From Gammaproteobacteria bacterium (GTDB lineage: Bacteria; Pseudomonadota; Gammaproteobacteria; CBDBNL01; JAAOII01): a DNA stretch of 64,000 bases. The number at the start of each line of letters is the position of its first letter. Position 1 is the first letter of the stretch. Positions 1-64,000 of the stretch are shown here, in pieces. Under the pieces are notes generated by a model. It was not told the DNA's origin. It did no database searches and saw only the letters and a program-made list of their open reading frames with translations. A program made the position numbers and the translations under genes. The stretch spans positions 960,001 to 1,024,000 of the forward strand of contig OZ242372.1 in assembly GCA_965209035.1 (NCBI GenBank), given 5' to 3'.

Positions 1-220
1 CTTCTGCCTTATAATTCACAAATAATGATAATGCTTCCGGCTTTTTTAACGCTATTAAAGACAAAAAAGAAAGAGTATCAATAACAACCGTTATGCTTTG
101 TTTGAAACCTTCTGCCTTATAATTCACAAATAATGATAATGCTTCCGTTCACGCGGCTTTTTTAACGCTATTAAAGACAAAAAAGAAAGTGTCAATAACA
201 ACCGTTATGCTTTGTTTGAA
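1..220. repeat. Imperfect direct tandem duplication (1-108 / 109-220) of the upstream region and first codons of the first lipoprotein gene
   Basis: cttctgccttataattcacaaataatgataatgcttccg...accgttatgctttgtttgaa occurs at 1 and again at 109, with small indels; may extend beyond the window edge. Confidence 0.9.
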
Positions 221-3200
221 GCCTATCGCAGCAATCACAAACCGACCGGCCGGGAGATTGTTATCCCCTTTATTAATTGGCGGATTTTTGCTCCCCCTTC
301 TTTCCGCTTGTGAAAGCGGAGCTGGAAGTGATGGCAACAGCGCCGTCGCTGACGTTCCCGGGCCGGTTATCCCTTCCGCTCTCCCCGCGATCTCTGACTT
401 GGAAGTCGTACCGGATCGGAATCTATTGAACTTCAGTTGGACCAATCCGAACCGAAATGACATAGTCGGGTTTAATATTACCCGGAGCAGAGCGGAACAG
501 GACGAAATATTCTCACTCACGGAAGTTGATACCCGCCCTTTGGCAAAGATACGCTATATCATGGATGACGAAGATCTTAGCGAAGCCCGTATCTACACGG
601 TGAGTGTGACGGTAATTTATGAAGGCAGCCGGGTAGCCGTGTCAAACTTTTTACATCGCCGACCCGGCGAAAACACAGACGGCGACGGATTCCCGGATAT
701 TATAGATGCGGACGACGACAATGACGGAATTGATGATTATGTGACAAGCGGGATAGCGTTGGATGCTTGCCCGAGGGGTGAAACCGATTGGCTCGCCAAT
801 GCGACGACGGACAACGATCGTGACGGCTGTCGCGATCGCGATGAGGACCCGGACGATGACAATGACGGGGTGACGGATGCGAACGATGCGTTTGCCAAGG
901 ATGCCTGTGCGAGCATTGACACCGATAACGATACGCAACCGGATACTCTGGTTACCAACTGCTCAACTTCTTTGGCGGAAGACCCGGACGACGACAATGA
1001 CGGTGTAAATGATGCGAACGATGCGTTTGCCAAGGATGCTTGCGCGAGTATTGACACCGATAACGATTCGCAACCGGATACTCTGATTGCCGGCTGCCCA
1101 ACTACTTTGGCGGAAGACCCGGACGACGACAATGACGGGGTGACGGATGCGAACGATGCGTTTGCCAAGGATGCCTGCGCAAGCATTGACACAGATAACG
1201 ATTCGCAACCGGATACTCTGGTTCCCAACTGCCTAACTACTTTGACGGAAGACCCGGACGACGACAACGACACAGTAAATGATATTGCAAGCGACGGGAC
1301 CGAATTGGATCTGTGCCCGAGAGGCGAGACCGCCTGGCTTGCCAATGCGACAACGGACCATGATGGTGACGGCTGTCGCGATCGCGATGAGGACGCGGAC
1401 GACGACAATGACGGAGTTGATGATTATGTGACAAGCGGGATAGCGTTGGATGCTTGCCCGAGAGGCGAGACCGCCTGGCTTTCCAATGCGACGACGGACA
1501 ACGATCGTGACGGCTGTCGCGATCGTGATGAGGACCCGGACGATGACAACGACGGGGTGACGGATGCGAACGATGCGTTTGCCAAGGATGCTTGTGCAAG
1601 CATTGACACCGATAACGATACGCAACCGGATACTCTGATTGCCGGCTGCCCAACTACTTTGGCGGAAGACCCGGACGACGACAACGACACAGTAAATGAT
1701 TTTGCAAGCGACGGAACTATCTTGGATCGCTGTTCACCGGGGGAAATCGGCTGGCTTTCCAATGCAACAACGGACCATGACGGTGACGGCTGTCGCGATC
1801 GCGATGAGGACCCGGACGACGACAATGACGGTGTAAACGATGTCTTCCGGACGAACGGGACTGCGTTAGATGCCTGCCCGAGAGGCGAGACCGGTTGGCT
1901 TTCCAATGCAACAACGGACCATGACGGTGACGGCTGTCGCGATCGCGATGAGGACCCGGACGATGACAATGACGGGGTGACGGATGCGAACGATGCGTTT
2001 GCCAATGATGCCTGTGCAAGCATTGACACAGATAACGATATGCAACCGGATACTCTGGTTCCCAATTGCCAAACTTCTTTAAAGGAAGACCCGGACGACG
2101 ACAACGACACAGTAAATAATTTTGCAAGCGACGGAACTATCTTGGATCGCTGTTCACCGGGGGAAATCGGTTGGCTTTCCAATGCAACGACGGACCATGA
2201 TGGTGACGGCTGTCGCGATCGCGATGAGGATACGGACGATGACAATGACGGGGTGGCGGATGCGCAAGATCTGTGTCCGCGAGGTGTGCTCCGTTGGAGT
2301 TCGGGTTTGACGACAGACCAGGATCGTGACGGTTGCAGAGATCGCGACGAAGATGCGGATGACAACAATAACAGTTTGATAGAAATCAATACGCTGGACG
2401 CACTGGCATTGCTGCGCGATGACCTGAACGCCGACGGTGCGGACGATGGCTATCTTGCCGAAATTGTCGTGCCGGATTGGGCGGGCTGTCCCGCTGCAGG
2501 TTGCATTGGCTATGAATTGATGCGCTCTCTCAATTTTAGTGATATCCATTCTTACGCATTAGGCAGTACCAATAGAAGTGTGTGGACCGGCGGCAACGGC
2601 TGGTCGCCGATTGGCTCTTGCGCCGCCGATGACAGTTGTCTATTCTATAGCGGAATTTTTGACGGCAATAATCATAGTATTTCCAATCTGTTCATCTCGG
2701 CGGGTAATGCGGTTAATGGCGTAGGTCTGTTTGCCGCGACGAGTGGGACTGTGCAAAACTTACATCTGCCGGCTGCGAGTGTCAGCGGCGGCGGCAAGAA
2801 TGTGGGCTTGCTGGCGGGTAACGGGCGCAATGCCTATTTTGAGAATATTTGGGTTTCGGGAACGGCGATAAGCCCGGCTGCCGATGGCATAGGTACTTTT
2901 GCCGGGGATGCCTCGGGTGCAACTTTGATGCAAATAGTTGTTAATGGCAGTTATGTGTCCGGCAATGCAAGTGTCGGCGGTTTGGTCGGCAACGGCGAAA
3001 GGGCCCGAGTTTTTCGTTCGTCCGTGTCCGGTGCGGTCCTATTGGGTAACGCATCTGTGGGCGGTTTGATCGGAGCCGGCGAAAGCAGCCGGATTAGATT
3101 TTCATCCGTGTCCGATGGCAGCGTATCCGGCACCGAAAATGTCGGCGGTCTAGTCGGGGCCGGCGGAAGAACTCGCATCACCTCTTCGTCCGTGTCCGGC

Positions 3201-4238
3201 AGTGTTGTATTTGGCAGCGGCAATTTTGTCGGCACTCTGATCGGAGACGGCAGTAATTCTCGGATTAGTTATTCGTCCGTCTCGGGTGGCAGCGTATCCG
3301 GCCGGGAGTCTGTCGGCGGCCTGGTCGGGCGTATAGAGGGCCGGAATTCTCAAATGATTCATTCCTATACTGCCGAGGTTAATGTATCCGGCACTCTAAA
3401 TGTGGGCGGCCTGGCAGGACACAGCACTGATACTCCGATGAGTCATTCGTATATTCTCGGCGGCACCGTATCCGGCAACTCAAATGTCGGCGGCTTGATT
3501 GGACAGGGCGCGGATTTTGTGCTTAATCATTCATATGCACTCGGAAGCAATGTATCCGGCAATGATGAAAATGTGGGCGGTTTGGTCGGCGCCGGCACCG
3601 ATATCCGGATTAGCGATTCGTATGCGTCCGGCGGCCCCGTATCCGGTAATTCAAGTGTCGGCGGTCTGGTCGGCTCCGGCACAGGCGGTCTAATTAGGCG
3701 TTCATACGCATCCGGCGGCCCCGTATCCGGTAACTCAAATGTCAGCGGCCTACTCGGATCCGGCACAATGTCTTCCCTCGATTCTCATTGGGATAAGAAT
3801 ACTACCGGTCAAGCTCTATCCGGCGTTTTTGGCGTGCTTCCCAGATCTACAAGTGACTTGCAAGCACCGATTGGTGCCGGCAGTAGTATCTACTCGCTTT
3901 GGGGGGATGTCTGGTGCAATCCGAACACAATTGAAGTGATAGAAAGTCGGGCACAACCTGCCGCAGACTTTGTCCGTGTTTGGAATTTCGGCAGCAGGAC
4001 TCAATATCCCGCCCTGTACTGCACACCGGGCGGAATTGCGGTCCAACGCCCCGATGATGCGTTTCCCGCGGATGCTTGTGCAAGTACAGACATTGACGGC
4101 GACGGTTTTCCGGAGGATCTGATTGTCAACTGTCCGGCAACCACATCCTTGCTGGCGGATAATTGTCCGACAGTTTTCAATCCGACACAGGCGGATACGG
4201 ACAACGACAATACGGGCGACGCCTGTGACAACGACTAA
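189..4238 (+). CDS. Large surface lipoprotein: FN3-like N-domain, many TSP type-3-like Ca-binding repeats, GLUG-motif beta-helix, C-terminal TSP3 repeats
   Basis: 1349-aa ORF; hydrophobic stretch plus LSAC lipobox; repeated DxDxDG/DPDDDNDG and DACP motifs; about 13 xVGGLVG rungs; QYPALYCTPGG cap. Start could be ATG 207. Confidence 0.85.
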   Translation: MSITTVMLCLKPIAAITNRPAGRLLSPLLIGGFLLPLLSACESGAGSDGNSAVADVPGPVIPSALPAISDLEVVPDRNLLNFSWTNPNRNDIVGFNITRSRAEQDEIFSLTEVDTRPLAKIRYIMDDEDLSEARIYTVSVTVIYEGSRVAVSNFLHRRPGENTDGDGFPDIIDADDDNDGIDDYVTSGIALDACPRGETDWLANATTDNDRDGCRDRDEDPDDDNDGVTDANDAFAKDACASIDTDNDTQPDTLVTNCSTSLAEDPDDDNDGVNDANDAFAKDACASIDTDNDSQPDTLIAGCPTTLAEDPDDDNDGVTDANDAFAKDACASIDTDNDSQPDTLVPNCLTTLTEDPDDDNDTVNDIASDGTELDLCPRGETAWLANATTDHDGDGCRDRDEDADDDNDGVDDYVTSGIALDACPRGETAWLSNATTDNDRDGCRDRDEDPDDDNDGVTDANDAFAKDACASIDTDNDTQPDTLIAGCPTTLAEDPDDDNDTVNDFASDGTILDRCSPGEIGWLSNATTDHDGDGCRDRDEDPDDDNDGVNDVFRTNGTALDACPRGETGWLSNATTDHDGDGCRDRDEDPDDDNDGVTDANDAFANDACASIDTDNDMQPDTLVPNCQTSLKEDPDDDNDTVNNFASDGTILDRCSPGEIGWLSNATTDHDGDGCRDRDEDTDDDNDGVADAQDLCPRGVLRWSSGLTTDQDRDGCRDRDEDADDNNNSLIEINTLDALALLRDDLNADGADDGYLAEIVVPDWAGCPAAGCIGYELMRSLNFSDIHSYALGSTNRSVWTGGNGWSPIGSCAADDSCLFYSGIFDGNNHSISNLFISAGNAVNGVGLFAATSGTVQNLHLPAASVSGGGKNVGLLAGNGRNAYFENIWVSGTAISPAADGIGTFAGDASGATLMQIVVNGSYVSGNASVGGLVGNGERARVFRSSVSGAVLLGNASVGGLIGAGESSRIRFSSVSDGSVSGTENVGGLVGAGGRTRITSSSVSGSVVFGSGNFVGTLIGDGSNSRISYSSVSGGSVSGRESVGGLVGRIEGRNSQMIHSYTAEVNVSGTLNVGGLAGHSTDTPMSHSYILGGTVSGNSNVGGLIGQGADFVLNHSYALGSNVSGNDENVGGLVGAGTDIRISDSYASGGPVSGNSSVGGLVGSGTGGLIRRSYASGGPVSGNSNVSGLLGSGTMSSLDSHWDKNTTGQALSGVFGVLPRSTSDLQAPIGAGSSIYSLWGDVWCNPNTIEVIESRAQPAADFVRVWNFGSRTQYPALYCTPGGIAVQRPDDAFPADACASTDIDGDGFPEDLIVNCPATTSLLADNCPTVFNPTQADTDNDNTGDACDND
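700..2370 (+). repeat. Intragenic array of two near-identical acidic modules (DACPRGETxWL..GCRDRDEDxDDDND and GVTDANDAFAKDACASIDTDND..EDPDDDND)
   Basis: Near-identical DNA blocks recur, e.g. gtgacggatgcgaacgatgcgtttgccaa at ~870, ~1140, ~1557, ~1977. Confidence 0.9.
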
Positions 4239-4410
4239 GACAAGGTGCCGGATGATACAAATGAACAATTCCCCCACTGCCGTTTGGGTAAACCGGGCAG
4301 GAAAGGTCCTTAAGAAGGCCCTTAAATCGGCTGAATTGTACAATTACAGTTAAAGAGCAATGTAAAAACGGATTGCCCTTATACTTTAACAAGATGTTTC
4401 GCTATTTCTT

Positions 4411-5115
4411 ATGAACACACAAACTGTCAAACAACCCGAAGGCTCCGGTCTGAAAGGGCGCGAAGTCCTTGGCAAGGATATAGAGGTATATTCCAATGCC
4501 CGGGACCCCTACTGCCATCGGCTGCGCTTTGCCCTGCGGATAAAAAATGTCCGCCCCCAATTCATAGAAGTGAATGACATCGGCAGACCTCCCGCCACTC
4601 TGCGTGACATTAATCCGCGCTGTAAGGATCATGCCGTCCCGACTCTGGTGGAACGCGATCTGGTGATCTACCATCCCGACATCCTGATGCGGTACATTAA
4701 CGACAAGTTCCCAAGTCCGCCGTTGTTTCCTCAGCACCCGGGAGAACTCGCCCGATACAATATTCAACTTTGGCAAATCAAAGAAAGCATCGTTGAACCT
4801 TGTGATGTCATTCTTGCCGGCAAAAATCGCTACAAGTCCTCCAAGTTGGAAAGCAACCTGCTGAGCGAAGTGGTGATGCTAACCTATCGGGACGAAGATC
4901 GGTTTGCCGTTTCGGAGTATCCAAAAACACGCCTGCCGGATATGATTGATTGTATGTTGGCGCCGGTTCTCTGGCGTTTTTCGGTTCTTGGAATTAACAT
5001 ACCGAACAATGTTGCCAAATACCGCAAGTTAACATCCTATATGCAATGGCTGTTTCGTCAACCCACTTTCATAGAAAGTTGCACCGAAGCGGAACTGGAA
5101 ATGTTCACCGACTAA
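4411..5115 (+). CDS. sspA: Stringent starvation protein A (GST fold), divergent
   Basis: YS..DPYCHR.R, VPTLVERDLV.Y..ILMRYINDKFPSPPLFP, DC.LAPVLWR and F.ES.TEAELEM match the SspA pattern. Confidence 0.8.
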   Translation: MNTQTVKQPEGSGLKGREVLGKDIEVYSNARDPYCHRLRFALRIKNVRPQFIEVNDIGRPPATLRDINPRCKDHAVPTLVERDLVIYHPDILMRYINDKFPSPPLFPQHPGELARYNIQLWQIKESIVEPCDVILAGKNRYKSSKLESNLLSEVVMLTYRDEDRFAVSEYPKTRLPDMIDCMLAPVLWRFSVLGINIPNNVAKYRKLTSYMQWLFRQPTFIESCTEAELEMFTD

Positions 5116-5298
5116 GCGGTTCATCTGATCCTCTCATCTTATCCTCGCGGGAAGGGAGGAGGGAGGAGGACTAATGCACTCGCCCTCGCATCGCAAAGAG
5201 AAAGTTGCACCGAAGCGGAACTGGAAATGTTCACCGACTAAGCGGTTAATCTTGTCCTCTAATCTGATCCTCGCGGGAAGAGGACTAATGCACTCGCC
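5073..5298. repeat. Direct repeat of the sspA 3' end and downstream DNA
   Basis: 5073-5121 is identical to 5199-5247 (includes the stop codon); degenerate similarity continues to ggactaatgcactcgcc. Confidence 0.9.
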
Positions 5299-5353
5299 GC
5301 TTTCCCCTACATTTTCCTCTATATTTTCCCGGGGCTTCCCCCTGCACTTCCCC

Positions 5354-6778
5354 CTATATTTTTCCGGGGGCCTTCCCCTGCGGCGACTTCTTCCGGCTTT
5401 GTGTTTCCGCCGCCGCCATCTCAAACATCGTTTCAATGGCATGGCCAATATGGCTACTCGTCCGAATGCGGGCATCAAACGATTTGGCCGGGGCGTTCGC
5501 CTCCGGCACCAGCAGATTATGAAAGCCGTGCCGCACCGCCGCCTCTATTCTTTCCTGTCCGTAAGCGGACGGCCGGATCTCACCGTTTAGCCCCACCTCG
5601 CCGAACGCGGCAAACTTCGGCGGCGGCACCTTGTTTTTCAAAATAGACACCACCGCCAAGAGTAACGGCAAGTCCGTGGCGGTCTCTTCCACCCGAAGCC
5701 CCCCGACCAAACTGATATAGATATTGTTATTCTTCGGCGAGATGCCGCAATGACAATTAAGCACCGCCATTAATAATCCCGCCCGATTCGCATCCATCCC
5801 AATCACAATCTGACGCGGATAAGCGGTAACCTGCGAATCCGCCAAGGACTGAACCTCCACCAGCATAGGGCGGCTGCCTTCGCGCACAATACCGGTAACA
5901 CTGCCGGCAATCGGCGTATCGGAACGGGACAAAAAGATCGCGGAAGGGTTGCGAACGCCCTTCAAACCGGTTTCGGTCATCGCAAAGATGCCAACCTCAT
6001 TAACCCTGCCGAAACGATTCTTCAAAGCGCGCAGTGTTCGATAGCGCGTATCTTCCGTGCTTTCCAATAACAGGGAAGCATCCACAAGATGCTCCAAAAC
6101 GCGCGGCCCCGCCAGAGAACCCTCTTTGGTAACATGACCGATGATTAACACCGCACAACCTGCGGACTTCGCATACTCCATCAATCGCATCGCACACTCG
6201 CGCACCTGGGCAACTCCGCCGGCGGTGCCGCTCTGCTCTGCCGAGTGCATCACCTGAATAGAATCTATGACCATCAGATCCGGTTTATCCCGCTCCATAG
6301 TCGCCAGAATTTTTCCCAGGTCATTGGCCGCGAGAACCCGAATCGGGCACTGACTCACCCCCAGCCGCCGGGCATGCAGCACAATCTGGCTCTCGGACTC
6401 CTCACCGCTGACATAACAGACGCGATAATTACGCGACAGATCGGCCATGGCTTGCATCAGCAGGGTGCTTTTGCCCGCCCCCGGACTCCCGCCGATCAGA
6501 ATCACCGAGCCCGCAACCAGACCGCCGCCCAGCACCCGGTCCAACTCGGCCGAGCCGGTGGAAAAGCGAATGTCCTCTCGGATTTGTATATCGCCGAGCA
6601 GTTTAGCCGGCGGCAAGGATTTTAAGGCCTTTAATGCCTTTTGTGTGTGCCGCGACTTCTCGGCAACATTGTTGTCTTCCTTTAAAGTGTTCCACTTGCC
6701 GCAGTGGTTACACTGTCCCTGCCAGCGAGAATGGCGACCGCCGCAATCGCCGCAGATGTAAACCGAATCTTTTGCCAC
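5354..6778 (-). CDS. radA: DNA repair protein RadA/Sms
   Basis: N-terminal C4 zinc finger, Walker A GSPGAGKST, KNRFG motif, Lon-like C-domain GEVGLNGEIR. Confidence 0.97.
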   Translation of the reverse strand: MAKDSVYICGDCGGRHSRWQGQCNHCGKWNTLKEDNNVAEKSRHTQKALKALKSLPPAKLLGDIQIREDIRFSTGSAELDRVLGGGLVAGSVILIGGSPGAGKSTLLMQAMADLSRNYRVCYVSGEESESQIVLHARRLGVSQCPIRVLAANDLGKILATMERDKPDLMVIDSIQVMHSAEQSGTAGGVAQVRECAMRLMEYAKSAGCAVLIIGHVTKEGSLAGPRVLEHLVDASLLLESTEDTRYRTLRALKNRFGRVNEVGIFAMTETGLKGVRNPSAIFLSRSDTPIAGSVTGIVREGSRPMLVEVQSLADSQVTAYPRQIVIGMDANRAGLLMAVLNCHCGISPKNNNIYISLVGGLRVEETATDLPLLLAVVSILKNKVPPPKFAAFGEVGLNGEIRPSAYGQERIEAAVRHGFHNLLVPEANAPAKSFDARIRTSSHIGHAIETMFEMAAAETQSRKKSPQGKAPGKI

Positions 6779-6828
6779 TGTCTTAACTGTTTTAACTGTC
6801 TTAACTGCCTTATGCGGGTATTAACCGA

Positions 6829-7551
6829 TTAAGGCGCCAGGTACCGGGTTCGCCAGTTTCCTCTCCACCCGGTATAACACAACCGGCGATGCAAACGATT
6901 CGGCGCACCCTGCCAAAACTCAAAATAATCCGCAGCCACCGCATAGCCACCCCAATCTTTTGGGCGCGGCACCTCCCGATTGGCAAACTTCTTTTCCGCG
7001 GCGGCCGCACTCGCTTCCAATTCCGCCGGGTCCTTCAAAACGGAACTTTGCGGCGATGCCCATGCTCCAAGGCGATGGCCGCGCGGCCGCGTCGCATAAT
7101 AGGCGTCGGAATGCCGGGACGGCACCCGGCTCGCCTTCCCTTCAACGCGCACCTGGCGTGCCAACTCTTCCCACCAAAAGGTCAAAGATACCCGGTTTTG
7201 GGCCGTCAGTTGCATTCCTTTGGCACTGAGATAATTGGTATAAAAAACAAAAGCGGGCAGCGCGAAACGCAACGGGCTGCTATCCGATCCGGCAGCATAC
7301 AGCTGTCGCAACAAAACGATGCGCCCGTGCGGTCGCCCCCGGGCATCCGCCGTCGCCAAATGCATCGCATTGGGTTCTTGCATATTGCTCTTCTCCGCCG
7401 CCGCCAGCCACTCGGAGAACAATTCCAAAGGTTCCGCCGGCGGAGTCAAAAGAGCGGAGGAAGTATCGGCGACATACTGCCGGCGGCGGTCAAGTGCCTG
7501 GGCATTGCCCGCCCGCTTGCCTCCCTTAAGAATAAAGTTAAAAAAATTCAT
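6829..7551 (-). CDS. pdxH: Pyridoxamine 5'-phosphate oxidase
   Basis: EPNAM.LAT, FYTNY.S.KG, RQVRVEG, WASPQS, EFWQG...RLH.R, LAP end. Confidence 0.95.
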   Translation of the reverse strand: MNFFNFILKGGKRAGNAQALDRRRQYVADTSSALLTPPAEPLELFSEWLAAAEKSNMQEPNAMHLATADARGRPHGRIVLLRQLYAAGSDSSPLRFALPAFVFYTNYLSAKGMQLTAQNRVSLTFWWEELARQVRVEGKASRVPSRHSDAYYATRPRGHRLGAWASPQSSVLKDPAELEASAAAAEKKFANREVPRPKDWGGYAVAADYFEFWQGAPNRLHRRLCYTGWRGNWRTRYLAP

Positions 7552-7648
7552 TTATCTTATCTTAAGAGCATCCTCAAGATATCGCCTCCCGGCAGCATCC
7601 AAAGCGTCCGCCAAAGCAGCCGTCCAAGCCCTTTCGTTAGCCGCAGGG

Positions 7649-8656
7649 TCACAATAATCGCGCCAGTTCGTTTTGCCAAAGTGCGAATTCCTCGCCCCCC
7701 GCATCTTCGGGGAAAATCGTCCGCTCCGGGATTTGTATATTCCGCGGCGAACGCGGCGCATTCATATGCTCCAAGTGATTGAGCGCACGGCGAATCGCAT
7801 CCGCATCATTGCACACCAAAAGAAAATCATTGCCGGCATCCAATGCGTCCTCAACCGCCTGTTCCATCCGATCGGGATACAGTTTCCCCACAGCCCCCAT
7901 TGTCAAATCATCGCATAGGATCGCCCTGTCATAATCCATCTCCCGTCGCAGTTTTTCTTGCAACCAAAAAGGGGAAAAAGTCGCCGCCCGATAGTCCGCT
8001 TTCGGGTAAACAACATGCGCGGTGAGCACGCCGTGCAGCGAATTCAAGCAGCGCTCAAATGCCGACAAGTCCGCCATCACTTCGGATAACTCGCGGGCAT
8101 CTTGCGGCAATTCCAGATGCGAGTCGGCACGCACCTTGCCGTGGCCGGGAAAGTGTTTGCCGATCGCGGCAACCCCGGCCGCCGCCAGACCTGCCGCATA
8201 AGCGGTCGCCAACAGAGCAACAATATCGGCATCGGCCGCAAAAGAGCGACCTCGCTTGCCACCGATGACCTCACCAAGGCGGGCGGTAACATCCAAGACA
8301 GGGGCATAATTCACATTCACCCCCGCCCGCCGCAACTCAACTCCCGCCAGTTTGCCGCAGATGCCGGCGAGAGACTGCGCCGACTCCGGGTCCCGCGCAA
8401 ACATCTTGCCAAGTTCGGCGGCGGCCGGCAACCTTGTAAAGTCCCGTAAAAATCGTTGCACTGCGCCGCCTTCGTGGTCAGCGGAAATTAGAATATCGGG
8501 ACAAACCGAGCGTGCCTCGGCGGTCAGCGCGCACAACTGCCCAAGGCTCTCATAGTTGTAGGCAAAAAGAATCAAACCACCGCTGTAAGGATGTTGCAAT
8601 CGCTCTTTCTCCTCGGCACTTAAACGAACCCCGGCGGGACTCCAAATCACTGTCAT
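7649..8656 (-). CDS. nagZ: Beta-N-acetylhexosaminidase (GH3)
   Basis: DHEGG.VQR, APVLD, KHFPGHG....DSH, DDL.M, LVCN motifs. Confidence 0.93.
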   Translation of the reverse strand: MTVIWSPAGVRLSAEEKERLQHPYSGGLILFAYNYESLGQLCALTAEARSVCPDILISADHEGGAVQRFLRDFTRLPAAAELGKMFARDPESAQSLAGICGKLAGVELRRAGVNVNYAPVLDVTARLGEVIGGKRGRSFAADADIVALLATAYAAGLAAAGVAAIGKHFPGHGKVRADSHLELPQDARELSEVMADLSAFERCLNSLHGVLTAHVVYPKADYRAATFSPFWLQEKLRREMDYDRAILCDDLTMGAVGKLYPDRMEQAVEDALDAGNDFLLVCNDADAIRRALNHLEHMNAPRSPRNIQIPERTIFPEDAGGEEFALWQNELARLL

Positions 8657-8873
8657 AATCTCTATTTTACATTTTATTGTTTGTCATGCATATGCCTTCC
8701 CTTGCCCCACCCCGCCCTGCCTTGTCCTCTCCCTGTCCGGCATCCTCCCGGCAAGGTTCCGGACGCGGGTGGTGGAATGGCGTGTCCTCACATTAAAAAG
8801 CCCATTTTTTACAAATACGCAGAGTCCAAAACTGGGACGGGTCATACAAGTTAAAGAAATAGCCGGCGAAATA

Positions 8874-8882
8874 TGGTATACT
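8874..8882 (+). promoter_or_regulatory. Possible extended -10 promoter (TGGTATACT) ahead of the six-gene array
   Basis: TGnTATACT about 30-60 nt upstream of ATG 8913/8940; motif match only. Confidence 0.3.
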
Positions 8883-8939
8883 ATAACTATTCCTTATTTA
8901 AGGAACTTTATTATGAATTCACAATTACAAAAAGAAATT

Positions 8940-10808
8940 ATGAAAATATTTGCAATAAAAACTATCAGTAGCAACTGCATTGCATGCATTGCCGCGGTCG
9001 GACAACCGGCGCGCGGCAGGATAAAGTTATTCAATCTATTATTGACAATCACTCTGTCGGTCGTCCTACTCGCCGCCTGTGGCGGTAGTGGCAGCGGTTC
9101 CGGTGGCGGTGCCCCGGACGCGGATGGGGACGGCATTGCGGATGCGAAAGATAACTGTCCGATGGTTGCCAATGATGACCAAACTAATACGGACAATGCT
9201 ACTGACGGCGGTGATGCCTGTGACCCGGATGATGACAATGATGGGGTGGAAGATACAGCGGATGACTTTCCGTTGGATGCCTGTGCGAGTGTGGACACAG
9301 ATCAAGATGGTGATCCGGATCAGTTGGTTGCCGGTTGTGACACAGACTTGGAAGAAGATCCGAACGATGACAATGATGCATTTGATGATGTGGACGAGGT
9401 GGACGACAATAACAATCGCCTCATAGAAATCCACACTTTGGATGACTTGGCACGGCTGCGCGTTGATCTGAATGGCAATGGGACGGCTGATCGGACGATC
9501 GACGGGATTACCGCTATGGGAAATACCGGCTGCCCCGACGACGGCTGTAATGGCTACGAATTGACCCGCTCGTTGAATTTTAGTGATCCGGAATCCTACG
9601 CGAACCGCAGTAAAATGGATGACTGGACAAGCGGCAGCGGCTGGCAGCCAATCGGCTCTTGCGGTGCTGTGGATAGCTGCACCGCTTATACGGCTGTGTT
9701 TGATGGTCGGGATCACACGATTGCCGATCTGTTCATTTCTGTGAGTAATAACAATGGAGTCGGATTGTTCGGCGCGTTGCGCGGCCGTCTTCAAAACTTG
9801 CATCTGTTAAATGTGGATGTGAATGGCGGTGGTGATGATGTGGGCGCACTGGTCGGCCATGGCAAGAATGCTCGTTATGAGAATCTGTCGGTTACAGGTG
9901 GCAGTGTGCTGGGTCCGTCGTCCTTCGAGGGCGTAGGCGGACTGGCCGGGGATGCTGCTTCTGCTAATATGCGCGATGTGCATGTATCCGGCGTAGATGT
10001 TGCCGGGGGGACGGATAATGGCGATAGTACTGTTGGCGGACTGATTGGGCTTGGGATTAATGTGATTATTCGCTATGCTTCTGTGTCCGGCGGCTCTGTT
10101 TCCGGGGGGCAGTCTATTGGCGGACTGATTGGGATTAGTAATAGTGCTAATATTCGCTATGCTTATGTGTCCGGCACAACGGTTGCCGGTAAGATAGGTG
10201 AGATAGGCGGGCTGCTTGGGAATGGAGCTGCTGCTAAGATTCGCTATGCATATGCGTCCGGCGTCAATATTTCTGCTGGCGGTAGAGCTGGCGGGCTGAT
10301 GGGGGCCTTTCAGCAAGAAGCAAGTCTTCGCCATACTTATGTATCCGGCGGAAATATCGAAGTTACAAGTCGTGGTGTTAATGGTGTTGGCGGACTGGCT
10401 AGCGATGCGTTGAGTTCTATCATTGGTTATTCTTATGCCGCCCCCGAACGACTGACTTCAGATTTCTCCACTAATATTGGCGGCTTGGTTGGGTTTAATC
10501 CTCCCGCCTCCGCCAATTTTTCTTATTGGGACACTGAAACCACCGGGCAGTCTGCGAGTGCCGGTGGTCTCGGCATGGGCCTGCCCACTGCCGCACTGCA
10601 ATCGCCGACTAACTTCACGGGCGTAGACAATATCTATGCCGACTGGGGTAACTTCTGGTGCGACCCAGCCACGGGCGATGAGATGGAAAGTGCCGCCGAG
10701 TTGGAGGCACCGTTCATTCGTGTCTGGGATCTGGGCACAAGTTCCCAATACCCGGCTCTGAACTGCATGCCCGGCGGTCTGGCGGCACAAGGCCGAGACA
10801 AACAATAA
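8940..10808 (+). CDS. TSP3/GLUG surface lipoprotein, array copy P1
   Basis: CIAC leader, LAAC lipobox, Gly linker, TSP3 repeats, GYELTRSLNFS, GGLIG rungs, QYPALNCMPGG cap. Start set at the ATG conserved in all six copies; ATG 8913 with aagga SD is an alternative. Confidence 0.88.
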   Translation: MKIFAIKTISSNCIACIAAVGQPARGRIKLFNLLLTITLSVVLLAACGGSGSGSGGGAPDADGDGIADAKDNCPMVANDDQTNTDNATDGGDACDPDDDNDGVEDTADDFPLDACASVDTDQDGDPDQLVAGCDTDLEEDPNDDNDAFDDVDEVDDNNNRLIEIHTLDDLARLRVDLNGNGTADRTIDGITAMGNTGCPDDGCNGYELTRSLNFSDPESYANRSKMDDWTSGSGWQPIGSCGAVDSCTAYTAVFDGRDHTIADLFISVSNNNGVGLFGALRGRLQNLHLLNVDVNGGGDDVGALVGHGKNARYENLSVTGGSVLGPSSFEGVGGLAGDAASANMRDVHVSGVDVAGGTDNGDSTVGGLIGLGINVIIRYASVSGGSVSGGQSIGGLIGISNSANIRYAYVSGTTVAGKIGEIGGLLGNGAAAKIRYAYASGVNISAGGRAGGLMGAFQQEASLRHTYVSGGNIEVTSRGVNGVGGLASDALSSIIGYSYAAPERLTSDFSTNIGGLVGFNPPASANFSYWDTETTGQSASAGGLGMGLPTAALQSPTNFTGVDNIYADWGNFWCDPATGDEMESAAELEAPFIRVWDLGTSSQYPALNCMPGGLAAQGRDKQ

Positions 10809-10871
10809 CGCAATGATCACCATTAATGATTTTCTAACTATATGATTAATCCATTACAAAAACAAACTATT

Positions 10872-12773
10872 ATGAACACATTTAAACTAAATGCTCTCAG
10901 TAACAACTGCATTGCATGCATGGCCGCGGCCGGGCAAACGGTGTGCAATGGCACAATGTTATTATTGACAATCGCCCTGTCAGTCGTCCTGCTAGCATCT
11001 TGTGGCGGCGGCGGTTCCGGCGGAGGCGGTGGTAACCCTCCACCGATAGCGGACGCGGATAAGGACGGCATTGCGGATACGGCGGATAACTGTCCCTCGG
11101 TTGCCAATGCGGACCAAAACAACACGGATTTCACGGCGGACGCAACAACGGGAGACACTCTCGGCGATGCCTGTGATCCGGACGATGACAATGACGGTGT
11201 GCATGACGCGGCGGATGACTTTCCTTTGGATGCCTGTGCAAGTGTGGACACAGATCAAGATGGTGATCCGGATCGTTTGGTCTTTGCAGACTGTGACACA
11301 GACTTGGAAGAAGATCTGAACGATGACAATGATGCATTCGATGATATAGACGAGGTGGACGACAATAACAATCGCCTCATAGAAATCCACACTTTGGATG
11401 ATTTGGCGCGGCTGCGCGTGGATCTGGATGGTAATGGGACCGCGGACCGGACGATTGCCGGGATTACCGCTATGGGAAATACCGGCTGTCCCGCCGACGG
11501 CTGTAATGGCTACGAATTGACTCGCTCGTTGAATTTTAGCGATCCGGATTCCTACGCGAACCGCAGTAAGATGAATGACTGGACAAGCGGCAGCGGCTGG
11601 CAGCCAATCGGCTCTTGCGGTGCTGCGGATAGCTGCACCGCTTACACGGCGGTGTTTGATGGTCGGGATCACACGATTGCCGATCTGTTCATTTCTGTGA
11701 GTAATGACAATGGAGTCGGATTGTTTGGCGCGTTGCGCGGCCGTCTTCAAAACTTGCATCTGTTAAATGTGGATGTGAATGTCAATGGCGGTGGTGATGA
11801 TGTGGGCGGACTGGTCGGCAATGGCAAGAATGCTCGTTATGAGAATCTGTCGGTTACAGGTGGCAGTGTGCTGGGTTCGTCGTCCTTTCAAGGTGTAGGC
11901 GGGCTGGCCGGGGATGCTGCTTCGTCTAATATGAACAATGTGCATGTATCCGGCGTAGATGTTACCGGGGAGACTACGGCTCTGGGTGCGGGTATTGTTG
12001 GCGGGCTGATTGGAAATGGACAGTCTGTTACTATTCGCTATGCTTCTGTATCCGGCGGACATGTTTCCGGGAGGAATAATGTTGGCGGATTGATTGGGTT
12101 CGGTCGTTCCGCTAATATTCGCTATGCTTCTGTATCCGGCATAACGGTTGCCGGTGAGAAGACTAGTATAGGCGGGCTGATTGGGAATGCAGATCCTGCT
12201 AATATTCGCTATGCATATGCGTCCGGCGTAATTATTTCTGCTGGCGGTAGAGTTGGCGGGCTGATTGGGAACTTTCAGGATGGAGCAGATATTCGCCATG
12301 CTTATGTGTCCGGCGGAAATATCGAAGCTACAAGTGGTGGTATTAATGGTGTTGGCGGCCTGATTGGCGATGAGAGGAGTTCTATAATTTATTATTCATA
12401 TGTTGCCTCCGGACGACTGACTTCAGATGCCTCCACTAATATTGGCGGCTTGGTTGGGTTCAATTCTCTTGCCTCCGCCAATTCTTCTTATTGGGACACT
12501 CGAACCACCGGTCAGTCTGCGAGTGCCGGTGGTCTCGGCACGGGCCTGCCCACCGCCGCACTGCAATCGCCGACTAACTTCACGGGTGCGGATAATATCT
12601 ATGCCGACTGGGGTAACTTCTGGTGCGACCCGAATACGGGCGACGAGATGGAAAGTGCCACCGAATTGGAGGATCCTTTTGTTCGTGTCTGGGATCTCGG
12701 GAACAGCACACAATATCCGGCTCTGAACTGCATGCCCGGCGGCCTGGCTGCACAAGGCCGAGACAAACAATAA
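10872..12773 (+). CDS. TSP3/GLUG surface lipoprotein, array copy P2
   Basis: Same architecture; LASC lipobox; alternative start 10842. Confidence 0.88.
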   Translation: MNTFKLNALSNNCIACMAAAGQTVCNGTMLLLTIALSVVLLASCGGGGSGGGGGNPPPIADADKDGIADTADNCPSVANADQNNTDFTADATTGDTLGDACDPDDDNDGVHDAADDFPLDACASVDTDQDGDPDRLVFADCDTDLEEDLNDDNDAFDDIDEVDDNNNRLIEIHTLDDLARLRVDLDGNGTADRTIAGITAMGNTGCPADGCNGYELTRSLNFSDPDSYANRSKMNDWTSGSGWQPIGSCGAADSCTAYTAVFDGRDHTIADLFISVSNDNGVGLFGALRGRLQNLHLLNVDVNVNGGGDDVGGLVGNGKNARYENLSVTGGSVLGSSSFQGVGGLAGDAASSNMNNVHVSGVDVTGETTALGAGIVGGLIGNGQSVTIRYASVSGGHVSGRNNVGGLIGFGRSANIRYASVSGITVAGEKTSIGGLIGNADPANIRYAYASGVIISAGGRVGGLIGNFQDGADIRHAYVSGGNIEATSGGINGVGGLIGDERSSIIYYSYVASGRLTSDASTNIGGLVGFNSLASANSSYWDTRTTGQSASAGGLGTGLPTAALQSPTNFTGADNIYADWGNFWCDPNTGDEMESATELEDPFVRVWDLGNSTQYPALNCMPGGLAAQGRDKQ

Positions 12774-12835
12774 CGCAATGATTACCATTAATGATTTTGA
12801 AACTATATTACAAATCAACTACAAAAAGAACTATT

Positions 12836-14752
12836 ATGAAAATATTTAAAAGACAAACTATCAGTAGCAACTGCATTGCATGCATTGCCGCGGTCGGGCA
12901 AACAGCACGCGGCGGGACAAAGTTATTCATTCCATTCTTGACAATCGCCCTGTCGGCTGTCTGCATTGCCCTACTCGTCGCCTGTGGCGGCGGCGGTTCC
13001 GGCGGAGGCGGCGGTAACCATCCACCGATAGCGGACGCGGATGGAGACGGCATTGCGGATACGGCGGATAACTGTCCCTCGGTTGCCAATGCGGACCAAA
13101 ACAACACGGATTTCACGGCGGACGCAACAACGGGAGACACTCTCGGCGATGCCTGTGATCCGGACGATGACAATGACGGTGTGCATGACGCGGCGGATGA
13201 CTTTCCTTTGGATGCCTGTGCGAGTGTGGACACCGATAAAGATGGTGATCCGGATCGTTTGGTTTCTGCAGACTGTGACACAGACTTGGAAGAAGATCTG
13301 AACGATGACAATGACGCGTTCAATGATGTGGACGATCTGGACGACAATAACAATCGCCTCATAGAAATCCACACTTTGGATGACTTGGCGCGGCTGCGCG
13401 TGGATCTGAATGGCAATGGGACGGCTGATCGGACGATTGCCGGGATTACCGCTATGGGAAATACGGGCTGTCCTGACAGCGGCTGTAATGGCTACGAATT
13501 GACCCGCTCGTTGAATTTTAGCGATCCGGATTCCTACGCGAACCGCAGTAAGATGGATGACTGGACAAGCGGCAGCGGCTGGCAGCCAATCGGCTCTTGC
13601 GGTGCTGCGGATAGTTGCACCGCTTATACGGCGGTGTTTGATGGACGGGATCACACGATTGCCAATCTGTTCATTTCTGTGAGTAATGACAATGGAGTCG
13701 GATTGTTTGGCGCATTTCGCGGCCGTCTTCAAAACTTGCATCTGTTAAATGTGGATGTGAATGTGAATGGAGATGGTGATGATGTGGGCGCACTGGTAGG
13801 CCATGGCAAGAATGCCCGTTATGAGAATCTGTCGGTTACGGGTGGCCGTGTGCTGGGTCCGTCGTCCTTCGAAGGTGTAGGCGGACTGGCCGGAGATGCT
13901 GTTTCTGCTAATATGAGTTATGTGCATGTATCCGGCGTAGATGTTGCCGGGGGGACGGATAATGGCGATAGTACCGTTGGCGGACTGATTGGAGATGGGC
14001 GGTCTGCTAATATTCGCTATGCATCTGTGTCCGGCGGCTCTGTGTCCGGAGGGCAGAATGTCGGCGGACTGATTGGGAATGGAGATTCTGCTAATATTCG
14101 CTATGCATCTGTGTCCGGCATGACGATTCCCGGTGAGAGTACTAATATAGGCGGACTGATTGGGAATGGAGCTGCTGCTAAGATTCGCTATGCATATGCG
14201 TCCGACGTAAATATTTCTGCTGGCGGTAGAGTTGGCGGGCTGATTGGGATCTTTCAGCAAGGAGCAGATCTTCGCCATGCTTATGTGTCCGGTGGAAATA
14301 TCGAAGCTACAAGTCGTGGTATTAATGGTGTTGGCGGACTGGCTAGCGATGCGTCGAGTTCTATCATTGGTTATTCTTATGTTGCCTCCGGACGAGTTAC
14401 TTCAGATGCCTCCACTAATATTGGCGGCTTGGTTGGGTTTAATCCTCCCGCCTCCGCCAATTTTTCTTATTGGGACACTGAAACCACCGGGCAGTCTGCG
14501 AGTGCCGGTGGTCTCGGCACGGGTCTGCCCACTGCCGCACTGCAATCGCCGACCAACTTCACGGGTGCGGATAATATCTATGCCGACTGGGGTAACTTCT
14601 GGTGCGACCCAAATACGGGCGACGAGATGGAAAGTGCCGCCGAGTTGGATGCGCCTTTCATTCGTGTCTGGGATCTGGGCACAAGTTCCCAATATCCGGC
14701 TCTGAACTGCATGCCCGGCGGTCTGGCGGCACAAGGCCGAGACAAACAATAA
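12836..14752 (+). CDS. TSP3/GLUG surface lipoprotein, array copy P3
   Basis: Same architecture; LVAC lipobox; ORF open from 12791. Confidence 0.88.
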   Translation: MKIFKRQTISSNCIACIAAVGQTARGGTKLFIPFLTIALSAVCIALLVACGGGGSGGGGGNHPPIADADGDGIADTADNCPSVANADQNNTDFTADATTGDTLGDACDPDDDNDGVHDAADDFPLDACASVDTDKDGDPDRLVSADCDTDLEEDLNDDNDAFNDVDDLDDNNNRLIEIHTLDDLARLRVDLNGNGTADRTIAGITAMGNTGCPDSGCNGYELTRSLNFSDPDSYANRSKMDDWTSGSGWQPIGSCGAADSCTAYTAVFDGRDHTIANLFISVSNDNGVGLFGAFRGRLQNLHLLNVDVNVNGDGDDVGALVGHGKNARYENLSVTGGRVLGPSSFEGVGGLAGDAVSANMSYVHVSGVDVAGGTDNGDSTVGGLIGDGRSANIRYASVSGGSVSGGQNVGGLIGNGDSANIRYASVSGMTIPGESTNIGGLIGNGAAAKIRYAYASDVNISAGGRVGGLIGIFQQGADLRHAYVSGGNIEATSRGINGVGGLASDASSSIIGYSYVASGRVTSDASTNIGGLVGFNPPASANFSYWDTETTGQSASAGGLGTGLPTAALQSPTNFTGADNIYADWGNFWCDPNTGDEMESAAELDAPFIRVWDLGTSSQYPALNCMPGGLAAQGRDKQ

Positions 14753-14811
14753 CGCAAGGATTACCATTCATTATTTTAGAACGATATTACAAATCAACTA
14801 CAAAAAAAATT

Positions 14812-16707
14812 ATGAAAATATTTAAAGCACAAACTATCAGTAACAACTGCATTGCATGCATGGCCGCGGCCGGGCAAACGGTGCGCAATGGCACAATGTT
14901 ATTATTGACAATCGCCCTGTCAGTCGTCCTGCTAGCATCTTGTGGCGGCAGCGGTTCCGGCGGAGGCGGTGGTAACCCTCCACCGATAGCGGACGCGGAT
15001 AAGGACGGCATTGCGGATACGGCGGATAACTGTCCCTCGGTTGCCAATGCGGACCAAAACAACACGGATTTCACGGCGGACGCAACAACGGGAGACACTC
15101 TCGGCGATGCCTGTGATCCGGACGATGACAATGATGGCGTGAATGACGCGGCGGATGCGTATCCTTTGGATGCCTGTGCAAGTGTGAACTCGGATGGCGA
15201 TCTAATGCCGGATCGTTTGGTTGCCGGTTGTGACACAGACTTGGAAGAAGATCTAAACGATGACAATGATGCATTCGATGATATAGACGAGGTGGACGAC
15301 AATGGTAACGGCCTCATAGAAATCCATACTTTGGATGACTTGGCGCGGCTGCGCGTTGACCTGGATGGTAATGGGACGGCTGACCGGACGATTGCCGGGA
15401 TTACCGCTATGGGAAATACCGGCTGCCCCGACGACGGCTGTAATGGCTACGAATTGACTCGCTCGTTGAATTTTAGCGATGAGACATCCTACGCGAACCG
15501 CAGTAAGATGGATGACTGGACAAGCGGCAGTGGTTGGAATCCAATCGGTTCTTGCGGTTCTCCGGATAGTTGCACCGCTTATACGGCGGTGTTTGATGGT
15601 CGGGATCACACGATTGCCAATCTGTTCATTTCTGTGAGTAATAACAATGGAGTGGGATTGTTTGGCGCATTTCGTGGCCGGCTTCAAAACTTGCATCTGT
15701 TAAATGTGAATGTGAATGTGAATGGTGGTGGTAATGATGTGGGCGCACTGGTAGGCCATGGCAGGAATGCTCGTTATGAGAATCTGTCGGTTACGGGTGG
15801 CAGTGTGATGGGTCCGTCGTCCTTCGATGGTGTAGGCGGACTGGCCGGGGATGCTGTTTTTGCTAATATGCGCGATGTGCATGCACTCGGCATAGATGTT
15901 GCCGGGGGGACATTTAATAATGCTAATAGTGTTGGCGGACTGATTGGAGATGGGCGGTCTGCGATTATTCGCTATGCATCTGTGTCCGGCGGCTCTGTTT
16001 CCGGGAGGCAAAATGTCGGCGGACTGATTGGGACTGGGAGTCCTGTTAATATTCGCTATGCTTATGTGTCCGTCCTAACGGTCGCCGGCATTCGTGATAT
16101 AGGCGGGCTGATTGGGATTGGGAGTGGTGGTTCTAATATTCGCTATGTATATGCGTCCGGCGTCAATATTTCTGCTGGCGATAGAACTGGCGGGCTGATA
16201 GGGGGATTTCAGAATGCAGATCTTCGCCATGCTTATGTGTCCGGCGGAAATATCGAATCTACAAGTGGTAGTTCTACTGGTACGGGCGGACTGACTGGCG
16301 ATGGGTTGAACTCTATCATTAATTATACTTATGCCGCCCCCGAACGACTGACTGCAATTGTCACCACTAATCTTAACGGCTTGATTGGGGCTACCGCACA
16401 TTCCGCCGCCGCTGATTCTTCTTATTGGGACACTGAAACCACCGGGCAGCCTGCGAGTGTCGGTGGTCGCAGCATGGGTCTGCCCACCGCCGCACTGCAA
16501 TCGCCGACCAACTTCACGGGGGCGGATAATATCTATGCCGACTGGGGTAACTTCTGGTGCGACCCGAATACGGGCGATGAGATGGAAAGTGCCACCGAGT
16601 TGGAGGATCCTTTTGTTCGTGTCTGGGATCTCGGGAACAGCACACAATATCCGGCTCTGAACTGCATGCCCGGCGGTCTGGCGGCACAAGGCCGAGACAA
16701 ACAATAA
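14812..16707 (+). CDS. TSP3/GLUG surface lipoprotein, array copy P4
   Basis: Same architecture; LASC lipobox; the ORF-track start 14602 overlaps P3 and is unlikely. Confidence 0.88.
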   Translation: MKIFKAQTISNNCIACMAAAGQTVRNGTMLLLTIALSVVLLASCGGSGSGGGGGNPPPIADADKDGIADTADNCPSVANADQNNTDFTADATTGDTLGDACDPDDDNDGVNDAADAYPLDACASVNSDGDLMPDRLVAGCDTDLEEDLNDDNDAFDDIDEVDDNGNGLIEIHTLDDLARLRVDLDGNGTADRTIAGITAMGNTGCPDDGCNGYELTRSLNFSDETSYANRSKMDDWTSGSGWNPIGSCGSPDSCTAYTAVFDGRDHTIANLFISVSNNNGVGLFGAFRGRLQNLHLLNVNVNVNGGGNDVGALVGHGRNARYENLSVTGGSVMGPSSFDGVGGLAGDAVFANMRDVHALGIDVAGGTFNNANSVGGLIGDGRSAIIRYASVSGGSVSGRQNVGGLIGTGSPVNIRYAYVSVLTVAGIRDIGGLIGIGSGGSNIRYVYASGVNISAGDRTGGLIGGFQNADLRHAYVSGGNIESTSGSSTGTGGLTGDGLNSIINYTYAAPERLTAIVTTNLNGLIGATAHSAAADSSYWDTETTGQPASVGGRSMGLPTAALQSPTNFTGADNIYADWGNFWCDPNTGDEMESATELEDPFVRVWDLGNSTQYPALNCMPGGLAAQGRDKQ

Positions 16708-16770
16708 CGCAATGATCACCATTAATGATTTTCTAACTATATGATTAATCCATTACAAAAACAAACTATT

Positions 16771-18588
16771 ATGAACACATTTAAACTAAATGCTCTCAGT
16801 AACAACTGCATTGCATGCATTGCCGCGGTCGGCCAACCGGCACGCAGCGGTATCATTTTATTATTGACAATCGCCTTGTCGGTCGTCCTACTCACCTCCT
16901 GCGGCGGTGGTTCCGGCGGAGGCGGCGGTAACCATCCACCGATAGCGGACGCGGATAAGGACGGCATTGCGGATACGGCGGATAACTGTCCCTCGGTTGC
17001 CAATGCGGACCAAAACAACACAGATTTGGCGGCGGATGCAACAACGGGAGACGCTCTGGGCGATGCCTGTGACCCGGACGATGACAATGACGGTGTGCAT
17101 GACGCGGCGGATGACTTTCCTTTGGATGCCTGTGCGAGTGTGGACACGGATGGCGATAAGCTGCCGGATAGTTTGGTTGCCGCCGACTGTGAAACAGACT
17201 TGACAGCAGATCCGGACGATGACAATGATACAGTCGATGATGTGGACGATCTGGACGACAATAACAATCGCCTCATAGAAATCCACACTTTGGATGACTT
17301 GGCACGGCTGCGCGTTGATCTGAATGGCAATGGGACGGCTGATCGGACGATCGACGGGATTACCGCTATGGGAAATACCGGCTGCCCCGACGACGGCTGT
17401 AATGGCTACGAATTGACCCGCTCGTTGAATTTTAGTGATCCGGATTCCTATGACGATGACAGCGGTAGCAGCGATAAGATGGATGCCTGGACAGATCGCA
17501 GCGGCAGCGGTTGGCAGCCCATCGGCTCCTGCAGTGATGCAATTACTTGCACCCCTTATTCGGCGATGTTTGATGGTCGGGGTTATGTTGTTGCCGATCT
17601 GTTTATCAATGCGAGTGATGATACGGATGGTGTGGGGTTATTTGCTGCGTTCAATGGCAGTATGCAAAACTTACATCTCTTGGATGCGAATGTCCATGGC
17701 GGTGACTCTAATGTGGGTCTGTTAGTGGGTCAGGGTGTGAATGCTCGCTTTGAGAATCTGTCGGTTTCAGGAATCTTGATGAGTCCGCAGGCTACTACTG
17801 TGGGTGGCCTGGCCGGCGATGCGGGAGGGGCTATGATTCGTCATTCTTATGCATCCGATATTGTTGTTTTCGGTCTTGCTAGCGTGGGCGGTCTGGCTGG
17901 CAACGGTGCTAAATCTCAGATTCGCTATTCCTATGTCATCGATACCGCTGTGTTCGCCGGGCAAAGTAGTGACGAATCTACGGTCGGTGGTCTGGTCGGC
18001 GATGGGTTCGATGCTATTATTCTGGCTGCGTATGTGTTAGATTCTTCTGTTTTCGGTATAGGTAGAGGGATCGGTGGTCTGGTCGGCAATGGGCGAGAAG
18101 TTAGTATTACTGCTGCGTATGTGTCCGGCGGAAGCGTTGCCGGGGGGAGCGAGAGCGATGAAGTCGGTGGTCTGTTAGGTCGAGGGATCAAGGCAAAAAT
18201 TCGTTATTCTTATGTAGCTGTCAGGGTTTCCTCGCTTAGAACAGTAGCTCCTATTACCGGCGGCTTGTTCGGTGCTGCTCCGGCGATAAAAATCGACGCT
18301 TCTTATTCGGATACTCAAGTCACCACACAGTCAACCAGTCACCCTTCTGTTGATGTTTCCGGTGTGGATAAGAACACGATAGAATTACAATCGCCGAGCG
18401 ACTTCACCGGGACAGATAATATTTACGCCGATTGGGGCAATTTTTGGTGCGACCCGAATACGGGCGAAGTGGTGGAAAGTACAACCGAGTTGGCTCCTCC
18501 ATTAAGGCGTCTGTGGGATCTCGGAACGGCCGAACAATATCCCGCGCTCAACTGCACACCCGGCGGTGTGGAAAGGCAGCGGCGATAA
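16771..18588 (+). CDS. TSP3/GLUG surface lipoprotein, array copy P5 (chimeric)
   Basis: LTSC lipobox; N-half like P1-P4, C-half like P6; alternative start 16741. Confidence 0.88.
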   Translation: MNTFKLNALSNNCIACIAAVGQPARSGIILLLTIALSVVLLTSCGGGSGGGGGNHPPIADADKDGIADTADNCPSVANADQNNTDLAADATTGDALGDACDPDDDNDGVHDAADDFPLDACASVDTDGDKLPDSLVAADCETDLTADPDDDNDTVDDVDDLDDNNNRLIEIHTLDDLARLRVDLNGNGTADRTIDGITAMGNTGCPDDGCNGYELTRSLNFSDPDSYDDDSGSSDKMDAWTDRSGSGWQPIGSCSDAITCTPYSAMFDGRGYVVADLFINASDDTDGVGLFAAFNGSMQNLHLLDANVHGGDSNVGLLVGQGVNARFENLSVSGILMSPQATTVGGLAGDAGGAMIRHSYASDIVVFGLASVGGLAGNGAKSQIRYSYVIDTAVFAGQSSDESTVGGLVGDGFDAIILAAYVLDSSVFGIGRGIGGLVGNGREVSITAAYVSGGSVAGGSESDEVGGLLGRGIKAKIRYSYVAVRVSSLRTVAPITGGLFGAAPAIKIDASYSDTQVTTQSTSHPSVDVSGVDKNTIELQSPSDFTGTDNIYADWGNFWCDPNTGEVVESTTELAPPLRRLWDLGTAEQYPALNCTPGGVERQRR

Positions 18589-18648
18589 CGCAATGATTAC
18601 CCTTAATGATTTTGGAACTATATTACAAATCAACTACAAAAAGAAATT

Positions 18649-20454
18649 ATGAGCATACTTATTAAAAGACAAACTATCAGTAGCAACTGCATTGCATGCA
18701 TTGCCGCGGTCGGGCAACCGGCACGCGGCCCAATGTTATTATTGACAATCGCCTTGTCGGTTGCCCTACTCGCCGCTTGTGGTGGCGGAGGTGGTGGTTC
18801 CGGCGGGGGAGCGAACACCGACTTCGATGGAGACGGAATTGAGAACTCGGCGGATGCCTGTCCGCGCGGCGATACGGACTGGACTTCCAATGCATCTACG
18901 GACAATGATGGCGATGGCTGTCGCGACGACAGCAACGAGGATTTGGACGATGACAATGATGGTGTGGAAGACACAGCGGATGCGTTTCAGAGGGATCGCT
19001 GCGCGAGTGTGGACACGGATCGCGATGGTCTGCCGGATAATTTGGTGACCGGTTGCCAAACAACCTTGAGGGCGGACCCGGACGATGACAATGATGAGAT
19101 CTTGGATGCGGCAGATGTGGACAAAAATGGTAACAGCCTCATAGAAATCCGCACTTTGGATGATTTGGTACGGCTGCGCGATGATCTCAATGGCAATGGA
19201 ACAGATGATGGGAGGTTTCCCGAGATTATCGCTATGGGTTCTGTGGGTTGCCCGAGTTCCGACTGTACCGGCTACGAATTGACTCGCTCGTTGAATTTTA
19301 GCGATCCGGATTCCTATGACGATGACAGCGGTAGCAGCGATAAGATGGATGCCTGGACAGATCGCAGCGGCAGCGGTTGGCAGCTCATCGGCTCCTGCAG
19401 TGATGCAACTACTTGCACCCCTTATTCGGCAGTGTTTGATGGTCGGGGTTATGTTGTTGCCGATCTGTTTATCAATGCAAGTGATGATACGGATGGTGTG
19501 GGGTTATTTGCTGCGTTCAATGGCAGTATGCAAAACCTGCATCTCTTGGATGCGAATGTCCATGGCGGTGACTCTAATGTGGGTCTGTTGGTGGGTCAGG
19601 GTGTGAATGCTCGCTTTGAGAATCTGTCGGTTTCAGGAATCCTGATGAGTCCGCAGGCTACTACTGTGGGTGGCCTGGCCGGCGATGCGGGAGGGGCTAT
19701 GATGCGTCATTCTTATGCATCCAATATTGTTGTTTCCGGTCTTGCTAACGTGGGCGGTCTGGCTGGCAACGGTGCTAAATCTCAGATTCGCCATTCCTAT
19801 GTCATCGATGCCGCTGTGTTCGCCGGGCAAAGTAGTGACGAATCTACGGTCGGTGGTCTGGTCGGCGATGGGTTCGATGCTATTATTCTGGCTGCGTATG
19901 TGTTAGATTCTTCTGTTTTCGGTACACACAGATCGATCGGTGGACTGGTCGGCAATGGGCAAAGAGTTAATATTACTGCTGCGTATGTGTCCGGCGGAAG
20001 TGTGTCCGGGGGGAGTCTGAGCAATGACGTCGGCGGTCTGATGGGTCAGGGAATTCAAGCTAAAATTCGTTATTCTTATGCAGCTGTCAATGTTTCCACG
20101 CTTAGAACAGTATCTCCTGTTATCGGCGGCTTGTTCGGCACTGCTCCGGGGACAACAATCGATGCTTCTTATTCGGATACTCAAGTCACCACACAGTCAA
20201 CCAGTCAACCTTCTGTTGATGTTTCCGGTGTGGATAAAAACACAACAGACTTACAATCACCGACCGACTTCACCGGGACAGATAATATCTACGCCGACTG
20301 GGGTAACCTCCGGTGCGATCCAAATACGGGCGAAGTGGTGGAAAGTACGACCGGGTTGGATCCTTCATTTAGACGTCTGTGGGATCTCGGAACGGCCGAA
20401 CAATATCCCGCGCTCAACTGCACACCCGGCGGTCTGGCAAGGCAGAGGCAGTAA
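18649..20454 (+). CDS. TSP3/GLUG surface lipoprotein, array copy P6
   Basis: CIAC leader, LAAC lipobox, DACPRG..W TSP3 module, GLUG rungs, QYPALNCTPGG cap. Confidence 0.88.
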   Translation: MSILIKRQTISSNCIACIAAVGQPARGPMLLLTIALSVALLAACGGGGGGSGGGANTDFDGDGIENSADACPRGDTDWTSNASTDNDGDGCRDDSNEDLDDDNDGVEDTADAFQRDRCASVDTDRDGLPDNLVTGCQTTLRADPDDDNDEILDAADVDKNGNSLIEIRTLDDLVRLRDDLNGNGTDDGRFPEIIAMGSVGCPSSDCTGYELTRSLNFSDPDSYDDDSGSSDKMDAWTDRSGSGWQLIGSCSDATTCTPYSAVFDGRGYVVADLFINASDDTDGVGLFAAFNGSMQNLHLLDANVHGGDSNVGLLVGQGVNARFENLSVSGILMSPQATTVGGLAGDAGGAMMRHSYASNIVVSGLANVGGLAGNGAKSQIRHSYVIDAAVFAGQSSDESTVGGLVGDGFDAIILAAYVLDSSVFGTHRSIGGLVGNGQRVNITAAYVSGGSVSGGSLSNDVGGLMGQGIQAKIRYSYAAVNVSTLRTVSPVIGGLFGTAPGTTIDASYSDTQVTTQSTSQPSVDVSGVDKNTTDLQSPTDFTGTDNIYADWGNLRCDPNTGEVVESTTGLDPSFRRLWDLGTAEQYPALNCTPGGLARQRQ

Positions 20455-20844
20455 CGCAATTAACGCAGAACGAACACAGGCTTTCCGTTAGAGCAAAGTA
20501 ACCCGGGCGGTCAGGCCTCCCACTTCGGCACAATCTACCCGCTCGGCACTTCGGTGCCATCTAAGCTAACAAATCTGCCTAACTAACCAGCCCGCCCGGT
20601 ACTTCGGGTAGCAACACACAACAACCCACAAACAACACAGCACCTCAAAACCGGGCGAGATGATCCATCCTTATGCATCTATACAGCCCCGGCAAGTTGT
20701 TTTCCGATTGCCGTAAAATAAACTGATAAGAAGTAAAAGCGGGGTGCGGTTCTGCCCGGTGCAATTATTCCCGGATAAAAGAAGATCTGTCCCCCGTGGC
20801 ATTTAAAAAGAAAAAATAAAAGAAAAATTGACGAGGTAATCAAA

Positions 20845-22554
20845 ATGAACAAAGACCAGCTACCAAGCAGGCACGTTTCCGTAGGACCGGAAAGCGCACC
20901 GCATCGCTCCTACTACTATGCGATGAAAATGACAACCGAGCAGATTAATCAGCCTTTTGTCGGCGTGGCAACCTGCTGGAACGAAGCAGCCCCCTGCAAC
21001 ATAGACCTGGCACGCCAAGCCCAGGCCGTAAAAAAAGGCGTTAACCGGGCAAAGGGAACACCGCGCGAATTCACAACCATCACGGTAACCGACGGCATCG
21101 CCATGGGACACAGCGGGATGAAGTCTTCGCTGCCGAGTCGCGATCTGATTGCGGACTCTGTTGAAATGACCATGCGCGGACACTGTTACGATGCCCTGGT
21201 CGGGCTGGCAGGATGTGACAAGTCCTTGCCGGGAATGATGATGGCAATGTGCCGCTTAAATGTCCCTTCGGTTTTTATTTACGGCGGCACCATCCTGCCC
21301 GGCCGTTACAAGGGCAAGGATGTGACCGTTGTGGATGTCTTTGAAGCGGTCGGCACCCATGCGGCCGGCAAGATGAGCGATGCCGATCTGACGGAATTGG
21401 AACAGTGTGCCTGTCCTTCCTCCGGTTCCTGCGGCGGACAATTTACGGCAAACACCATGGCATGCGTATCCGAAGCCATGGGACTTGCCATTCTCGGCTC
21501 GGCCGGCGCACCCGCCCCCTATACCTCCCGGGATGCCTATTGCGAAGCGAGCGGCGTTCTGATCATGGAGTGCATTAAAAACAACTTGCGGCCGCGCGAT
21601 ATTGTGACAAGAAAATCTTTGGAAAACGCGGCGCGCGTCGTTGCCGCATCCGGCGGCTCCACCAATGCCGGCTTGCATCTTCCCGCCATCGCGCATGAAT
21701 GCAACATTAAGTTTGATCTGAACGATGTCTGCAAAATCTTTCGCGAGACTCCTTATATTGCCGACCTCAAGCCCGCCGGCAAGTATGTTGCCAAGGATCT
21801 GTTTGAAGTCGGCGGTGTGCCCATCATTCTCAAAACACTGGCGGACGGCGGCTATCTGCACACCGATTGCATCACCGTGAACGGCAAGACGCTGGGAGAA
21901 AATTTGAGCAAGATGAAGTTTCCGTCCAATCAAGATGTCGTCATGCCGATTGACAAGCCATTTAGCATGACCGGCGGTGTGGTCGGTCTGCGAGGGAATC
22001 TGGCGCCGGAAGGTGCTATCGTCAAGATCGCCGGGATGCGGCAATTACAATTTCGCGGTCCCGCGCGCGTGTTTGACCGCGAAGAAGATGCTTTCCGGGC
22101 GGCGGAGAAGCGAGAGTATCGGGCGGGCGATGTCATCGTCATTCGTTACGAAGGGCCCAAAGGCGGCCCCGGTATGCGGGAAATGCTGGCGACCACGGCG
22201 GTACTTTCCGGCCAAGATGCCGGCGGCAAGATTGCCCTGATTACGGACGGGCGGTTTTCGGGTGGCACCCGCGGCTTTTGTGTCGGCCACATAGGACCGG
22301 AGGCCGCGATAGGCGGTCCCATCGGTCTGCTGGAAAACGGCGACATGATCCTGCTGGATGCGGAAAAAGGGATCATTTCCGTGGAACTGGACGAGACCGA
22401 GCTTGCCCGGCGCCGCAAGTTGTGGCGGGCGCGCACCAATGATTTTCAGTCCGGCGCTCTCTGGCGTTATGCTCAAACGGTCGGCCCCGCTTTTCTGGGT
22501 GCCGTCACGCATCCCGGCGCGGCCAAAGAAACTCATGTTTATGCGGACATATAA
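20845..22554 (+). CDS. ilvD: Dihydroxy-acid dehydratase
   Basis: [54 protein letters not shown]. Confidence 0.97.
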
Positions 22555-22638
22555 TGACAGAGTCATGACAGCAACACTTTGTTTTTCAAACACGGATTAG
22601 TTTATAATAAAAATAAAAAACAAGAGGTCAAAAATCAA

Positions 22639-23100
22639 ATGATAAAAAAACTCAAAAACATCGTCATCGTCCCGATGAGCGGGATACTTTTTTTAGTCGG
22701 TTCCAACAGACAAGAAGTTTGTTGTGTCCCGCCAAAAATTTCGGTTGTGCCGCAATTATTACCCCGCCCGGTTCGCACCGCAAGATCGGCAACTCTTTTT
22801 GCCGTTCTATTCTTGCTTCTGAGTGGCTGTGCTAATTTCGTGGTCCTCAGTCCGGCCGGCAGTCTGGTCCGACTCATTTCCGCGGAAGAAGCCGAAAACT
22901 GCGAAAAGATCGCCGATACCGTTGTCATGGTCGCCGCCAAAGTTGGGGTCATTCGGCGCGATCCGGAAAAAGTGCAAGTGGAAGCCCAAAACATCGCCAA
23001 GAATTCGGCACCGGATTTTGATGCCAATGCGGTTACTCCCCTAAGCGAACTGGGCGAAGATGGCAAGCAAACTTTTGGGATCTATCAATGTCCCGAATAA
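22639..23100 (+). CDS. Small lipoprotein, DUF4156-like
   Basis: LSGC lipobox, V.LS..G..V.L, C..I, A.N.A....AN.V, terminal Y.CP; start uncertain. Confidence 0.6.
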   Translation: MIKKLKNIVIVPMSGILFLVGSNRQEVCCVPPKISVVPQLLPRPVRTARSATLFAVLFLLLSGCANFVVLSPAGSLVRLISAEEAENCEKIADTVVMVAAKVGVIRRDPEKVQVEAQNIAKNSAPDFDANAVTPLSELGEDGKQTFGIYQCPE

Positions 23101-23688
23101 TTGATTGGTTTGGGGAATGATATACAATACTCCTCAGTCTTAAAAAGTGAATGTTTCATAGTGATAAAAACACAAACTAACTTTAATAACGGGTATTTCT
23201 TAGAGCCGGAGGTGATAAAGACTATTCGTGCTTTTCATGATGAAAATAAACCCCCATATCTTGTTAATAAGTTATCGGAGAAATTTGATATAGAGGGGGT
23301 TTATCTTACGGGAATGCCCGAAAATATATCGGGTTGTATTAAGAAGACGGAAACAGGAAAATATGAAATATTACTTAATAGAGATGAACACCATAATCGC
23401 AGACGCTTTACGGCCGCACACGAATTAGCCCATCTTCTGTTACACAGAGATGATATAGGAGATGGGGTAAATGATGATGTTTTGTATCGCAGCAAGCTAT
23501 CTACTTTTCAAGAGGTGCAAGCAAATCAATTGGCGGCGGATATTTTAATGCCTTTTGATAAGATTTATGCTTTACTGCAAACAGGAACAAAATTACGCGA
23601 GTTACCTTCTATTTTTGAAGTTTCAAACATAACGATGTGTATTCGTCTTGATATCAGTGAGTTTGTGCTATTTAGCCCAAATCAATAA
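23101..23688 (+). CDS. ImmA/IrrE-family (M78) metallo-endopeptidase
   Basis: ISG.I, RRRFTAAHELAH (HExxH), E.QAN.LAA.ILMP; AT-rich; true start probably a downstream GTG. Confidence 0.88.
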   Translation: MIGLGNDIQYSSVLKSECFIVIKTQTNFNNGYFLEPEVIKTIRAFHDENKPPYLVNKLSEKFDIEGVYLTGMPENISGCIKKTETGKYEILLNRDEHHNRRRFTAAHELAHLLLHRDDIGDGVNDDVLYRSKLSTFQEVQANQLAADILMPFDKIYALLQTGTKLRELPSIFEVSNITMCIRLDISEFVLFSPNQ

Positions 23689-23843
23689 AGACGATGGCTT
23701 GCAAGGATAGCCACGTATGTGCCAATTTAGAGTATTGTCCAATTATCTTCGAAGGTATGATTGCCGTTTCGTTTATAGTTCCTTAAAAAATAACAATTTA
23801 TTACTGCCACAGGGAAGCGTTTAACTTATGGCTTATATAAGAG

Positions 23844-24668
23844 ATGAATAAGTCAGTAGTGATGTACAAAAGAGAAACAGAGATAAAAATGGGGGATAAC
23901 TTTGATAAGTTCTATACGAACAATGAGGTTGTTCGCGAGTGTTTGAAGCATTTGGATATAGCATCTTATGATTTTGTTATTGAGCCGTCAGCGGGTAGCG
24001 GCGCTTTCTACCATTCCATTAATCACAAGAATAAGGTTGGTTTGGATATCAAGCCGGAGCATTGGGAAATAATCAAGCAGGATTGGTTTTCTTATGTTGT
24101 TAGCGAGGATTATAAAAATGTCTTGGTTGTGGGTAATCCTCCGTTTGGTAAGTTCCATAAGTTGTCTTCCGCATTTTTAGAGCGTGCTTTTTCTTTTGGT
24201 AATATTCAAACTGTGGGTTTTATTCTTCCCGATGTGTATAGGAAATATACAAGACAGAGAATCATACCGGATCATTGGAGGATAAAGAGCATAGTTAATA
24301 TAGGCGAGAATGCTTTTATGTTTGAGAATGAGGTAAGGCATATTCCCTGTTCCTTCTTTGTCTTTGATAAGTCAAGGGGGCGGGATTTAAGGGATAACCC
24401 TTATCAGCATGCGGACAAGGTGGATTTTTATTTTGGCACTAAGAACTATTTTGATTTATTTTTATTTGGTGCGGCACCCAAGCGGATTATAACTAATCCT
24501 AAGCCGAATAACAGAGGGCATTTTATTAAGTCCAAGATTGGGGCGGACAAGTTAATCAATAGATTACTGGCTATTAATTGGCGGGGCTTATCCGGTGCCG
24601 GCGGGGGTGTGTATTGGTTAACTCAGGGGGAGATCATCAAGCATTATTACGACGCCTACTGTGTATGA
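23844..24668 (+). CDS. Orphan amino (N6-A/N4-C) DNA methyltransferase, gamma-type motif order
   Basis: DKFYT, motif I IEPSAGSGAF, motif IV GNPPFG, FILP; AT-rich. Confidence 0.8.
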   Translation: MNKSVVMYKRETEIKMGDNFDKFYTNNEVVRECLKHLDIASYDFVIEPSAGSGAFYHSINHKNKVGLDIKPEHWEIIKQDWFSYVVSEDYKNVLVVGNPPFGKFHKLSSAFLERAFSFGNIQTVGFILPDVYRKYTRQRIIPDHWRIKSIVNIGENAFMFENEVRHIPCSFFVFDKSRGRDLRDNPYQHADKVDFYFGTKNYFDLFLFGAAPKRIITNPKPNNRGHFIKSKIGADKLINRLLAINWRGLSGAGGGVYWLTQGEIIKHYYDAYCV

Positions 24669-24800
24669 ATATACCGATTAATTTAAGAGTACATTATGCC
24701 CCGGGTTTATGCCCTTGGTCCATAATTATTTCTTAAAAAACAAATAAACAAACTATCTATTACGGCAAACTATTACAACAATTTATTACAACAAACTATT

Positions 24801-25361
24801 ATGGAAAATACAAGAAAAAATACTTTGGCGATTGACGAGCAATTCATTGAACGCTGGTCTTCTCGTCAATTTAATGGAACTGCGTTGACTGAAAACGAAC
24901 TGGCGCAGATCTTTGAAGCCGCCCGTTGGTCGCCCTCTTGCTTTAACGAGCAACCGTGGTTCTTTCTCCTGCCCGAAAACCCGGCGCGACATGCAAAATT
25001 TTTATCTCTTCTTATGGAAGGAAACCGTGCTTGGGTGGAAAAGGCGGGACTGCTGTGTTACCAAATATCCGCCCGTCACTTTCGCCACAACGACAAACCC
25101 AATCGTCACTATGCGTATGACGCGGGTGCGGCCTGGATGGCACTGGCTTTGCGCGCCCATTCCATGGGTCTCAGTGCCCACGCCATGGCCGGATTTGACG
25201 CGGAGAAATCCTATGCCGTTTTGGGAGTGGACAAAAGCAAATACGAAGTTCTGTCCGCCATCGCCATCGGTTGGCCGCTTGAAGAAGCCAAACAGACCGA
25301 AGAGCGCACGGAACGCAAATCACTTTCTTTGGTTCACGGCACCAAGATGCCGGCGGGTTGA
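24801..25361 (+). CDS. Nitroreductase family protein
   Basis: RWSSR.F, FEAARWSPSCFNEQPW.F, YDAGAAW, HAMAGFD, AIG. Confidence 0.93.
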   Translation: MENTRKNTLAIDEQFIERWSSRQFNGTALTENELAQIFEAARWSPSCFNEQPWFFLLPENPARHAKFLSLLMEGNRAWVEKAGLLCYQISARHFRHNDKPNRHYAYDAGAAWMALALRAHSMGLSAHAMAGFDAEKSYAVLGVDKSKYEVLSAIAIGWPLEEAKQTEERTERKSLSLVHGTKMPAG

Positions 25362-25672
25362 GGAATTAAGAGATCAACAAAAAAGCAGCCGCCCGAAAAT
25401 AACTCAACAGCAATCAAACAGCAGCCCAACAATAGTCCAATAATAGCTCAACAATAGACCGATAATTTGCCCCTCGGTAGTTTACGGCTGCTACGCGATG
25501 ATTCGCCGGTGGGGATAGTTGGTAGCGGTTGGCCGAATTAAGGGATTAAGGACTTAAGAGATTAATCAAAAAGCAGCCCAACAGCAATTTACCCCGGGTA
25601 GTTGGTGACGGTTGGTTGGGTAGTTAGTTGGTTGATTGGTGGCGGTTGGTTGGCAGTTGGGCAGTTAGGTAG

Positions 25673-25958
25673 TCGGCCGGGCAGGTTGGTGACGGCTTAG
25701 TGTTTACCCCTTTTGCAGAAGCCTCTGTAACCAGTTAACCAAAGCATCGCAGCCGCGCACCACATTCGGGGCCGCGGACATCAAGGCGTTCGGATTGGCG
25801 GGGTTGGCTGTGGTTGATTGGGCAATTGGGTAGTCGGTCGGCCGGGCAGGTTGGTGACGGCTTAGTGTTTACCCCTTTTGCAGAAGCCTCTGTAACCAGT
25901 TAACCAAAGCATCGCAGCCGCGCACCACATTCGGTGCCGCGGACATCAAAGCGTTCGG
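25673..25958. repeat. 121-bp direct repeat duplicating the aminotransferase 3' end
   Basis: 25673-25793 vs 25838-25958, two mismatches. Confidence 0.92.
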
Positions 25959-27212
25959 GTCCGCAATAGATTTCGCAGCATCTTTCGCAGCACCTTCCGA
26001 AGCATCTTTCGCAGCGTATTCCCCTATTTCCCGCAAACGCTCCAGCATCGCGCCGCCCTCATAATCCACGGTTGCCAAACGCACCGCAAAACAATCCGGC
26101 GGCATACCAAAGTCTTCCGCGGGTAGCAAGACAACTCCCGCTTCTTCCAACAGAACATCGCACAGAGTGCGACTGTCGGCGATACCTCTTGCCCGCAAGG
26201 CGGCGGCATGGCGATTGAAGTCCGGAAAAAGATAAAACCCGCCGGCTGCCGGCAAGCAATCCAACCCGCCCTCTGTTAACCTGCCGCACACATAACGGGC
26301 AACCATCCCGTGAATACGCGTACATTCCTCCAAGTAACGATTGATTTCCGCATCATCGGAATAGGCGCGACAGGCCGCATATTGAATCGGCGAAGAAACA
26401 CAACTGAAAGTCTCACTAATCAGGGCCGCAAGAGCCGGCATCATCTCGCTTAAAGCGGGCGGGACAAAAGCAAACCCCAATCGGTAACCGCCGGCCGAGA
26501 AGGCCTTGCTTAACCCGGAAGTTACAATCGTCCGCTCCGGCGCATAGGCGGAAATGCCGGGCATTCCCTTGCCGTCAAAAGACACCTGCGCGTAAATCTC
26601 ATCCGACAGGATGAACAACCCGTGTTTGTCGGCAAACCGAGCGAGCGCGCGCAGTTCGTCATCCGCAAACACCGTGCCGAGAGGATTGCTCGGGCTATTG
26701 ATCAGCAGAAGTTTTTGATCTTCGCCGGCTTTGTTCGCCGCTTCAATCGCGTCTTCCAATGCGTCCAGGGATAGTCTGTATCCCGATTTGAAGTCGCCGC
26801 GAACGGGCAGCGTCAGTTTGCCGATGAGTTGTGCCTGCGGATGATAACTGACCCAGCAGGGAGCCGGCAACAAAAGAGCCCCTTCCAAAACAAGCATCAG
26901 GTCAAACAGCAATTCCTTGCTTCCCGGGCCTACAATAATATTTTCCGCCTCCCACTCATAGCCGCGCTTTGAAAAATAAGCGGCAATGGCCGCACGCAAC
27001 TTGGGCAAGCCGAAGGTCGGCTGGTATTCTTTTTTGTCGCTGTGTGCTTCCAACTCGCTCCGAATCGCCGGATGCACCGGGAACGGCGACTGTCCAAAAC
27101 CGAAATGGGTGATCTTTTGACCGGCGGCACGCATCTGCAATGCGCGTTGATTGATGGCAAGGGTGGCGGACTGTCGCACCCGTTCCACTTTGGGGTTAAT
27201 TTTAACGATCAT
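25869..27212 (-). CDS. PLP-dependent aminotransferase class I/II (aspartate aminotransferase-like)
   Basis: GSKE, PCWVSY, NSPSNP.G, SDEIY, GLSK.FSAGGYRLG. Confidence 0.93.
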   Translation of the reverse strand: MIVKINPKVERVRQSATLAINQRALQMRAAGQKITHFGFGQSPFPVHPAIRSELEAHSDKKEYQPTFGLPKLRAAIAAYFSKRGYEWEAENIIVGPGSKELLFDLMLVLEGALLLPAPCWVSYHPQAQLIGKLTLPVRGDFKSGYRLSLDALEDAIEAANKAGEDQKLLLINSPSNPLGTVFADDELRALARFADKHGLFILSDEIYAQVSFDGKGMPGISAYAPERTIVTSGLSKAFSAGGYRLGFAFVPPALSEMMPALAALISETFSCVSSPIQYAACRAYSDDAEINRYLEECTRIHGMVARYVCGRLTEGGLDCLPAAGGFYLFPDFNRHAAALRARGIADSRTLCDVLLEEAGVVLLPAEDFGMPPDCFAVRLATVDYEGGAMLERLREIGEYAAKDASEGAAKDAAKSIADPNALMSAAPNVVRGCDALVNWLQRLLQKG

Positions 27213-27360
27213 AGGGAATAGAAGTTTTTTGATATGCTTCTTTCATTTTATACGGTGATTTTTTAAAAATGGCGATTTATTGCCATAAACCGCCTGTTTG
27301 CCAAGCATAACAAGTAAAATTTCTGCGATAACGAATGGGTTTTTTCCCTCCCCCCCTTAA

Positions 27361-27410
27361 TAAAGGATAAAGGATAAAGGATAAACGATAAACGATAAAG
27401 GATAAACTAT
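27361..27410. repeat. 7-bp microsatellite (GATAAAG/C) immediately upstream of pstC
   Basis: taaagga taaagga taaagga taaacga taaacga taaagga taaacta. Confidence 0.9.
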
Positions 27411-29661
27411 GATAAGAAGCATGACAAAAACTACAAAAAAACGGATCGTCTATCGCCACACACTTGACCTGGCGGCGGAAACTCTGATTCGCCTCGGCGG
27501 TATTGGCGTCATCCTTGTCGTGATTTTGGTTTTCGTTTACTTGTTACGCCAGGTCATGCCTTTGTTTGGCACCCCCGAATTAAGTTTACAAGACAAACAC
27601 AGTATCCGGCAGGACAGCCAACAGCAACACGGCGAAGAGATTTTTCATCTTGCCCTGGAACGACAAAATCAAATCGTGGCGCAACTCGTTGAAAGCCCGG
27701 GTGCCGTCCGTCTCGTGTTTTATGATATCAGCCGCAAGTTGGAGCTGCCCCAACACCTCATATCCGCCGATAAAATTCAAACATTCGCCGCCGACTCTCC
27801 CCAAAGACGCACCCTGGCAATCAGTGTCAGTGCCAACAATGGCGAGGTGATTCTGTTACGCCACAATTACGAAGAAGATTTTTCCACCGCCACAAGATTA
27901 ATGGTCCCGCAGGTATCCTATCCGTTCGGCGCCGAGCCGATTGCCTTGTCTTCCTCGCGTCTGACACAGATCGCCTTGTTGAGCGACCAACGGCAGCTAA
28001 CGCTGATCGGCTATGATGCGGCCGGCGAACTGCACGGCAAGAGTCTGCTGCGTTCGGAAAACCTGATTACCGGCGAGATTGCGCGCGAAGAAAATGACCT
28101 CAAACTACCGCGCCTCGCCCGGCAACCGGACTTCATGCTTCTTTTTGAAAGCCAACTGTTTCTCCTTGCAGCTGGCCGAGACGGCGATGCCACCGTCATC
28201 CGCTTGGACGGCAGCCAACCCGCTCAAAACATCCGATTGACGGCGCCGGGCATCCGACTGACCGGCGTTTGGCGCATGCTCGGCGACTATTCCATACTCA
28301 CGGCGGATGCAACGGGGAGAGTCACACAGTGGTTTATGCGCACCGGCGAGGGACAACGCAAAGAACTCGCCAAAATCAGGCACTTTGATGTCGGCGAACC
28401 GGTTGCATCGATCCGGCCGGTCGAGAACAGTAAGAGTTTTTTGGTTCTAACCGAAAGCGGCCGGTTACTGTTTGTCAATGGTCCGGCCCAACGCATCAGT
28501 TTGGACGAAATCCTGGTGAACTCAGCGGCGGAACTCAAAGACCTTGCCGTTTCGCCGCGCGCCAACGGGTTAATCACAATCAACCGGCAAAGCGAATTAT
28601 CTTTTTACAACATCAACAATCCGCACGCCGAGATCTCGTTGCATCGCCTGGTAGGGAAAATTTGGTATGAAAATTACGAGGAACCCTCTTGGGCATGGCA
28701 GGCCTCCTCCGCCGCGGACGATTTTGAACCCAAGTACAGCGTCATCCCTCTGACTTTCGGCACCCTGAAAGCCGCCTTTTATGCGATGCTCTTCAGTGCG
28801 CCGCTGGGAATTGCGGCTGCCATCTATACTTCTTTTTTTATGGGCGCCGGATTGCGGCGCAAAGTGAAGCCCGTCATAGAGCTCATGGAAGCATTCCCGA
28901 CCGTGATTCTGGGCTTCATTGCCGGCCTGGTGCTTGCCCCCTATTTTGAAAAGCATCTGCCCGGCATTTTTACGCTGCTCATCCTGTTGCCGCCGGTTAC
29001 CATCGCTTTTGGTCTGCTATTTAGTTTGTTGCCGTTTCGCTACCGCAACGCCGTAGGCCCCGGCTGGATGAGTCTCTTCTTGATCCCGCTGTTCCTGCTG
29101 ACCGGATATCTTCTGATGCAACTAAGTCCCATAATGGAGTTGATTTTGTTTGACGGCGATCTGCGCGTCTGGTTATCACAGAACGGCATAGACTACAATC
29201 AACGCAACGCAATGGTAGTCGGCATCGCCATGGGGTTGGCGGTGATTCCTTCCATTTACTCTATCGCCGAGGATGCTCTGTTTTCGGTACCGAGCAATAT
29301 GGTTCAAGGAGCCTACGCACTCGGCGCCACGCCACTGCAAAATGTGCTGCGCATCGTCCTGCCCGCCGCACTCAGCGGTATTCTGTCGGCATTAATGATC
29401 GGCTTTGGCCGAGCCGTCGGCGAAACGATGATTGTGCTCATGGCAACCGGCAATACGCCGCTGATAGATATGAGTATCTTCACCGGTCTGCGCACCCTTG
29501 CCGCCAACATCGCGGTGGAGCTGCCCGAATCGCCGGTCGGCGGTTCGCATTTTAGAATTCTCTTCCTGTGTGGCTTGATTCTGTTTGTCTTCACTTTTAT
29601 CATCAATAGTCTGGCGGAAGTCATCCGACACAGAATTCGCAAAAAATATGCGAACATATGA
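27409..29661 (+). CDS. pstC: Phosphate ABC transporter permease PstC, long form with periplasmic domain
   Basis: WQ.SS..DDFEPKYS..PL.FGTLKAA, KP.IELMEAFPTVILGF, GRAVGETMIVLMATGNTP. Confidence 0.9.
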   Translation: MIRSMTKTTKKRIVYRHTLDLAAETLIRLGGIGVILVVILVFVYLLRQVMPLFGTPELSLQDKHSIRQDSQQQHGEEIFHLALERQNQIVAQLVESPGAVRLVFYDISRKLELPQHLISADKIQTFAADSPQRRTLAISVSANNGEVILLRHNYEEDFSTATRLMVPQVSYPFGAEPIALSSSRLTQIALLSDQRQLTLIGYDAAGELHGKSLLRSENLITGEIAREENDLKLPRLARQPDFMLLFESQLFLLAAGRDGDATVIRLDGSQPAQNIRLTAPGIRLTGVWRMLGDYSILTADATGRVTQWFMRTGEGQRKELAKIRHFDVGEPVASIRPVENSKSFLVLTESGRLLFVNGPAQRISLDEILVNSAAELKDLAVSPRANGLITINRQSELSFYNINNPHAEISLHRLVGKIWYENYEEPSWAWQASSAADDFEPKYSVIPLTFGTLKAAFYAMLFSAPLGIAAAIYTSFFMGAGLRRKVKPVIELMEAFPTVILGFIAGLVLAPYFEKHLPGIFTLLILLPPVTIAFGLLFSLLPFRYRNAVGPGWMSLFLIPLFLLTGYLLMQLSPIMELILFDGDLRVWLSQNGIDYNQRNAMVVGIAMGLAVIPSIYSIAEDALFSVPSNMVQGAYALGATPLQNVLRIVLPAALSGILSALMIGFGRAVGETMIVLMATGNTPLIDMSIFTGLRTLAANIAVELPESPVGGSHFRILFLCGLILFVFTFIINSLAEVIRHRIRKKYANI

Positions 29662-31358
29662 AGTCCGGTAATATGAAAAACAAGACCGGCTGGCGACATT
29701 TTTTCCGCAGCGGCGATTACGGCATATGGCTGTTCGCCGGAGCACTTGCCTGCTGTCTCATTCTTGTCGGCTCGGTGATGCTGCTCATTCTGACAAAAGG
29801 CTTCGCGCACTTTATGCCCGGACAGCTGCATTCTATGGAAGTGCGCTCGGGCGAAGAGTCCGTTTCTCTGGCGGGTGAAATTGTCAACAGCGAAACCATC
29901 ACAAGGGCGCAGCTGCTCGGCAGCGGTTATGAGCCACAGGAAATAGCGGATCTTTACGAACGCATCTTACTTAAGATCGGCAATCGCGAGTTCGGCGGCG
30001 GTGATTTTGTATGGGTTGTCCGGGACAGCATCACCCGGCAAACGATGCCCGAAGAACTCACCGCCATAGAACGCAGGGAATACGGTAACTTTTACGGTTA
30101 TCCTGTGGCGATGACCATTGGCGGCGCAGCACCCCGCAGATACGATTTGGCGGAAACCGAGCAGGCCGAATGGGCAAAAGCCTTGTCGCAAACTGTCCGT
30201 CGCGCGCGCAAACTCTTTGAGGAAGCACAAAAACTGGAAAAAAACGAACTGCGCGATCTGAACTATGGGATGGAAAAATTGCGATTAAAAGAAAGACGCC
30301 TCGTCTTGGAGAACCGGGCAACCGAAGCCGCCATAGCAACGATTAACCAAAGGCGCGAAAAATTCGCAAAAGAATATGAGATCCTGGCGACGCAACTGGG
30401 CAAGATTAATCGGCAACTGCAAAGAGACACTCTGATCATGCGCACCGCCGCCGGCACGCAAACGGATATCCCGTTTGCACGCATCGTGCGTTTGTATCAA
30501 ACCAACAAACTGGGTCTTGCCGGCAGACTGCGTATTTATGGTATGCGTTTGGCGGAGTTCGTCGGCGGCGAGCCGCGCGAAAGCAACACCGAAGGAGGCA
30601 TCTTTCCCGCAATTTTTGGAACTGTGATCATGGTTTTTTTAATGACCCTCTTCGTTTTGCCGCTGGGTGTGATCGCATCCGTTTACCTGTATCTTTACGC
30701 CAGACAAAATCGGTTGACGCGCTTCGTGCGTATTGCCGTTAACAATCTTGCCGGTGTTCCTTCCATCGTTTACGGAATGTTTGGGCTGGGCTTCTTTGTT
30801 TATACCCTTGGCGGCAGCATAGACCGGGTATTTTATCCCGAAGCCCTGCCGGCGCCCACCTTCGGCAGCGGCGGTATTCTTTGGGCGTCTCTCACGCTTG
30901 CCCTGCTCACCCTGCCGGTGGTCATAGTTGCCACCGAAGAGGGGCTCGTGCGCGTTCCGCGCAATCTAACCGAAGGGAGCATGGCCCTGGGCGCCACCCG
31001 GCTGGAAACACTGCTCAAGATTTCCATCCCGATTGCCAGCCCGGCCATCATGACGGGAATGATTCTCGCCATTGCCCGGGCGACCGGTGAGGTCGCGCCG
31101 CTGATGCTGGTGGGCGCGGTCAAGTTGGCACCCGCTCTGCCCTTGGACGGCAACTTCCCGTTCATTCATCCGGAAAGAAAATTCATGCATCTCGGATTTC
31201 ATATTTTTGATGTGGGATTTCAAAGCCCGAACATAGAAGCGGCGCGGCCGCTGGTGTACTCCACCGCCGCGCTTCTTATCATGATCATTATTGTTCTCAA
31301 CGCCACGGCGGTTTACCTGCGTAACCGACTGCGCGAGAAGTTTAAAAATTTAAATTAA
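29658..31358 (+). CDS. pstA: Phosphate ABC transporter permease PstA, long form
   Basis: PRESNTEGGIFPAIFGT, NLAGVPSIVYG, ARATGEVAPL; ATGA overlap with pstC. Confidence 0.93.
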   Translation: MKSGNMKNKTGWRHFFRSGDYGIWLFAGALACCLILVGSVMLLILTKGFAHFMPGQLHSMEVRSGEESVSLAGEIVNSETITRAQLLGSGYEPQEIADLYERILLKIGNREFGGGDFVWVVRDSITRQTMPEELTAIERREYGNFYGYPVAMTIGGAAPRRYDLAETEQAEWAKALSQTVRRARKLFEEAQKLEKNELRDLNYGMEKLRLKERRLVLENRATEAAIATINQRREKFAKEYEILATQLGKINRQLQRDTLIMRTAAGTQTDIPFARIVRLYQTNKLGLAGRLRIYGMRLAEFVGGEPRESNTEGGIFPAIFGTVIMVFLMTLFVLPLGVIASVYLYLYARQNRLTRFVRIAVNNLAGVPSIVYGMFGLGFFVYTLGGSIDRVFYPEALPAPTFGSGGILWASLTLALLTLPVVIVATEEGLVRVPRNLTEGSMALGATRLETLLKISIPIASPAIMTGMILAIARATGEVAPLMLVGAVKLAPALPLDGNFPFIHPERKFMHLGFHIFDVGFQSPNIEAARPLVYSTAALLIMIIIVLNATAVYLRNRLREKFKNLN

Positions 31359-31404
31359 AAGAGGGTAAACCCGAAAAAACAATAAGCAATTAAATAATTA
31401 ACGA

Positions 31405-32187
31405 ATGCCGACAGATCCACAAACAAACGAACATACCCCCGTTATCAGAGTGCAGGGAGTGCATGTTTACTACGGCGAAGCCTGCGCCTTAAAAAATATC
31501 TCCATGGACATCGGCGAAAAGAGAGTCACCGCCTTCATAGGGCCGTCCGGTTGCGGCAAGTCCACTCTGTTACGATGCTTCAACCGAATGAATGACATGA
31601 TCCCCGACTTTCGCGTGGAAGGGACTATTTTACTCAACGAAGACAACATCTATGATCGGGAAACGAACCCCGCCGAGCTGCGCCGCAAGGTGGGCATGGT
31701 ATTCCAGAAACCCAACCCCTTTCCGAAGAGTGTTTACGAAAATGTCGCCTTCGGTCTGCGGATTGGCGGAATGAAAAATAAGAAAAAGATCGCCGAGATC
31801 GTCGAGAAATCCTTGCGCGAATCGGCTCTTTGGGATGAAGTCAAAGACCGGCTCAACGAAAATGCCTTGTCCCTGTCCGGCGGGCAGCAACAGCGTTTGG
31901 TGATCGCCCGGGCAATTGCGGTGCAACCGGAAGTCTTACTGTTGGACGAGCCGGCATCCGCCTTGGATCCCATATCCACGCTAAAAATAGAAGAACTGAT
32001 ACAGCAATTGAAAAAGGACTATACCATCGTCATCGTCACACACAATATGCAGCAGGCGGCACGCATTTCCGATGACGCCGCGTTTATGTATATCGGCGAA
32101 TTAATTGAGTTCGATTCCACAAGAACTATTTTCACCAAACCGAAAAAGACCATGACAGAAGACTACATCACGGGGCGTTACGGCTAA
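31405..32187 (+). CDS. pstB: Phosphate ABC transporter ATP-binding protein
   Basis: [39 protein letters not shown]. Confidence 0.97.
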
Positions 32188-32206
32188 TTTAAGATAAAAT
32201 AAAACA

Positions 32207-32947
32207 ATGAACTCACATCAACATATATCCGCCAAGTTTGAAAAAGAACTGGCGGGATTGCGAAACGACATCCTCAAGATGGGTCAGTTTCTGGTAAAAC
32301 AATTGGAAGAAGTCGCCCTGTCCATTGACAAAAAGAAGCCGCGCAAAAATAAGATTATCTCCAAGCACGAACAAAAAATTAACGAACTGGAAGTTTCTCT
32401 GGATACCAAGTGCGTTAATCTGCTCGCCTTGCACAGCCCCACCGCCTCGGATCTGCGCTTTATCATCGGCATCAGTCGTATGGTGAACGATATGGAAAGC
32501 ATGGGCGACGAAATTACCAAGACATCTTTTACATTACAAAAGATGCTGGAACAAAACGAAGCGAACAAAGATTATCATCTGTATGCGGATCTTAAGAATA
32601 TCGCCGATGAACTCGTGCAGCTGCTGCTGGATACCCTGCATGCCTATGAAGAAGAGAGCACCGAAGCGGCGGCAAAATTGATCATCAAAGAGCGGAAGAT
32701 GGATGTCCTGTATCAAAATGCAACTCGTGCCAGAATTACCTGGATTATGGAAGACCCGGGAACTGTCAAGATTGTCGTCCATGTTTTTTGGATGCTGCGC
32801 TCCATGGAACGCATCGGCAAATGTATTCGTCAAGTCAACAATCACCACATTTTTGTTCAAAAAGGAACGGATACGCGCCATATGAGCAGCGAGAAAGTCA
32901 AAGACAAGTTCATCAAACGCAAAAAATCTGTCCGCCAAAAGTCCTAA
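32207..32947 (+). CDS. phoU: Phosphate signalling protein PhoU
   Basis: HIS..F..EL, P.ASDLR, RSMERIG; follows pstB. Confidence 0.9.
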   Translation: MNSHQHISAKFEKELAGLRNDILKMGQFLVKQLEEVALSIDKKKPRKNKIISKHEQKINELEVSLDTKCVNLLALHSPTASDLRFIIGISRMVNDMESMGDEITKTSFTLQKMLEQNEANKDYHLYADLKNIADELVQLLLDTLHAYEEESTEAAAKLIIKERKMDVLYQNATRARITWIMEDPGTVKIVVHVFWMLRSMERIGKCIRQVNNHHIFVQKGTDTRHMSSEKVKDKFIKRKKSVRQKS

Positions 32948-32955
32948 GGGTCTCT

Positions 32956-33100
32956 ATAAAGGCTTGGGGTAAGACCCGGAATAAAGACCGGGGATAAGGG
33001 TTCGGGATACAAACCCGGGATAAAAGACCAAGGATAAAGGTTTGGGATACAAACCCGGGATACAAACCGAGAATAAAGGTTTGGGATACAAACCCGGAAA
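32956..33100. repeat. Four ~38-40 bp degenerate tandem units with a hairpin core GGTTTGGGATACAAACC, between convergent phoU and fadE
   Basis: ataaaggtttgggatacaaacccgg-like unit repeated four times. Confidence 0.85.
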
Positions 33101-33177
33101 AACAAAAATAACTCCCCGGCAAAAGTTGGGGAAGTAGAATGACGAATGACGAATTAGAATACGGCTTTTATTTCCTT

Positions 33178-35736
33178 CTACTTTAATGCAGCAAAGTCGT
33201 CCACTTTAAGAATATTCTCGGCCGCCGTCTCGGCGTCCGTCCACAACTTGCGTTCGGCCGCGGTAATTGTCTTATCCTTAACCAGCCGAGCCAAATACTC
33301 ACCGCGTGCAAGAAACGGCGGTTGCCTCATCCCCGATTTGCGGACACGACGCAGCACAGGTTGCAGTTGCTTCGCCAAAACATAGGCTCGGCGCAATTCC
33401 GGCAAAGGTGAACATACTCCCTCGGAAAATTCGGGAATAGTTTCTTCCGGACCCGTCAAAAGTTTGGATTTCGGGTCCTTCAAAGAAGCGGCGATCGCCA
33501 AAATCTCCTTGTCCTTGGGTGCGGCATGTCCGCCAAACGGCCGGAAAATGAAATGCATACAGGCACCGCCGAAAAATAAATTGCCGGCAATTCCCGCCAG
33601 AGATGCGTGCGCCGCGCGCGTCATTCGCTTTTGGAGAACCAAAAGTAAGGGTAATTGCTCCGCGGGCATCCCGTCGTTTTGAAACTTACGCAGAGCCGCG
33701 GTCGCGACAAACATCGCACACCAGGCATCGGCAAACCGACCGGACAAACTCTCTTTTCTTTTAATACCGCCGCCAAACCGGAGCAAAGCCACTTCCGCCA
33801 AAACAGCGAACAGGGCACTCAAAACGGAAAGTCTTCTGTGGAAGACACCGAGTTTGCCGGCGGCTCCGCTGTTAAAGTTAAGATTAAGGTTAAGATTGGA
33901 ATTGGCATGCGGGTTCGGATTGAAAAAGGGCAGCCAGCCACCGCTCCAACAGGCCGCCAAACACCGGCCCACCATGCCAAACACATAGGCCGTGTGGCGA
34001 AAAAATAACTCGGCGAAAGCCCGCTCATCCTTGTTTGCCAGGGCTCTTGCCTCATCATACAAAAACGGATGGCAACGCATCACCCCCTGACCGAAAATGA
34101 TCATACACCTGGTGAGAATGTTCGCGCCTTCCACCGTAATACCGATCGGCGTGCTGCGATACGATTCTTCAAGGTAGTTACGCCCGCCCGACATAATCGC
34201 CTTGCCGCCGTGCAGATCCATTGCCAGGTTGACCGATTCCCTTCCCATTTCCGTGGAATAATATTTAATGAGTGCCGATGCCAAAGCCGGCTTTTGCCGG
34301 GCATCTATCATGTCGGTTACGGCATCGCGCATGGCCGCCGTGGCGGCCGAGTTCACCGCCAGATGCGTCAACTTCTCCGCCACCCCCTCAAACTCCGCCA
34401 AAGGAATTCCAAACTGACGCCGAACATTCGTATAAAAAGCGGTTGTCAAAAAACTCATCCCCGCGGAAGCGCGCGAAAGCGAAGGCAAGGAAATCCCTCG
34501 CCCAGCGGCAAGACATTCCATCAGCATTCCCCAGCCCTTACTCACGCCCTTTGCGCCGCCAATCACATCTTCCAACGGGACAAAAACATCCTTGCCCCAA
34601 ATGGGACCGTTATGAAAGAACACTCCCATCGGATCGTGCCGCCGCCCGATATTCAACCCCGCGGTTTTATGTGACAACAGCGCGCAGGTAATTCCAAGAT
34701 AACCGCCCTCTCTTTCTTCCGCTCCCGGCATCGCCGCGCCGTCATCTTCATCGCCTCTGCCGTCACCGCCGTCACTTCCTCTTTTTCCCGATTTCGGCAA
34801 CAGACGATCCGGGTCATAGGCCTTAAATGCCACGCCGACCAAAGTGGCGATGGGCGCCAAACTAATGTAACGCTTGTTTAATGTCAGGCGAAATCCCAAT
34901 ACCGATTTTCCGCCGATGGTCTTCTTACACAGAATTCCGTAATCTTCCATCGCACCCGCATCCGAGCCACCGGGCAGGGATGTGAGAGCGAAACAAGGAA
35001 CTTCCTCTCCCTGTGCCAACTTGGCGAGATATTTCTTCTTTTGTGCCGCCGTCCCGTATCTCAGCAGCAGTTCGCCGGGACCCAACGAATTTGGCACCAT
35101 CACCATAATCGCCAAGGCGGCCGAACAACTTGCCAGTTTGGTAATCACCGCCGCCTGAGCTCCTGCGGAAAACCCGAGGCCGCCCGCGGACTTGGGGATA
35201 ATCATCCCCCAGAACTTGTGCTTTTTAATATAGGCAAACGCCGCCGGTGGCAACCCCTTATGCTTTTCTATCGTCTCACGCGAACAAAGTGCGCACAAGG
35301 CTTCGGTTTCATTGACAAGAAATTTTTTCTCCGCCGCGGTCAAATTGCGATGCGGCATACCCAAGGCCGTTTCCATCGCGCTCGCATAGTCTCCCCGAAA
35401 CAGAAACTTTTCCCAGGACAGATCTCCGGCGGCGATGGCTTCCTCTTCGGTTGCGCTGATTTTGGGGACGCTCTTTTGCATGCCGGCAAAAACCCAACCG
35501 GCAAGTTTCTTACGCAACGGCCGCACATGATTGAGCAACAGAAACATCGCAAGAAAGAAGCCGCCGACAACACACGCCACCCAGGCTCCGAACGCAATCG
35601 CCGCCAAAAGGCTGACCGCAAAAATCCCCGCGGTCCCTATCTCCATTCGGATCAGATCTTCGCGGCTACGCGCCCAAGCGATCGCCAGAGCAAAGATGAC
35701 GAGTAAAGTCCAAAGAATCTGTACCAAGATTGTCAT
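33178..35736 (-). CDS. fadE: Acyl-CoA dehydrogenase FadE
   Basis: N-terminal TM segments, VPNSLGPGELL, CFALT...GSDAG, KRYISLAPIAT, ITVEGANILTR, KRKESLSGR.AD, VDDF end. Confidence 0.93.
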   Translation of the reverse strand: MTILVQILWTLLVIFALAIAWARSREDLIRMEIGTAGIFAVSLLAAIAFGAWVACVVGGFFLAMFLLLNHVRPLRKKLAGWVFAGMQKSVPKISATEEEAIAAGDLSWEKFLFRGDYASAMETALGMPHRNLTAAEKKFLVNETEALCALCSRETIEKHKGLPPAAFAYIKKHKFWGMIIPKSAGGLGFSAGAQAAVITKLASCSAALAIMVMVPNSLGPGELLLRYGTAAQKKKYLAKLAQGEEVPCFALTSLPGGSDAGAMEDYGILCKKTIGGKSVLGFRLTLNKRYISLAPIATLVGVAFKAYDPDRLLPKSGKRGSDGGDGRGDEDDGAAMPGAEEREGGYLGITCALLSHKTAGLNIGRRHDPMGVFFHNGPIWGKDVFVPLEDVIGGAKGVSKGWGMLMECLAAGRGISLPSLSRASAGMSFLTTAFYTNVRRQFGIPLAEFEGVAEKLTHLAVNSAATAAMRDAVTDMIDARQKPALASALIKYYSTEMGRESVNLAMDLHGGKAIMSGGRNYLEESYRSTPIGITVEGANILTRCMIIFGQGVMRCHPFLYDEARALANKDERAFAELFFRHTAYVFGMVGRCLAACWSGGWLPFFNPNPHANSNLNLNLNFNSGAAGKLGVFHRRLSVLSALFAVLAEVALLRFGGGIKRKESLSGRFADAWCAMFVATAALRKFQNDGMPAEQLPLLLVLQKRMTRAAHASLAGIAGNLFFGGACMHFIFRPFGGHAAPKDKEILAIAASLKDPKSKLLTGPEETIPEFSEGVCSPLPELRRAYVLAKQLQPVLRRVRKSGMRQPPFLARGEYLARLVKDKTITAAERKLWTDAETAAENILKVDDFAALK

Positions 35737-35837
35737 AACTTCATTATATCAAACAAGTCGTTTCCCTGAGGTGTGTCTCATTCCGCCACAGACAGAAAAC
35801 AAACATAACTCCCGCCTCCGCTTCCGCTTCCAAATCC

Positions 35838-36015
35838 CCGCCACAGATCCGGATGAATTGCCACCACAGATCCGAGCGAATTGCCGTCACAGATGCAAGG
35901 CGAATTGCCACCATAGATACAAGGCGAATTGCCACCATAGATCCGGATGAATTGCCGCCATAGATGCAAGGCGAATTGCCGCCATAGATGCAAGGCGAAT
36001 TGCCGCCACAGATGC
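35838..36015. repeat. Tandem array of 23-24 bp units, core GAATTGCCRYCAYAGAT
   Basis: Cores start at 35855, 35878, 35902, 35926, 35949, 35973, 35997, plus a partial copy at 35838. Confidence 0.92.
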
Positions 36016-36139
36016 GCGGATTGAGGTTAGTTGTTAAGAAAGCGGCAGGATGGTCCGCCGGCCGGGCCGGGCGGGACATGCCTTAATGTCGGCAGGCTGT
36101 CCGCCGCGCCAAAATGCCGGATGGCAGGATCCCAATTAA

Positions 36140-36282
36140 TGAAAGTTGCCGCATCCGTCACCGACTCAATCAACGACCGCGCAAGCGGCTCGGATTTAGA
36201 ACACCCGCCGAGGTCTTCTCAGAAGCGACCGGAGTGGATTATAATTTAGCAACCCGTGTTGCACCGGAAGGTTGAATTCGCC
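36140..36282 (+). mobile_element. IS30-family remnant (transposase C-terminus and right end)
   Basis: Frame from 36150 reads RIRHRLNQRPRKRLGFRTPAEVF..VAPEG*, the IS30 LNxRPRKxLGxxTPxEVF motif, and ends gttgcaccggaaggttgaattcgcc like IS30 right inverted repeats. Confidence 0.8.
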
Positions 36283-36348
36283 TAGAATATGTTCTTTGTT
36301 TTTTCTGCGGCGCAAAACCGAAAACAGGATCCGCAAAAGACTGTCAAC

Positions 36349-37281
36349 TCACGGTTTAGCGGGGCCCGCATGGCCAATCCCTGCATAGCCAATCGATGCC
36401 CGCCGATTAACAAACACCGTGACAACAATCAACACGGCAAACAGGATGCCAACGAGATCCGATCTCTCGCGCAGCAGGATGGCGGACGCGCCGAGTGTCA
36501 TGAAAGGTTGCAGTAACTGGACCTGACTAATGCGGGCAATACCTCCCATCGCGAGAGCCCGATACCAAAAGAAAAACCCAAAAAACTGACTGACAAGAGC
36601 AAGATACAAGAAAGCAGCCCACACACCGCCACTCAACGCAAACGGCTCTGCCGGGCGAAAGATCCAACTTAGCGGAATATTGATCGGCAAAGCAACAATG
36701 ACAAGCCAACAGGTGACACGCACCCCGCCAAGTTGCTTTGTCAATTGTGCGCCAAGCCCGTAGCCGATGCCGGCGGCTATAACCGCAACAACAAGCATCA
36801 GGTCTCCCAAATGCAATACAAATTTTTCTTCGCTGCGAATCAGGGCATAAAGAATGACCAAGAGCGCGCCGAGAACGGCCGTCACCCAAAAGAGCGCGGA
36901 AGGTCTCTCCCGGGCAACAACCAGGCCGCATATGGAAGTTACCAAAGGCAAGATTCCCAGCAAGATGCCGCCGTGCGAAGCCGGAACCGTAATCATGCCC
37001 CAGGCCACCAGTACGGGAAAAGTAAAAGCCACGCCAAGAGAGGCAACAAACAGCCGGTAAAATTGCCGCGCACTCGGCAGTTTTCCGCCCATGCACAACA
37101 GAAATACGACGGCAAGCCCGGCCGCCAACACGACGCGACCGCTGCCGATAAAGATCGGATGCATTTCCGCAACGGCATAACGACTGGCGGGCAGTGTCAA
37201 ACTAAAGCCGGCCGTGGCAATCAAACCCGAAAGCAGTCCGATGCCGAATCTGATGTTGAGATTTTGAAATTTTTTTAGCAT
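36349..37281 (-). CDS. DMT/EamA family transporter
   Basis: About 10 TM helices, FSLTLPA.R, WYRALA.GGIAR.SQ.QLLQPF. Confidence 0.9.
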   Translation of the reverse strand: MLKKFQNLNIRFGIGLLSGLIATAGFSLTLPASRYAVAEMHPIFIGSGRVVLAAGLAVVFLLCMGGKLPSARQFYRLFVASLGVAFTFPVLVAWGMITVPASHGGILLGILPLVTSICGLVVARERPSALFWVTAVLGALLVILYALIRSEEKFVLHLGDLMLVVAVIAAGIGYGLGAQLTKQLGGVRVTCWLVIVALPINIPLSWIFRPAEPFALSGGVWAAFLYLALVSQFFGFFFWYRALAMGGIARISQVQLLQPFMTLGASAILLRERSDLVGILFAVLIVVTVFVNRRASIGYAGIGHAGPAKP

Positions 37282-37376
37282 TGTTATTGTTTTGAAATTA
37301 TTTCAACATCGTTTTGACATCGTTTTGATGCAAGCACATCTTAATCCGCAACAAAGTAAAATCAACCCAACCGTCC

Positions 37377-37446
37377 GATCCCACCCATTTCCGGACTTTT
37401 GTTGTTTTTGCAAGAATTGAATTGACGAGAGTTGTTGGTGAACATA
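37377..37446. repeat. Left 70-bp direct repeat flanking the R-M cassette
   Basis: Matches 39548-39617 with 5 mismatches. Confidence 0.9.
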
Positions 37447-37541
37447 GTGCGGGCTTGCGCAGTGCGGGCTTTCGCAATGATACCAAACCGGTCAGTCAAC
37501 AAATTCGTTTAAAACGCTCATAGTGTGCGTTCGGTTGTCAT

Positions 37542-38398
37542 TTATAACTTACTTTGCAATAAGTTGGCTATTGTTCCATAGATAACTTTCGCCGATGCTT
37601 TGGATTGAAAATGCTTCAGCAAGAGTCGTAAAGTCTTTTTCTCCGGGAAAAGCGTCAAAATAATCTCTTCAAATATCGTATTGTTTTCAAAAATTTGTCT
37701 GTAAATTCTCGGCGACAAGTCTTTTATTTCTTCAAAAGAACTTTCGGCATCCAGGTCAAAATTGGTTTCCGGAAAATCGGGTATTTCCGTTTTCCACTTT
37801 TTCACATACTTTAAGATTTGAGTCCACGCGGCCGTGTGGTTTAATAATTGAAATAATTCCTCGCCATAGGACAGGTGTAACTCAACTCCATACGCTTTTG
37901 CCATCTTGGCGAGCTCTTCTTGATAATAAGTTTTATTTTTCCGCAGTTCGGGATCAATAAAGTAAACAATGCCGACAAGATTATTTTCCTCATGCCGATT
38001 AACCATTTCACCCAATTTCTTTTCAAAATTAGAAATCTGTCCGCGCTTTTTCGATGAGTCGTGATCATCCCTCACTTTTTGTTCTATTAAATATATTTTG
38101 TTATGGGTTTTGAAGCACTGATCGATATTCAATCTGTTTTTATTGTCCGCCACAAATTTTTTTCCAAAATCTCATAACCAAATTCTCGCAGGTATGCTTC
38201 AATGATAATTTCAAAAGCATCGCCAAAACGAATTTCGTGCGATTGCAATAGGTTTTGTAAAATCTTTGCCTTTGGTCTTGTTGGTCTAAACAAACCGATG
38301 TACCGGTTTGGGGACTGGGCAATTTTTTCAATCAGGCGTGCTTTTGATTTTTCAAAAATTGTCTCGTTCAAAATACCTTTGAACTTTTTGTAACGCAT
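37542..38398 (-). pseudogene. Type II restriction endonuclease, HpyAIV-like, split by a frameshift at an A7 run (38157-38163)
   Basis: MRYKKF..P.RYIGLFRPT.PK.K..QNLLQSHEIRFGDAFE continues in another frame as ..IDQ..IEQKVRDDHDSSKKRGQ..NFE; one extra A joins the two frames; lies directly downstream of the MTase. Confidence 0.8.
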
Positions 38399-38402
38399 CG
38401 TC

Positions 38403-39473
38403 TTAAGTGAGATATTCTTTGATATAACGTTCGCGCAATGTATCCAATAAGACCAAATTATCTTTTTGGGAAACATACCAAAAGGTCCAGCCGTTGTTTG
38501 TCGGTTTCCCCAGAATCTCCGTGCTGATTTTGTGAATGGAGCCTGTCTTGTTATCCCATTCCAAAGTGGCGTTTGCCAAAATTCGGGCTTTATGCCGCCT
38601 GCCTTTTGAATATAGGAAGTCGCCCGCTTTAATCAGGTCCGCTTCTATTAAATTGCCAAACGGCACCTTTGGAGATTTTACTTCCATCGGATAGGATAAA
38701 AGCGCATCGTCCAGTTGTCGGACTTTTGCGATCCTGGCCTTGGCAATTTTGATATAAGGGCTTTCTTTTTCTATGCCTATAAAATGGCGTCCCAATTTTT
38801 TTGCAACAGCCGCCGTTGTCCCGCTGCCAATGAAAGGATCCAAAACAATATCGCCGGGGTTGGAAGTAGCCAAGATGATCCGATACAACAAGGCTTCGGG
38901 TTTTTGCGTTGAATGTGCCTTTTCGCCGTTTTGTTTAATCCTTTCTTTGCCGGAACAAATCGGGATATACCAATCGCTGCGCATTTGTTTGTCATCGCCA
39001 AAAGTTCTCATTGATTTGTAATGGAATGTATATTTTGAACTTTGATGTTTTGCCGCCCAAATGAGCGTTTCTTGGGCGTTGTTAAAACGAGTGCCTTTGA
39101 AATTGGGCATAGGATTTGCTTTGATCCAAACAACATCATTCAATGTCCAAAACCCCAGATCCTGCATTATTTTTCCAACACGAAAAATATTGTGATAACT
39201 GCCAATCACCCAAATCGCGCCGTCTTTTTTCAACACTCTTCGGCAAGCCCGAAGCCAACCCTCGGTAAATTGATCGTAGTCCGCGAACGAAGAAAATTGA
39301 TCCCACTTGTCATCCACCCCGTTCACCCTGGTTTGGTTGGGCCTGAATAGTTCGCCCCGCAACTGTAAGTTGTATGGCGGATCGGCAAAAATAAGATCGA
39401 TGGACCTTTCCGGCATATCTTCCAGTACCTTTGCACAGTCGCCTTTGATCATTTGATTGAGATATTGATTCAT
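38403..39473 (-). CDS. Beta-class adenine DNA methyltransferase, M.HinfI/CcrM/M.HpyAIV-like (probably GANTC)
   Basis: FADPPYNLQL, GSYHNIFRVG, NPMPNFKGTRF.NA.ETLIW, H.TQKPEALL, DPFIGSGTT, C-terminal NGWTFW. Confidence 0.92.
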   Translation of the reverse strand: MNQYLNQMIKGDCAKVLEDMPERSIDLIFADPPYNLQLRGELFRPNQTRVNGVDDKWDQFSSFADYDQFTEGWLRACRRVLKKDGAIWVIGSYHNIFRVGKIMQDLGFWTLNDVVWIKANPMPNFKGTRFNNAQETLIWAAKHQSSKYTFHYKSMRTFGDDKQMRSDWYIPICSGKERIKQNGEKAHSTQKPEALLYRIILATSNPGDIVLDPFIGSGTTAAVAKKLGRHFIGIEKESPYIKIAKARIAKVRQLDDALLSYPMEVKSPKVPFGNLIEADLIKAGDFLYSKGRRHKARILANATLEWDNKTGSIHKISTEILGKPTNNGWTFWYVSQKDNLVLLDTLRERYIKEYLT

Positions 39474-39547
39474 ACTATTTCATAGCCTGCGGGATAGGAC
39501 ACCAAAATATTATAACTGACCGGGAATGTAAGCACGCCTGATTGTAT

Positions 39548-39617
39548 GATCCCACCCATTTCCGGACTTTTGTTGCTTTTGCAAGAATTGCATTAACGAG
39601 AGTTGTTTGTGAGCATA
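39548..39617. repeat. Right 70-bp direct repeat flanking the R-M cassette
   Basis: Matches 37377-37446. Confidence 0.9.
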
Positions 39618-39698
39618 ATAAAGCATCACGATAACCGGTCAATAAAAGAAGGAGAAAAATTTACACTTACGGATAATAACGGATATAATTGATTAACC

Positions 39699-40088
39699 GT
39701 GCCAAACGCAAACCAACTCAAATTTTTAAGGCTCAATCTGTTCCTCCTGATCGGATGGGCTGTTCTTTCGTTTCTTGCTTATCCGCTGTTCGGTAGCGGA
39801 GTATCCTCGGCCTTGTTTGGCGGCGGTATTCTGTATTTGTTCGCTGCTCTGTTCCAAGGGTTGTTTTATTTTTCTTTTCGCGGTGCGGCACAGGCAACCC
39901 GCATCCTCTTTGCGCTAAAACTTGGCTCCTTGGTTAAGTTTCTTTTGGTGATTTTACTTTACGCCCTTGTCGCCGCCGGGCTTGTCGCCGCCGGGTTGCC
40001 CCCCGCCGAATTTTTGCCGGCGATGACCTGTGGCATCGTGATCATGCACTTCGTCCAGGCATTCGCCGCGGCCGGAATGCTGCGCTAG
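39699..40088 (+). CDS. atpI: ATP synthase protein I (AtpI)-like membrane protein
   Basis: 129 aa, 4 TM, SALFGG and F.FRGA..A..I....LG...K pattern of gammaproteobacterial AtpI; no atp genes adjacent. Confidence 0.55.
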   Translation: MPNANQLKFLRLNLFLLIGWAVLSFLAYPLFGSGVSSALFGGGILYLFAALFQGLFYFSFRGAAQATRILFALKLGSLVKFLLVILLYALVAAGLVAAGLPPAEFLPAMTCGIVIMHFVQAFAAAGMLR

Positions 40089-40112
40089 TCCGACACGCCC
40101 GACACGCCCGTC

Positions 40113-42659
40113 ATGTCCGTTCTGTCTTCCAATTCCGCCGAGTTTTCGCCGATGATGCGGCATTATTTGCACATCAAAAAAGAGCATCCGGACACCTTGC
40201 TCTTTTATAGGATGGGTGATTTCTACGAACTCTTTTTTGAAGATGCGAAAAAGGCGGCAAGGTTGTTGGACATCACGCTGACGGCACGCGGCAAAAAGAA
40301 CGACATGCCGATCCCGATGGCGGGCGTTCCCTTTCACGCCGCCGATTCCTATATCGGCAAACTCCTGAAAATTGGAGAATCCGTCGTCATCTGCGAGCAA
40401 ATCGGCCGGCAACGCCAAGGCGATCCGGTGGAGCGTCGGGTAACACGCATCATCACACCCGGCACGGCAACCGAGGAATCCTTCACCGAAGAGACGCGCG
40501 ACTATCAAGCGGGCGCGCTGGTATTTGGCGCGCGCGGTTACGGCCTCGCATGGCTTAACCTTTCGAACGGCGAGTTTCGTATGCAAATCTTGGAAAGCAA
40601 CCAAAGTTTACAAAACGAATTGGGCAGGTTAAACATCACCGAATTGTTAATTAGCAAGGACGAAAAAAATTGGAGCGGGGCCGCCCGCTATGTCCGCGCC
40701 TATGATGCCCGGCATTTTGAAGAAAAAGAGGCACTCGCTTTGCTGCACAAACAATTCGGCGAGGACTGGCTGGTGCGGCAACGGGCGGATACACACGTTC
40801 TGCCGGCATTGCGGGCGGCGGGAGCCCTGCTTTCTTATGCGCTGGCGACGCAACTTAATACCCTGCAACATGTGAAGCCGCCGCAAATAACCGCCGAAGA
40901 AGAAGCCGTCATCATAGACCCGGTGAGTCGCCGACATCTCGCCATAGACGACAATGAGGATAGCCAAAAAATATCGCTGTTCGGGCTGATGAACAGCTGT
41001 GTCACACCCATGGGGTCCCGCCTGTTGCGGCGAGAATTGCATCGCCCGATTCGCAACATAGACTTACTCGGCGGCCGCCAACTGGCAATCGGCGAACTGA
41101 TGAAAAGCAAGATGTTTGATTCTGTCCGACCGATTCTGGCAAAGACCGGTGACCTGGAGCGTTCCCTCGCGCGCATCTCAGTGCGCACCGCCAGACCGGG
41201 CGATCTGCTGCGGGTGCGACGCGCCCTGGCGACAATTACGGAACTGCAGTCCGTCCCCGATTTTGAAACACCGGTGCTGCGGCGACTGAGCGATTCGCTG
41301 CAACCCTTTGATACCCTCAGCGAACTGTTGGGGCGCGCCATATTGGAACAACCGGCGGCGCACCTGCGCGACGGCGGTGTCATTGCATCCGGGTATGACA
41401 AGGAGCTGGACGAACAACGCGCTTTGCAAACCAACAGCGGGGAGTTTCTAACAAGAATGGAGGCGGAAGAAAAACAGCGGACCGGTCTGAGTTCCCTGAA
41501 GATCGGCTACAATCGGGCGTTTGGCTATTACATAGAAATCAGCAGTGGCCAAGCAAAAAACGCGCCGAGCGATTACATCCGCCGCCAAACTTTGAAAAAT
41601 GCGGAAAGATACATCACACCTCAGTTGAAACTGCACGAAGATAAGATTCTTGGCAGTCGCAGTCGCTCTCTCGCACGGGAAAAGTTTTTATATGAACAGA
41701 TTTTGGACAAACTCAACGCCGAGATGCGCCGCCTGCAAACCATCGCCAAGGCCTTGGCTGTGCTGGACTTTCTGTGTTGTCTCGCCGAGCGAGCGCATCT
41801 GCTCGGCTGGAACAAACCACAACTGCACCTGGCGCATTCTCTGATGATTGAAGATGGCCGCCATCCTCTGGTGGAAGAATACTCGGACCAGCCCTTCATC
41901 GCCAACGATCTTCTTTTGGATAACAAACAAAATATGCTCATCATCACGGGGCCGAATATGGGCGGAAAATCCACCTACATGCGCCAGACCGCATTGATTG
42001 TATTACTCGCGTACATCGGCAGTTATGTGCCGGCCAAGAAGGCGGAGATCGGCAGAGTAGACCGCATCTTCACACGCATCGGCGCCGGCGATGACCTGGC
42101 GTCCGGCAGTTCCACTTTTATGACCGAAATGACCGAGACCGCTCATATTCTCAAGACGGCAACCGCGGACAGTTTAATTTTGATGGACGAAATCGGGCGC
42201 GGCACCGGCACCTATGACGGTCTGTCTCTTGCTTGGGCATGTGCCGATCACATCAGTCGCTCCTTGCATGCCTACGCGATGTTTTCCACTCATTACTTTG
42301 AACTCACCGCCATTGCCAAGGAGTTACCGGGAACGGCAAATGTCCACCTGGCGGCAAAAGAGCATGCCGGCGGTATTGTCTTCTTATATAAGATAAGAAC
42401 CGGGCCCGCCAGTCGCAGTTACGGGCTGCAGGTGGCGCGTCTCGCCGGCGTCCCGCAACCGGTCATAGAACACGCCCAAAAAATTCTGGACGAGTTACAA
42501 CAGGCGGAAAGAAAACAAATCCCGACCGAGCAACCAATCCCCCAAACTTCTCTCTTTGACGAGGACCCGCTGCGACGCAACCTACAAAAAATAGAACCCG
42601 ACAACCTGAGCCCGAAGGACGCGCTGGCGGAAATATACAAACTGCGGGACCTGCTCTGA
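40113..42659 (+). CDS. mutS: DNA mismatch repair protein MutS
   Basis: [49 protein letters not shown]. Confidence 0.98.
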
Positions 42660-42671
42660 TCTGTTTTCAAT

Positions 42672-42718
42672 TTTCTTTCAACTTGCTTTCAACTTGCTTT
42701 CAACTTGCTTTCAACTTT
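42672..42718. repeat. 11-bp tandem repeat (CTTTCAACTTG) about 4 copies
   Basis: Directly visible downstream of mutS. Confidence 0.9.
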
Positions 42719-42771
42719 CGATGCAATAAAATTGTTTTTGGATTACAACGAATTGGTGTATAATAATTGAT

Positions 42772-44109
42772 ATGAATAAACAGACTATTACTCGTCCAAC
42801 CGCAACAACCGCGAAGGCGGCGGCAAACAATTCGCGGTGGCAAACGCACTTTCGGTTCGGCGGCCGTTCCATGCAAACCCTGACCCTGTTCTTGGTTTTA
42901 AGTTTCTTCGTGCTGCTGCCTTCGCATGCCGCTCGCGACCAAATACCGGTCAAGGAGATTCACGAGTTTGCCAAGATTTTGGAAGTCATTCGGGCAAACT
43001 ATGTGGATGAAACGGACGACAAAGAATTAATGAAGCAGGCTATTCGCGGGATGCTGCGGGACCTGGACCCTTACTCGGTCTACCTGGACAAACGCCAGAA
43101 AAAAGAACTGTCCATCAAGACTCAAGGAAAATTTGGCGGGCTTGGCATCCAAGTCACCTATGAAGAGAAAGCCGGCGCGATCAAAGTCATCTCCCCCATA
43201 GACGATACTCCCGCCCAAAGGGCCGGCATCCAGCCGTTGGATTTAATCATCGCCATTGACGGCAAAAGCACCGCGGATATGGATCTCGAGCAAGCGGTCA
43301 ATACCATGCGCGGCAAGCCCGGTACAAAAATCAACATCCGTGTCCGCCGGCCCGGCCAAAAAGAACTGATTGATTTCACTCTGGTGCGCGAGGTGATTAA
43401 AATTAAAAGCGTCGCCGTGACACCCCTGTCCGACGGCTACATTTACGCCCGTCTCAGTGCTTTTCAATCCAACACCGCCTCGGACCTGTCCCGGCTGATC
43501 CGAGGCGCAAAGAAAGAAAACAAAAAACTTAACGGCATGATTCTGGACCTGCGGAACAACCCCGGTGGGCTGCTCAGTTCGGCTATCGGCGTATCCGACA
43601 TCTTTATTGAAGACGGTGTCATCGTCTCCACCGCAGGCAGGTCCAGAAACTCGCAATCTTCCAGCAAAGCGAACGGTTACGACCTGACCGATGGGCTGCC
43701 GGTGCTTGTGCTGATCAACGGCGGTTCGGCATCCGCCTCGGAAATTGTTGCCGGCGCGTTACAGGATCATCATCGCGCGTTGATTGCCGGCACCAAGAGT
43801 TTCGGCAAAGGAACAGTGCAAAGCATCATTGATATTAGCGACGACGCAGCCGTGAAAATCACAACCGCCAAGTACGCCACGCCGAGCGGGAAATTCATTC
43901 ATAAAATCGGGATTGAACCGGATATCAAAATTGAGATTCCAAGAAACCGCAACGCAACGATTGAAACGGAAGCGGCAAACTTGCCTGAGGATATCAGCAA
44001 GGGTGCAAAAGCCCTGTTTGAAAGGGATCGGCAGTTGCATCAGGCTTATAATCTGCTGCTGGATCTGGTTGTTGCCGGCGGTAATGTGTTGGAAATGAAA
44101 GGGACCTAA
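42772..44109 (+). CDS. ctpA: Carboxyl-terminal processing protease, S41A
   Basis: LDPYS.Y, PDZ GGLGI, DLRNNPGGLL, SASASEIVAGALQD, SFGKGTVQ; start may be 42871. Confidence 0.92.
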   Translation: MNKQTITRPTATTAKAAANNSRWQTHFRFGGRSMQTLTLFLVLSFFVLLPSHAARDQIPVKEIHEFAKILEVIRANYVDETDDKELMKQAIRGMLRDLDPYSVYLDKRQKKELSIKTQGKFGGLGIQVTYEEKAGAIKVISPIDDTPAQRAGIQPLDLIIAIDGKSTADMDLEQAVNTMRGKPGTKINIRVRRPGQKELIDFTLVREVIKIKSVAVTPLSDGYIYARLSAFQSNTASDLSRLIRGAKKENKKLNGMILDLRNNPGGLLSSAIGVSDIFIEDGVIVSTAGRSRNSQSSSKANGYDLTDGLPVLVLINGGSASASEIVAGALQDHHRALIAGTKSFGKGTVQSIIDISDDAAVKITTAKYATPSGKFIHKIGIEPDIKIEIPRNRNATIETEAANLPEDISKGAKALFERDRQLHQAYNLLLDLVVAGGNVLEMKGT

Positions 44110-44124
44110 AAATAAATAAAACAA

Positions 44125-44215
44125 ACGAACAACCCACACCCGCCCGAACAACCCACACCCGCCCGAACAACCCACAACCACCCGAACAACCAACACCCGC
44201 CCGGCACCCCGCCAC
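44125..44215. repeat. A/C-rich ~19-bp tandem repeat (GAACAACCCACACCCGCCC) about 4 copies
   Basis: Directly visible downstream of ctpA. Confidence 0.88.
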
Positions 44216-44359
44216 ACATTCGCATACTCCCCGCAACATATTCACCTACTTCTCGCCTCAAGAAAGCGCAAGGTTATTTTCATCCTATTTGAAACTTAAT
44301 CATTCGTTTTCACCAAAGTTTGTAATCTCTTTAAGCCGAACACAGCGAAGCCGCGCCAA

Positions 44360-46963
44360 ATGTCACAAGAGAACAGGCCGCAACAGTATGACCCGCATGC
44401 CATAGAATCCCGCGTGCAAGAGTTCTGGGAAAAGCAGGATCTTTTTCGCGTCTCGGAGGACCCAAACAAAGAGAAGTTTTACTGTCTGGCAATGCTTCCT
44501 TACCCGAGCGGACGGCTACATATGGGACATGTGCGTAACTACTCAATTGTGGATACGCTTGCGCGCTTTCACCGAATGGACGGCAAAAATGTCTTGCAAC
44601 CCATCGGCTGGGACGCCTTCGGTTTGCCGGCCGAAAATGCCGCCATCAAAAACAAAACATCCCCCGCCAAGTGGACCTATGCCAACATCAATTACATGCG
44701 CACTCAGTTCAAGAGGCTCGGCTATGCGTATGACTGGTCGCGCGAATTCGCCACCTGCGACCCCGACTACTACCGCTGGGAGCAATGGTTTTTTCTGAGA
44801 ATGCGCGAGCGAGGACTCGTCTATCGCAAGAACGCGATGGTTAACTGGGACCCCGCGGATAATACGGTGCTCGCAAACGAGCAGGTGATAGACGGCAAAG
44901 GCTGGCGTTCGGGCGCGACCGTGGAGCGGCGCGAACTCCCCCACTGGTTTATGAAGATCACCGCATACGCCGAGGAACTGCTCGCCGACCTGGACAAGTT
45001 AACAGACTGGCCCGAGCAGGTACGGGTGATGCAACGCAATTGGATCGGCAAATCGCGCGGGCTGACCATTGACTTTAAACTTGACAAGACCCGCGATGCC
45101 CGCGAGCAAGAATTGGAAACCGTCTCCGTGTTCACCACCAGACCGGACACCTTGCTCGGTGTCACCTTTCTCAGTTTATCCGCGGACCACCCTCTGTCCG
45201 GCCACTGGGCACGGCAAGACAAAAAAATTGACGCGTTCATTGAGAAGATACGCACCGCCCAAAAAGACCCCGCCAATACGGAAAAAAACGGACTGGATAC
45301 CGGCCGCCGGGCGCTACATCCCCTGACCGGCGAACCGGTGCCGCTCTGGATAGCCGATTATGTCCTGACCGAATACGGCAGCGGCGCGGTGATGGGCGTG
45401 CCGGCACATGATCAAAGAGACTTGGAATTCGCCGGCAAATACGGACTGCCCGTTCGCCGGGTGATCGCGCCGACTACACCCGGCAGTGCGCCGGGCAGTG
45501 CGCCCGGCAAGGCACCGCACCGGGACGAACAACCGGGCGAAAAAGCATCGCATACGCAAGCATCCGCAAGCTCGCAAGACGCCTACACCGAACGCGGCCT
45601 GACCGTCAACTGCGGCGAATACGACAATCTAAACTTTGACGAGATGTTCGCCGCAATGAAAGATGCCCTTGGCAAAAAACAGGCCGGGCGGGAAGAAGTG
45701 CAATACCGATTACGCGACTGGGGGATTTCGCGCCAACGATTCTGGGGTTGCCCTGTCCCGATCATTCATTGTCCGCAGTGCGGCGAACAGCCGGTGCCGG
45801 ACGCGGATCTGCCGGTTAGGCTGCCGGAAAATATTTCGCTGATGGGCGGCAACTCACCGCTGCGCCGGGTCAAAGAATTCTACGAGTGCCAATGCCCCAA
45901 ATGCGGCGGCGCAGCCCATCGGGATACGGACACTTTTGATACCTTTATTGATTCTTCGTGGTATTATGCCAGATACTGCTGTGCCGATTGTGATACCGGG
46001 ATGATGGATGAACGAGGTGCCTACTGGTTGCCGGTGGATCAGTATGTCGGCGGCGTGGAACACGCTATCTTGCACCTTCTGTATGCGCGCTTCTTTTACA
46101 AATGCATGGACGATATGCTCAATACCGGCAAAAAAGTGGTCACCCGGGCGCGCGAACCGTTCACTCGGCTTCTTGCCCAGGGCATGGTCCTAAAAGACGG
46201 CACCGCCATGTCCAAATCCAAAGGCAACATTGTCGATCCGCAAGCATTAATAGACCAACAGGGCGCGGACACTATCCGCTTATATATGTTGTTTGCGGCA
46301 CCGCCCGTGCAGGCATTTGAATGGACCGACGGGGCGGTCAACGGTTCTCGCCGTTTTCTCAACCGGTTTTGGCGGCTGGCGTTGCGTTATGCGGACGCCG
46401 ACAGATGCCCCGATCACTACAACAAAGAAAACCTCGGCAAAACGCAGCGCACTCTTTACGCCAAACTGCATCAAACGATTGACAAGGTCAAAAAAGATAT
46501 TGCCGTGCGCCACAGTTTCAATACCGCCATCGCCGCCATGATGGAACTCACCAACGAGATTACGAGTGTCCTTGGCGATTCCGACCTGCCCGCCGACAGG
46601 GCTCTCGGCCGCGAGTGCATGCACAGTTTAATATTACTCCTGGCGCCTTTCGCGCCGCACATCTGTCAGGAATTGTGGAATATGTACACCGCGAACGCAA
46701 CAGACGAAGAGAGAATTCTAATGAATCATCCGCTGCCACAAACAGACCCGAAAGCCATGGAGGACAAACAACGGACGATCGTCATCCAGGTGAACGGGCG
46801 GCTGCGCGCCCGCATGGAAGTTGAGGACATTAAGGACATTGACGACGCAGCGAAAAAAGAAGTCTCCCGCCGCGCGTTGGACCTGGTAAAAAAATGGACC
46901 GACGGCAAGATGCCGCACAAAACTATCTTTGTGCCGGGGCGGCTCATTAATTTCGTTATTTAA
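44360..46963 (+). CDS. leuS: Leucine--tRNA ligase
   Basis: [45 protein letters not shown]. Confidence 0.98.
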
Positions 46964-46991
46964 TTTTGTTATTTAATTTTCTTATCCAATT

Positions 46992-47495
46992 TTGTTTTCC
47001 CGGAATAGGCGTGCCGCCACATTAACATTATTATTATTAATGCCTGTTTTGTCCTTGCCCTCATGCGCGCTGAGTTTGCAACGCGGCGCGGAGGCAGCGG
47101 AAAAAAGTCCGTTGCACATAAACGGCAAAGGCAAAGAAGGTTACTTTTTTTCTCTGCGGGTTGCCCGTGCCTGGGAAGAGCATAACGGCAAGGTCACCCC
47201 GGATCCCGCCACGGCGACAACACAACTGAGATTTACCGGGCCGACTTGCAATAAACACACTCTGTTGATCGACAGCCGCGGCGACAAAACGGATTTCCTT
47301 GTCATCTGCCGTCTGGAATACACGGTGCAACCCGCCGAAGAGGATAAGAAACGCGACGGCATGCTGAGCGAGCGGTTTATCCTGGCATCGGATAATAACC
47401 TGAACGCCTACTACCGCAAAGAAGACACCCTGCGTTCCCAAACCCTGGACAGACTGGCACAGAAACTGGTCCTTACGGTTAAAACAGTGCGTTGA
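46992..47495 (+). CDS. lptE: LPS assembly lipoprotein LptE (divergent)
   Basis: LPSC lipobox followed by L.L.RG; size and position between leuS and holA. Confidence 0.65.
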   Translation: MFSRNRRAATLTLLLLMPVLSLPSCALSLQRGAEAAEKSPLHINGKGKEGYFFSLRVARAWEEHNGKVTPDPATATTQLRFTGPTCNKHTLLIDSRGDKTDFLVICRLEYTVQPAEEDKKRDGMLSERFILASDNNLNAYYRKEDTLRSQTLDRLAQKLVLTVKTVR

Positions 47496-47564
47496 AGCCG
47501 TCGCAAACAGCCGCCGAAGAACTCTTATTTAAATACCCAAATACCCGAATACCCAAATGTCCAA

Positions 47565-48596
47565 ATGCCACCGCCGGCCGCGCTAAAAAAAGTTTACCTT
47601 ACCTCTTCGCAGGATCTTCTTCTGTGCGATGAGGCCATGGAAAAGATTCGCCAACTCGCCCGCAAACACGGATATGACGAGTTGCGCCGGTTTATTCTGA
47701 ACGAAGAGACACCGAAAGAGGTGATCTTAAATGCGCTCGGCGGGGCATCTTTGTTTGCCGCCAAAACCCTCGCGGAAGTCAGGATTTATACGGACGAACT
47801 CAAGGCCGACCAAGAAAAAACACTGGCGGAATTGGTCAATGCCGTCGGGGAAGACACAATGCTATCGGTTGGTCTGCCGCGTCTTTCCGCCGCCGCCCGC
47901 AAAAAAAAGTGGCTCACGGAATTACAACGCAAGGACGGCAATTTGCAGATTCTTTATCCGCCGCAGGAGCAAAACTATTTGAATTGGTTGCAAGAACGTG
48001 CCGCCAAGGTCGGGTTGCAATTGGAAGGAGAAGCCTTGCGTTTCTTGGCGGTCAGTTGCGAAGGCGATTTGAGCACGGCGGCCGGCGAATTGGAAAAATT
48101 GGTGCTCGGCTTCTCCCAACAAGAAGGCACTCGCCGACTAACATACGACGATGTCCATCAGTTTGTCAGCGACCACTCGGAATACGCCGTCTTTGCCCTC
48201 AGCGACAGTGCCTTGGCGGGCAAACCCGCTCGCTGTCGGCGCATTCTGCGGCGACTCAGAGCAGAAAATATCCACCCCACTCAGATCAATTGGATACTCG
48301 CCCGCGACCTGCGCATGCTGATACGACTCGGCAATAAGAGTTCCGGTTCTATCACACCGGGCGAATGGGCGGCACACGGAATTTTCGGTCCCGGTAAAAG
48401 CTGCGCCCGGGACGCGTTGCGCCGGTTTGCGGGCAAGTCCGCCCTACTCGGCACATTGGTCAGGCTCTCTGCCATGGCGGACAGATCCGCCAAAGGCGGC
48501 GGCTCGGAACATATTTGGCCGATTTTGGAAGCAATCGCCCTGCAGATCGCCGGGTCCAAGACCCCCGGCAGACTGCCGATTACCCTGCGCGAGTAG
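47565..48596 (+). CDS. holA: DNA polymerase III delta subunit
   Basis: VY.....D.LL, SLFA, EGDL..A..ELEKL, VF.L.D..L.G; leuS-lptE-holA synteny. Confidence 0.9.
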   Translation: MPPPAALKKVYLTSSQDLLLCDEAMEKIRQLARKHGYDELRRFILNEETPKEVILNALGGASLFAAKTLAEVRIYTDELKADQEKTLAELVNAVGEDTMLSVGLPRLSAAARKKKWLTELQRKDGNLQILYPPQEQNYLNWLQERAAKVGLQLEGEALRFLAVSCEGDLSTAAGELEKLVLGFSQQEGTRRLTYDDVHQFVSDHSEYAVFALSDSALAGKPARCRRILRRLRAENIHPTQINWILARDLRMLIRLGNKSSGSITPGEWAAHGIFGPGKSCARDALRRFAGKSALLGTLVRLSAMADRSAKGGGSEHIWPILEAIALQIAGSKTPGRLPITLRE

Positions 48597-48641
48597 CCCG
48601 CCCCTCTTTACCGGGGTTTTGGCCGGGGTTAAAGCGAATTC

Positions 48642-49244
48642 TCAATAAAAGTGAATGCCCAGGACACTGCGGAAACTCTTGCGTTTGTTGATACGTTCTA
48701 CCCAATTACGCAAGTTTGGCAGGTCGCTGATCCAAATATCATATTGTTCCGGGCGACGAATTAAAAAGAACAACGCCATGTCCGCAATAGAAAATTCTTC
48801 GGCAAGGTATCGCTTGTTCTTAAGCAGCGTATCCAAACGCTTCAAGTATCTCTTGATTTGAGCACGGCACTCGGCCCGGACGGCGACTTCTTTCGTATTT
48901 TCGTAAATGATGATGTTGCCATGAATCGCCCTCTCTTGCCAAAAAAACCAACGCATCGTTTCGGTATACAACTTTGGGACAGCGGGCAGAAACTTCCGCG
49001 TATCAAGTGCCAGATAAAAGAGAATGGCTCCCGTCCCAAACAGAGACGCCTTCTTTTTTTCCGCCCGCTGATCGATGAGAACCGGGATTTCTCCCAGCGG
49101 ACTCACTTTCTTGATCTCTTTTTTGAGTATTTTGGAAGTCGGGTTGGTCGGAATCAAATGATAAGACGCCTTAATCTCCTCAAAAAAAACAAGCGGAGCC
49201 AACGCATTATGCCGGTCCCAAGTATAAAGGTCAAAATCTGTCAT
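48642..49244 (-). CDS. Glutathione S-transferase family protein (divergent, YfcG-like)
   Basis: SPLGEIPVLID, F.TGAIL.YLA, WFFWQ, FSIADMA, PNL..W..RI..R. Confidence 0.82.
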   Translation of the reverse strand: MTDFDLYTWDRHNALAPLVFFEEIKASYHLIPTNPTSKILKKEIKKVSPLGEIPVLIDQRAEKKKASLFGTGAILFYLALDTRKFLPAVPKLYTETMRWFFWQERAIHGNIIIYENTKEVAVRAECRAQIKRYLKRLDTLLKNKRYLAEEFSIADMALFFLIRRPEQYDIWISDLPNLRNWVERINKRKSFRSVLGIHFY

Positions 49245-49246
49245 TT

Positions 49247-49714
49247 CTAAGTCGCCGCAGCATGCGTAAGGCTCGCCAGCACTTCGGCCGCATGTCCCGG
49301 CACCTTGACCTTACGCCATTCTTTGGTTAAAATTCCGCCGGCTGCCAGCAAAAAAGTGCTTCTTTCTATGCCACGCACCTTCTTTCCGTACATATTCTTA
49401 TCCCGCATCACATCAAACAATCCGCACAGTTCTTCCTTCGGGTCGGCGATCAACGGGAACGGCAATTCCAACTTTTTGGCAAACTTATGGTGTGATGCCA
49501 ATGTGTCGCGCGAGATGCCGAACACACGCACTCCTTTGTCAAGAAACTCCCCGTGAAGATCGCGAAAATCCTCGTTCTCGCGGGTGCAACCGGAAGTATT
49601 GTCACGCGGATAAAAAAAGAGTACCAAAACCCTGTCCGTATTCTCCGCCAAAGAAAAGACCCCTGCGGTAGATTCGGCGGAAAATTGCGGAACAGCGGAA
49701 CCCATCTTAACCAT
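49247..49714 (-). CDS. bcp: Peroxiredoxin (Bcp/PrxQ)
   Basis: FFYPRDNTSGCT.E, GIERSTFL, WRKVKVPGH. Confidence 0.93.
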   Translation of the reverse strand: MVKMGSAVPQFSAESTAGVFSLAENTDRVLVLFFYPRDNTSGCTRENEDFRDLHGEFLDKGVRVFGISRDTLASHHKFAKKLELPFPLIADPKEELCGLFDVMRDKNMYGKKVRGIERSTFLLAAGGILTKEWRKVKVPGHAAEVLASLTHAAAT

Positions 49715-50677
49715 TACGATTAAAGCGTTGCAACCGCCGGCAATTCCCGCATAACCCGGCAGGCACCAAAAGCAGTTTGTTATACATATGTTTTATTGAT
49801 CATTCATCTTTCATTATTAAAAAAAATTAAAAAAGCGGGGATATATTAACGCATCCGGTATGCCCAAATATATAAAATCCTATTCAAAGAAAAAACGACC
49901 ACCGGCAAGTAACCACCTCTTTTATTTTACCGATTATTATACACAAACGCATTTTATGTGAATGTGAATGTGAATTGGTCCGCCCACCCCGTCCTGCGCC
50001 CGGGCCCGGGAACTCCATAAAAGGAGGCGAATCTGACAGGAATCCAAGCGGCGATTGGGGTAATTGGGTTTAGGTAGTTAGGTAGTTTAGGCGGTTTAGA
50101 GTGAGTGGGCAGGCAGTCGCTTGGCTTCCCGCCTCCGCAAAAAACCTCCCTGTTTTTTTCCAAACAGAAAAGGGCTGTCTTACTGTTCCCTCTTCCCGGC
50201 CTACCTGCCTTGGGCTGTGAGTCCGCCCGGCATCAAGCTGACCGCTTCATCCGCAGGCCGGCATTAACAAAGACTGCAGTGAGCGGCGATACAATCCGCT
50301 CGGCAACCGCCCGCCAAATAACATTCACATTATTAACATTAAAGGAAGGGTTGATAGAAAGATAAAAATTTGGAATATCATTACGAACGCCCTGTGCCGA
50401 TGCCGGGCGGGGCAGTCGGCCGCGTGTTCCTCTCGCCGACCGAACCGATAAAAAGTGTAGTTGATTCATCTCTTGTTTTATTTAATTGTAGTTATGTATT
50501 TTTATAAAAGAATTTCGTATCCTTTAATTATAAACCTATTTCCAAAGCCTTTCTGAAATTATGCAAAATGCGCATTTGCGTCAAACCCCAAATAATCATT
50601 TTAAAGTTGCCTGTTCTTGCCGCAAATTTTTGGAATATTCCATTGTGTTGATGCAAAACCGTAAAAACGGATAGCCC

Positions 50678-51265
50678 TCACAAAAACAGCAACCCAATGG
50701 ACAGAACCAACAAGGATGCCATCGCCCAATTAAACACAGCCAGCGCGCGCGGTGATTGAAGATAACGCCGCAGAAAAAACCCGAGAGATGTCCAAAAGAA
50801 CAATCCGGGAATAATGACAACAACAAAGACCGCGGCAATAGACAAGGCATTCCACAAGTAAAACCAACCGGGATTACCAAACCAGGCGAAGACCGATATA
50901 CTCATCGCCCAGGCCTTAACATTCAAATATTGGAACAAGAATGCTTCGTAGAATCGCAAGGGTTGCTTCATTTTGTCCTCGGTGGCAACTCGACCCGCCC
51001 GAACGATTCTGTATGCGATGAACAAAATATAAAAAGCGCCACACCACCGCAACAAAGGAAAAAGAGCGGGATGATTTTGAAAAATGGAACCCAGGCCGCT
51101 ACCCACAAGAATGAGTATGGAAAAAACACCTGACAGAATGCCGGCGATATGTGGCAGTGTTCGCCGTAAGCCAAAATTGGTGCCGGATGCCATCAACATA
51201 ATGTTATTTGGCCCCGGCGTGCCGCCGGCAACAAAGGCGAACAGGGCAAGAGCAAGGAAGTTCAT
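50678..51265 (-). CDS. LysE family translocator
   Basis: TPGPNNIMLMASG.NFG.RRT.PH, FQYLN.KAW, FN..MA.LL. Confidence 0.92.
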   Translation of the reverse strand: MNFLALALFAFVAGGTPGPNNIMLMASGTNFGLRRTLPHIAGILSGVFSILILVGSGLGSIFQNHPALFPLLRWCGAFYILFIAYRIVRAGRVATEDKMKQPLRFYEAFLFQYLNVKAWAMSISVFAWFGNPGWFYLWNALSIAAVFVVVIIPGLFFWTSLGFFLRRYLQSPRALAVFNWAMASLLVLSIGLLFL

Positions 51266-51384
51266 TCCAACTATTTTAGACCATTTAACGGGTCTGTTCT
51301 ATCCCCGGATAATCCTTGTATAATCTCCGCCCCGTCCGCCGGAACCGCTGGCTCTTTGATCTGAGAACGCACAATGAATGCACA

Positions 51385-51955
51385 ATGAATGCCAAACTCA
51401 GCGTCCAAAACCTTGCCGAGATCATGCATGCACCTGTCCAAGATTTTCGCCCCCAAAGATCCGATATCCGATTGGGGATCTCTTCCAACTTTCTCATCTC
51501 TCTCATATCCCTCATATCCCCCTTATATAAGTATCTTATATAGAGACCACAGACACCTTGGCGAACATCCGAACATCCGGCAAGGCAAATATTGCCAACG
51601 AACTTATAAGCGACAAGTTAATCGGTAACTTAAACGGCAATTTAAGCGACCGGGTGATTAAGAACATCGGAAAAATAGGATACAAACGCGGCGACTTGAT
51701 ATAAAATACTTTCAATACAAATTGAAAATAGTCCTCCATATGAAACCTTTTATTGTAATTTTTTTGCAAACCTTTAATAAAAAAACATCGCCACCGGGTA
51801 TGTCTCTTCTCCAAATCACCCGGGGCAATTTGTGCAAACCCTTCTCCAAAATAAAGAACAGGTATCTTACCGGCAATCAAACCGGCAAGATGTTTTCAAA
51901 ATACAAGAGTTACAGATTAATTGTTTTGGAACAGGACCCAAACCGGCATGGATAG
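51385..51955 (+). pseudogene. Decayed tandem paralog of the downstream methyltransferase
   Basis: 3' part encodes KPFSKIKNRYLTGNQTGKMFSKYKSYRLIVLE vs KPFFKIKEKYLAGHRTGKVFAKFKSYRLIVLE in the intact gene; only weak, frame-broken similarity upstream. Confidence 0.7.
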
Positions 51956-52814
51956 CAAAGAATTCGGCTTGGTGTTCGCTCAAAAACTGACCGGCATTGA
52001 ACATCTTCATTTCGGCTTCTGGGAAAAAGGAGAAGCCCCGAAAATCTCCGCCCTGTTTAAAGCACAGGAAAAGTATGCCCGGATGCTTGCGGACATCATC
52101 AAAAAGCATACTCGCGGAAAAACAGCACCGCGTCTGTTGGATGTCGGACCCGGCAGCGGAACAATGATCCGCCGACTGACCGAAGCCGGCTATGTCGTTG
52201 ACGGTGTGACACCCTCAAAATATCTTTACGAAGAAATGAAGGAACGGTTGAAAACTCTGAAAAAGTCACCGTCCAAAAGGCGGGACTTTTTGTGCCGCTT
52301 TGAAGAATTACCGCAACACAACCCCCGGCACAAGTATGACCTGGTTTACTGCAGCGAAAGTTTTCAATACTTAAAATTGCAAGAAGCATTACCCGTCTTA
52401 CGGCAAATCCTCGTGCCGGGCGGAAAAGTCGTCATCTGTGATTTTTTTAAACGCAATAACAAGCCGGTTCCCGGACAAATGGGCGGCGGTCATCTGTTGG
52501 CGAGTTTTTACACAAAAGTTTCCGCGGCCGGCTTCCGGCTCGTTTCCGACCGCGACATCACCGAAAACACAAGTCCGACCATTGATATGCTGGATCATCT
52601 CGTCCGCCAAAGGCTGCTGCCATCCCTGGAAATCACCGACCTGTTTCTGAAAGCACGACACAAGATCCTCTATTCTTGCTTGCGGTTTCTCTTCCGCAAG
52701 CCCTTCTTCAAAATTAAAGAAAAATATCTTGCCGGACATCGCACCGGCAAGGTGTTTGCAAAATTTAAGAGTTACAGATTAATCGTTTTGGAGCGCGGTC
52801 CGGCGGCGCATTAA
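51948..52814 (+). CDS. Class I SAM-dependent methyltransferase (tocopherol/sterol-MT-like)
   Basis: HLHFGFW, LDVGPGSG, YD....SESFQY, L.PGG..VICDFF. Confidence 0.88.
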   Translation: MDSKEFGLVFAQKLTGIEHLHFGFWEKGEAPKISALFKAQEKYARMLADIIKKHTRGKTAPRLLDVGPGSGTMIRRLTEAGYVVDGVTPSKYLYEEMKERLKTLKKSPSKRRDFLCRFEELPQHNPRHKYDLVYCSESFQYLKLQEALPVLRQILVPGGKVVICDFFKRNNKPVPGQMGGGHLLASFYTKVSAAGFRLVSDRDITENTSPTIDMLDHLVRQRLLPSLEITDLFLKARHKILYSCLRFLFRKPFFKIKEKYLAGHRTGKVFAKFKSYRLIVLERGPAAH

Positions 52815-52916
52815 TTAAAAGAAAAAAGAAAAAGACGGCCGGGCACCGACCGGGTGTTTGCAAAATTTAAGAGTTACAGATTAATCGTCTTGGAGCGCGG
52901 TCCGGCAGCGCATTAA
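52751..52916. repeat. 64-bp direct repeat of the methyltransferase 3' end
   Basis: 52751-52814 vs 52853-52916, two mismatches. Confidence 0.92.
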
Positions 52917-53018
52917 AAGAAGCAAGAAAAGAAAAAGACTACCGTACCAAGTCGCCGGCACAGACAATCAACGACTTATCCGCTTGCCACTTGCCCGCCG
53001 GCACAAACCGGCGAGATA

Positions 53019-54122
53019 TTAGTGGAAAAATTTCTTCAGTTGCTCCGTCCAGCGTGTGCCGCCCGGCGAATGTTTTTTACCGTTCTTCTCCAAACTGGCT
53101 TTCAGTTGCGCGAGAAGTTCTTTTTGTTCGGCATTCAGGTTCACCGGCGTCTCCGTCCGAATTTGACATAACAGGTTGCCGCGCGGCCCTCCTTGCGGAT
53201 CCGGCATCCCTTTGCCGCGCAACCGCAAGACATCCCCGGCTTGCGTCCCGGGCGGCACCTTAACGGAAATCTTGCCGTCCGGCAAGGGCAGCAATACCTT
53301 GCAGCCCAACGCGGCATCCGCCAGATGGACCGGCATCTCACACAACAGGTCCGCCCCATCGTGTTGAAAAATGGGATGGGAGCGAACCCGCACCAACACA
53401 TACAGATCACCGGCACGCCCGCCGCCAAACTCACCCTGACCTTGCATGCGGATTCTGTCGCCGTCATGAATACCCGCGGGGATTTTCACCCGAATCTCTT
53501 TCTCTTGCAAAACAACACCCTTGCCGCCGCAATCGGCGCAGGCTTGTTTAATCCGTTTGCCGCGCCCGCCGCAAGACGGGCAGGGTTGCTGCATACTGAA
53601 CATCCCGCGCTGCACGCGCAGGATACCGCCGCCGCCGCACTTCTCGCAGGTTTTAAACTCCGTCCCGCCCTTGGCGCCGGTTCCCTTGCAGACGGCGCAT
53701 GCCTGTTTAAGGCGGACTCTAAGCGTTTTCGCGACCCCTTTGTATGCCTCCTCAAAACTGACGGTCACGCGTTGGGCAACATCCGCGCCGCCGCGCGTTC
53801 TAGCACCGGACTGTCCGAAAATCTCATCAAAACCATCAAAAATACTGCTTAAATCCGGCCCCTGTGAAAAACCGCCGCCATTGCTGCCACCAAACCCGCC
53901 GAAAGGAGAATCCCCGGCACCCCCTCTGTCGTATTGGGCCCGCTTGTCGGCGTCGCCGAGGATACTGTATGCGTGATTGATTTTTTTCAGGCTGGCTTCC
54001 GCCGTCTTATCGCCGCCGGTCTTATCGGGATGATGTTTCGTTGCCAGTCGGCGATAAGCCTTCTTAATACTGTCGGCATCCGCGCCGCTTTCCACACCAA
54101 GAATAGAATAAAGATCTTCCAT
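53019..54122 (-). CDS. dnaJ: Chaperone DnaJ
   Basis: J-domain with HPD, G/F region, four CxxCxGxG repeats, C-terminal domain. Confidence 0.96.
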   Translation of the reverse strand: MEDLYSILGVESGADADSIKKAYRRLATKHHPDKTGGDKTAEASLKKINHAYSILGDADKRAQYDRGGAGDSPFGGFGGSNGGGFSQGPDLSSIFDGFDEIFGQSGARTRGGADVAQRVTVSFEEAYKGVAKTLRVRLKQACAVCKGTGAKGGTEFKTCEKCGGGGILRVQRGMFSMQQPCPSCGGRGKRIKQACADCGGKGVVLQEKEIRVKIPAGIHDGDRIRMQGQGEFGGGRAGDLYVLVRVRSHPIFQHDGADLLCEMPVHLADAALGCKVLLPLPDGKISVKVPPGTQAGDVLRLRGKGMPDPQGGPRGNLLCQIRTETPVNLNAEQKELLAQLKASLEKNGKKHSPGGTRWTEQLKKFFH

Positions 54123-54158
54123 GTTTAAATATTATAGGGTCAGGCGGACCCCTTCTCA

Positions 54159-54833
54159 TCAATGGGCGGAATACTTGCCGTGCCGATGCAAAACATCGAT
54201 CTTGCCTTTCGCCGCCTTGGCATCTTCGCGATCATGTGTCACCAATATGCACGGCAAGCAGGCTTCGCGAATATGAGAAAAAACAAACCGGCGAAAACGC
54301 AGACGCAGCGAAGCATCCAATTTATTGAACGGCTCGTCCAACAGAACCGCTTTGGGCAGTGCCAGCAGAGTGCGCATCATCGTCACCCGGGCGCGCTGGC
54401 CGCCCGACAGAGTTGCGGGATCACGCTCCCCGAATCCCGCCATGCCAATATGAGCCAGTGCTTCTTTAATTTTTTCTCGTCGATCCCGCCGCCCCCCGGA
54501 ACCCGCCGCCAAACCAAACGCCAAATTCTCGGCAACGGACAAGTGCGGGAACAACAGATCATCTTGAAACAGAATACCAATCCGCCGTTTCTCCGGCGGA
54601 TGACCCGTGATGTCCTCGCCATCCAAAAGAACTCGCCCCTCGGTTTCAAATTCCCGTCCCAGGGTGCCGCAGATAAACCCCAACAGAGTGGATTTTCCGG
54701 TCCCGCTTTCGCCCATTATGGTCAGGGTTTCGCCGCCACGGATACGCAACGACAAGTTTTCTGCCAGAGTTTGGCCGTGAATTCGGATATGCACGCCGCG
54801 CAATTCCAGCGACATTTTTTTGCTTTCCTTCAT
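54159..54833 (-). CDS. ABC transporter ATP-binding protein, YnjD-like
   Basis: GESGTGKST, LFQDDLLFPHLSV, LSGGQRARV, LLDEPF, VTHD; ATGA overlap with the upstream permease. Confidence 0.88.
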   Translation of the reverse strand: MKESKKMSLELRGVHIRIHGQTLAENLSLRIRGGETLTIMGESGTGKSTLLGFICGTLGREFETEGRVLLDGEDITGHPPEKRRIGILFQDDLLFPHLSVAENLAFGLAAGSGGRRDRREKIKEALAHIGMAGFGERDPATLSGGQRARVTMMRTLLALPKAVLLDEPFNKLDASLRLRFRRFVFSHIREACLPCILVTHDREDAKAAKGKIDVLHRHGKYSAH

Positions 54834-56536
54834 ATGCGCAGACCTTGCCTGTTTCTTGCTTGCAAACTTGGTAACAGCAACGCAATACAAAAAACGACAA
54901 ACGGTATGACAGACTGAAACACTCCCGTCACACCGATAATACGCCGGTCACCGCCCGAAGCCAAATTGACCATTTCCGTGGTCAGAGTCACCACATGCCC
55001 TTTGCCGGGAATGAGGGTAGGCAAGTACTCGTTGATACTCACCGCAAACGCGATGGCAAAGGCGTAAACGAGAGAGCGGAACATAATCGGCAACTTAACC
55101 GCAAACAAAGTGCGCCAGCGCGACGCGCCGAGACACCAACCAATCCGCTCGTAGCGCGCATCCAATCGCCGATAAGACAACCCGATGATCAGGTAAACAT
55201 ACGGCAGGCTGTAAATCCAGTGCGCCCAAAGGACCTTCCAAAATTCGGGTATCCTCAATTTTAGCAACAACACATCAAATCCGAACATAAACACAATCTG
55301 CGGAATGAAAAGGGGGAAGTAAAAACAGAGTGCCGGAATACGGATTTGATGAAGATGCAAGTACTCCAACATTCCGACAATGACGATAACCGCAAACAGC
55401 GAAACAACCGCCGCAATCAAAATACTGTTGAAAATCGGCGCACACAGATAACAGTTAATCCAGTAGGTGGCTTGCCAGCTGTCGGGTATCAGGGCGGGAA
55501 ACCGCCAGATGCCGGCGAAAGACCAGACCAACATCATCAGCAGGCTACCGAATCCAAACAGCACCATGACCGCCAACAACAAAAAAGAAACCGTTTTTTG
55601 TACCAAATGGCGACCGCCGCGCTTCCCGTTAACGACAAGACGCCGATAGATCTTTCCGGCCGGGAATTCCGAAAGCAACCAAAGGAGCGCGACCATGCCT
55701 ACCGAAACCGAAAGAAGGACCCCGCCGGCGGCGGCTGTCATGCGCTGTGTCAAATCATCGCCGCGAAACCACTGTAATAGCCGCACCGCCAAGGGCGGCG
55801 GCGCATTCGGCGCCAAGATCAACGCAATATCCACATTAACCAGCGAAAAAATCAGAATAATAAACAACGGCAGCCGAATGTGCGGATAGACTTGCGGCCA
55901 GATCACTTTCCACCAGGTAGCCAGCGGATGATATCCCAAGGAAGCCGCCACCCGAAGATGGGCGGTCGCGTTCGTGCGCGTCAATGCCCCGTTAATCACA
56001 AACAACAAAAACGGAATCTCCTTAAGACAAAGGAGAAAAATCATCACCAGCCCCCAATGATCCGGCACAGGCGGAAACAGCGGCGGCTGTTGCCAGCCGA
56101 ACAAGGGCGCAAACAAACGCATCAAAAAACCGCTTGGCACCAGCAAAAAAGCCAAACCGGCGGCAAGTGTCAGATGCGGTATGGCAAGCAACGGCGCCAG
56201 GAAATTCTGCAGAGTCTTGTAACGACCCTGCGTATGACAAAAAGCGACAATGAGCATGGACGCTATCAAAGTAATCAGAGTGGATCCCAAGCCGATGACA
56301 AGTGTAAGCCGAACCGATGTCATAAGACCCGGCGCGGACAGCACCGCATGCCAGGCATTCCAACCAAACGCATCAAAGCCCAGAACGGGCAGGTAATCCC
56401 ATGCGGGCAGAATAACGCCGACCATACCGGCAATCAACGGTAGAAAGAAGGCAAACCCCAGCAACCAGAGGCTCCAAGCCGCCGTCAAACCGAACAAGAA
56501 CCCGACAAGAGGGTGACGCTCTGAATGGTTTGTCAA
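54830..56536 (-). CDS. ABC transporter permease, YnjC-like
   Basis: LLAIPH, L.PSG...R, KEIPFLL, W.FP...P, FAVS...YLPTL. Confidence 0.85.
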   Translation of the reverse strand: MTNHSERHPLVGFLFGLTAAWSLWLLGFAFFLPLIAGMVGVILPAWDYLPVLGFDAFGWNAWHAVLSAPGLMTSVRLTLVIGLGSTLITLIASMLIVAFCHTQGRYKTLQNFLAPLLAIPHLTLAAGLAFLLVPSGFLMRLFAPLFGWQQPPLFPPVPDHWGLVMIFLLCLKEIPFLLFVINGALTRTNATAHLRVAASLGYHPLATWWKVIWPQVYPHIRLPLFIILIFSLVNVDIALILAPNAPPPLAVRLLQWFRGDDLTQRMTAAAGGVLLSVSVGMVALLWLLSEFPAGKIYRRLVVNGKRGGRHLVQKTVSFLLLAVMVLFGFGSLLMMLVWSFAGIWRFPALIPDSWQATYWINCYLCAPIFNSILIAAVVSLFAVIVIVGMLEYLHLHQIRIPALCFYFPLFIPQIVFMFGFDVLLLKLRIPEFWKVLWAHWIYSLPYVYLIIGLSYRRLDARYERIGWCLGASRWRTLFAVKLPIMFRSLVYAFAIAFAVSINEYLPTLIPGKGHVVTLTTEMVNLASGGDRRIIGVTGVFQSVIPFVVFCIALLLPSLQARNRQGLRI

Positions 56537-56592
56537 TGTATCAACCGGTGATTTATGATCATACTTACAAGAGAAAAGAGTTATAACTTTTT

Positions 56593-56619
56593 ATTATAAG
56601 AATGCCCGCCCGGTGTCAA
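56593..56619 (-). promoter_or_regulatory. Possible sigma70 promoter for the ynjCD-like genes
   Basis: TTGACA-N15-TATAAT on the minus strand about 57 nt before the start; perfect hexamers but short spacer. Confidence 0.4.
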
Positions 56620-56853
56620 TAGAAAGAAATACCCGAACTATTTTGAATATTTTTTGAATATTGCCGCGTTTGCGAAAGAAAAACGACTTGACTTTTAAAG
56701 CTGTGATTGGCAAGATATGGAACTTTTTTCGGTATAAAAATATATCAAAGACGAGCAAAAAACGGCAATTATTTTGTAAATTGGTGTTATAATTAACCTT
56801 ATGGAATTTTTTTCTCAATTCAAAATTAACAACTATTAACTATTAAATCAGCC

Positions 56854-59800
56854 GTGATGCATAAGTTTAACTTTTTATCGGTTCGGCCGGCTTATTTTTT
56901 GACAAGCATGTTGGCTTTGCTTCTTGCCGGTTGTGCCGTCGGCGGTGGCAGCTCCGGTGTAGCGGACAGCTGCTCGTTTATCAACAATTCGACACAAAAT
57001 GATAACGATCTGGATGGGTTCACAGATTCTTGTGATGTGGATGACAATAATAACGGCCTGATAGAAATCCGCACTTTGGATGACTTGGCGCGGCTGCGCG
57101 ATGACCTAGATGGTAATGGGACAGACGATGGCAATATTGACGAGATTACCGCCGTGGGTTCCATTGGTTGCCCGCCTGCCGGTTGTGTCGGTTATGAGTT
57201 AACCCGCTCGTTGAATTTTAGCCTGGCCGCATCTTACAAGGAGAACAGCGGCAACCGCGCTGTTTGGACGAGTGGCAGTGGTTGGCAGCCGATCGGCTCC
57301 TGTTCCGGTCCGGATAATTGCACCGCTTGGACGGGTGTGTTTGATGGCGGGGGTTATACTCTTACCGGTCTGTTTGTCTCTGCGGATAATCGCACTTTCG
57401 GTGTGGGCTTGTTTGGTGCGTTCGCCGGTCGTCTTCAAAATCTGCATCTCCGGGATGCGAGCGTCAATGGCGGTGCCCTTTATGTGGGCTCGCTGGCAGG
57501 CTATGGCGGGAATGCCGGTTATGAGTATCTGTCGGTTACGGCTAGCCGTGTAATGAGCCCGTCGGCCGGCTATGTGGGCGGACTGATTGGGGACGGTCGC
57601 AATGCGAATATTCGCTATGCGAATGTATCCGGCACGGATGTTGCCGGGGATTCTGATGTTGGCGGCCTGGTTGGATTGGGTTACGCGGCGGACATTCGCT
57701 ATGCTCGTACTTCCGGCGGAAGTGTTGCGGGAAATCGCAGCCGGGTTGGCGGACTGGTCGGGGTTGGTCTGGATGCGGATATTCGCGATGCTTATGTGTC
57801 CGGCACAAATGTTTCCGGGAGGAATGAGGTTGGCGGCCTGGTCGGGGTTGGAGAGGAGGCGGATATTCGCAATGCTTATGTGTCCGGCACAGATGTTGCC
57901 GGGAGGAATGATGTTGGCGGCCTGGTCGGGGTTGGTCGGGAGGCAGATATTCGCAATGCTTATGCCTACGGCGGAAGCGTTACCGGAAATCGCAGGGTTG
58001 GCGGCCTGGTCGGGCACGGGTCCCTTGCGACTATTCGTTATTCCTATGCGGCCACCGGTCCTGTTTCCGCTAACCGCAGTGGCGGTGGCTTGATTGGTTC
58101 CGTCTATCTCGGGGCACCCGCAGTCACAGATTCCTATTGGGATAATCAAACCACCGGGCAGCCGTCCGGCGGCGTCGGCAGTGGCAGCGGGCAAACCACT
58201 TTTCAACTACAGTACCCGACCGGGTTCACCGGCATTTACGAGTCCTGGGGCAATCTTTGGTGCAACCCGGCCACCGGCGAGCAAAGGACAAATTCTTCCC
58301 AACCGTCCGGATTTGTGCCTGTCTGGGATCTTGGCAGGAATTTCCAATACCCCGTTTTGAACTGCCTTCCCGTCAGTGCGGAACAGCAGCGGCAAAACCA
58401 TGTTCAAGACCCGAACCAAGACCAAGACCTGGATAATATCCCGAATGAGGCGGATGCTTGTCCGACCGGTGTGACCGGCTGGACTTCTACGGGAGACACG
58501 GATGCTGACGGCGATGGTTGTCGTGACAGCGATGAAGATGCATTCCCAACAGACGCATGTGCGAACATCGACACGGATAATGACAACCAACCGGACAGGC
58601 TCGTCGCCGGTTGTGCTACCGACCTAACCGAAGATACGGACGATGACAATGATAGTCTGGCGGATGAGGCGGATGCCTGTCCGGCCGGTGTGACCGGCTG
58701 GAATTCCACGGACAGCAATCTTGATTCCGACGCGGACGGTTGTCGTGACAGCGATGAGGACCGGGATGACGACAATAACGGATTGATGGAAATTGACAAT
58801 TTGGACGAGTTAGCCCTGTTGCGCGATGATCTGCACGGCGAAGGCAGAGACAGTGAGGGTAATCTTGCAACCAGAGGCTGTCCGCAGTCCGGTTGTCTGG
58901 GTTACGAATTGACCCGCTCGCTCGATTTTGAAGAATCGAGTTCCTATGCTACCGGCAGTGCAAATATGGATGCATGGACAATGGACGACCTGGGTGGCTG
59001 GACGCCGATCGGTTCCTGTTCTGCCGGCAGTAGTTCACAGGCTGATGATTGCGTGTCCTATACGGGAATATTTGACGGCAATCACTATGATATTGACCAT
59101 CTTAGAATTTCCGCGGATGATGATACGAACGGAGTCGGTTTGTTTGGTGCTGTGACGGGTACTATTCAAAACTTGGATCTGTTGAATGTGTTTGTCGGCG
59201 GAGGCGCCAATGCTGTTGGTATGCTGGCGGGCTATGGTTCCGGCGCTCGTTTTCAAAATATCAGCGCGACGGGAAGAGTGGATAGCCCCGGGGCACGAAG
59301 CGTCGGCGGGCTGGTTGGTTTTGGGGAAAGGGTGACTATTCGTGATTCCGATGTGTCCGTGTTTAGAAACTCTGTTCTTGGTTCCGGTAGTATCGGCGGG
59401 CTGGTCGGGCATGGATCCTTTGTGACTATTCGTGATTCCCATGTGTCCGGGTCGAACAAAAATACTCGATCTGTTCACGGTCGCGGCAATGCCGGCGGAC
59501 TGATCGGGTTTGGGCCCTCTGCAACAATTCGCGATTCCCGGGTGACCAATGCGGAGATTAGCGGCACCGGAAGTGGCGGCGGACTGATCGGGTATGGGCC
59601 CTTTGCAACGATTCGTGATTCCCGTGTGTCCGACGTGGGTATTAGAGGAGGATTCGTTGGCGGGGGGCTGATCGGGTCCGGGTCCTCTGCGAATATTAGT
59701 TATTCCAATGTATCCGGAGACACCTTCGATCATTCTCGTATATCTTTCAGCAATGATATTGAGGGTGCGATTGCCGGCGGTTTGGTCGGGCTTGGATCCT

Positions 59801-60567
59801 TTGCGACGATTCGCTCTTCTCATGCATCCGCCATTTTATTTATCGGGCGTGATGGTATTGGCGGTTTGGTCGGGCTTGGGACCTCTGCGACGATTCGCTA
59901 TGCTTATGCATCCAACAGCATGATTGGCGTCGGTGATCAAAGAAATTGTGAATGTGAGGTGACTGGCGGACTGATCGGGTACGGTCGACATGCGGATATT
60001 CGCTATGCTTATGTGTCCGGTCTCAATAACTTAGGGAAGATTGATGTCGGCGGACTGGTTGGGTCCGGTCGGAATGTGACGATTCGTTATGCTTATGTGT
60101 CCGGCGGCAGTGTTGAGGGGAGTAATCGTGATGAGGAAGGTAATAGTATTAATGGCAGTGTTGGCGGCCTGGTCGGGGATGGGTCCAACGGTCAAGTGCA
60201 TTATTCTTATGCCGCCGCCGGGCGTGTTTCAGGTGCCCGGAATGCCGGCGGCTTGATAGGCTTTGCCGGCTTTGCCGAGAATCAAACCATCGTCACTAAT
60301 TCTTATTGGGATAATCAAACCACCGAGCAGGCAACCAGTGGCGGTGATCTGGGTAATGGTCAGACCACGACAGAATTACAATCGCCGACTAGTTTCACCG
60401 GCATCTATGCATCTTGGGGTAACTTCTGGTGCAACCCGAATACCGGCGAGGAAAGGACGAGTTCTTCCCGGCCGACCGGCTTCGATCCTGTCTGGGATCT
60501 TGGCAGTAGCACGCAATACCCCGCTCTGAACTGCATGCCGGGCGGCCTCTCGGCACAAGGCAGATAG
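56854..60567 (+). CDS. TSP3/GLUG surface lipoprotein with two complete GLUG modules
   Basis: LAGC lipobox; GYELTRSL..GLUG rungs..QYP(V/A)LNC occurs twice, joined by TSP3 repeats. Confidence 0.88.
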   Translation: MMHKFNFLSVRPAYFLTSMLALLLAGCAVGGGSSGVADSCSFINNSTQNDNDLDGFTDSCDVDDNNNGLIEIRTLDDLARLRDDLDGNGTDDGNIDEITAVGSIGCPPAGCVGYELTRSLNFSLAASYKENSGNRAVWTSGSGWQPIGSCSGPDNCTAWTGVFDGGGYTLTGLFVSADNRTFGVGLFGAFAGRLQNLHLRDASVNGGALYVGSLAGYGGNAGYEYLSVTASRVMSPSAGYVGGLIGDGRNANIRYANVSGTDVAGDSDVGGLVGLGYAADIRYARTSGGSVAGNRSRVGGLVGVGLDADIRDAYVSGTNVSGRNEVGGLVGVGEEADIRNAYVSGTDVAGRNDVGGLVGVGREADIRNAYAYGGSVTGNRRVGGLVGHGSLATIRYSYAATGPVSANRSGGGLIGSVYLGAPAVTDSYWDNQTTGQPSGGVGSGSGQTTFQLQYPTGFTGIYESWGNLWCNPATGEQRTNSSQPSGFVPVWDLGRNFQYPVLNCLPVSAEQQRQNHVQDPNQDQDLDNIPNEADACPTGVTGWTSTGDTDADGDGCRDSDEDAFPTDACANIDTDNDNQPDRLVAGCATDLTEDTDDDNDSLADEADACPAGVTGWNSTDSNLDSDADGCRDSDEDRDDDNNGLMEIDNLDELALLRDDLHGEGRDSEGNLATRGCPQSGCLGYELTRSLDFEESSSYATGSANMDAWTMDDLGGWTPIGSCSAGSSSQADDCVSYTGIFDGNHYDIDHLRISADDDTNGVGLFGAVTGTIQNLDLLNVFVGGGANAVGMLAGYGSGARFQNISATGRVDSPGARSVGGLVGFGERVTIRDSDVSVFRNSVLGSGSIGGLVGHGSFVTIRDSHVSGSNKNTRSVHGRGNAGGLIGFGPSATIRDSRVTNAEISGTGSGGGLIGYGPFATIRDSRVSDVGIRGGFVGGGLIGSGSSANISYSNVSGDTFDHSRISFSNDIEGAIAGGLVGLGSFATIRSSHASAILFIGRDGIGGLVGLGTSATIRYAYASNSMIGVGDQRNCECEVTGGLIGYGRHADIRYAYVSGLNNLGKIDVGGLVGSGRNVTIRYAYVSGGSVEGSNRDEEGNSINGSVGGLVGDGSNGQVHYSYAAAGRVSGARNAGGLIGFAGFAENQTIVTNSYWDNQTTEQATSGGDLGNGQTTTELQSPTSFTGIYASWGNFWCNPNTGEERTSSSRPTGFDPVWDLGSSTQYPALNCMPGGLSAQGR

Positions 60568-60638
60568 GCGCAGGTAGGCAGGTAAGTAAGCAACATAGAA
60601 TTTTTATCCATTCAAAATTAACAACAATTAAATAAGCT

Positions 60639-62897
60639 ATGATGATCAATAAGTTTGTTTTTTACCGGTTCGGCCGGCGAGAGGAACATGCAGCCGGCTG
60701 TCACGCCCGGATGTCCAAGTCTAATCCTATTCCAAATACTCGGATCTCGTCCGGCGATGCCATGCGGGTTACCGGGCGATTTATATTGCCGCTAATGGTA
60801 GTCTCCGGTTCTTTGCGGCGACCGAAACGGTTGGCTTCTTTTTACGCTGTTTTGCTGACAGGCATGCTGGCTTTGCTTCTTGCCGGTTGTGGCGGCGGTG
60901 GTGGCGGCAGCGGCGGTGACGGCGGCAGTCCCAAAGTAGCGGATAATTGTCCGACAGTTGACAATCCGGAGCAAGAGGATAACGATACGGATGGGTTCGG
61001 TGATGCCTGTGATGCGGATGACAATAATAACGGCTTGATAGAAATTCGCACTCTGGATGAGTTGGCTCGTCTGCGCGACGATCTGAATGGCGACGGAACA
61101 GATGATGGCAATATTGACGAGATTACTGCCGTAGGTTCTGATGGTTGCCCGAGTTCCGGCTGCTTGGGTTATGAGTTGACCCGCTCGTTGAGTTTTAGTC
61201 TGGCGGCATCTTATGAGGTGAACAGTAGTAATCCGGCTGTCTGGACGAGCGGCGGCGGTTGGGAGCCGATTGGCTTCTGCTCTGTTTTGAATTTTTCCGG
61301 GGATGGTTGCGGCAACATTTACACGGGTGTGTTTGATGGCGGGGGTTATACTATTGCCGATCTGTTTGTCAATGCAAGTGATGATGCGATTGGAGTGGGA
61401 TTGTTTGGCGCGTTCGCAGGTCGTCTGCAAAATCTGCATCTCCGGGATGCGCACGTCAGTGGCGGTGACCGTTATGTGGGATCACTGGTGGGCTATGGCG
61501 CGGATGCCAATTATGAAAATCTGTCGGTTACGGATGGCAAGGTGATTGTGACGAGTTTGCTCTTCTCCTCCTACGGCGTGGGCGGACTGGTCGGCCATGG
61601 CAAGGATGCCCGCTTTGAGAGTGTGTCGGTTATCGGTGGCAATGTGATGAGTCCGTTTGCCAGCGGTGTGGGCGGGCTGGTCGGGGATGGGACCGGATCT
61701 AATATGAGTGATGCTTATGCTTCCGACGGAAATGTTTCCGGCAATAATTTTGTTGGCGGACTGATTGGGGTTGGAGAGGACACCGATATTCGCTATGCTT
61801 ATGCATCCGGCGGAAGTGTTGCCGGGAGTGGTTTTATTGGCGGAACCGGCGGACTGGTCGGGGTTGGTCTCAATGCGACGATTCGCTATGCGAATGTATC
61901 CGGCGTAACCGTTGCCGGGGTTGATCATGTTGGCGGGTTGGTCGGAGATGGGCCGAATGCGGATATTCGCCGGACGAATGTATCCGACGTAATGGTTGCC
62001 GGGGATGATCATGTTGGCGGACTGGTTGGGAACGGGCCGGATGCCAATATGAGTGATGTTCATGCTTTCGGCGGAAGTGTTGAAGGAAGAAATCATAGGG
62101 TTGGCGGACTGGTCGGGTATGGGCGGAATACGACGATTCGCTTTGCTTCCGCATCCAACGGAAGTGTTGCCGGAGATAACGATGTTGGCGGACTGGTTGG
62201 ATATGGTCAGTATGCGGATATTCGCTATGCTTATGCATCCAACGGAAGTGTTGCCGGACTAGGTAATAGGATTGGCGGACTGGTCGGGTTGGGGTCCTAT
62301 GCTAATATTCGCTCCGCCTATGTGTTCGGCACAGATATTTCCGGCACGGCAGATAGCAATGATGTTGGCGGACTGGTTGGGTTTGGTCTCGAGGCGGACA
62401 TTCGCTTTGCTTATGCATCCGGCGGAAGAGTTGCCGGACAACGTAATAGGGTTGGCGGACTGGTTGGATCTATTCGCGAACAGTCTAGCCTGGGACTGAT
62501 CCGGGTCCGGGACCCGGTCCGAGGCGGTCAAATTCATTATTCTTATGCCGCCACCGGGCCTGTTTCAGGTTCCGGTAGGCGTGTTGGCGGCTTGATAGGC
62601 CACACCGATGATCAAACCATCGTCAATGCCACCTATTGGGATACTCAAACCACCGGTCTTTCAACCAGTGACGGTGACTTGGGTCAGGGTAATAGCACGA
62701 CAGAATTACGATCGCCAACCGGCTTCACGGGGATCTATGCACCTTGGAGCAACTTCTGGTGCAACCCCGACACCGGCGAGGAAAGGGAAACTTCTACCCA
62801 ACCGACCGGCTTCGTTCGTATCTGGAGTATTGGCAGTAGTTCTCAATACCCGGCTCTGAACTGCATGCCGGGCGGTCTCTCGGTGCAACGCAGGTAG
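60639..62897 (+). CDS. TSP3/GLUG surface lipoprotein with a long rung array
   Basis: LAGC lipobox, DNCP TSP3 repeat, about 12 VGGLVG rungs, QYPALNCMPGG cap; start uncertain. Confidence 0.87.
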   Translation: MMINKFVFYRFGRREEHAAGCHARMSKSNPIPNTRISSGDAMRVTGRFILPLMVVSGSLRRPKRLASFYAVLLTGMLALLLAGCGGGGGGSGGDGGSPKVADNCPTVDNPEQEDNDTDGFGDACDADDNNNGLIEIRTLDELARLRDDLNGDGTDDGNIDEITAVGSDGCPSSGCLGYELTRSLSFSLAASYEVNSSNPAVWTSGGGWEPIGFCSVLNFSGDGCGNIYTGVFDGGGYTIADLFVNASDDAIGVGLFGAFAGRLQNLHLRDAHVSGGDRYVGSLVGYGADANYENLSVTDGKVIVTSLLFSSYGVGGLVGHGKDARFESVSVIGGNVMSPFASGVGGLVGDGTGSNMSDAYASDGNVSGNNFVGGLIGVGEDTDIRYAYASGGSVAGSGFIGGTGGLVGVGLNATIRYANVSGVTVAGVDHVGGLVGDGPNADIRRTNVSDVMVAGDDHVGGLVGNGPDANMSDVHAFGGSVEGRNHRVGGLVGYGRNTTIRFASASNGSVAGDNDVGGLVGYGQYADIRYAYASNGSVAGLGNRIGGLVGLGSYANIRSAYVFGTDISGTADSNDVGGLVGFGLEADIRFAYASGGRVAGQRNRVGGLVGSIREQSSLGLIRVRDPVRGGQIHYSYAATGPVSGSGRRVGGLIGHTDDQTIVNATYWDTQTTGLSTSDGDLGQGNSTTELRSPTGFTGIYAPWSNFWCNPDTGEERETSTQPTGFVRIWSIGSSSQYPALNCMPGGLSVQRR

Positions 62898-63084
62898 ACG
62901 CAGGTAGACGCAGGTAAGAGAGAAGGCAAAGCGGGCGAGACGGGGACGGATACGTGGTCGCGCTCGTTCCACTTCAAAAAATCTAAATGTTCTTACCGAA
63001 CATAGCGGGAATGCGATCAAAAAGCAATTCGCGCTGCTTTGGGGGATGTAATTACTGTCTTTGGGACATATAATAATTGAAATT

Positions 63085-63930
63085 ATGAATAAATCCAAAC
63101 CTTCCTCGAAGAAACTGCGATTGGGTCGTTTGTTGCCCTTGCTGGCTCTGGTCGGCGGCGGTATCCTGTTCTTCGCTCTGGACGGCCCCTCTTATATCAG
63201 TATTGACATCTTAAGAGAATACAGGCATGACCTGACGGCACGCGTGGAGGAACTGGGTTTTCTTGCGCCGCTGATTTACACTTTTTTGTATGCTCTGGTT
63301 GTCGCCTTTTCTCTGCCTGTGGGTCTGGTATTGACGCTGACCGGCGGCTTCCTGTTTGGCATAGTCACCGGGCTCATCGGCACGGTCGTAGGCGCTACCC
63401 TGGGCGCGACCGCCATCTTTCTGGCGGTGCGGATGGGTTTTGGCCCCGCCGTAGAATCTCAAAATGCCGCCTGGATCAACCGCATGCGCGCAGGCTTTCA
63501 AAAGAATGCCTTAAGTTATATGCTGGTGTTGCGGCTCATTCCGATTTTCCCCTTTGTTCTGGTTAACCTCGCGCCGGCATTATTGGGTGTTTCCCTTCCC
63601 GTCTATTTTTTCGGCACGCTGCTCGGCATCATTCCCGGCAGTTTCGTTTTCATTCTGCTCGGCAACGGCCTCGGGGCAACTTTTGATGCGGGCGGCACTC
63701 CCAATGTGGACCTGATCCTGAATCCGGAAATTCTCGCACCGCTCATCGGCTTGGCCATTCTCGCCCTGGTGCCGGTGGCATACGGAGCACTCACAAAGAA
63801 AAAAACCGCATCAAAAAAACCGCAAGATTCCAAAGTTTCCAAAGAGGCTAAATCCGCCCCCGCCCTCACCGCATCCCGAACAAAACGGCAAAAAACGGCA
63901 GGCCGCCCGAAGTCCGTCCAACGAAAATGA
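63085..63930 (+). CDS. TVP38/TMEM64 (DedA/VTT) family membrane protein
   Basis: SLP....TL.GGFLFG, GATLGA...F, LRL.PIFPF..VN, GIIPG. Confidence 0.92.
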   Translation: MNKSKPSSKKLRLGRLLPLLALVGGGILFFALDGPSYISIDILREYRHDLTARVEELGFLAPLIYTFLYALVVAFSLPVGLVLTLTGGFLFGIVTGLIGTVVGATLGATAIFLAVRMGFGPAVESQNAAWINRMRAGFQKNALSYMLVLRLIPIFPFVLVNLAPALLGVSLPVYFFGTLLGIIPGSFVFILLGNGLGATFDAGGTPNVDLILNPEILAPLIGLAILALVPVAYGALTKKKTASKKPQDSKVSKEAKSAPALTASRTKRQKTAGRPKSVQRK

Positions 63931-64000
63931 GCGACACAATTCGCACCGACATTGCAATTATCGGCGGCGGCTCCGGCGGATTAACGCTGGCAGCCGGCGC
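63927..64000 (+). CDS. FAD-dependent pyridine nucleotide-disulfide oxidoreductase, N-terminus (truncated by window)
   Basis: MSDTIRTDIAIIGGGSGGLTLAAG Rossmann motif; ATGA overlap with the TVP38 gene. Confidence 0.75.
   Translation, partial: MSDTIRTDIAIIGGGSGGLTLAAG

Follow-up and report, generated by a model that had tools for sequence, protein, structure and literature searches.

Six mosaic TSP3-GLUG lipoprotein genes in tandem, probably a co-displayed binding repertoire of an uncultured gammaproteobacterium

Six complete genes lie head to tail on the + strand between positions 8940 and 20454 of the window (the whole 64,000-nucleotide stretch of DNA that was analyzed), and their products, paralogs of 601–638 aa, are patchworks built from segments that the copies have exchanged with one another. 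The reading that we favor, and consider fairly probable, is that they form a cluster, duplicated in tandem and probably transcribed as one unit, within a very large lineage-specific lipoprotein family and constitute a co-displayed binding repertoire. Each product would run from an unusually long conserved lipoprotein leader through a Gly/Ser tether and a stalk of aspartate-rich, calcium-binding thrombospondin type 3 (TSP3) repeats to a head predicted to be a capped right-handed GLUG β-helix, a type of domain with which IgA1 metalloproteases grip their substrate without cutting it. New copies would arise by unequal crossing-over, tracts of about 100–200 nt would then be moved between neighbors by RecA-type gene conversion, and the distal helix-turn loops would gather amino-acid substitutions. 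Displayed simultaneously, the variants would provide a broad binding repertoire for host, matrix or particle ligands, and not one-at-a-time antigenic switching. None of this amounts to a novel mechanism of variation.

Architecture of the array and its products

The genes and the spacers between them are as follows.

8940..10808, + strand: P1, predicted lipoprotein of 622 aa with leader, TSP3 repeats and capped GLUG β-helix
10872..12773, + strand: P2, paralog of 633 aa
12836..14752, + strand: P3, paralog of 638 aa
14812..16707, + strand: P4, paralog of 631 aa, assigned by alignment (outside the Pfam scan)
16771..18588, + strand: P5, paralog of 605 aa, subtype P5/P6; its 5′ end is of P2 type and one internal tract of P1 type
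18649..20454, + strand: P6, 601 aa, the most divergent paralog (58% aa identity to P1)
10809-10871 (P1-P2), 12774-12835 (P2-P3), 14753-14811 (P3-P4), 16708-16770 (P4-P5) and 18589-18648 (P5-P6), + strand: spacers of 63, 62, 59, 63 and 60 nt, respectively

Every ORF is full length, with its own start codon, leader and stop. The P1-P2 spacer is identical to the P4-P5 spacer, all five share a conserved sequence of about 60 nt that is dissimilar to the element upstream of P1, and the longest A run in any of them is 8. Beside the array, on the opposite strand, lies nagZ.

Each protein opens with an n-region, a hydrophobic stretch and an L-[AVT]-[AS]-C motif at about residue 45. Read from the sequences, the lipoboxes of P1 through P6 are LAAC, LASC, LVAC, LASC, LTSC and LAAC, all of them within the L-[ASTV]-[GAS]-C pattern, and the proteins are predicted to be lipidated and to reside in the outer membrane or at the surface. 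The genome encodes signal peptidase II (Peptidase_A8 at C1:657345-657767), and one secretin was found in it. Surface exposure of gammaproteobacterial lipoproteins is not predictable from sequence.

The Pfam scan covered five of the six proteins (all save P4), with cut-offs of 20.5 bits for Glug and 25 bits for TSP_3. Glug (PF07581) was above its cut-off in P1 (21.5 bits), P2 (37.6), P3 (22.3) and P5 (32.8), with no match at E≤0.01 in P6; TSP_3 (PF02412) was above in P2 (28.5 bits), P3 (29.7) and P5 (27.5) and below in P1 (19.8) and P6 (21.6). These were the only two domains found in the five proteins, which gave no peptidase, G5 or LPXTG parts. A profile built from all six proteins matches thrombospondin-2 over positions 58–170 at E 1.6e-8, and the matches of this region to thrombospondin-2 and COMP range from E 1.6e-8 to 2.9e-7; the stalk probably binds calcium.

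For the head, the evidence comes from an AF2 model of mature P1 (pLDDT 87.9, pTM 0.82). Foldseek matches to it were weak (best E 7e-5), and the clear match surfaced in a VIA-align search, where 7uvk (Z 29.3), 3n6z (Z 28.9) and 7jgj (Z 26.2) superpose on model residues 103–572 over 272–285 residues at an rmsd of 3.1–3.2 Å, while lyases, hydrolases and tailspikes reach a Z of 20 or less. In S. pneumoniae, the β-helix of the IgA1 protease is described (PMC7695701) as a noncatalytic domain that touches the IgA1 Fab and controls access to the site. An M26 IgA1 metalloprotease was considered for the array products themselves and rejected, since the zinc metalloprotease catalytic domain is absent from the Pfam scan and the fold match covers the β-helix domain only. 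NCBIfam returned only sub-threshold matches (MtsC, invert_tail, SslE and fusolisin N-termini), and every cluster listed in the ESM Atlas is a “hypothetical protein.” On the strength of the model, the products look like tethered, nonenzymatic binding proteins; ligand binding and its target are what we infer.

It is unlikely that the array instead encodes an enzyme repertoire, that is, envelope-tethered polysaccharide lyases, hydrolases or epimerases whose paralogs cover different glycans. Many β-helix carbohydrate enzymes and phage depolymerases do match the model (Z 14–20), as does the lacto-N-biosidase LnbX in Foldseek (E 0.016), and TSP3 repeats figure in the genome paper on the polysaccharide degrader Saccharophagus degradans (PMC2386152). 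However, the top three matches, which lie 6 to 9 Z above the enzymes, are the noncatalytic IgA1 protease helix and its Bacteroides homolog; a 40-sequence alignment shows G, L, F, I, Y and N in the helix columns that are invariant or nearly so, and the helix lacks a conserved acidic pair; and the part that would have to form the groove is the fastest-evolving. The proximity of nagZ might also be read in favor of enzymes, but nagZ is a cytoplasmic recycling enzyme, encoded on the other strand.

Segment exchange and the wider family

The six paralogs have exchanged segments. With 482 informative sites, the observed PHI is 0.153, against 0.254 ± 0.003 in permuted data, and 0 of 1000 permutations was as low. 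Segment trees are in conflict: P2 groups with P5 in alignment columns 0–125 (bootstrap 100%), P2 with P4 in columns 125–360 (99%) and P5 with P6 from column 720 onward (100%), and AU tests reject incompatible trees on each other’s data. Moreover, identical tracts of 110–190 nt, with none as long in 2000 permutations, connect otherwise divergent copies, as with P1 and P5, which agree at merely 297 of 1038 polymorphic columns. The tracts, of which the first two are putative conversion tracts, are these.

9400-9592 (P1) and 17252-17444 (P5), + strand: identical, 0 of 2000 permutations giving a tract as long
10809-10921 (P2) and 16708-16820 (P5 spacer and 5′ end), + strand: identical, with the P2+P5 clade at 100%
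11011..11239, + strand: TSP3 block of P2, identical over 11011-11194 to P4 14951-15134 and over 11064-11239 to P3 13046-13221
10466-10575 (P1) and 14410-14519 (P3), + strand: identical, directly upstream of the C-terminal cap
17945-18058 (P5) and 19811-19924 (P6), + strand: identical

The preliminary description had reported six intact head-to-tail paralogs with spacers of about 60 nt and a patchwork similarity in which the C-terminal caps pair P1/P3, P2/P4 and P5/P6 while the first TSP3 block of P3 goes with P2, P4 and P5 and not with P1. All of this is borne out: the cap pairs are seen in the alignment, and the P3 block is 91–100% identical in nucleotides to those of P2, P4 and P5, compared with 75–77% for P1.

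Tracts of at least 93% identity come only from within the array; outside it there are 8 short matches at 85–90%, and the best match of at least 200 nt reaches 84% at most. Donors confined to the array fit plain homologous recombination between tandem repeats, and to judge by the sequences, segments move by ordinary gene conversion inside the array. Patchworks are seen in further arrays of the family too, with 0 of 500 permutations in the PHI test for the array at 1198k and 3 of 500 for the one at 1575k. Uptake sequences of the Neisseria type gave 0 matches (nine variants), and the Haemophilus-type 9-mer gave 11.

The family as a whole comprises 86 ORFs and 243,393 nt, or 10.8% of the 2.24-Mb genome. 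Seventy-eight of the 86, those at E≤1e-30, fall into 48 loci, 17 of which are clusters, the six-gene array being one of them; the genome holds 92 C-terminal cap modules. Many other members carry fn3, and some are fragments, such as ORFs of 156–353 aa. Sixteen genes over dispersed arrays have a leader that is conserved in its nucleotide sequence; in G001-G004, the leader peptide was not found save for one weak match (E 0.009). All four of the other genomes searched from this GTDB family carry it, compared with 0 of 26 genomes from other families of the class, and the locus is not invariant across relatives. Among metagenomes the module is widespread (3227 cluster representatives at E≤1e-30). 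In metagenome contigs, a 20-nt conserved leader word hit 10 loci, all of them low-GC (25–43%) chance matches without family ORFs, and turned up no close strain. Searches of open-access literature yielded neither an account of a TSP3-GLUG lipoprotein expansion nor a characterized member of the family. From the names of other MAGs with the family, one might guess at a host-associated lifestyle.

The proposal that the locus is a recombination-fed repertoire of surface-binding proteins thus survives in part. The exchange is real, the products look like binding proteins, the variable part has a dN/dS near or above 1 and the locus differs among relatives, but the further notion of a distinct system, undescribed in kind, finds no support: the array is one of 17 clusters, other arrays are mosaic in the same way, and the module recurs in those 3227 metagenome representatives.

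Expression layout, variation and alternative readings

One candidate promoter stands at the head of the array.

8868..8884, + strand: promoter-like element GAAATATGGTATACTAT, with an extended -10, TGgTATACT, at 8874-8882; the P1 start lies 55 nt downstream of the element

When up to 2 mismatches are allowed, GAAATATGGTATACTAT has 14 sites in the genome, 14 of 14 directly upstream of family genes, and within the array it occurs before P1 only, a distribution suggestive of a promoter role. The spacers, described earlier as free of obvious terminators, are indeed so: 8400-21000 has 7 terminator-like sites, all of them outside the spacers, and that count is not above the shuffled mean of 10.6. From the placement of the motif, the six genes are probably co-transcribed. 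The presence of the element before P1 only makes co-expression likelier than switching, and with terminator-free spacers, all six variants would most likely be displayed at once. Internal promoters are possible, given the conserved spacers and one spacer site (12782-12809) that scores 9/12 as sigma-70-like, in a scan whose total of 13 sites is not above the 14.5 ± 3.5 found in shuffles.

These considerations matter for the proposition that the array is a dedicated recombination-fed system in which exchange changes the presented surface variant, in the manner of pilE/pilS, vlsE or Mycoplasma vsp/vlp, which we consider improbable. In its favor, a conserved 5′ leader and 3′ cap around a variable core favor cassette-like exchange, the leader is nucleotide-conserved among the 16 genes of dispersed arrays, the conversion tracts look recent (identical over 110–190 nt), and dN/dS in the variable region is about 1 or more. 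Yet the apparatus of each known type was sought and not found. Cassette-type antigenic variation (the pilE/pilS, vlsE and msp2 kind) is disfavored because all six ORFs are full length, with start, leader and stop; the array contains no silent, promoterless or truncated cassettes. Phase-variable families (the opa, vlp and vsp kind) were rejected, as there is no homopolymer or short-repeat slippage tract, the repeats being GLUG units of 84–87 nt and short chance arrays, and the 37 neighboring ORFs scanned include no recombinase or invertase; nor is there an inverted-repeat switch at the locus. A diversity-generating retroelement was set aside on the grounds that the genome, 92.7% complete, has no RVT_1 match and hence no reverse transcriptase. 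Finally, the other arrays are equally mosaic, as general homologous recombination predicts.

Variation among the copies is unevenly distributed. Pairwise NG86 estimates among P1–P4, which ignore recombination, put dN/dS at 0.71–1.79 in the variable helix region, compared with 0.13–0.64 in the other regions of the mature protein and 0.36–0.84 in the leader; the caps and stalk are under strong purifying selection (ω 0.13–0.45). Among the same four proteins, the variable residues number 89 of 192 in model residues 289–480, 23 of 168 in 121–288 and 8 of 72 in 505–576, and within the helix, 56 of 115 nonstrand residues vary versus 51 of 186 strand residues (Fisher p 3e-4). By these estimates, substitution in the helix loops keeps pace with the neutral rate or exceeds it, and a dN/dS near 1 could reflect relaxed constraint instead of positive selection.

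Carried to its end, that last thought becomes neutral concerted evolution of redundant copies, with the mosaic and the raised dN/dS as by-products of duplication, conversion and relaxed constraint. Gene conversion is to be expected in any tandem array of 85–90% identity, ω scatters around 1 and not far above it, and some members of the family are fragments. We nevertheless find this account doubtful, since the six ORFs are intact, the caps and stalk are strongly purified, the variation is concentrated in loops, the genome keeps 10.8% of its DNA in the family, and all four related genomes have kept the family too.

As to the assembly, three runs from one sample gave short contigs with 66–72% of the window’s words, contig joints with sides of 20–34 nt being repeat cross-matches, and a fourth run contributed 54 reads, of which 10 reach at least 99% identity; no RNA run was among those found to contain the window. 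That the mosaics are chimeras of mis-joined reads from different paralogs is very improbable, for although the array is repetitive and the short-read contigs of the three runs break inside it, none spanning it, independent short contigs agree letter for letter with both flanks and with several unique pieces inside the array, the genome assembly consists of 2 contigs in which 17 such clusters are resolved, other arrays carry the same patchwork, and the frames of the six ORFs stay open over every mosaic junction.

Relation to known systems

If the co-displayed repertoire that we favor is the right reading, six close variants in one probable operon offer a compact, testable model of how a repertoire is built by duplication, conversion and selection. 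Moreover, for an uncultured bacterium that is possibly host-associated, the commitment of about one-tenth of a 2.24-Mb genome to a single tethered β-helix family is a clue to its way of life, and in this family a calcium-binding stalk familiar from animal matrix proteins is coupled with a substrate-holding domain familiar from IgA1 proteases. A more ambitious version, to which we give only an outside chance, is a symbiont “coat” system in which some 90 interchangeable heads would be driven by a lineage-specific cassette, made up of the promoter-like element plus the long leader with its CIAC motif (16 genes), and would be tuned to host matrix or immune receptors by recombination within and between arrays and by positive selection on loops. 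On this view the conserved leader might also be the signature of its own export or surface-display pathway. If true, it would be a bacterial counterpart of the PE/PPE or var-type repertoires, in a 2.2-Mb uncultured gammaproteobacterium.

The capped right-handed GLUG helix is shared with the M26 IgA1 protease β-helix (7jgj and 6xja from S. pneumoniae, 7uvk from G. haemolysans) and with BACOVA_03286 (3n6z), but in this Gram-negative organism the helix is found by itself, carried on a TSP3 stalk and lipoprotein tether, and a single genome has about 90 copies of it. With thrombospondin and COMP (PF02412; 1yo8, 2rhp and 3fby) the products share aspartate-rich DxDxDG-type repeats, here a short run that serves as a stalk, without the lectin-like C-terminal domain. 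The cell-cohesion protein MtsC of Myxococcus (NF047638) matches the same stretch weakly (E 4e-8, 32.5 bits against a cut-off of 350), and the MYXO-CTERM signal is lacking here.

The variable surface lipoproteins of Mycoplasma (Vlp, Vsp and Vsa) and Borrelia (Vsp, Vlp and VlsE) are multigene families that diversify by recombination, and they resemble the present array in having a conserved 5′ region and leader, a variable mature part, tandem clusters and segment exchange. Those families, however, have a switch, whether a poly-A promoter tract, site-specific inversion or silent cassettes that feed one expression site, whereas none was found here, and the copies are complete and probably co-expressed. 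In sheer expansion of a modular family, the closest parallels are the PE/PPE proteins of mycobacteria and the eukaryote-like repeat proteins of sponge symbionts; lineage-specific surface or secreted families of the PE/PPE type can occupy about a tenth of a genome. Their fold and anchoring differ from those of the present family, which shares its domains with animal matrix proteins, TSP3 in the array and fn3 in many of the other members.

The array, its products, and its putative control signals

Six complete genes, P1 through P6, occupy the interval between nagZ (window 7649-8656, minus strand) and ilvD (20845-22554) in a head-to-tail arrangement:

8940-10808, plus strand, P1, complete ORF
10872-12773, plus strand, P2, complete ORF
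12836-14752, plus strand, P3, complete ORF
14812-16707, plus strand, P4, complete ORF
16771-18588, plus strand, P5, complete ORF
18649-20454, plus strand, P6, complete ORF

The preliminary description, made from the sequence alone, gave six intact paralogs with spacers of about 60 nt, and this holds, the spacers measuring 63, 62, 59, 63, and 60 nt in order from P1 to P6. The products are 601-638 aa long and, as read from the sequences, begin with a leader of ~47 aa; besides its basic n-region, hydrophobic core, and lipobox (LAAC, LASC, LVAC, LASC, LTSC, and LAAC from P1 to P6), this carries the conserved stretch SSNCIACIAAxGQ, and a Gly/Ser run comes after it. The Pfam scan took in five of the six proteins (P1, P2, P3, P5, and P6); Glug scored above the cut-off in P1, P2, P3, and P5, with no match at E ≤ 0.01 in P6, and TSP_3 passed in P2, P3, and P5 and fell below the cut-off in P1 and P6. 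With a profile built from the six proteins, thrombospondin-2 and COMP were matched in their type 3 repeats, with E values of 1.6e-8 to 2.9e-7. The genome encodes signal peptidase II and one secretin.

A 17-nt promoter-like element, GAAATATGGTATAYTAT, holds an extended -10-like TGnTATACT, and all 14 of its sites in the genome (≤2 mismatches) are directly upstream of genes of the family to which P1-P6 belong. Examples are positions 1200464, 1202481, 1204686, 1207070, 1293295, and 2139766 of contig C1 of the source genome. In another family cluster, the 1198k array, 4 of 5 genes have their own copy; the P1-P6 array has a single one (8868-8884), before P1, and a different conserved spacer of ~60 nt stands upstream of P2 through P6. 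Since the element occurs only before P1, and since none of the spacers holds a terminator-like site, as had been noted earlier, we infer that P1-P6 form one transcription unit, probably expressed together as a repertoire. Weak internal promoters may also be present, because one spacer scores 9/12. The ~47-aa leader, with an invariant NCIACIAA, is common to 16 family genes and conserved even at synonymous sites; it was not found in the four other genomes of the same GTDB family. Together, GAAATATGGTATAYTAT and the leader may constitute a lineage-specific regulatory or export cassette.

No phase-variation repeats were found at the locus, no recombinase among the 37 flanking ORFs scanned, and no reverse transcriptase in the genome; the neighbors of the array include radA, pdxH, nagZ, ilvD, a pst-like transporter, mutS, and leuS. 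The 390 nt 3′ of P6 (20455-20844) carry several GC-rich hairpins with CTTCGG loops (e.g., GGCACTTCGGTGCC) and no T tract; these hairpins are candidates for REP-like elements or for a non-canonical terminator. After ilvD comes a low-GC stretch (22579-25361, 46%) that may be a small acquired island. Its genes encode a DUF4156 lipoprotein, an M78 peptidase of IrrE/ImmA-like type, and a nitroreductase, and it also holds a 274-aa ORF with no Pfam match whose NPPF motif looks methyltransferase-like by eye. Farther on, the pst-like phosphate ABC transporter (27409-32947) is notable for the unusual length of its permease genes (750 and 566 aa), with the ATPase and PhoU genes next, and the lowest-GC part of the window (37542-40088, 42.5%), directly upstream of mutS, encodes a RAMA-domain N6/N4 DNA methylase (38403-39473) along with small ORFs that have no Pfam match.

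Patchwork similarity and the source of exchanged DNA

Over whole genes, nucleotide identity is 85-90% among P1-P4, 84% between P5 and P6, and 66-73% between the two groups. In 120-nt windows, the closest paralog of a gene shifts along its length, the patchwork that the preliminary description had reported. P2 and P5 are 99% identical across the spacer and gene start. In the first TSP3 block, P2 matches P4 at 98-100% and P3 at 96-100% (windows starting at columns 240-420), and P1 is just 75-77% identical there, so that the sharing of this block by P3 with P2 and not with P1 was correctly seen. P1 and P5 reach 96-100% in windows starting at columns 540-660; elsewhere P5 is P6-like (96-100%, windows starting at columns 720-1320). 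The 3′ ends pair P1 with P3 and P2 with P4, two of the three pairings proposed for the C termini.

The recombination suspected earlier is upheld by formal tests. PHI, on 482 informative sites, was 0.153 versus 0.254 ± 0.003 in permuted data, with 0 of 1000 permutations as low. Maximum-likelihood trees of eight segments are in strong conflict (P2+P5 100%, P2+P4 99%, P5+P6 100%), and in AU tests the data of one segment reject the incompatible topologies of others, in many cases at p<0.001. For the longest identical tracts, 0 of 2000 permuted site orders gave one as long in 12 of 15 pairs, the P5/P6 value being inflated because the permutation ignores rate differences along the gene; the other three pairs gave 0.001 (P1-P4), 0.0005 (P1-P6), and 0.05 (P1-P2). 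P1 9400-9592 is identical to P5 17252-17444, yet this pair agrees at just 297 of 1038 polymorphic columns. The mosaic pattern of P1-P6 is real.

When each of the six genes was searched by blastn against the whole genome, tracts of ≥93% identity were confined to the array; outside it were 8 short matches at 85-90%, and the best match of ≥200 nt was 80-84% identical. Thus, exchange is overwhelmingly local, which is what homologous recombination among tandemly repeated genes should produce. One short blastn match puts the divergent TSP3 block of P1 nearer to dispersed family members (87%) than to P2-P4.

Family size and distribution

A six-protein HMM run on stop-to-stop ORFs of ≥150 aa in the 2,243,995-nt source genome found 86 family ORFs totaling 243,393 nt, or 10.8% of the genome; 78 of them (229,305 nt) score at E ≤ 1e-30 and are spread over 48 loci, among them 17 same-strand clusters with 47 genes in all. 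P1-P6 is the largest of these 17 by gene number. Giant multi-module ORFs of up to 3843 aa occur, and searching with a model of the C-terminal cap gave 92 modules. The window itself holds three further members, each with a Glug match:

189-4238, family member of 1349 aa
56854-60567, family member of 1237 aa, in tandem with the next
60639-62897, family member of 752 aa, in tandem with the preceding

Patchwork recurs in the 1198k array (windows of 70% to 100% identity; PHI 0/500) and in the 1575k array, also a family cluster (PHI 3/500). The HMM search found no family member in the second contig of the genome (65,717 nt, GC 54.0% versus 49.2%), possibly a plasmid or a contig of foreign origin.

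The family was found in all four other genomes of the same GTDB family, with at least 24-60 matches per genome, and in none of the 26 genomes searched from 26 other families of the class. Two genomes of a sister genus, G002 and G003, also have family DNA between nagZ and ilvD, in another organization: in G003 (C1:190500-219500) it consists of two ORFs (2929 and 4343 aa) that together hold 11 cap modules, and in G002 (C1:775000-795500) of ORFs of 1737, 1794, and 768 aa, modules being fused in giant ORFs there, in contrast to the single-module lipoprotein genes of P1-P6. In a third genome, G001, nagZ and ilvD are unlinked. The locus is variable among relatives, not invariant. In a quick tree of the caps, with 51 of 107 forks unresolved, P1-P4 (99) and P5-P6 (99) come out as separate clades amid modules of the source genome, and the G002 and G003 modules group elsewhere, in part as cross-genome pairs; the six single-module genes therefore arose, or were homogenized, after the genera split.

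The module is common in metagenomes: 37,658 cluster representatives carry it at E ≤ 1e-3, of which 3227 pass E ≤ 1e-30, and giant multi-module proteins are numerous among these representatives. Named carriers include MAGs labeled Gammaproteobacteria, Candidatus Porisulfidus, Dehalococcoidia, Leptonemataceae, Spirochaetia, and Latescibacterota. PMC12988363 reportedly ties Porisulfidus to a sponge-associated metagenome; that the source bacterium is host-associated is, on this basis, a guess.

Of the surface-diversification system first proposed, the recombination stands and the separate system does not: P1-P6 are more aptly seen as a single cluster within a vastly expanded family of GLUG beta-helix lipoproteins with TSP3 stalks. 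This family diversifies by tandem duplication, local gene conversion between array neighbors, and fast loop evolution. No published description of it was found in the open-access literature searched; the family itself is new, and the evolutionary process is of a known kind, with no new mechanism.

Predicted fold and the position of variation

An AlphaFold2 model of mature P1, built on a 40-sequence alignment, is confident (pLDDT 87.9, pTM 0.82) and runs from a poorly ordered tether through a TSP3 stretch, an N-cap, and a beta-helix of ~10 turns to a C-cap. Among P1-P4, 89 of 192 positions vary in model residues 289-480, 23 of 168 in 121-288, and 8 of 72 in 505-576. For the same four paralogs, pairwise NG86 dN/dS spans 0.71-1.79 across the variable helix region (alignment columns 380-560); the stalk, N-cap, first turns, and C-cap give 0.13-0.64, and the leader gives 0.36-0.84. 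Within the helix, variability favors non-strand positions (56/115, versus 51/186 in strands; Fisher p 3e-4). On the model, this loop bias fits selection for diversity on exposed loops; relaxed constraint may instead be the source of both the loop variation and the raised dN/dS.

A VIA-align search of the P1 model against 48,161 chains placed three IgA1 protease entries above generic beta-helix enzymes and tailspikes (Z ≤ 20), each over model residues 103-572:

7uvk, G. haemolysans IgA1 protease, Z 29.3
3n6z, Bacteroides "putative IgA1 protease," Z 28.9
7jgj, S. pneumoniae IgA1 protease, Z 26.2

Foldseek also ranked 3n6z first (E 7e-5). According to PMC7695701, the beta-helix of the pneumococcal enzyme (residues 781-1070) is non-catalytic; it belongs to the N-terminal domain, which makes contact with the Fab of IgA1, and it gates the active site through a 10 Å movement. 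By Pfam, no peptidase domain is present in P1, P2, P3, P5, or P6.
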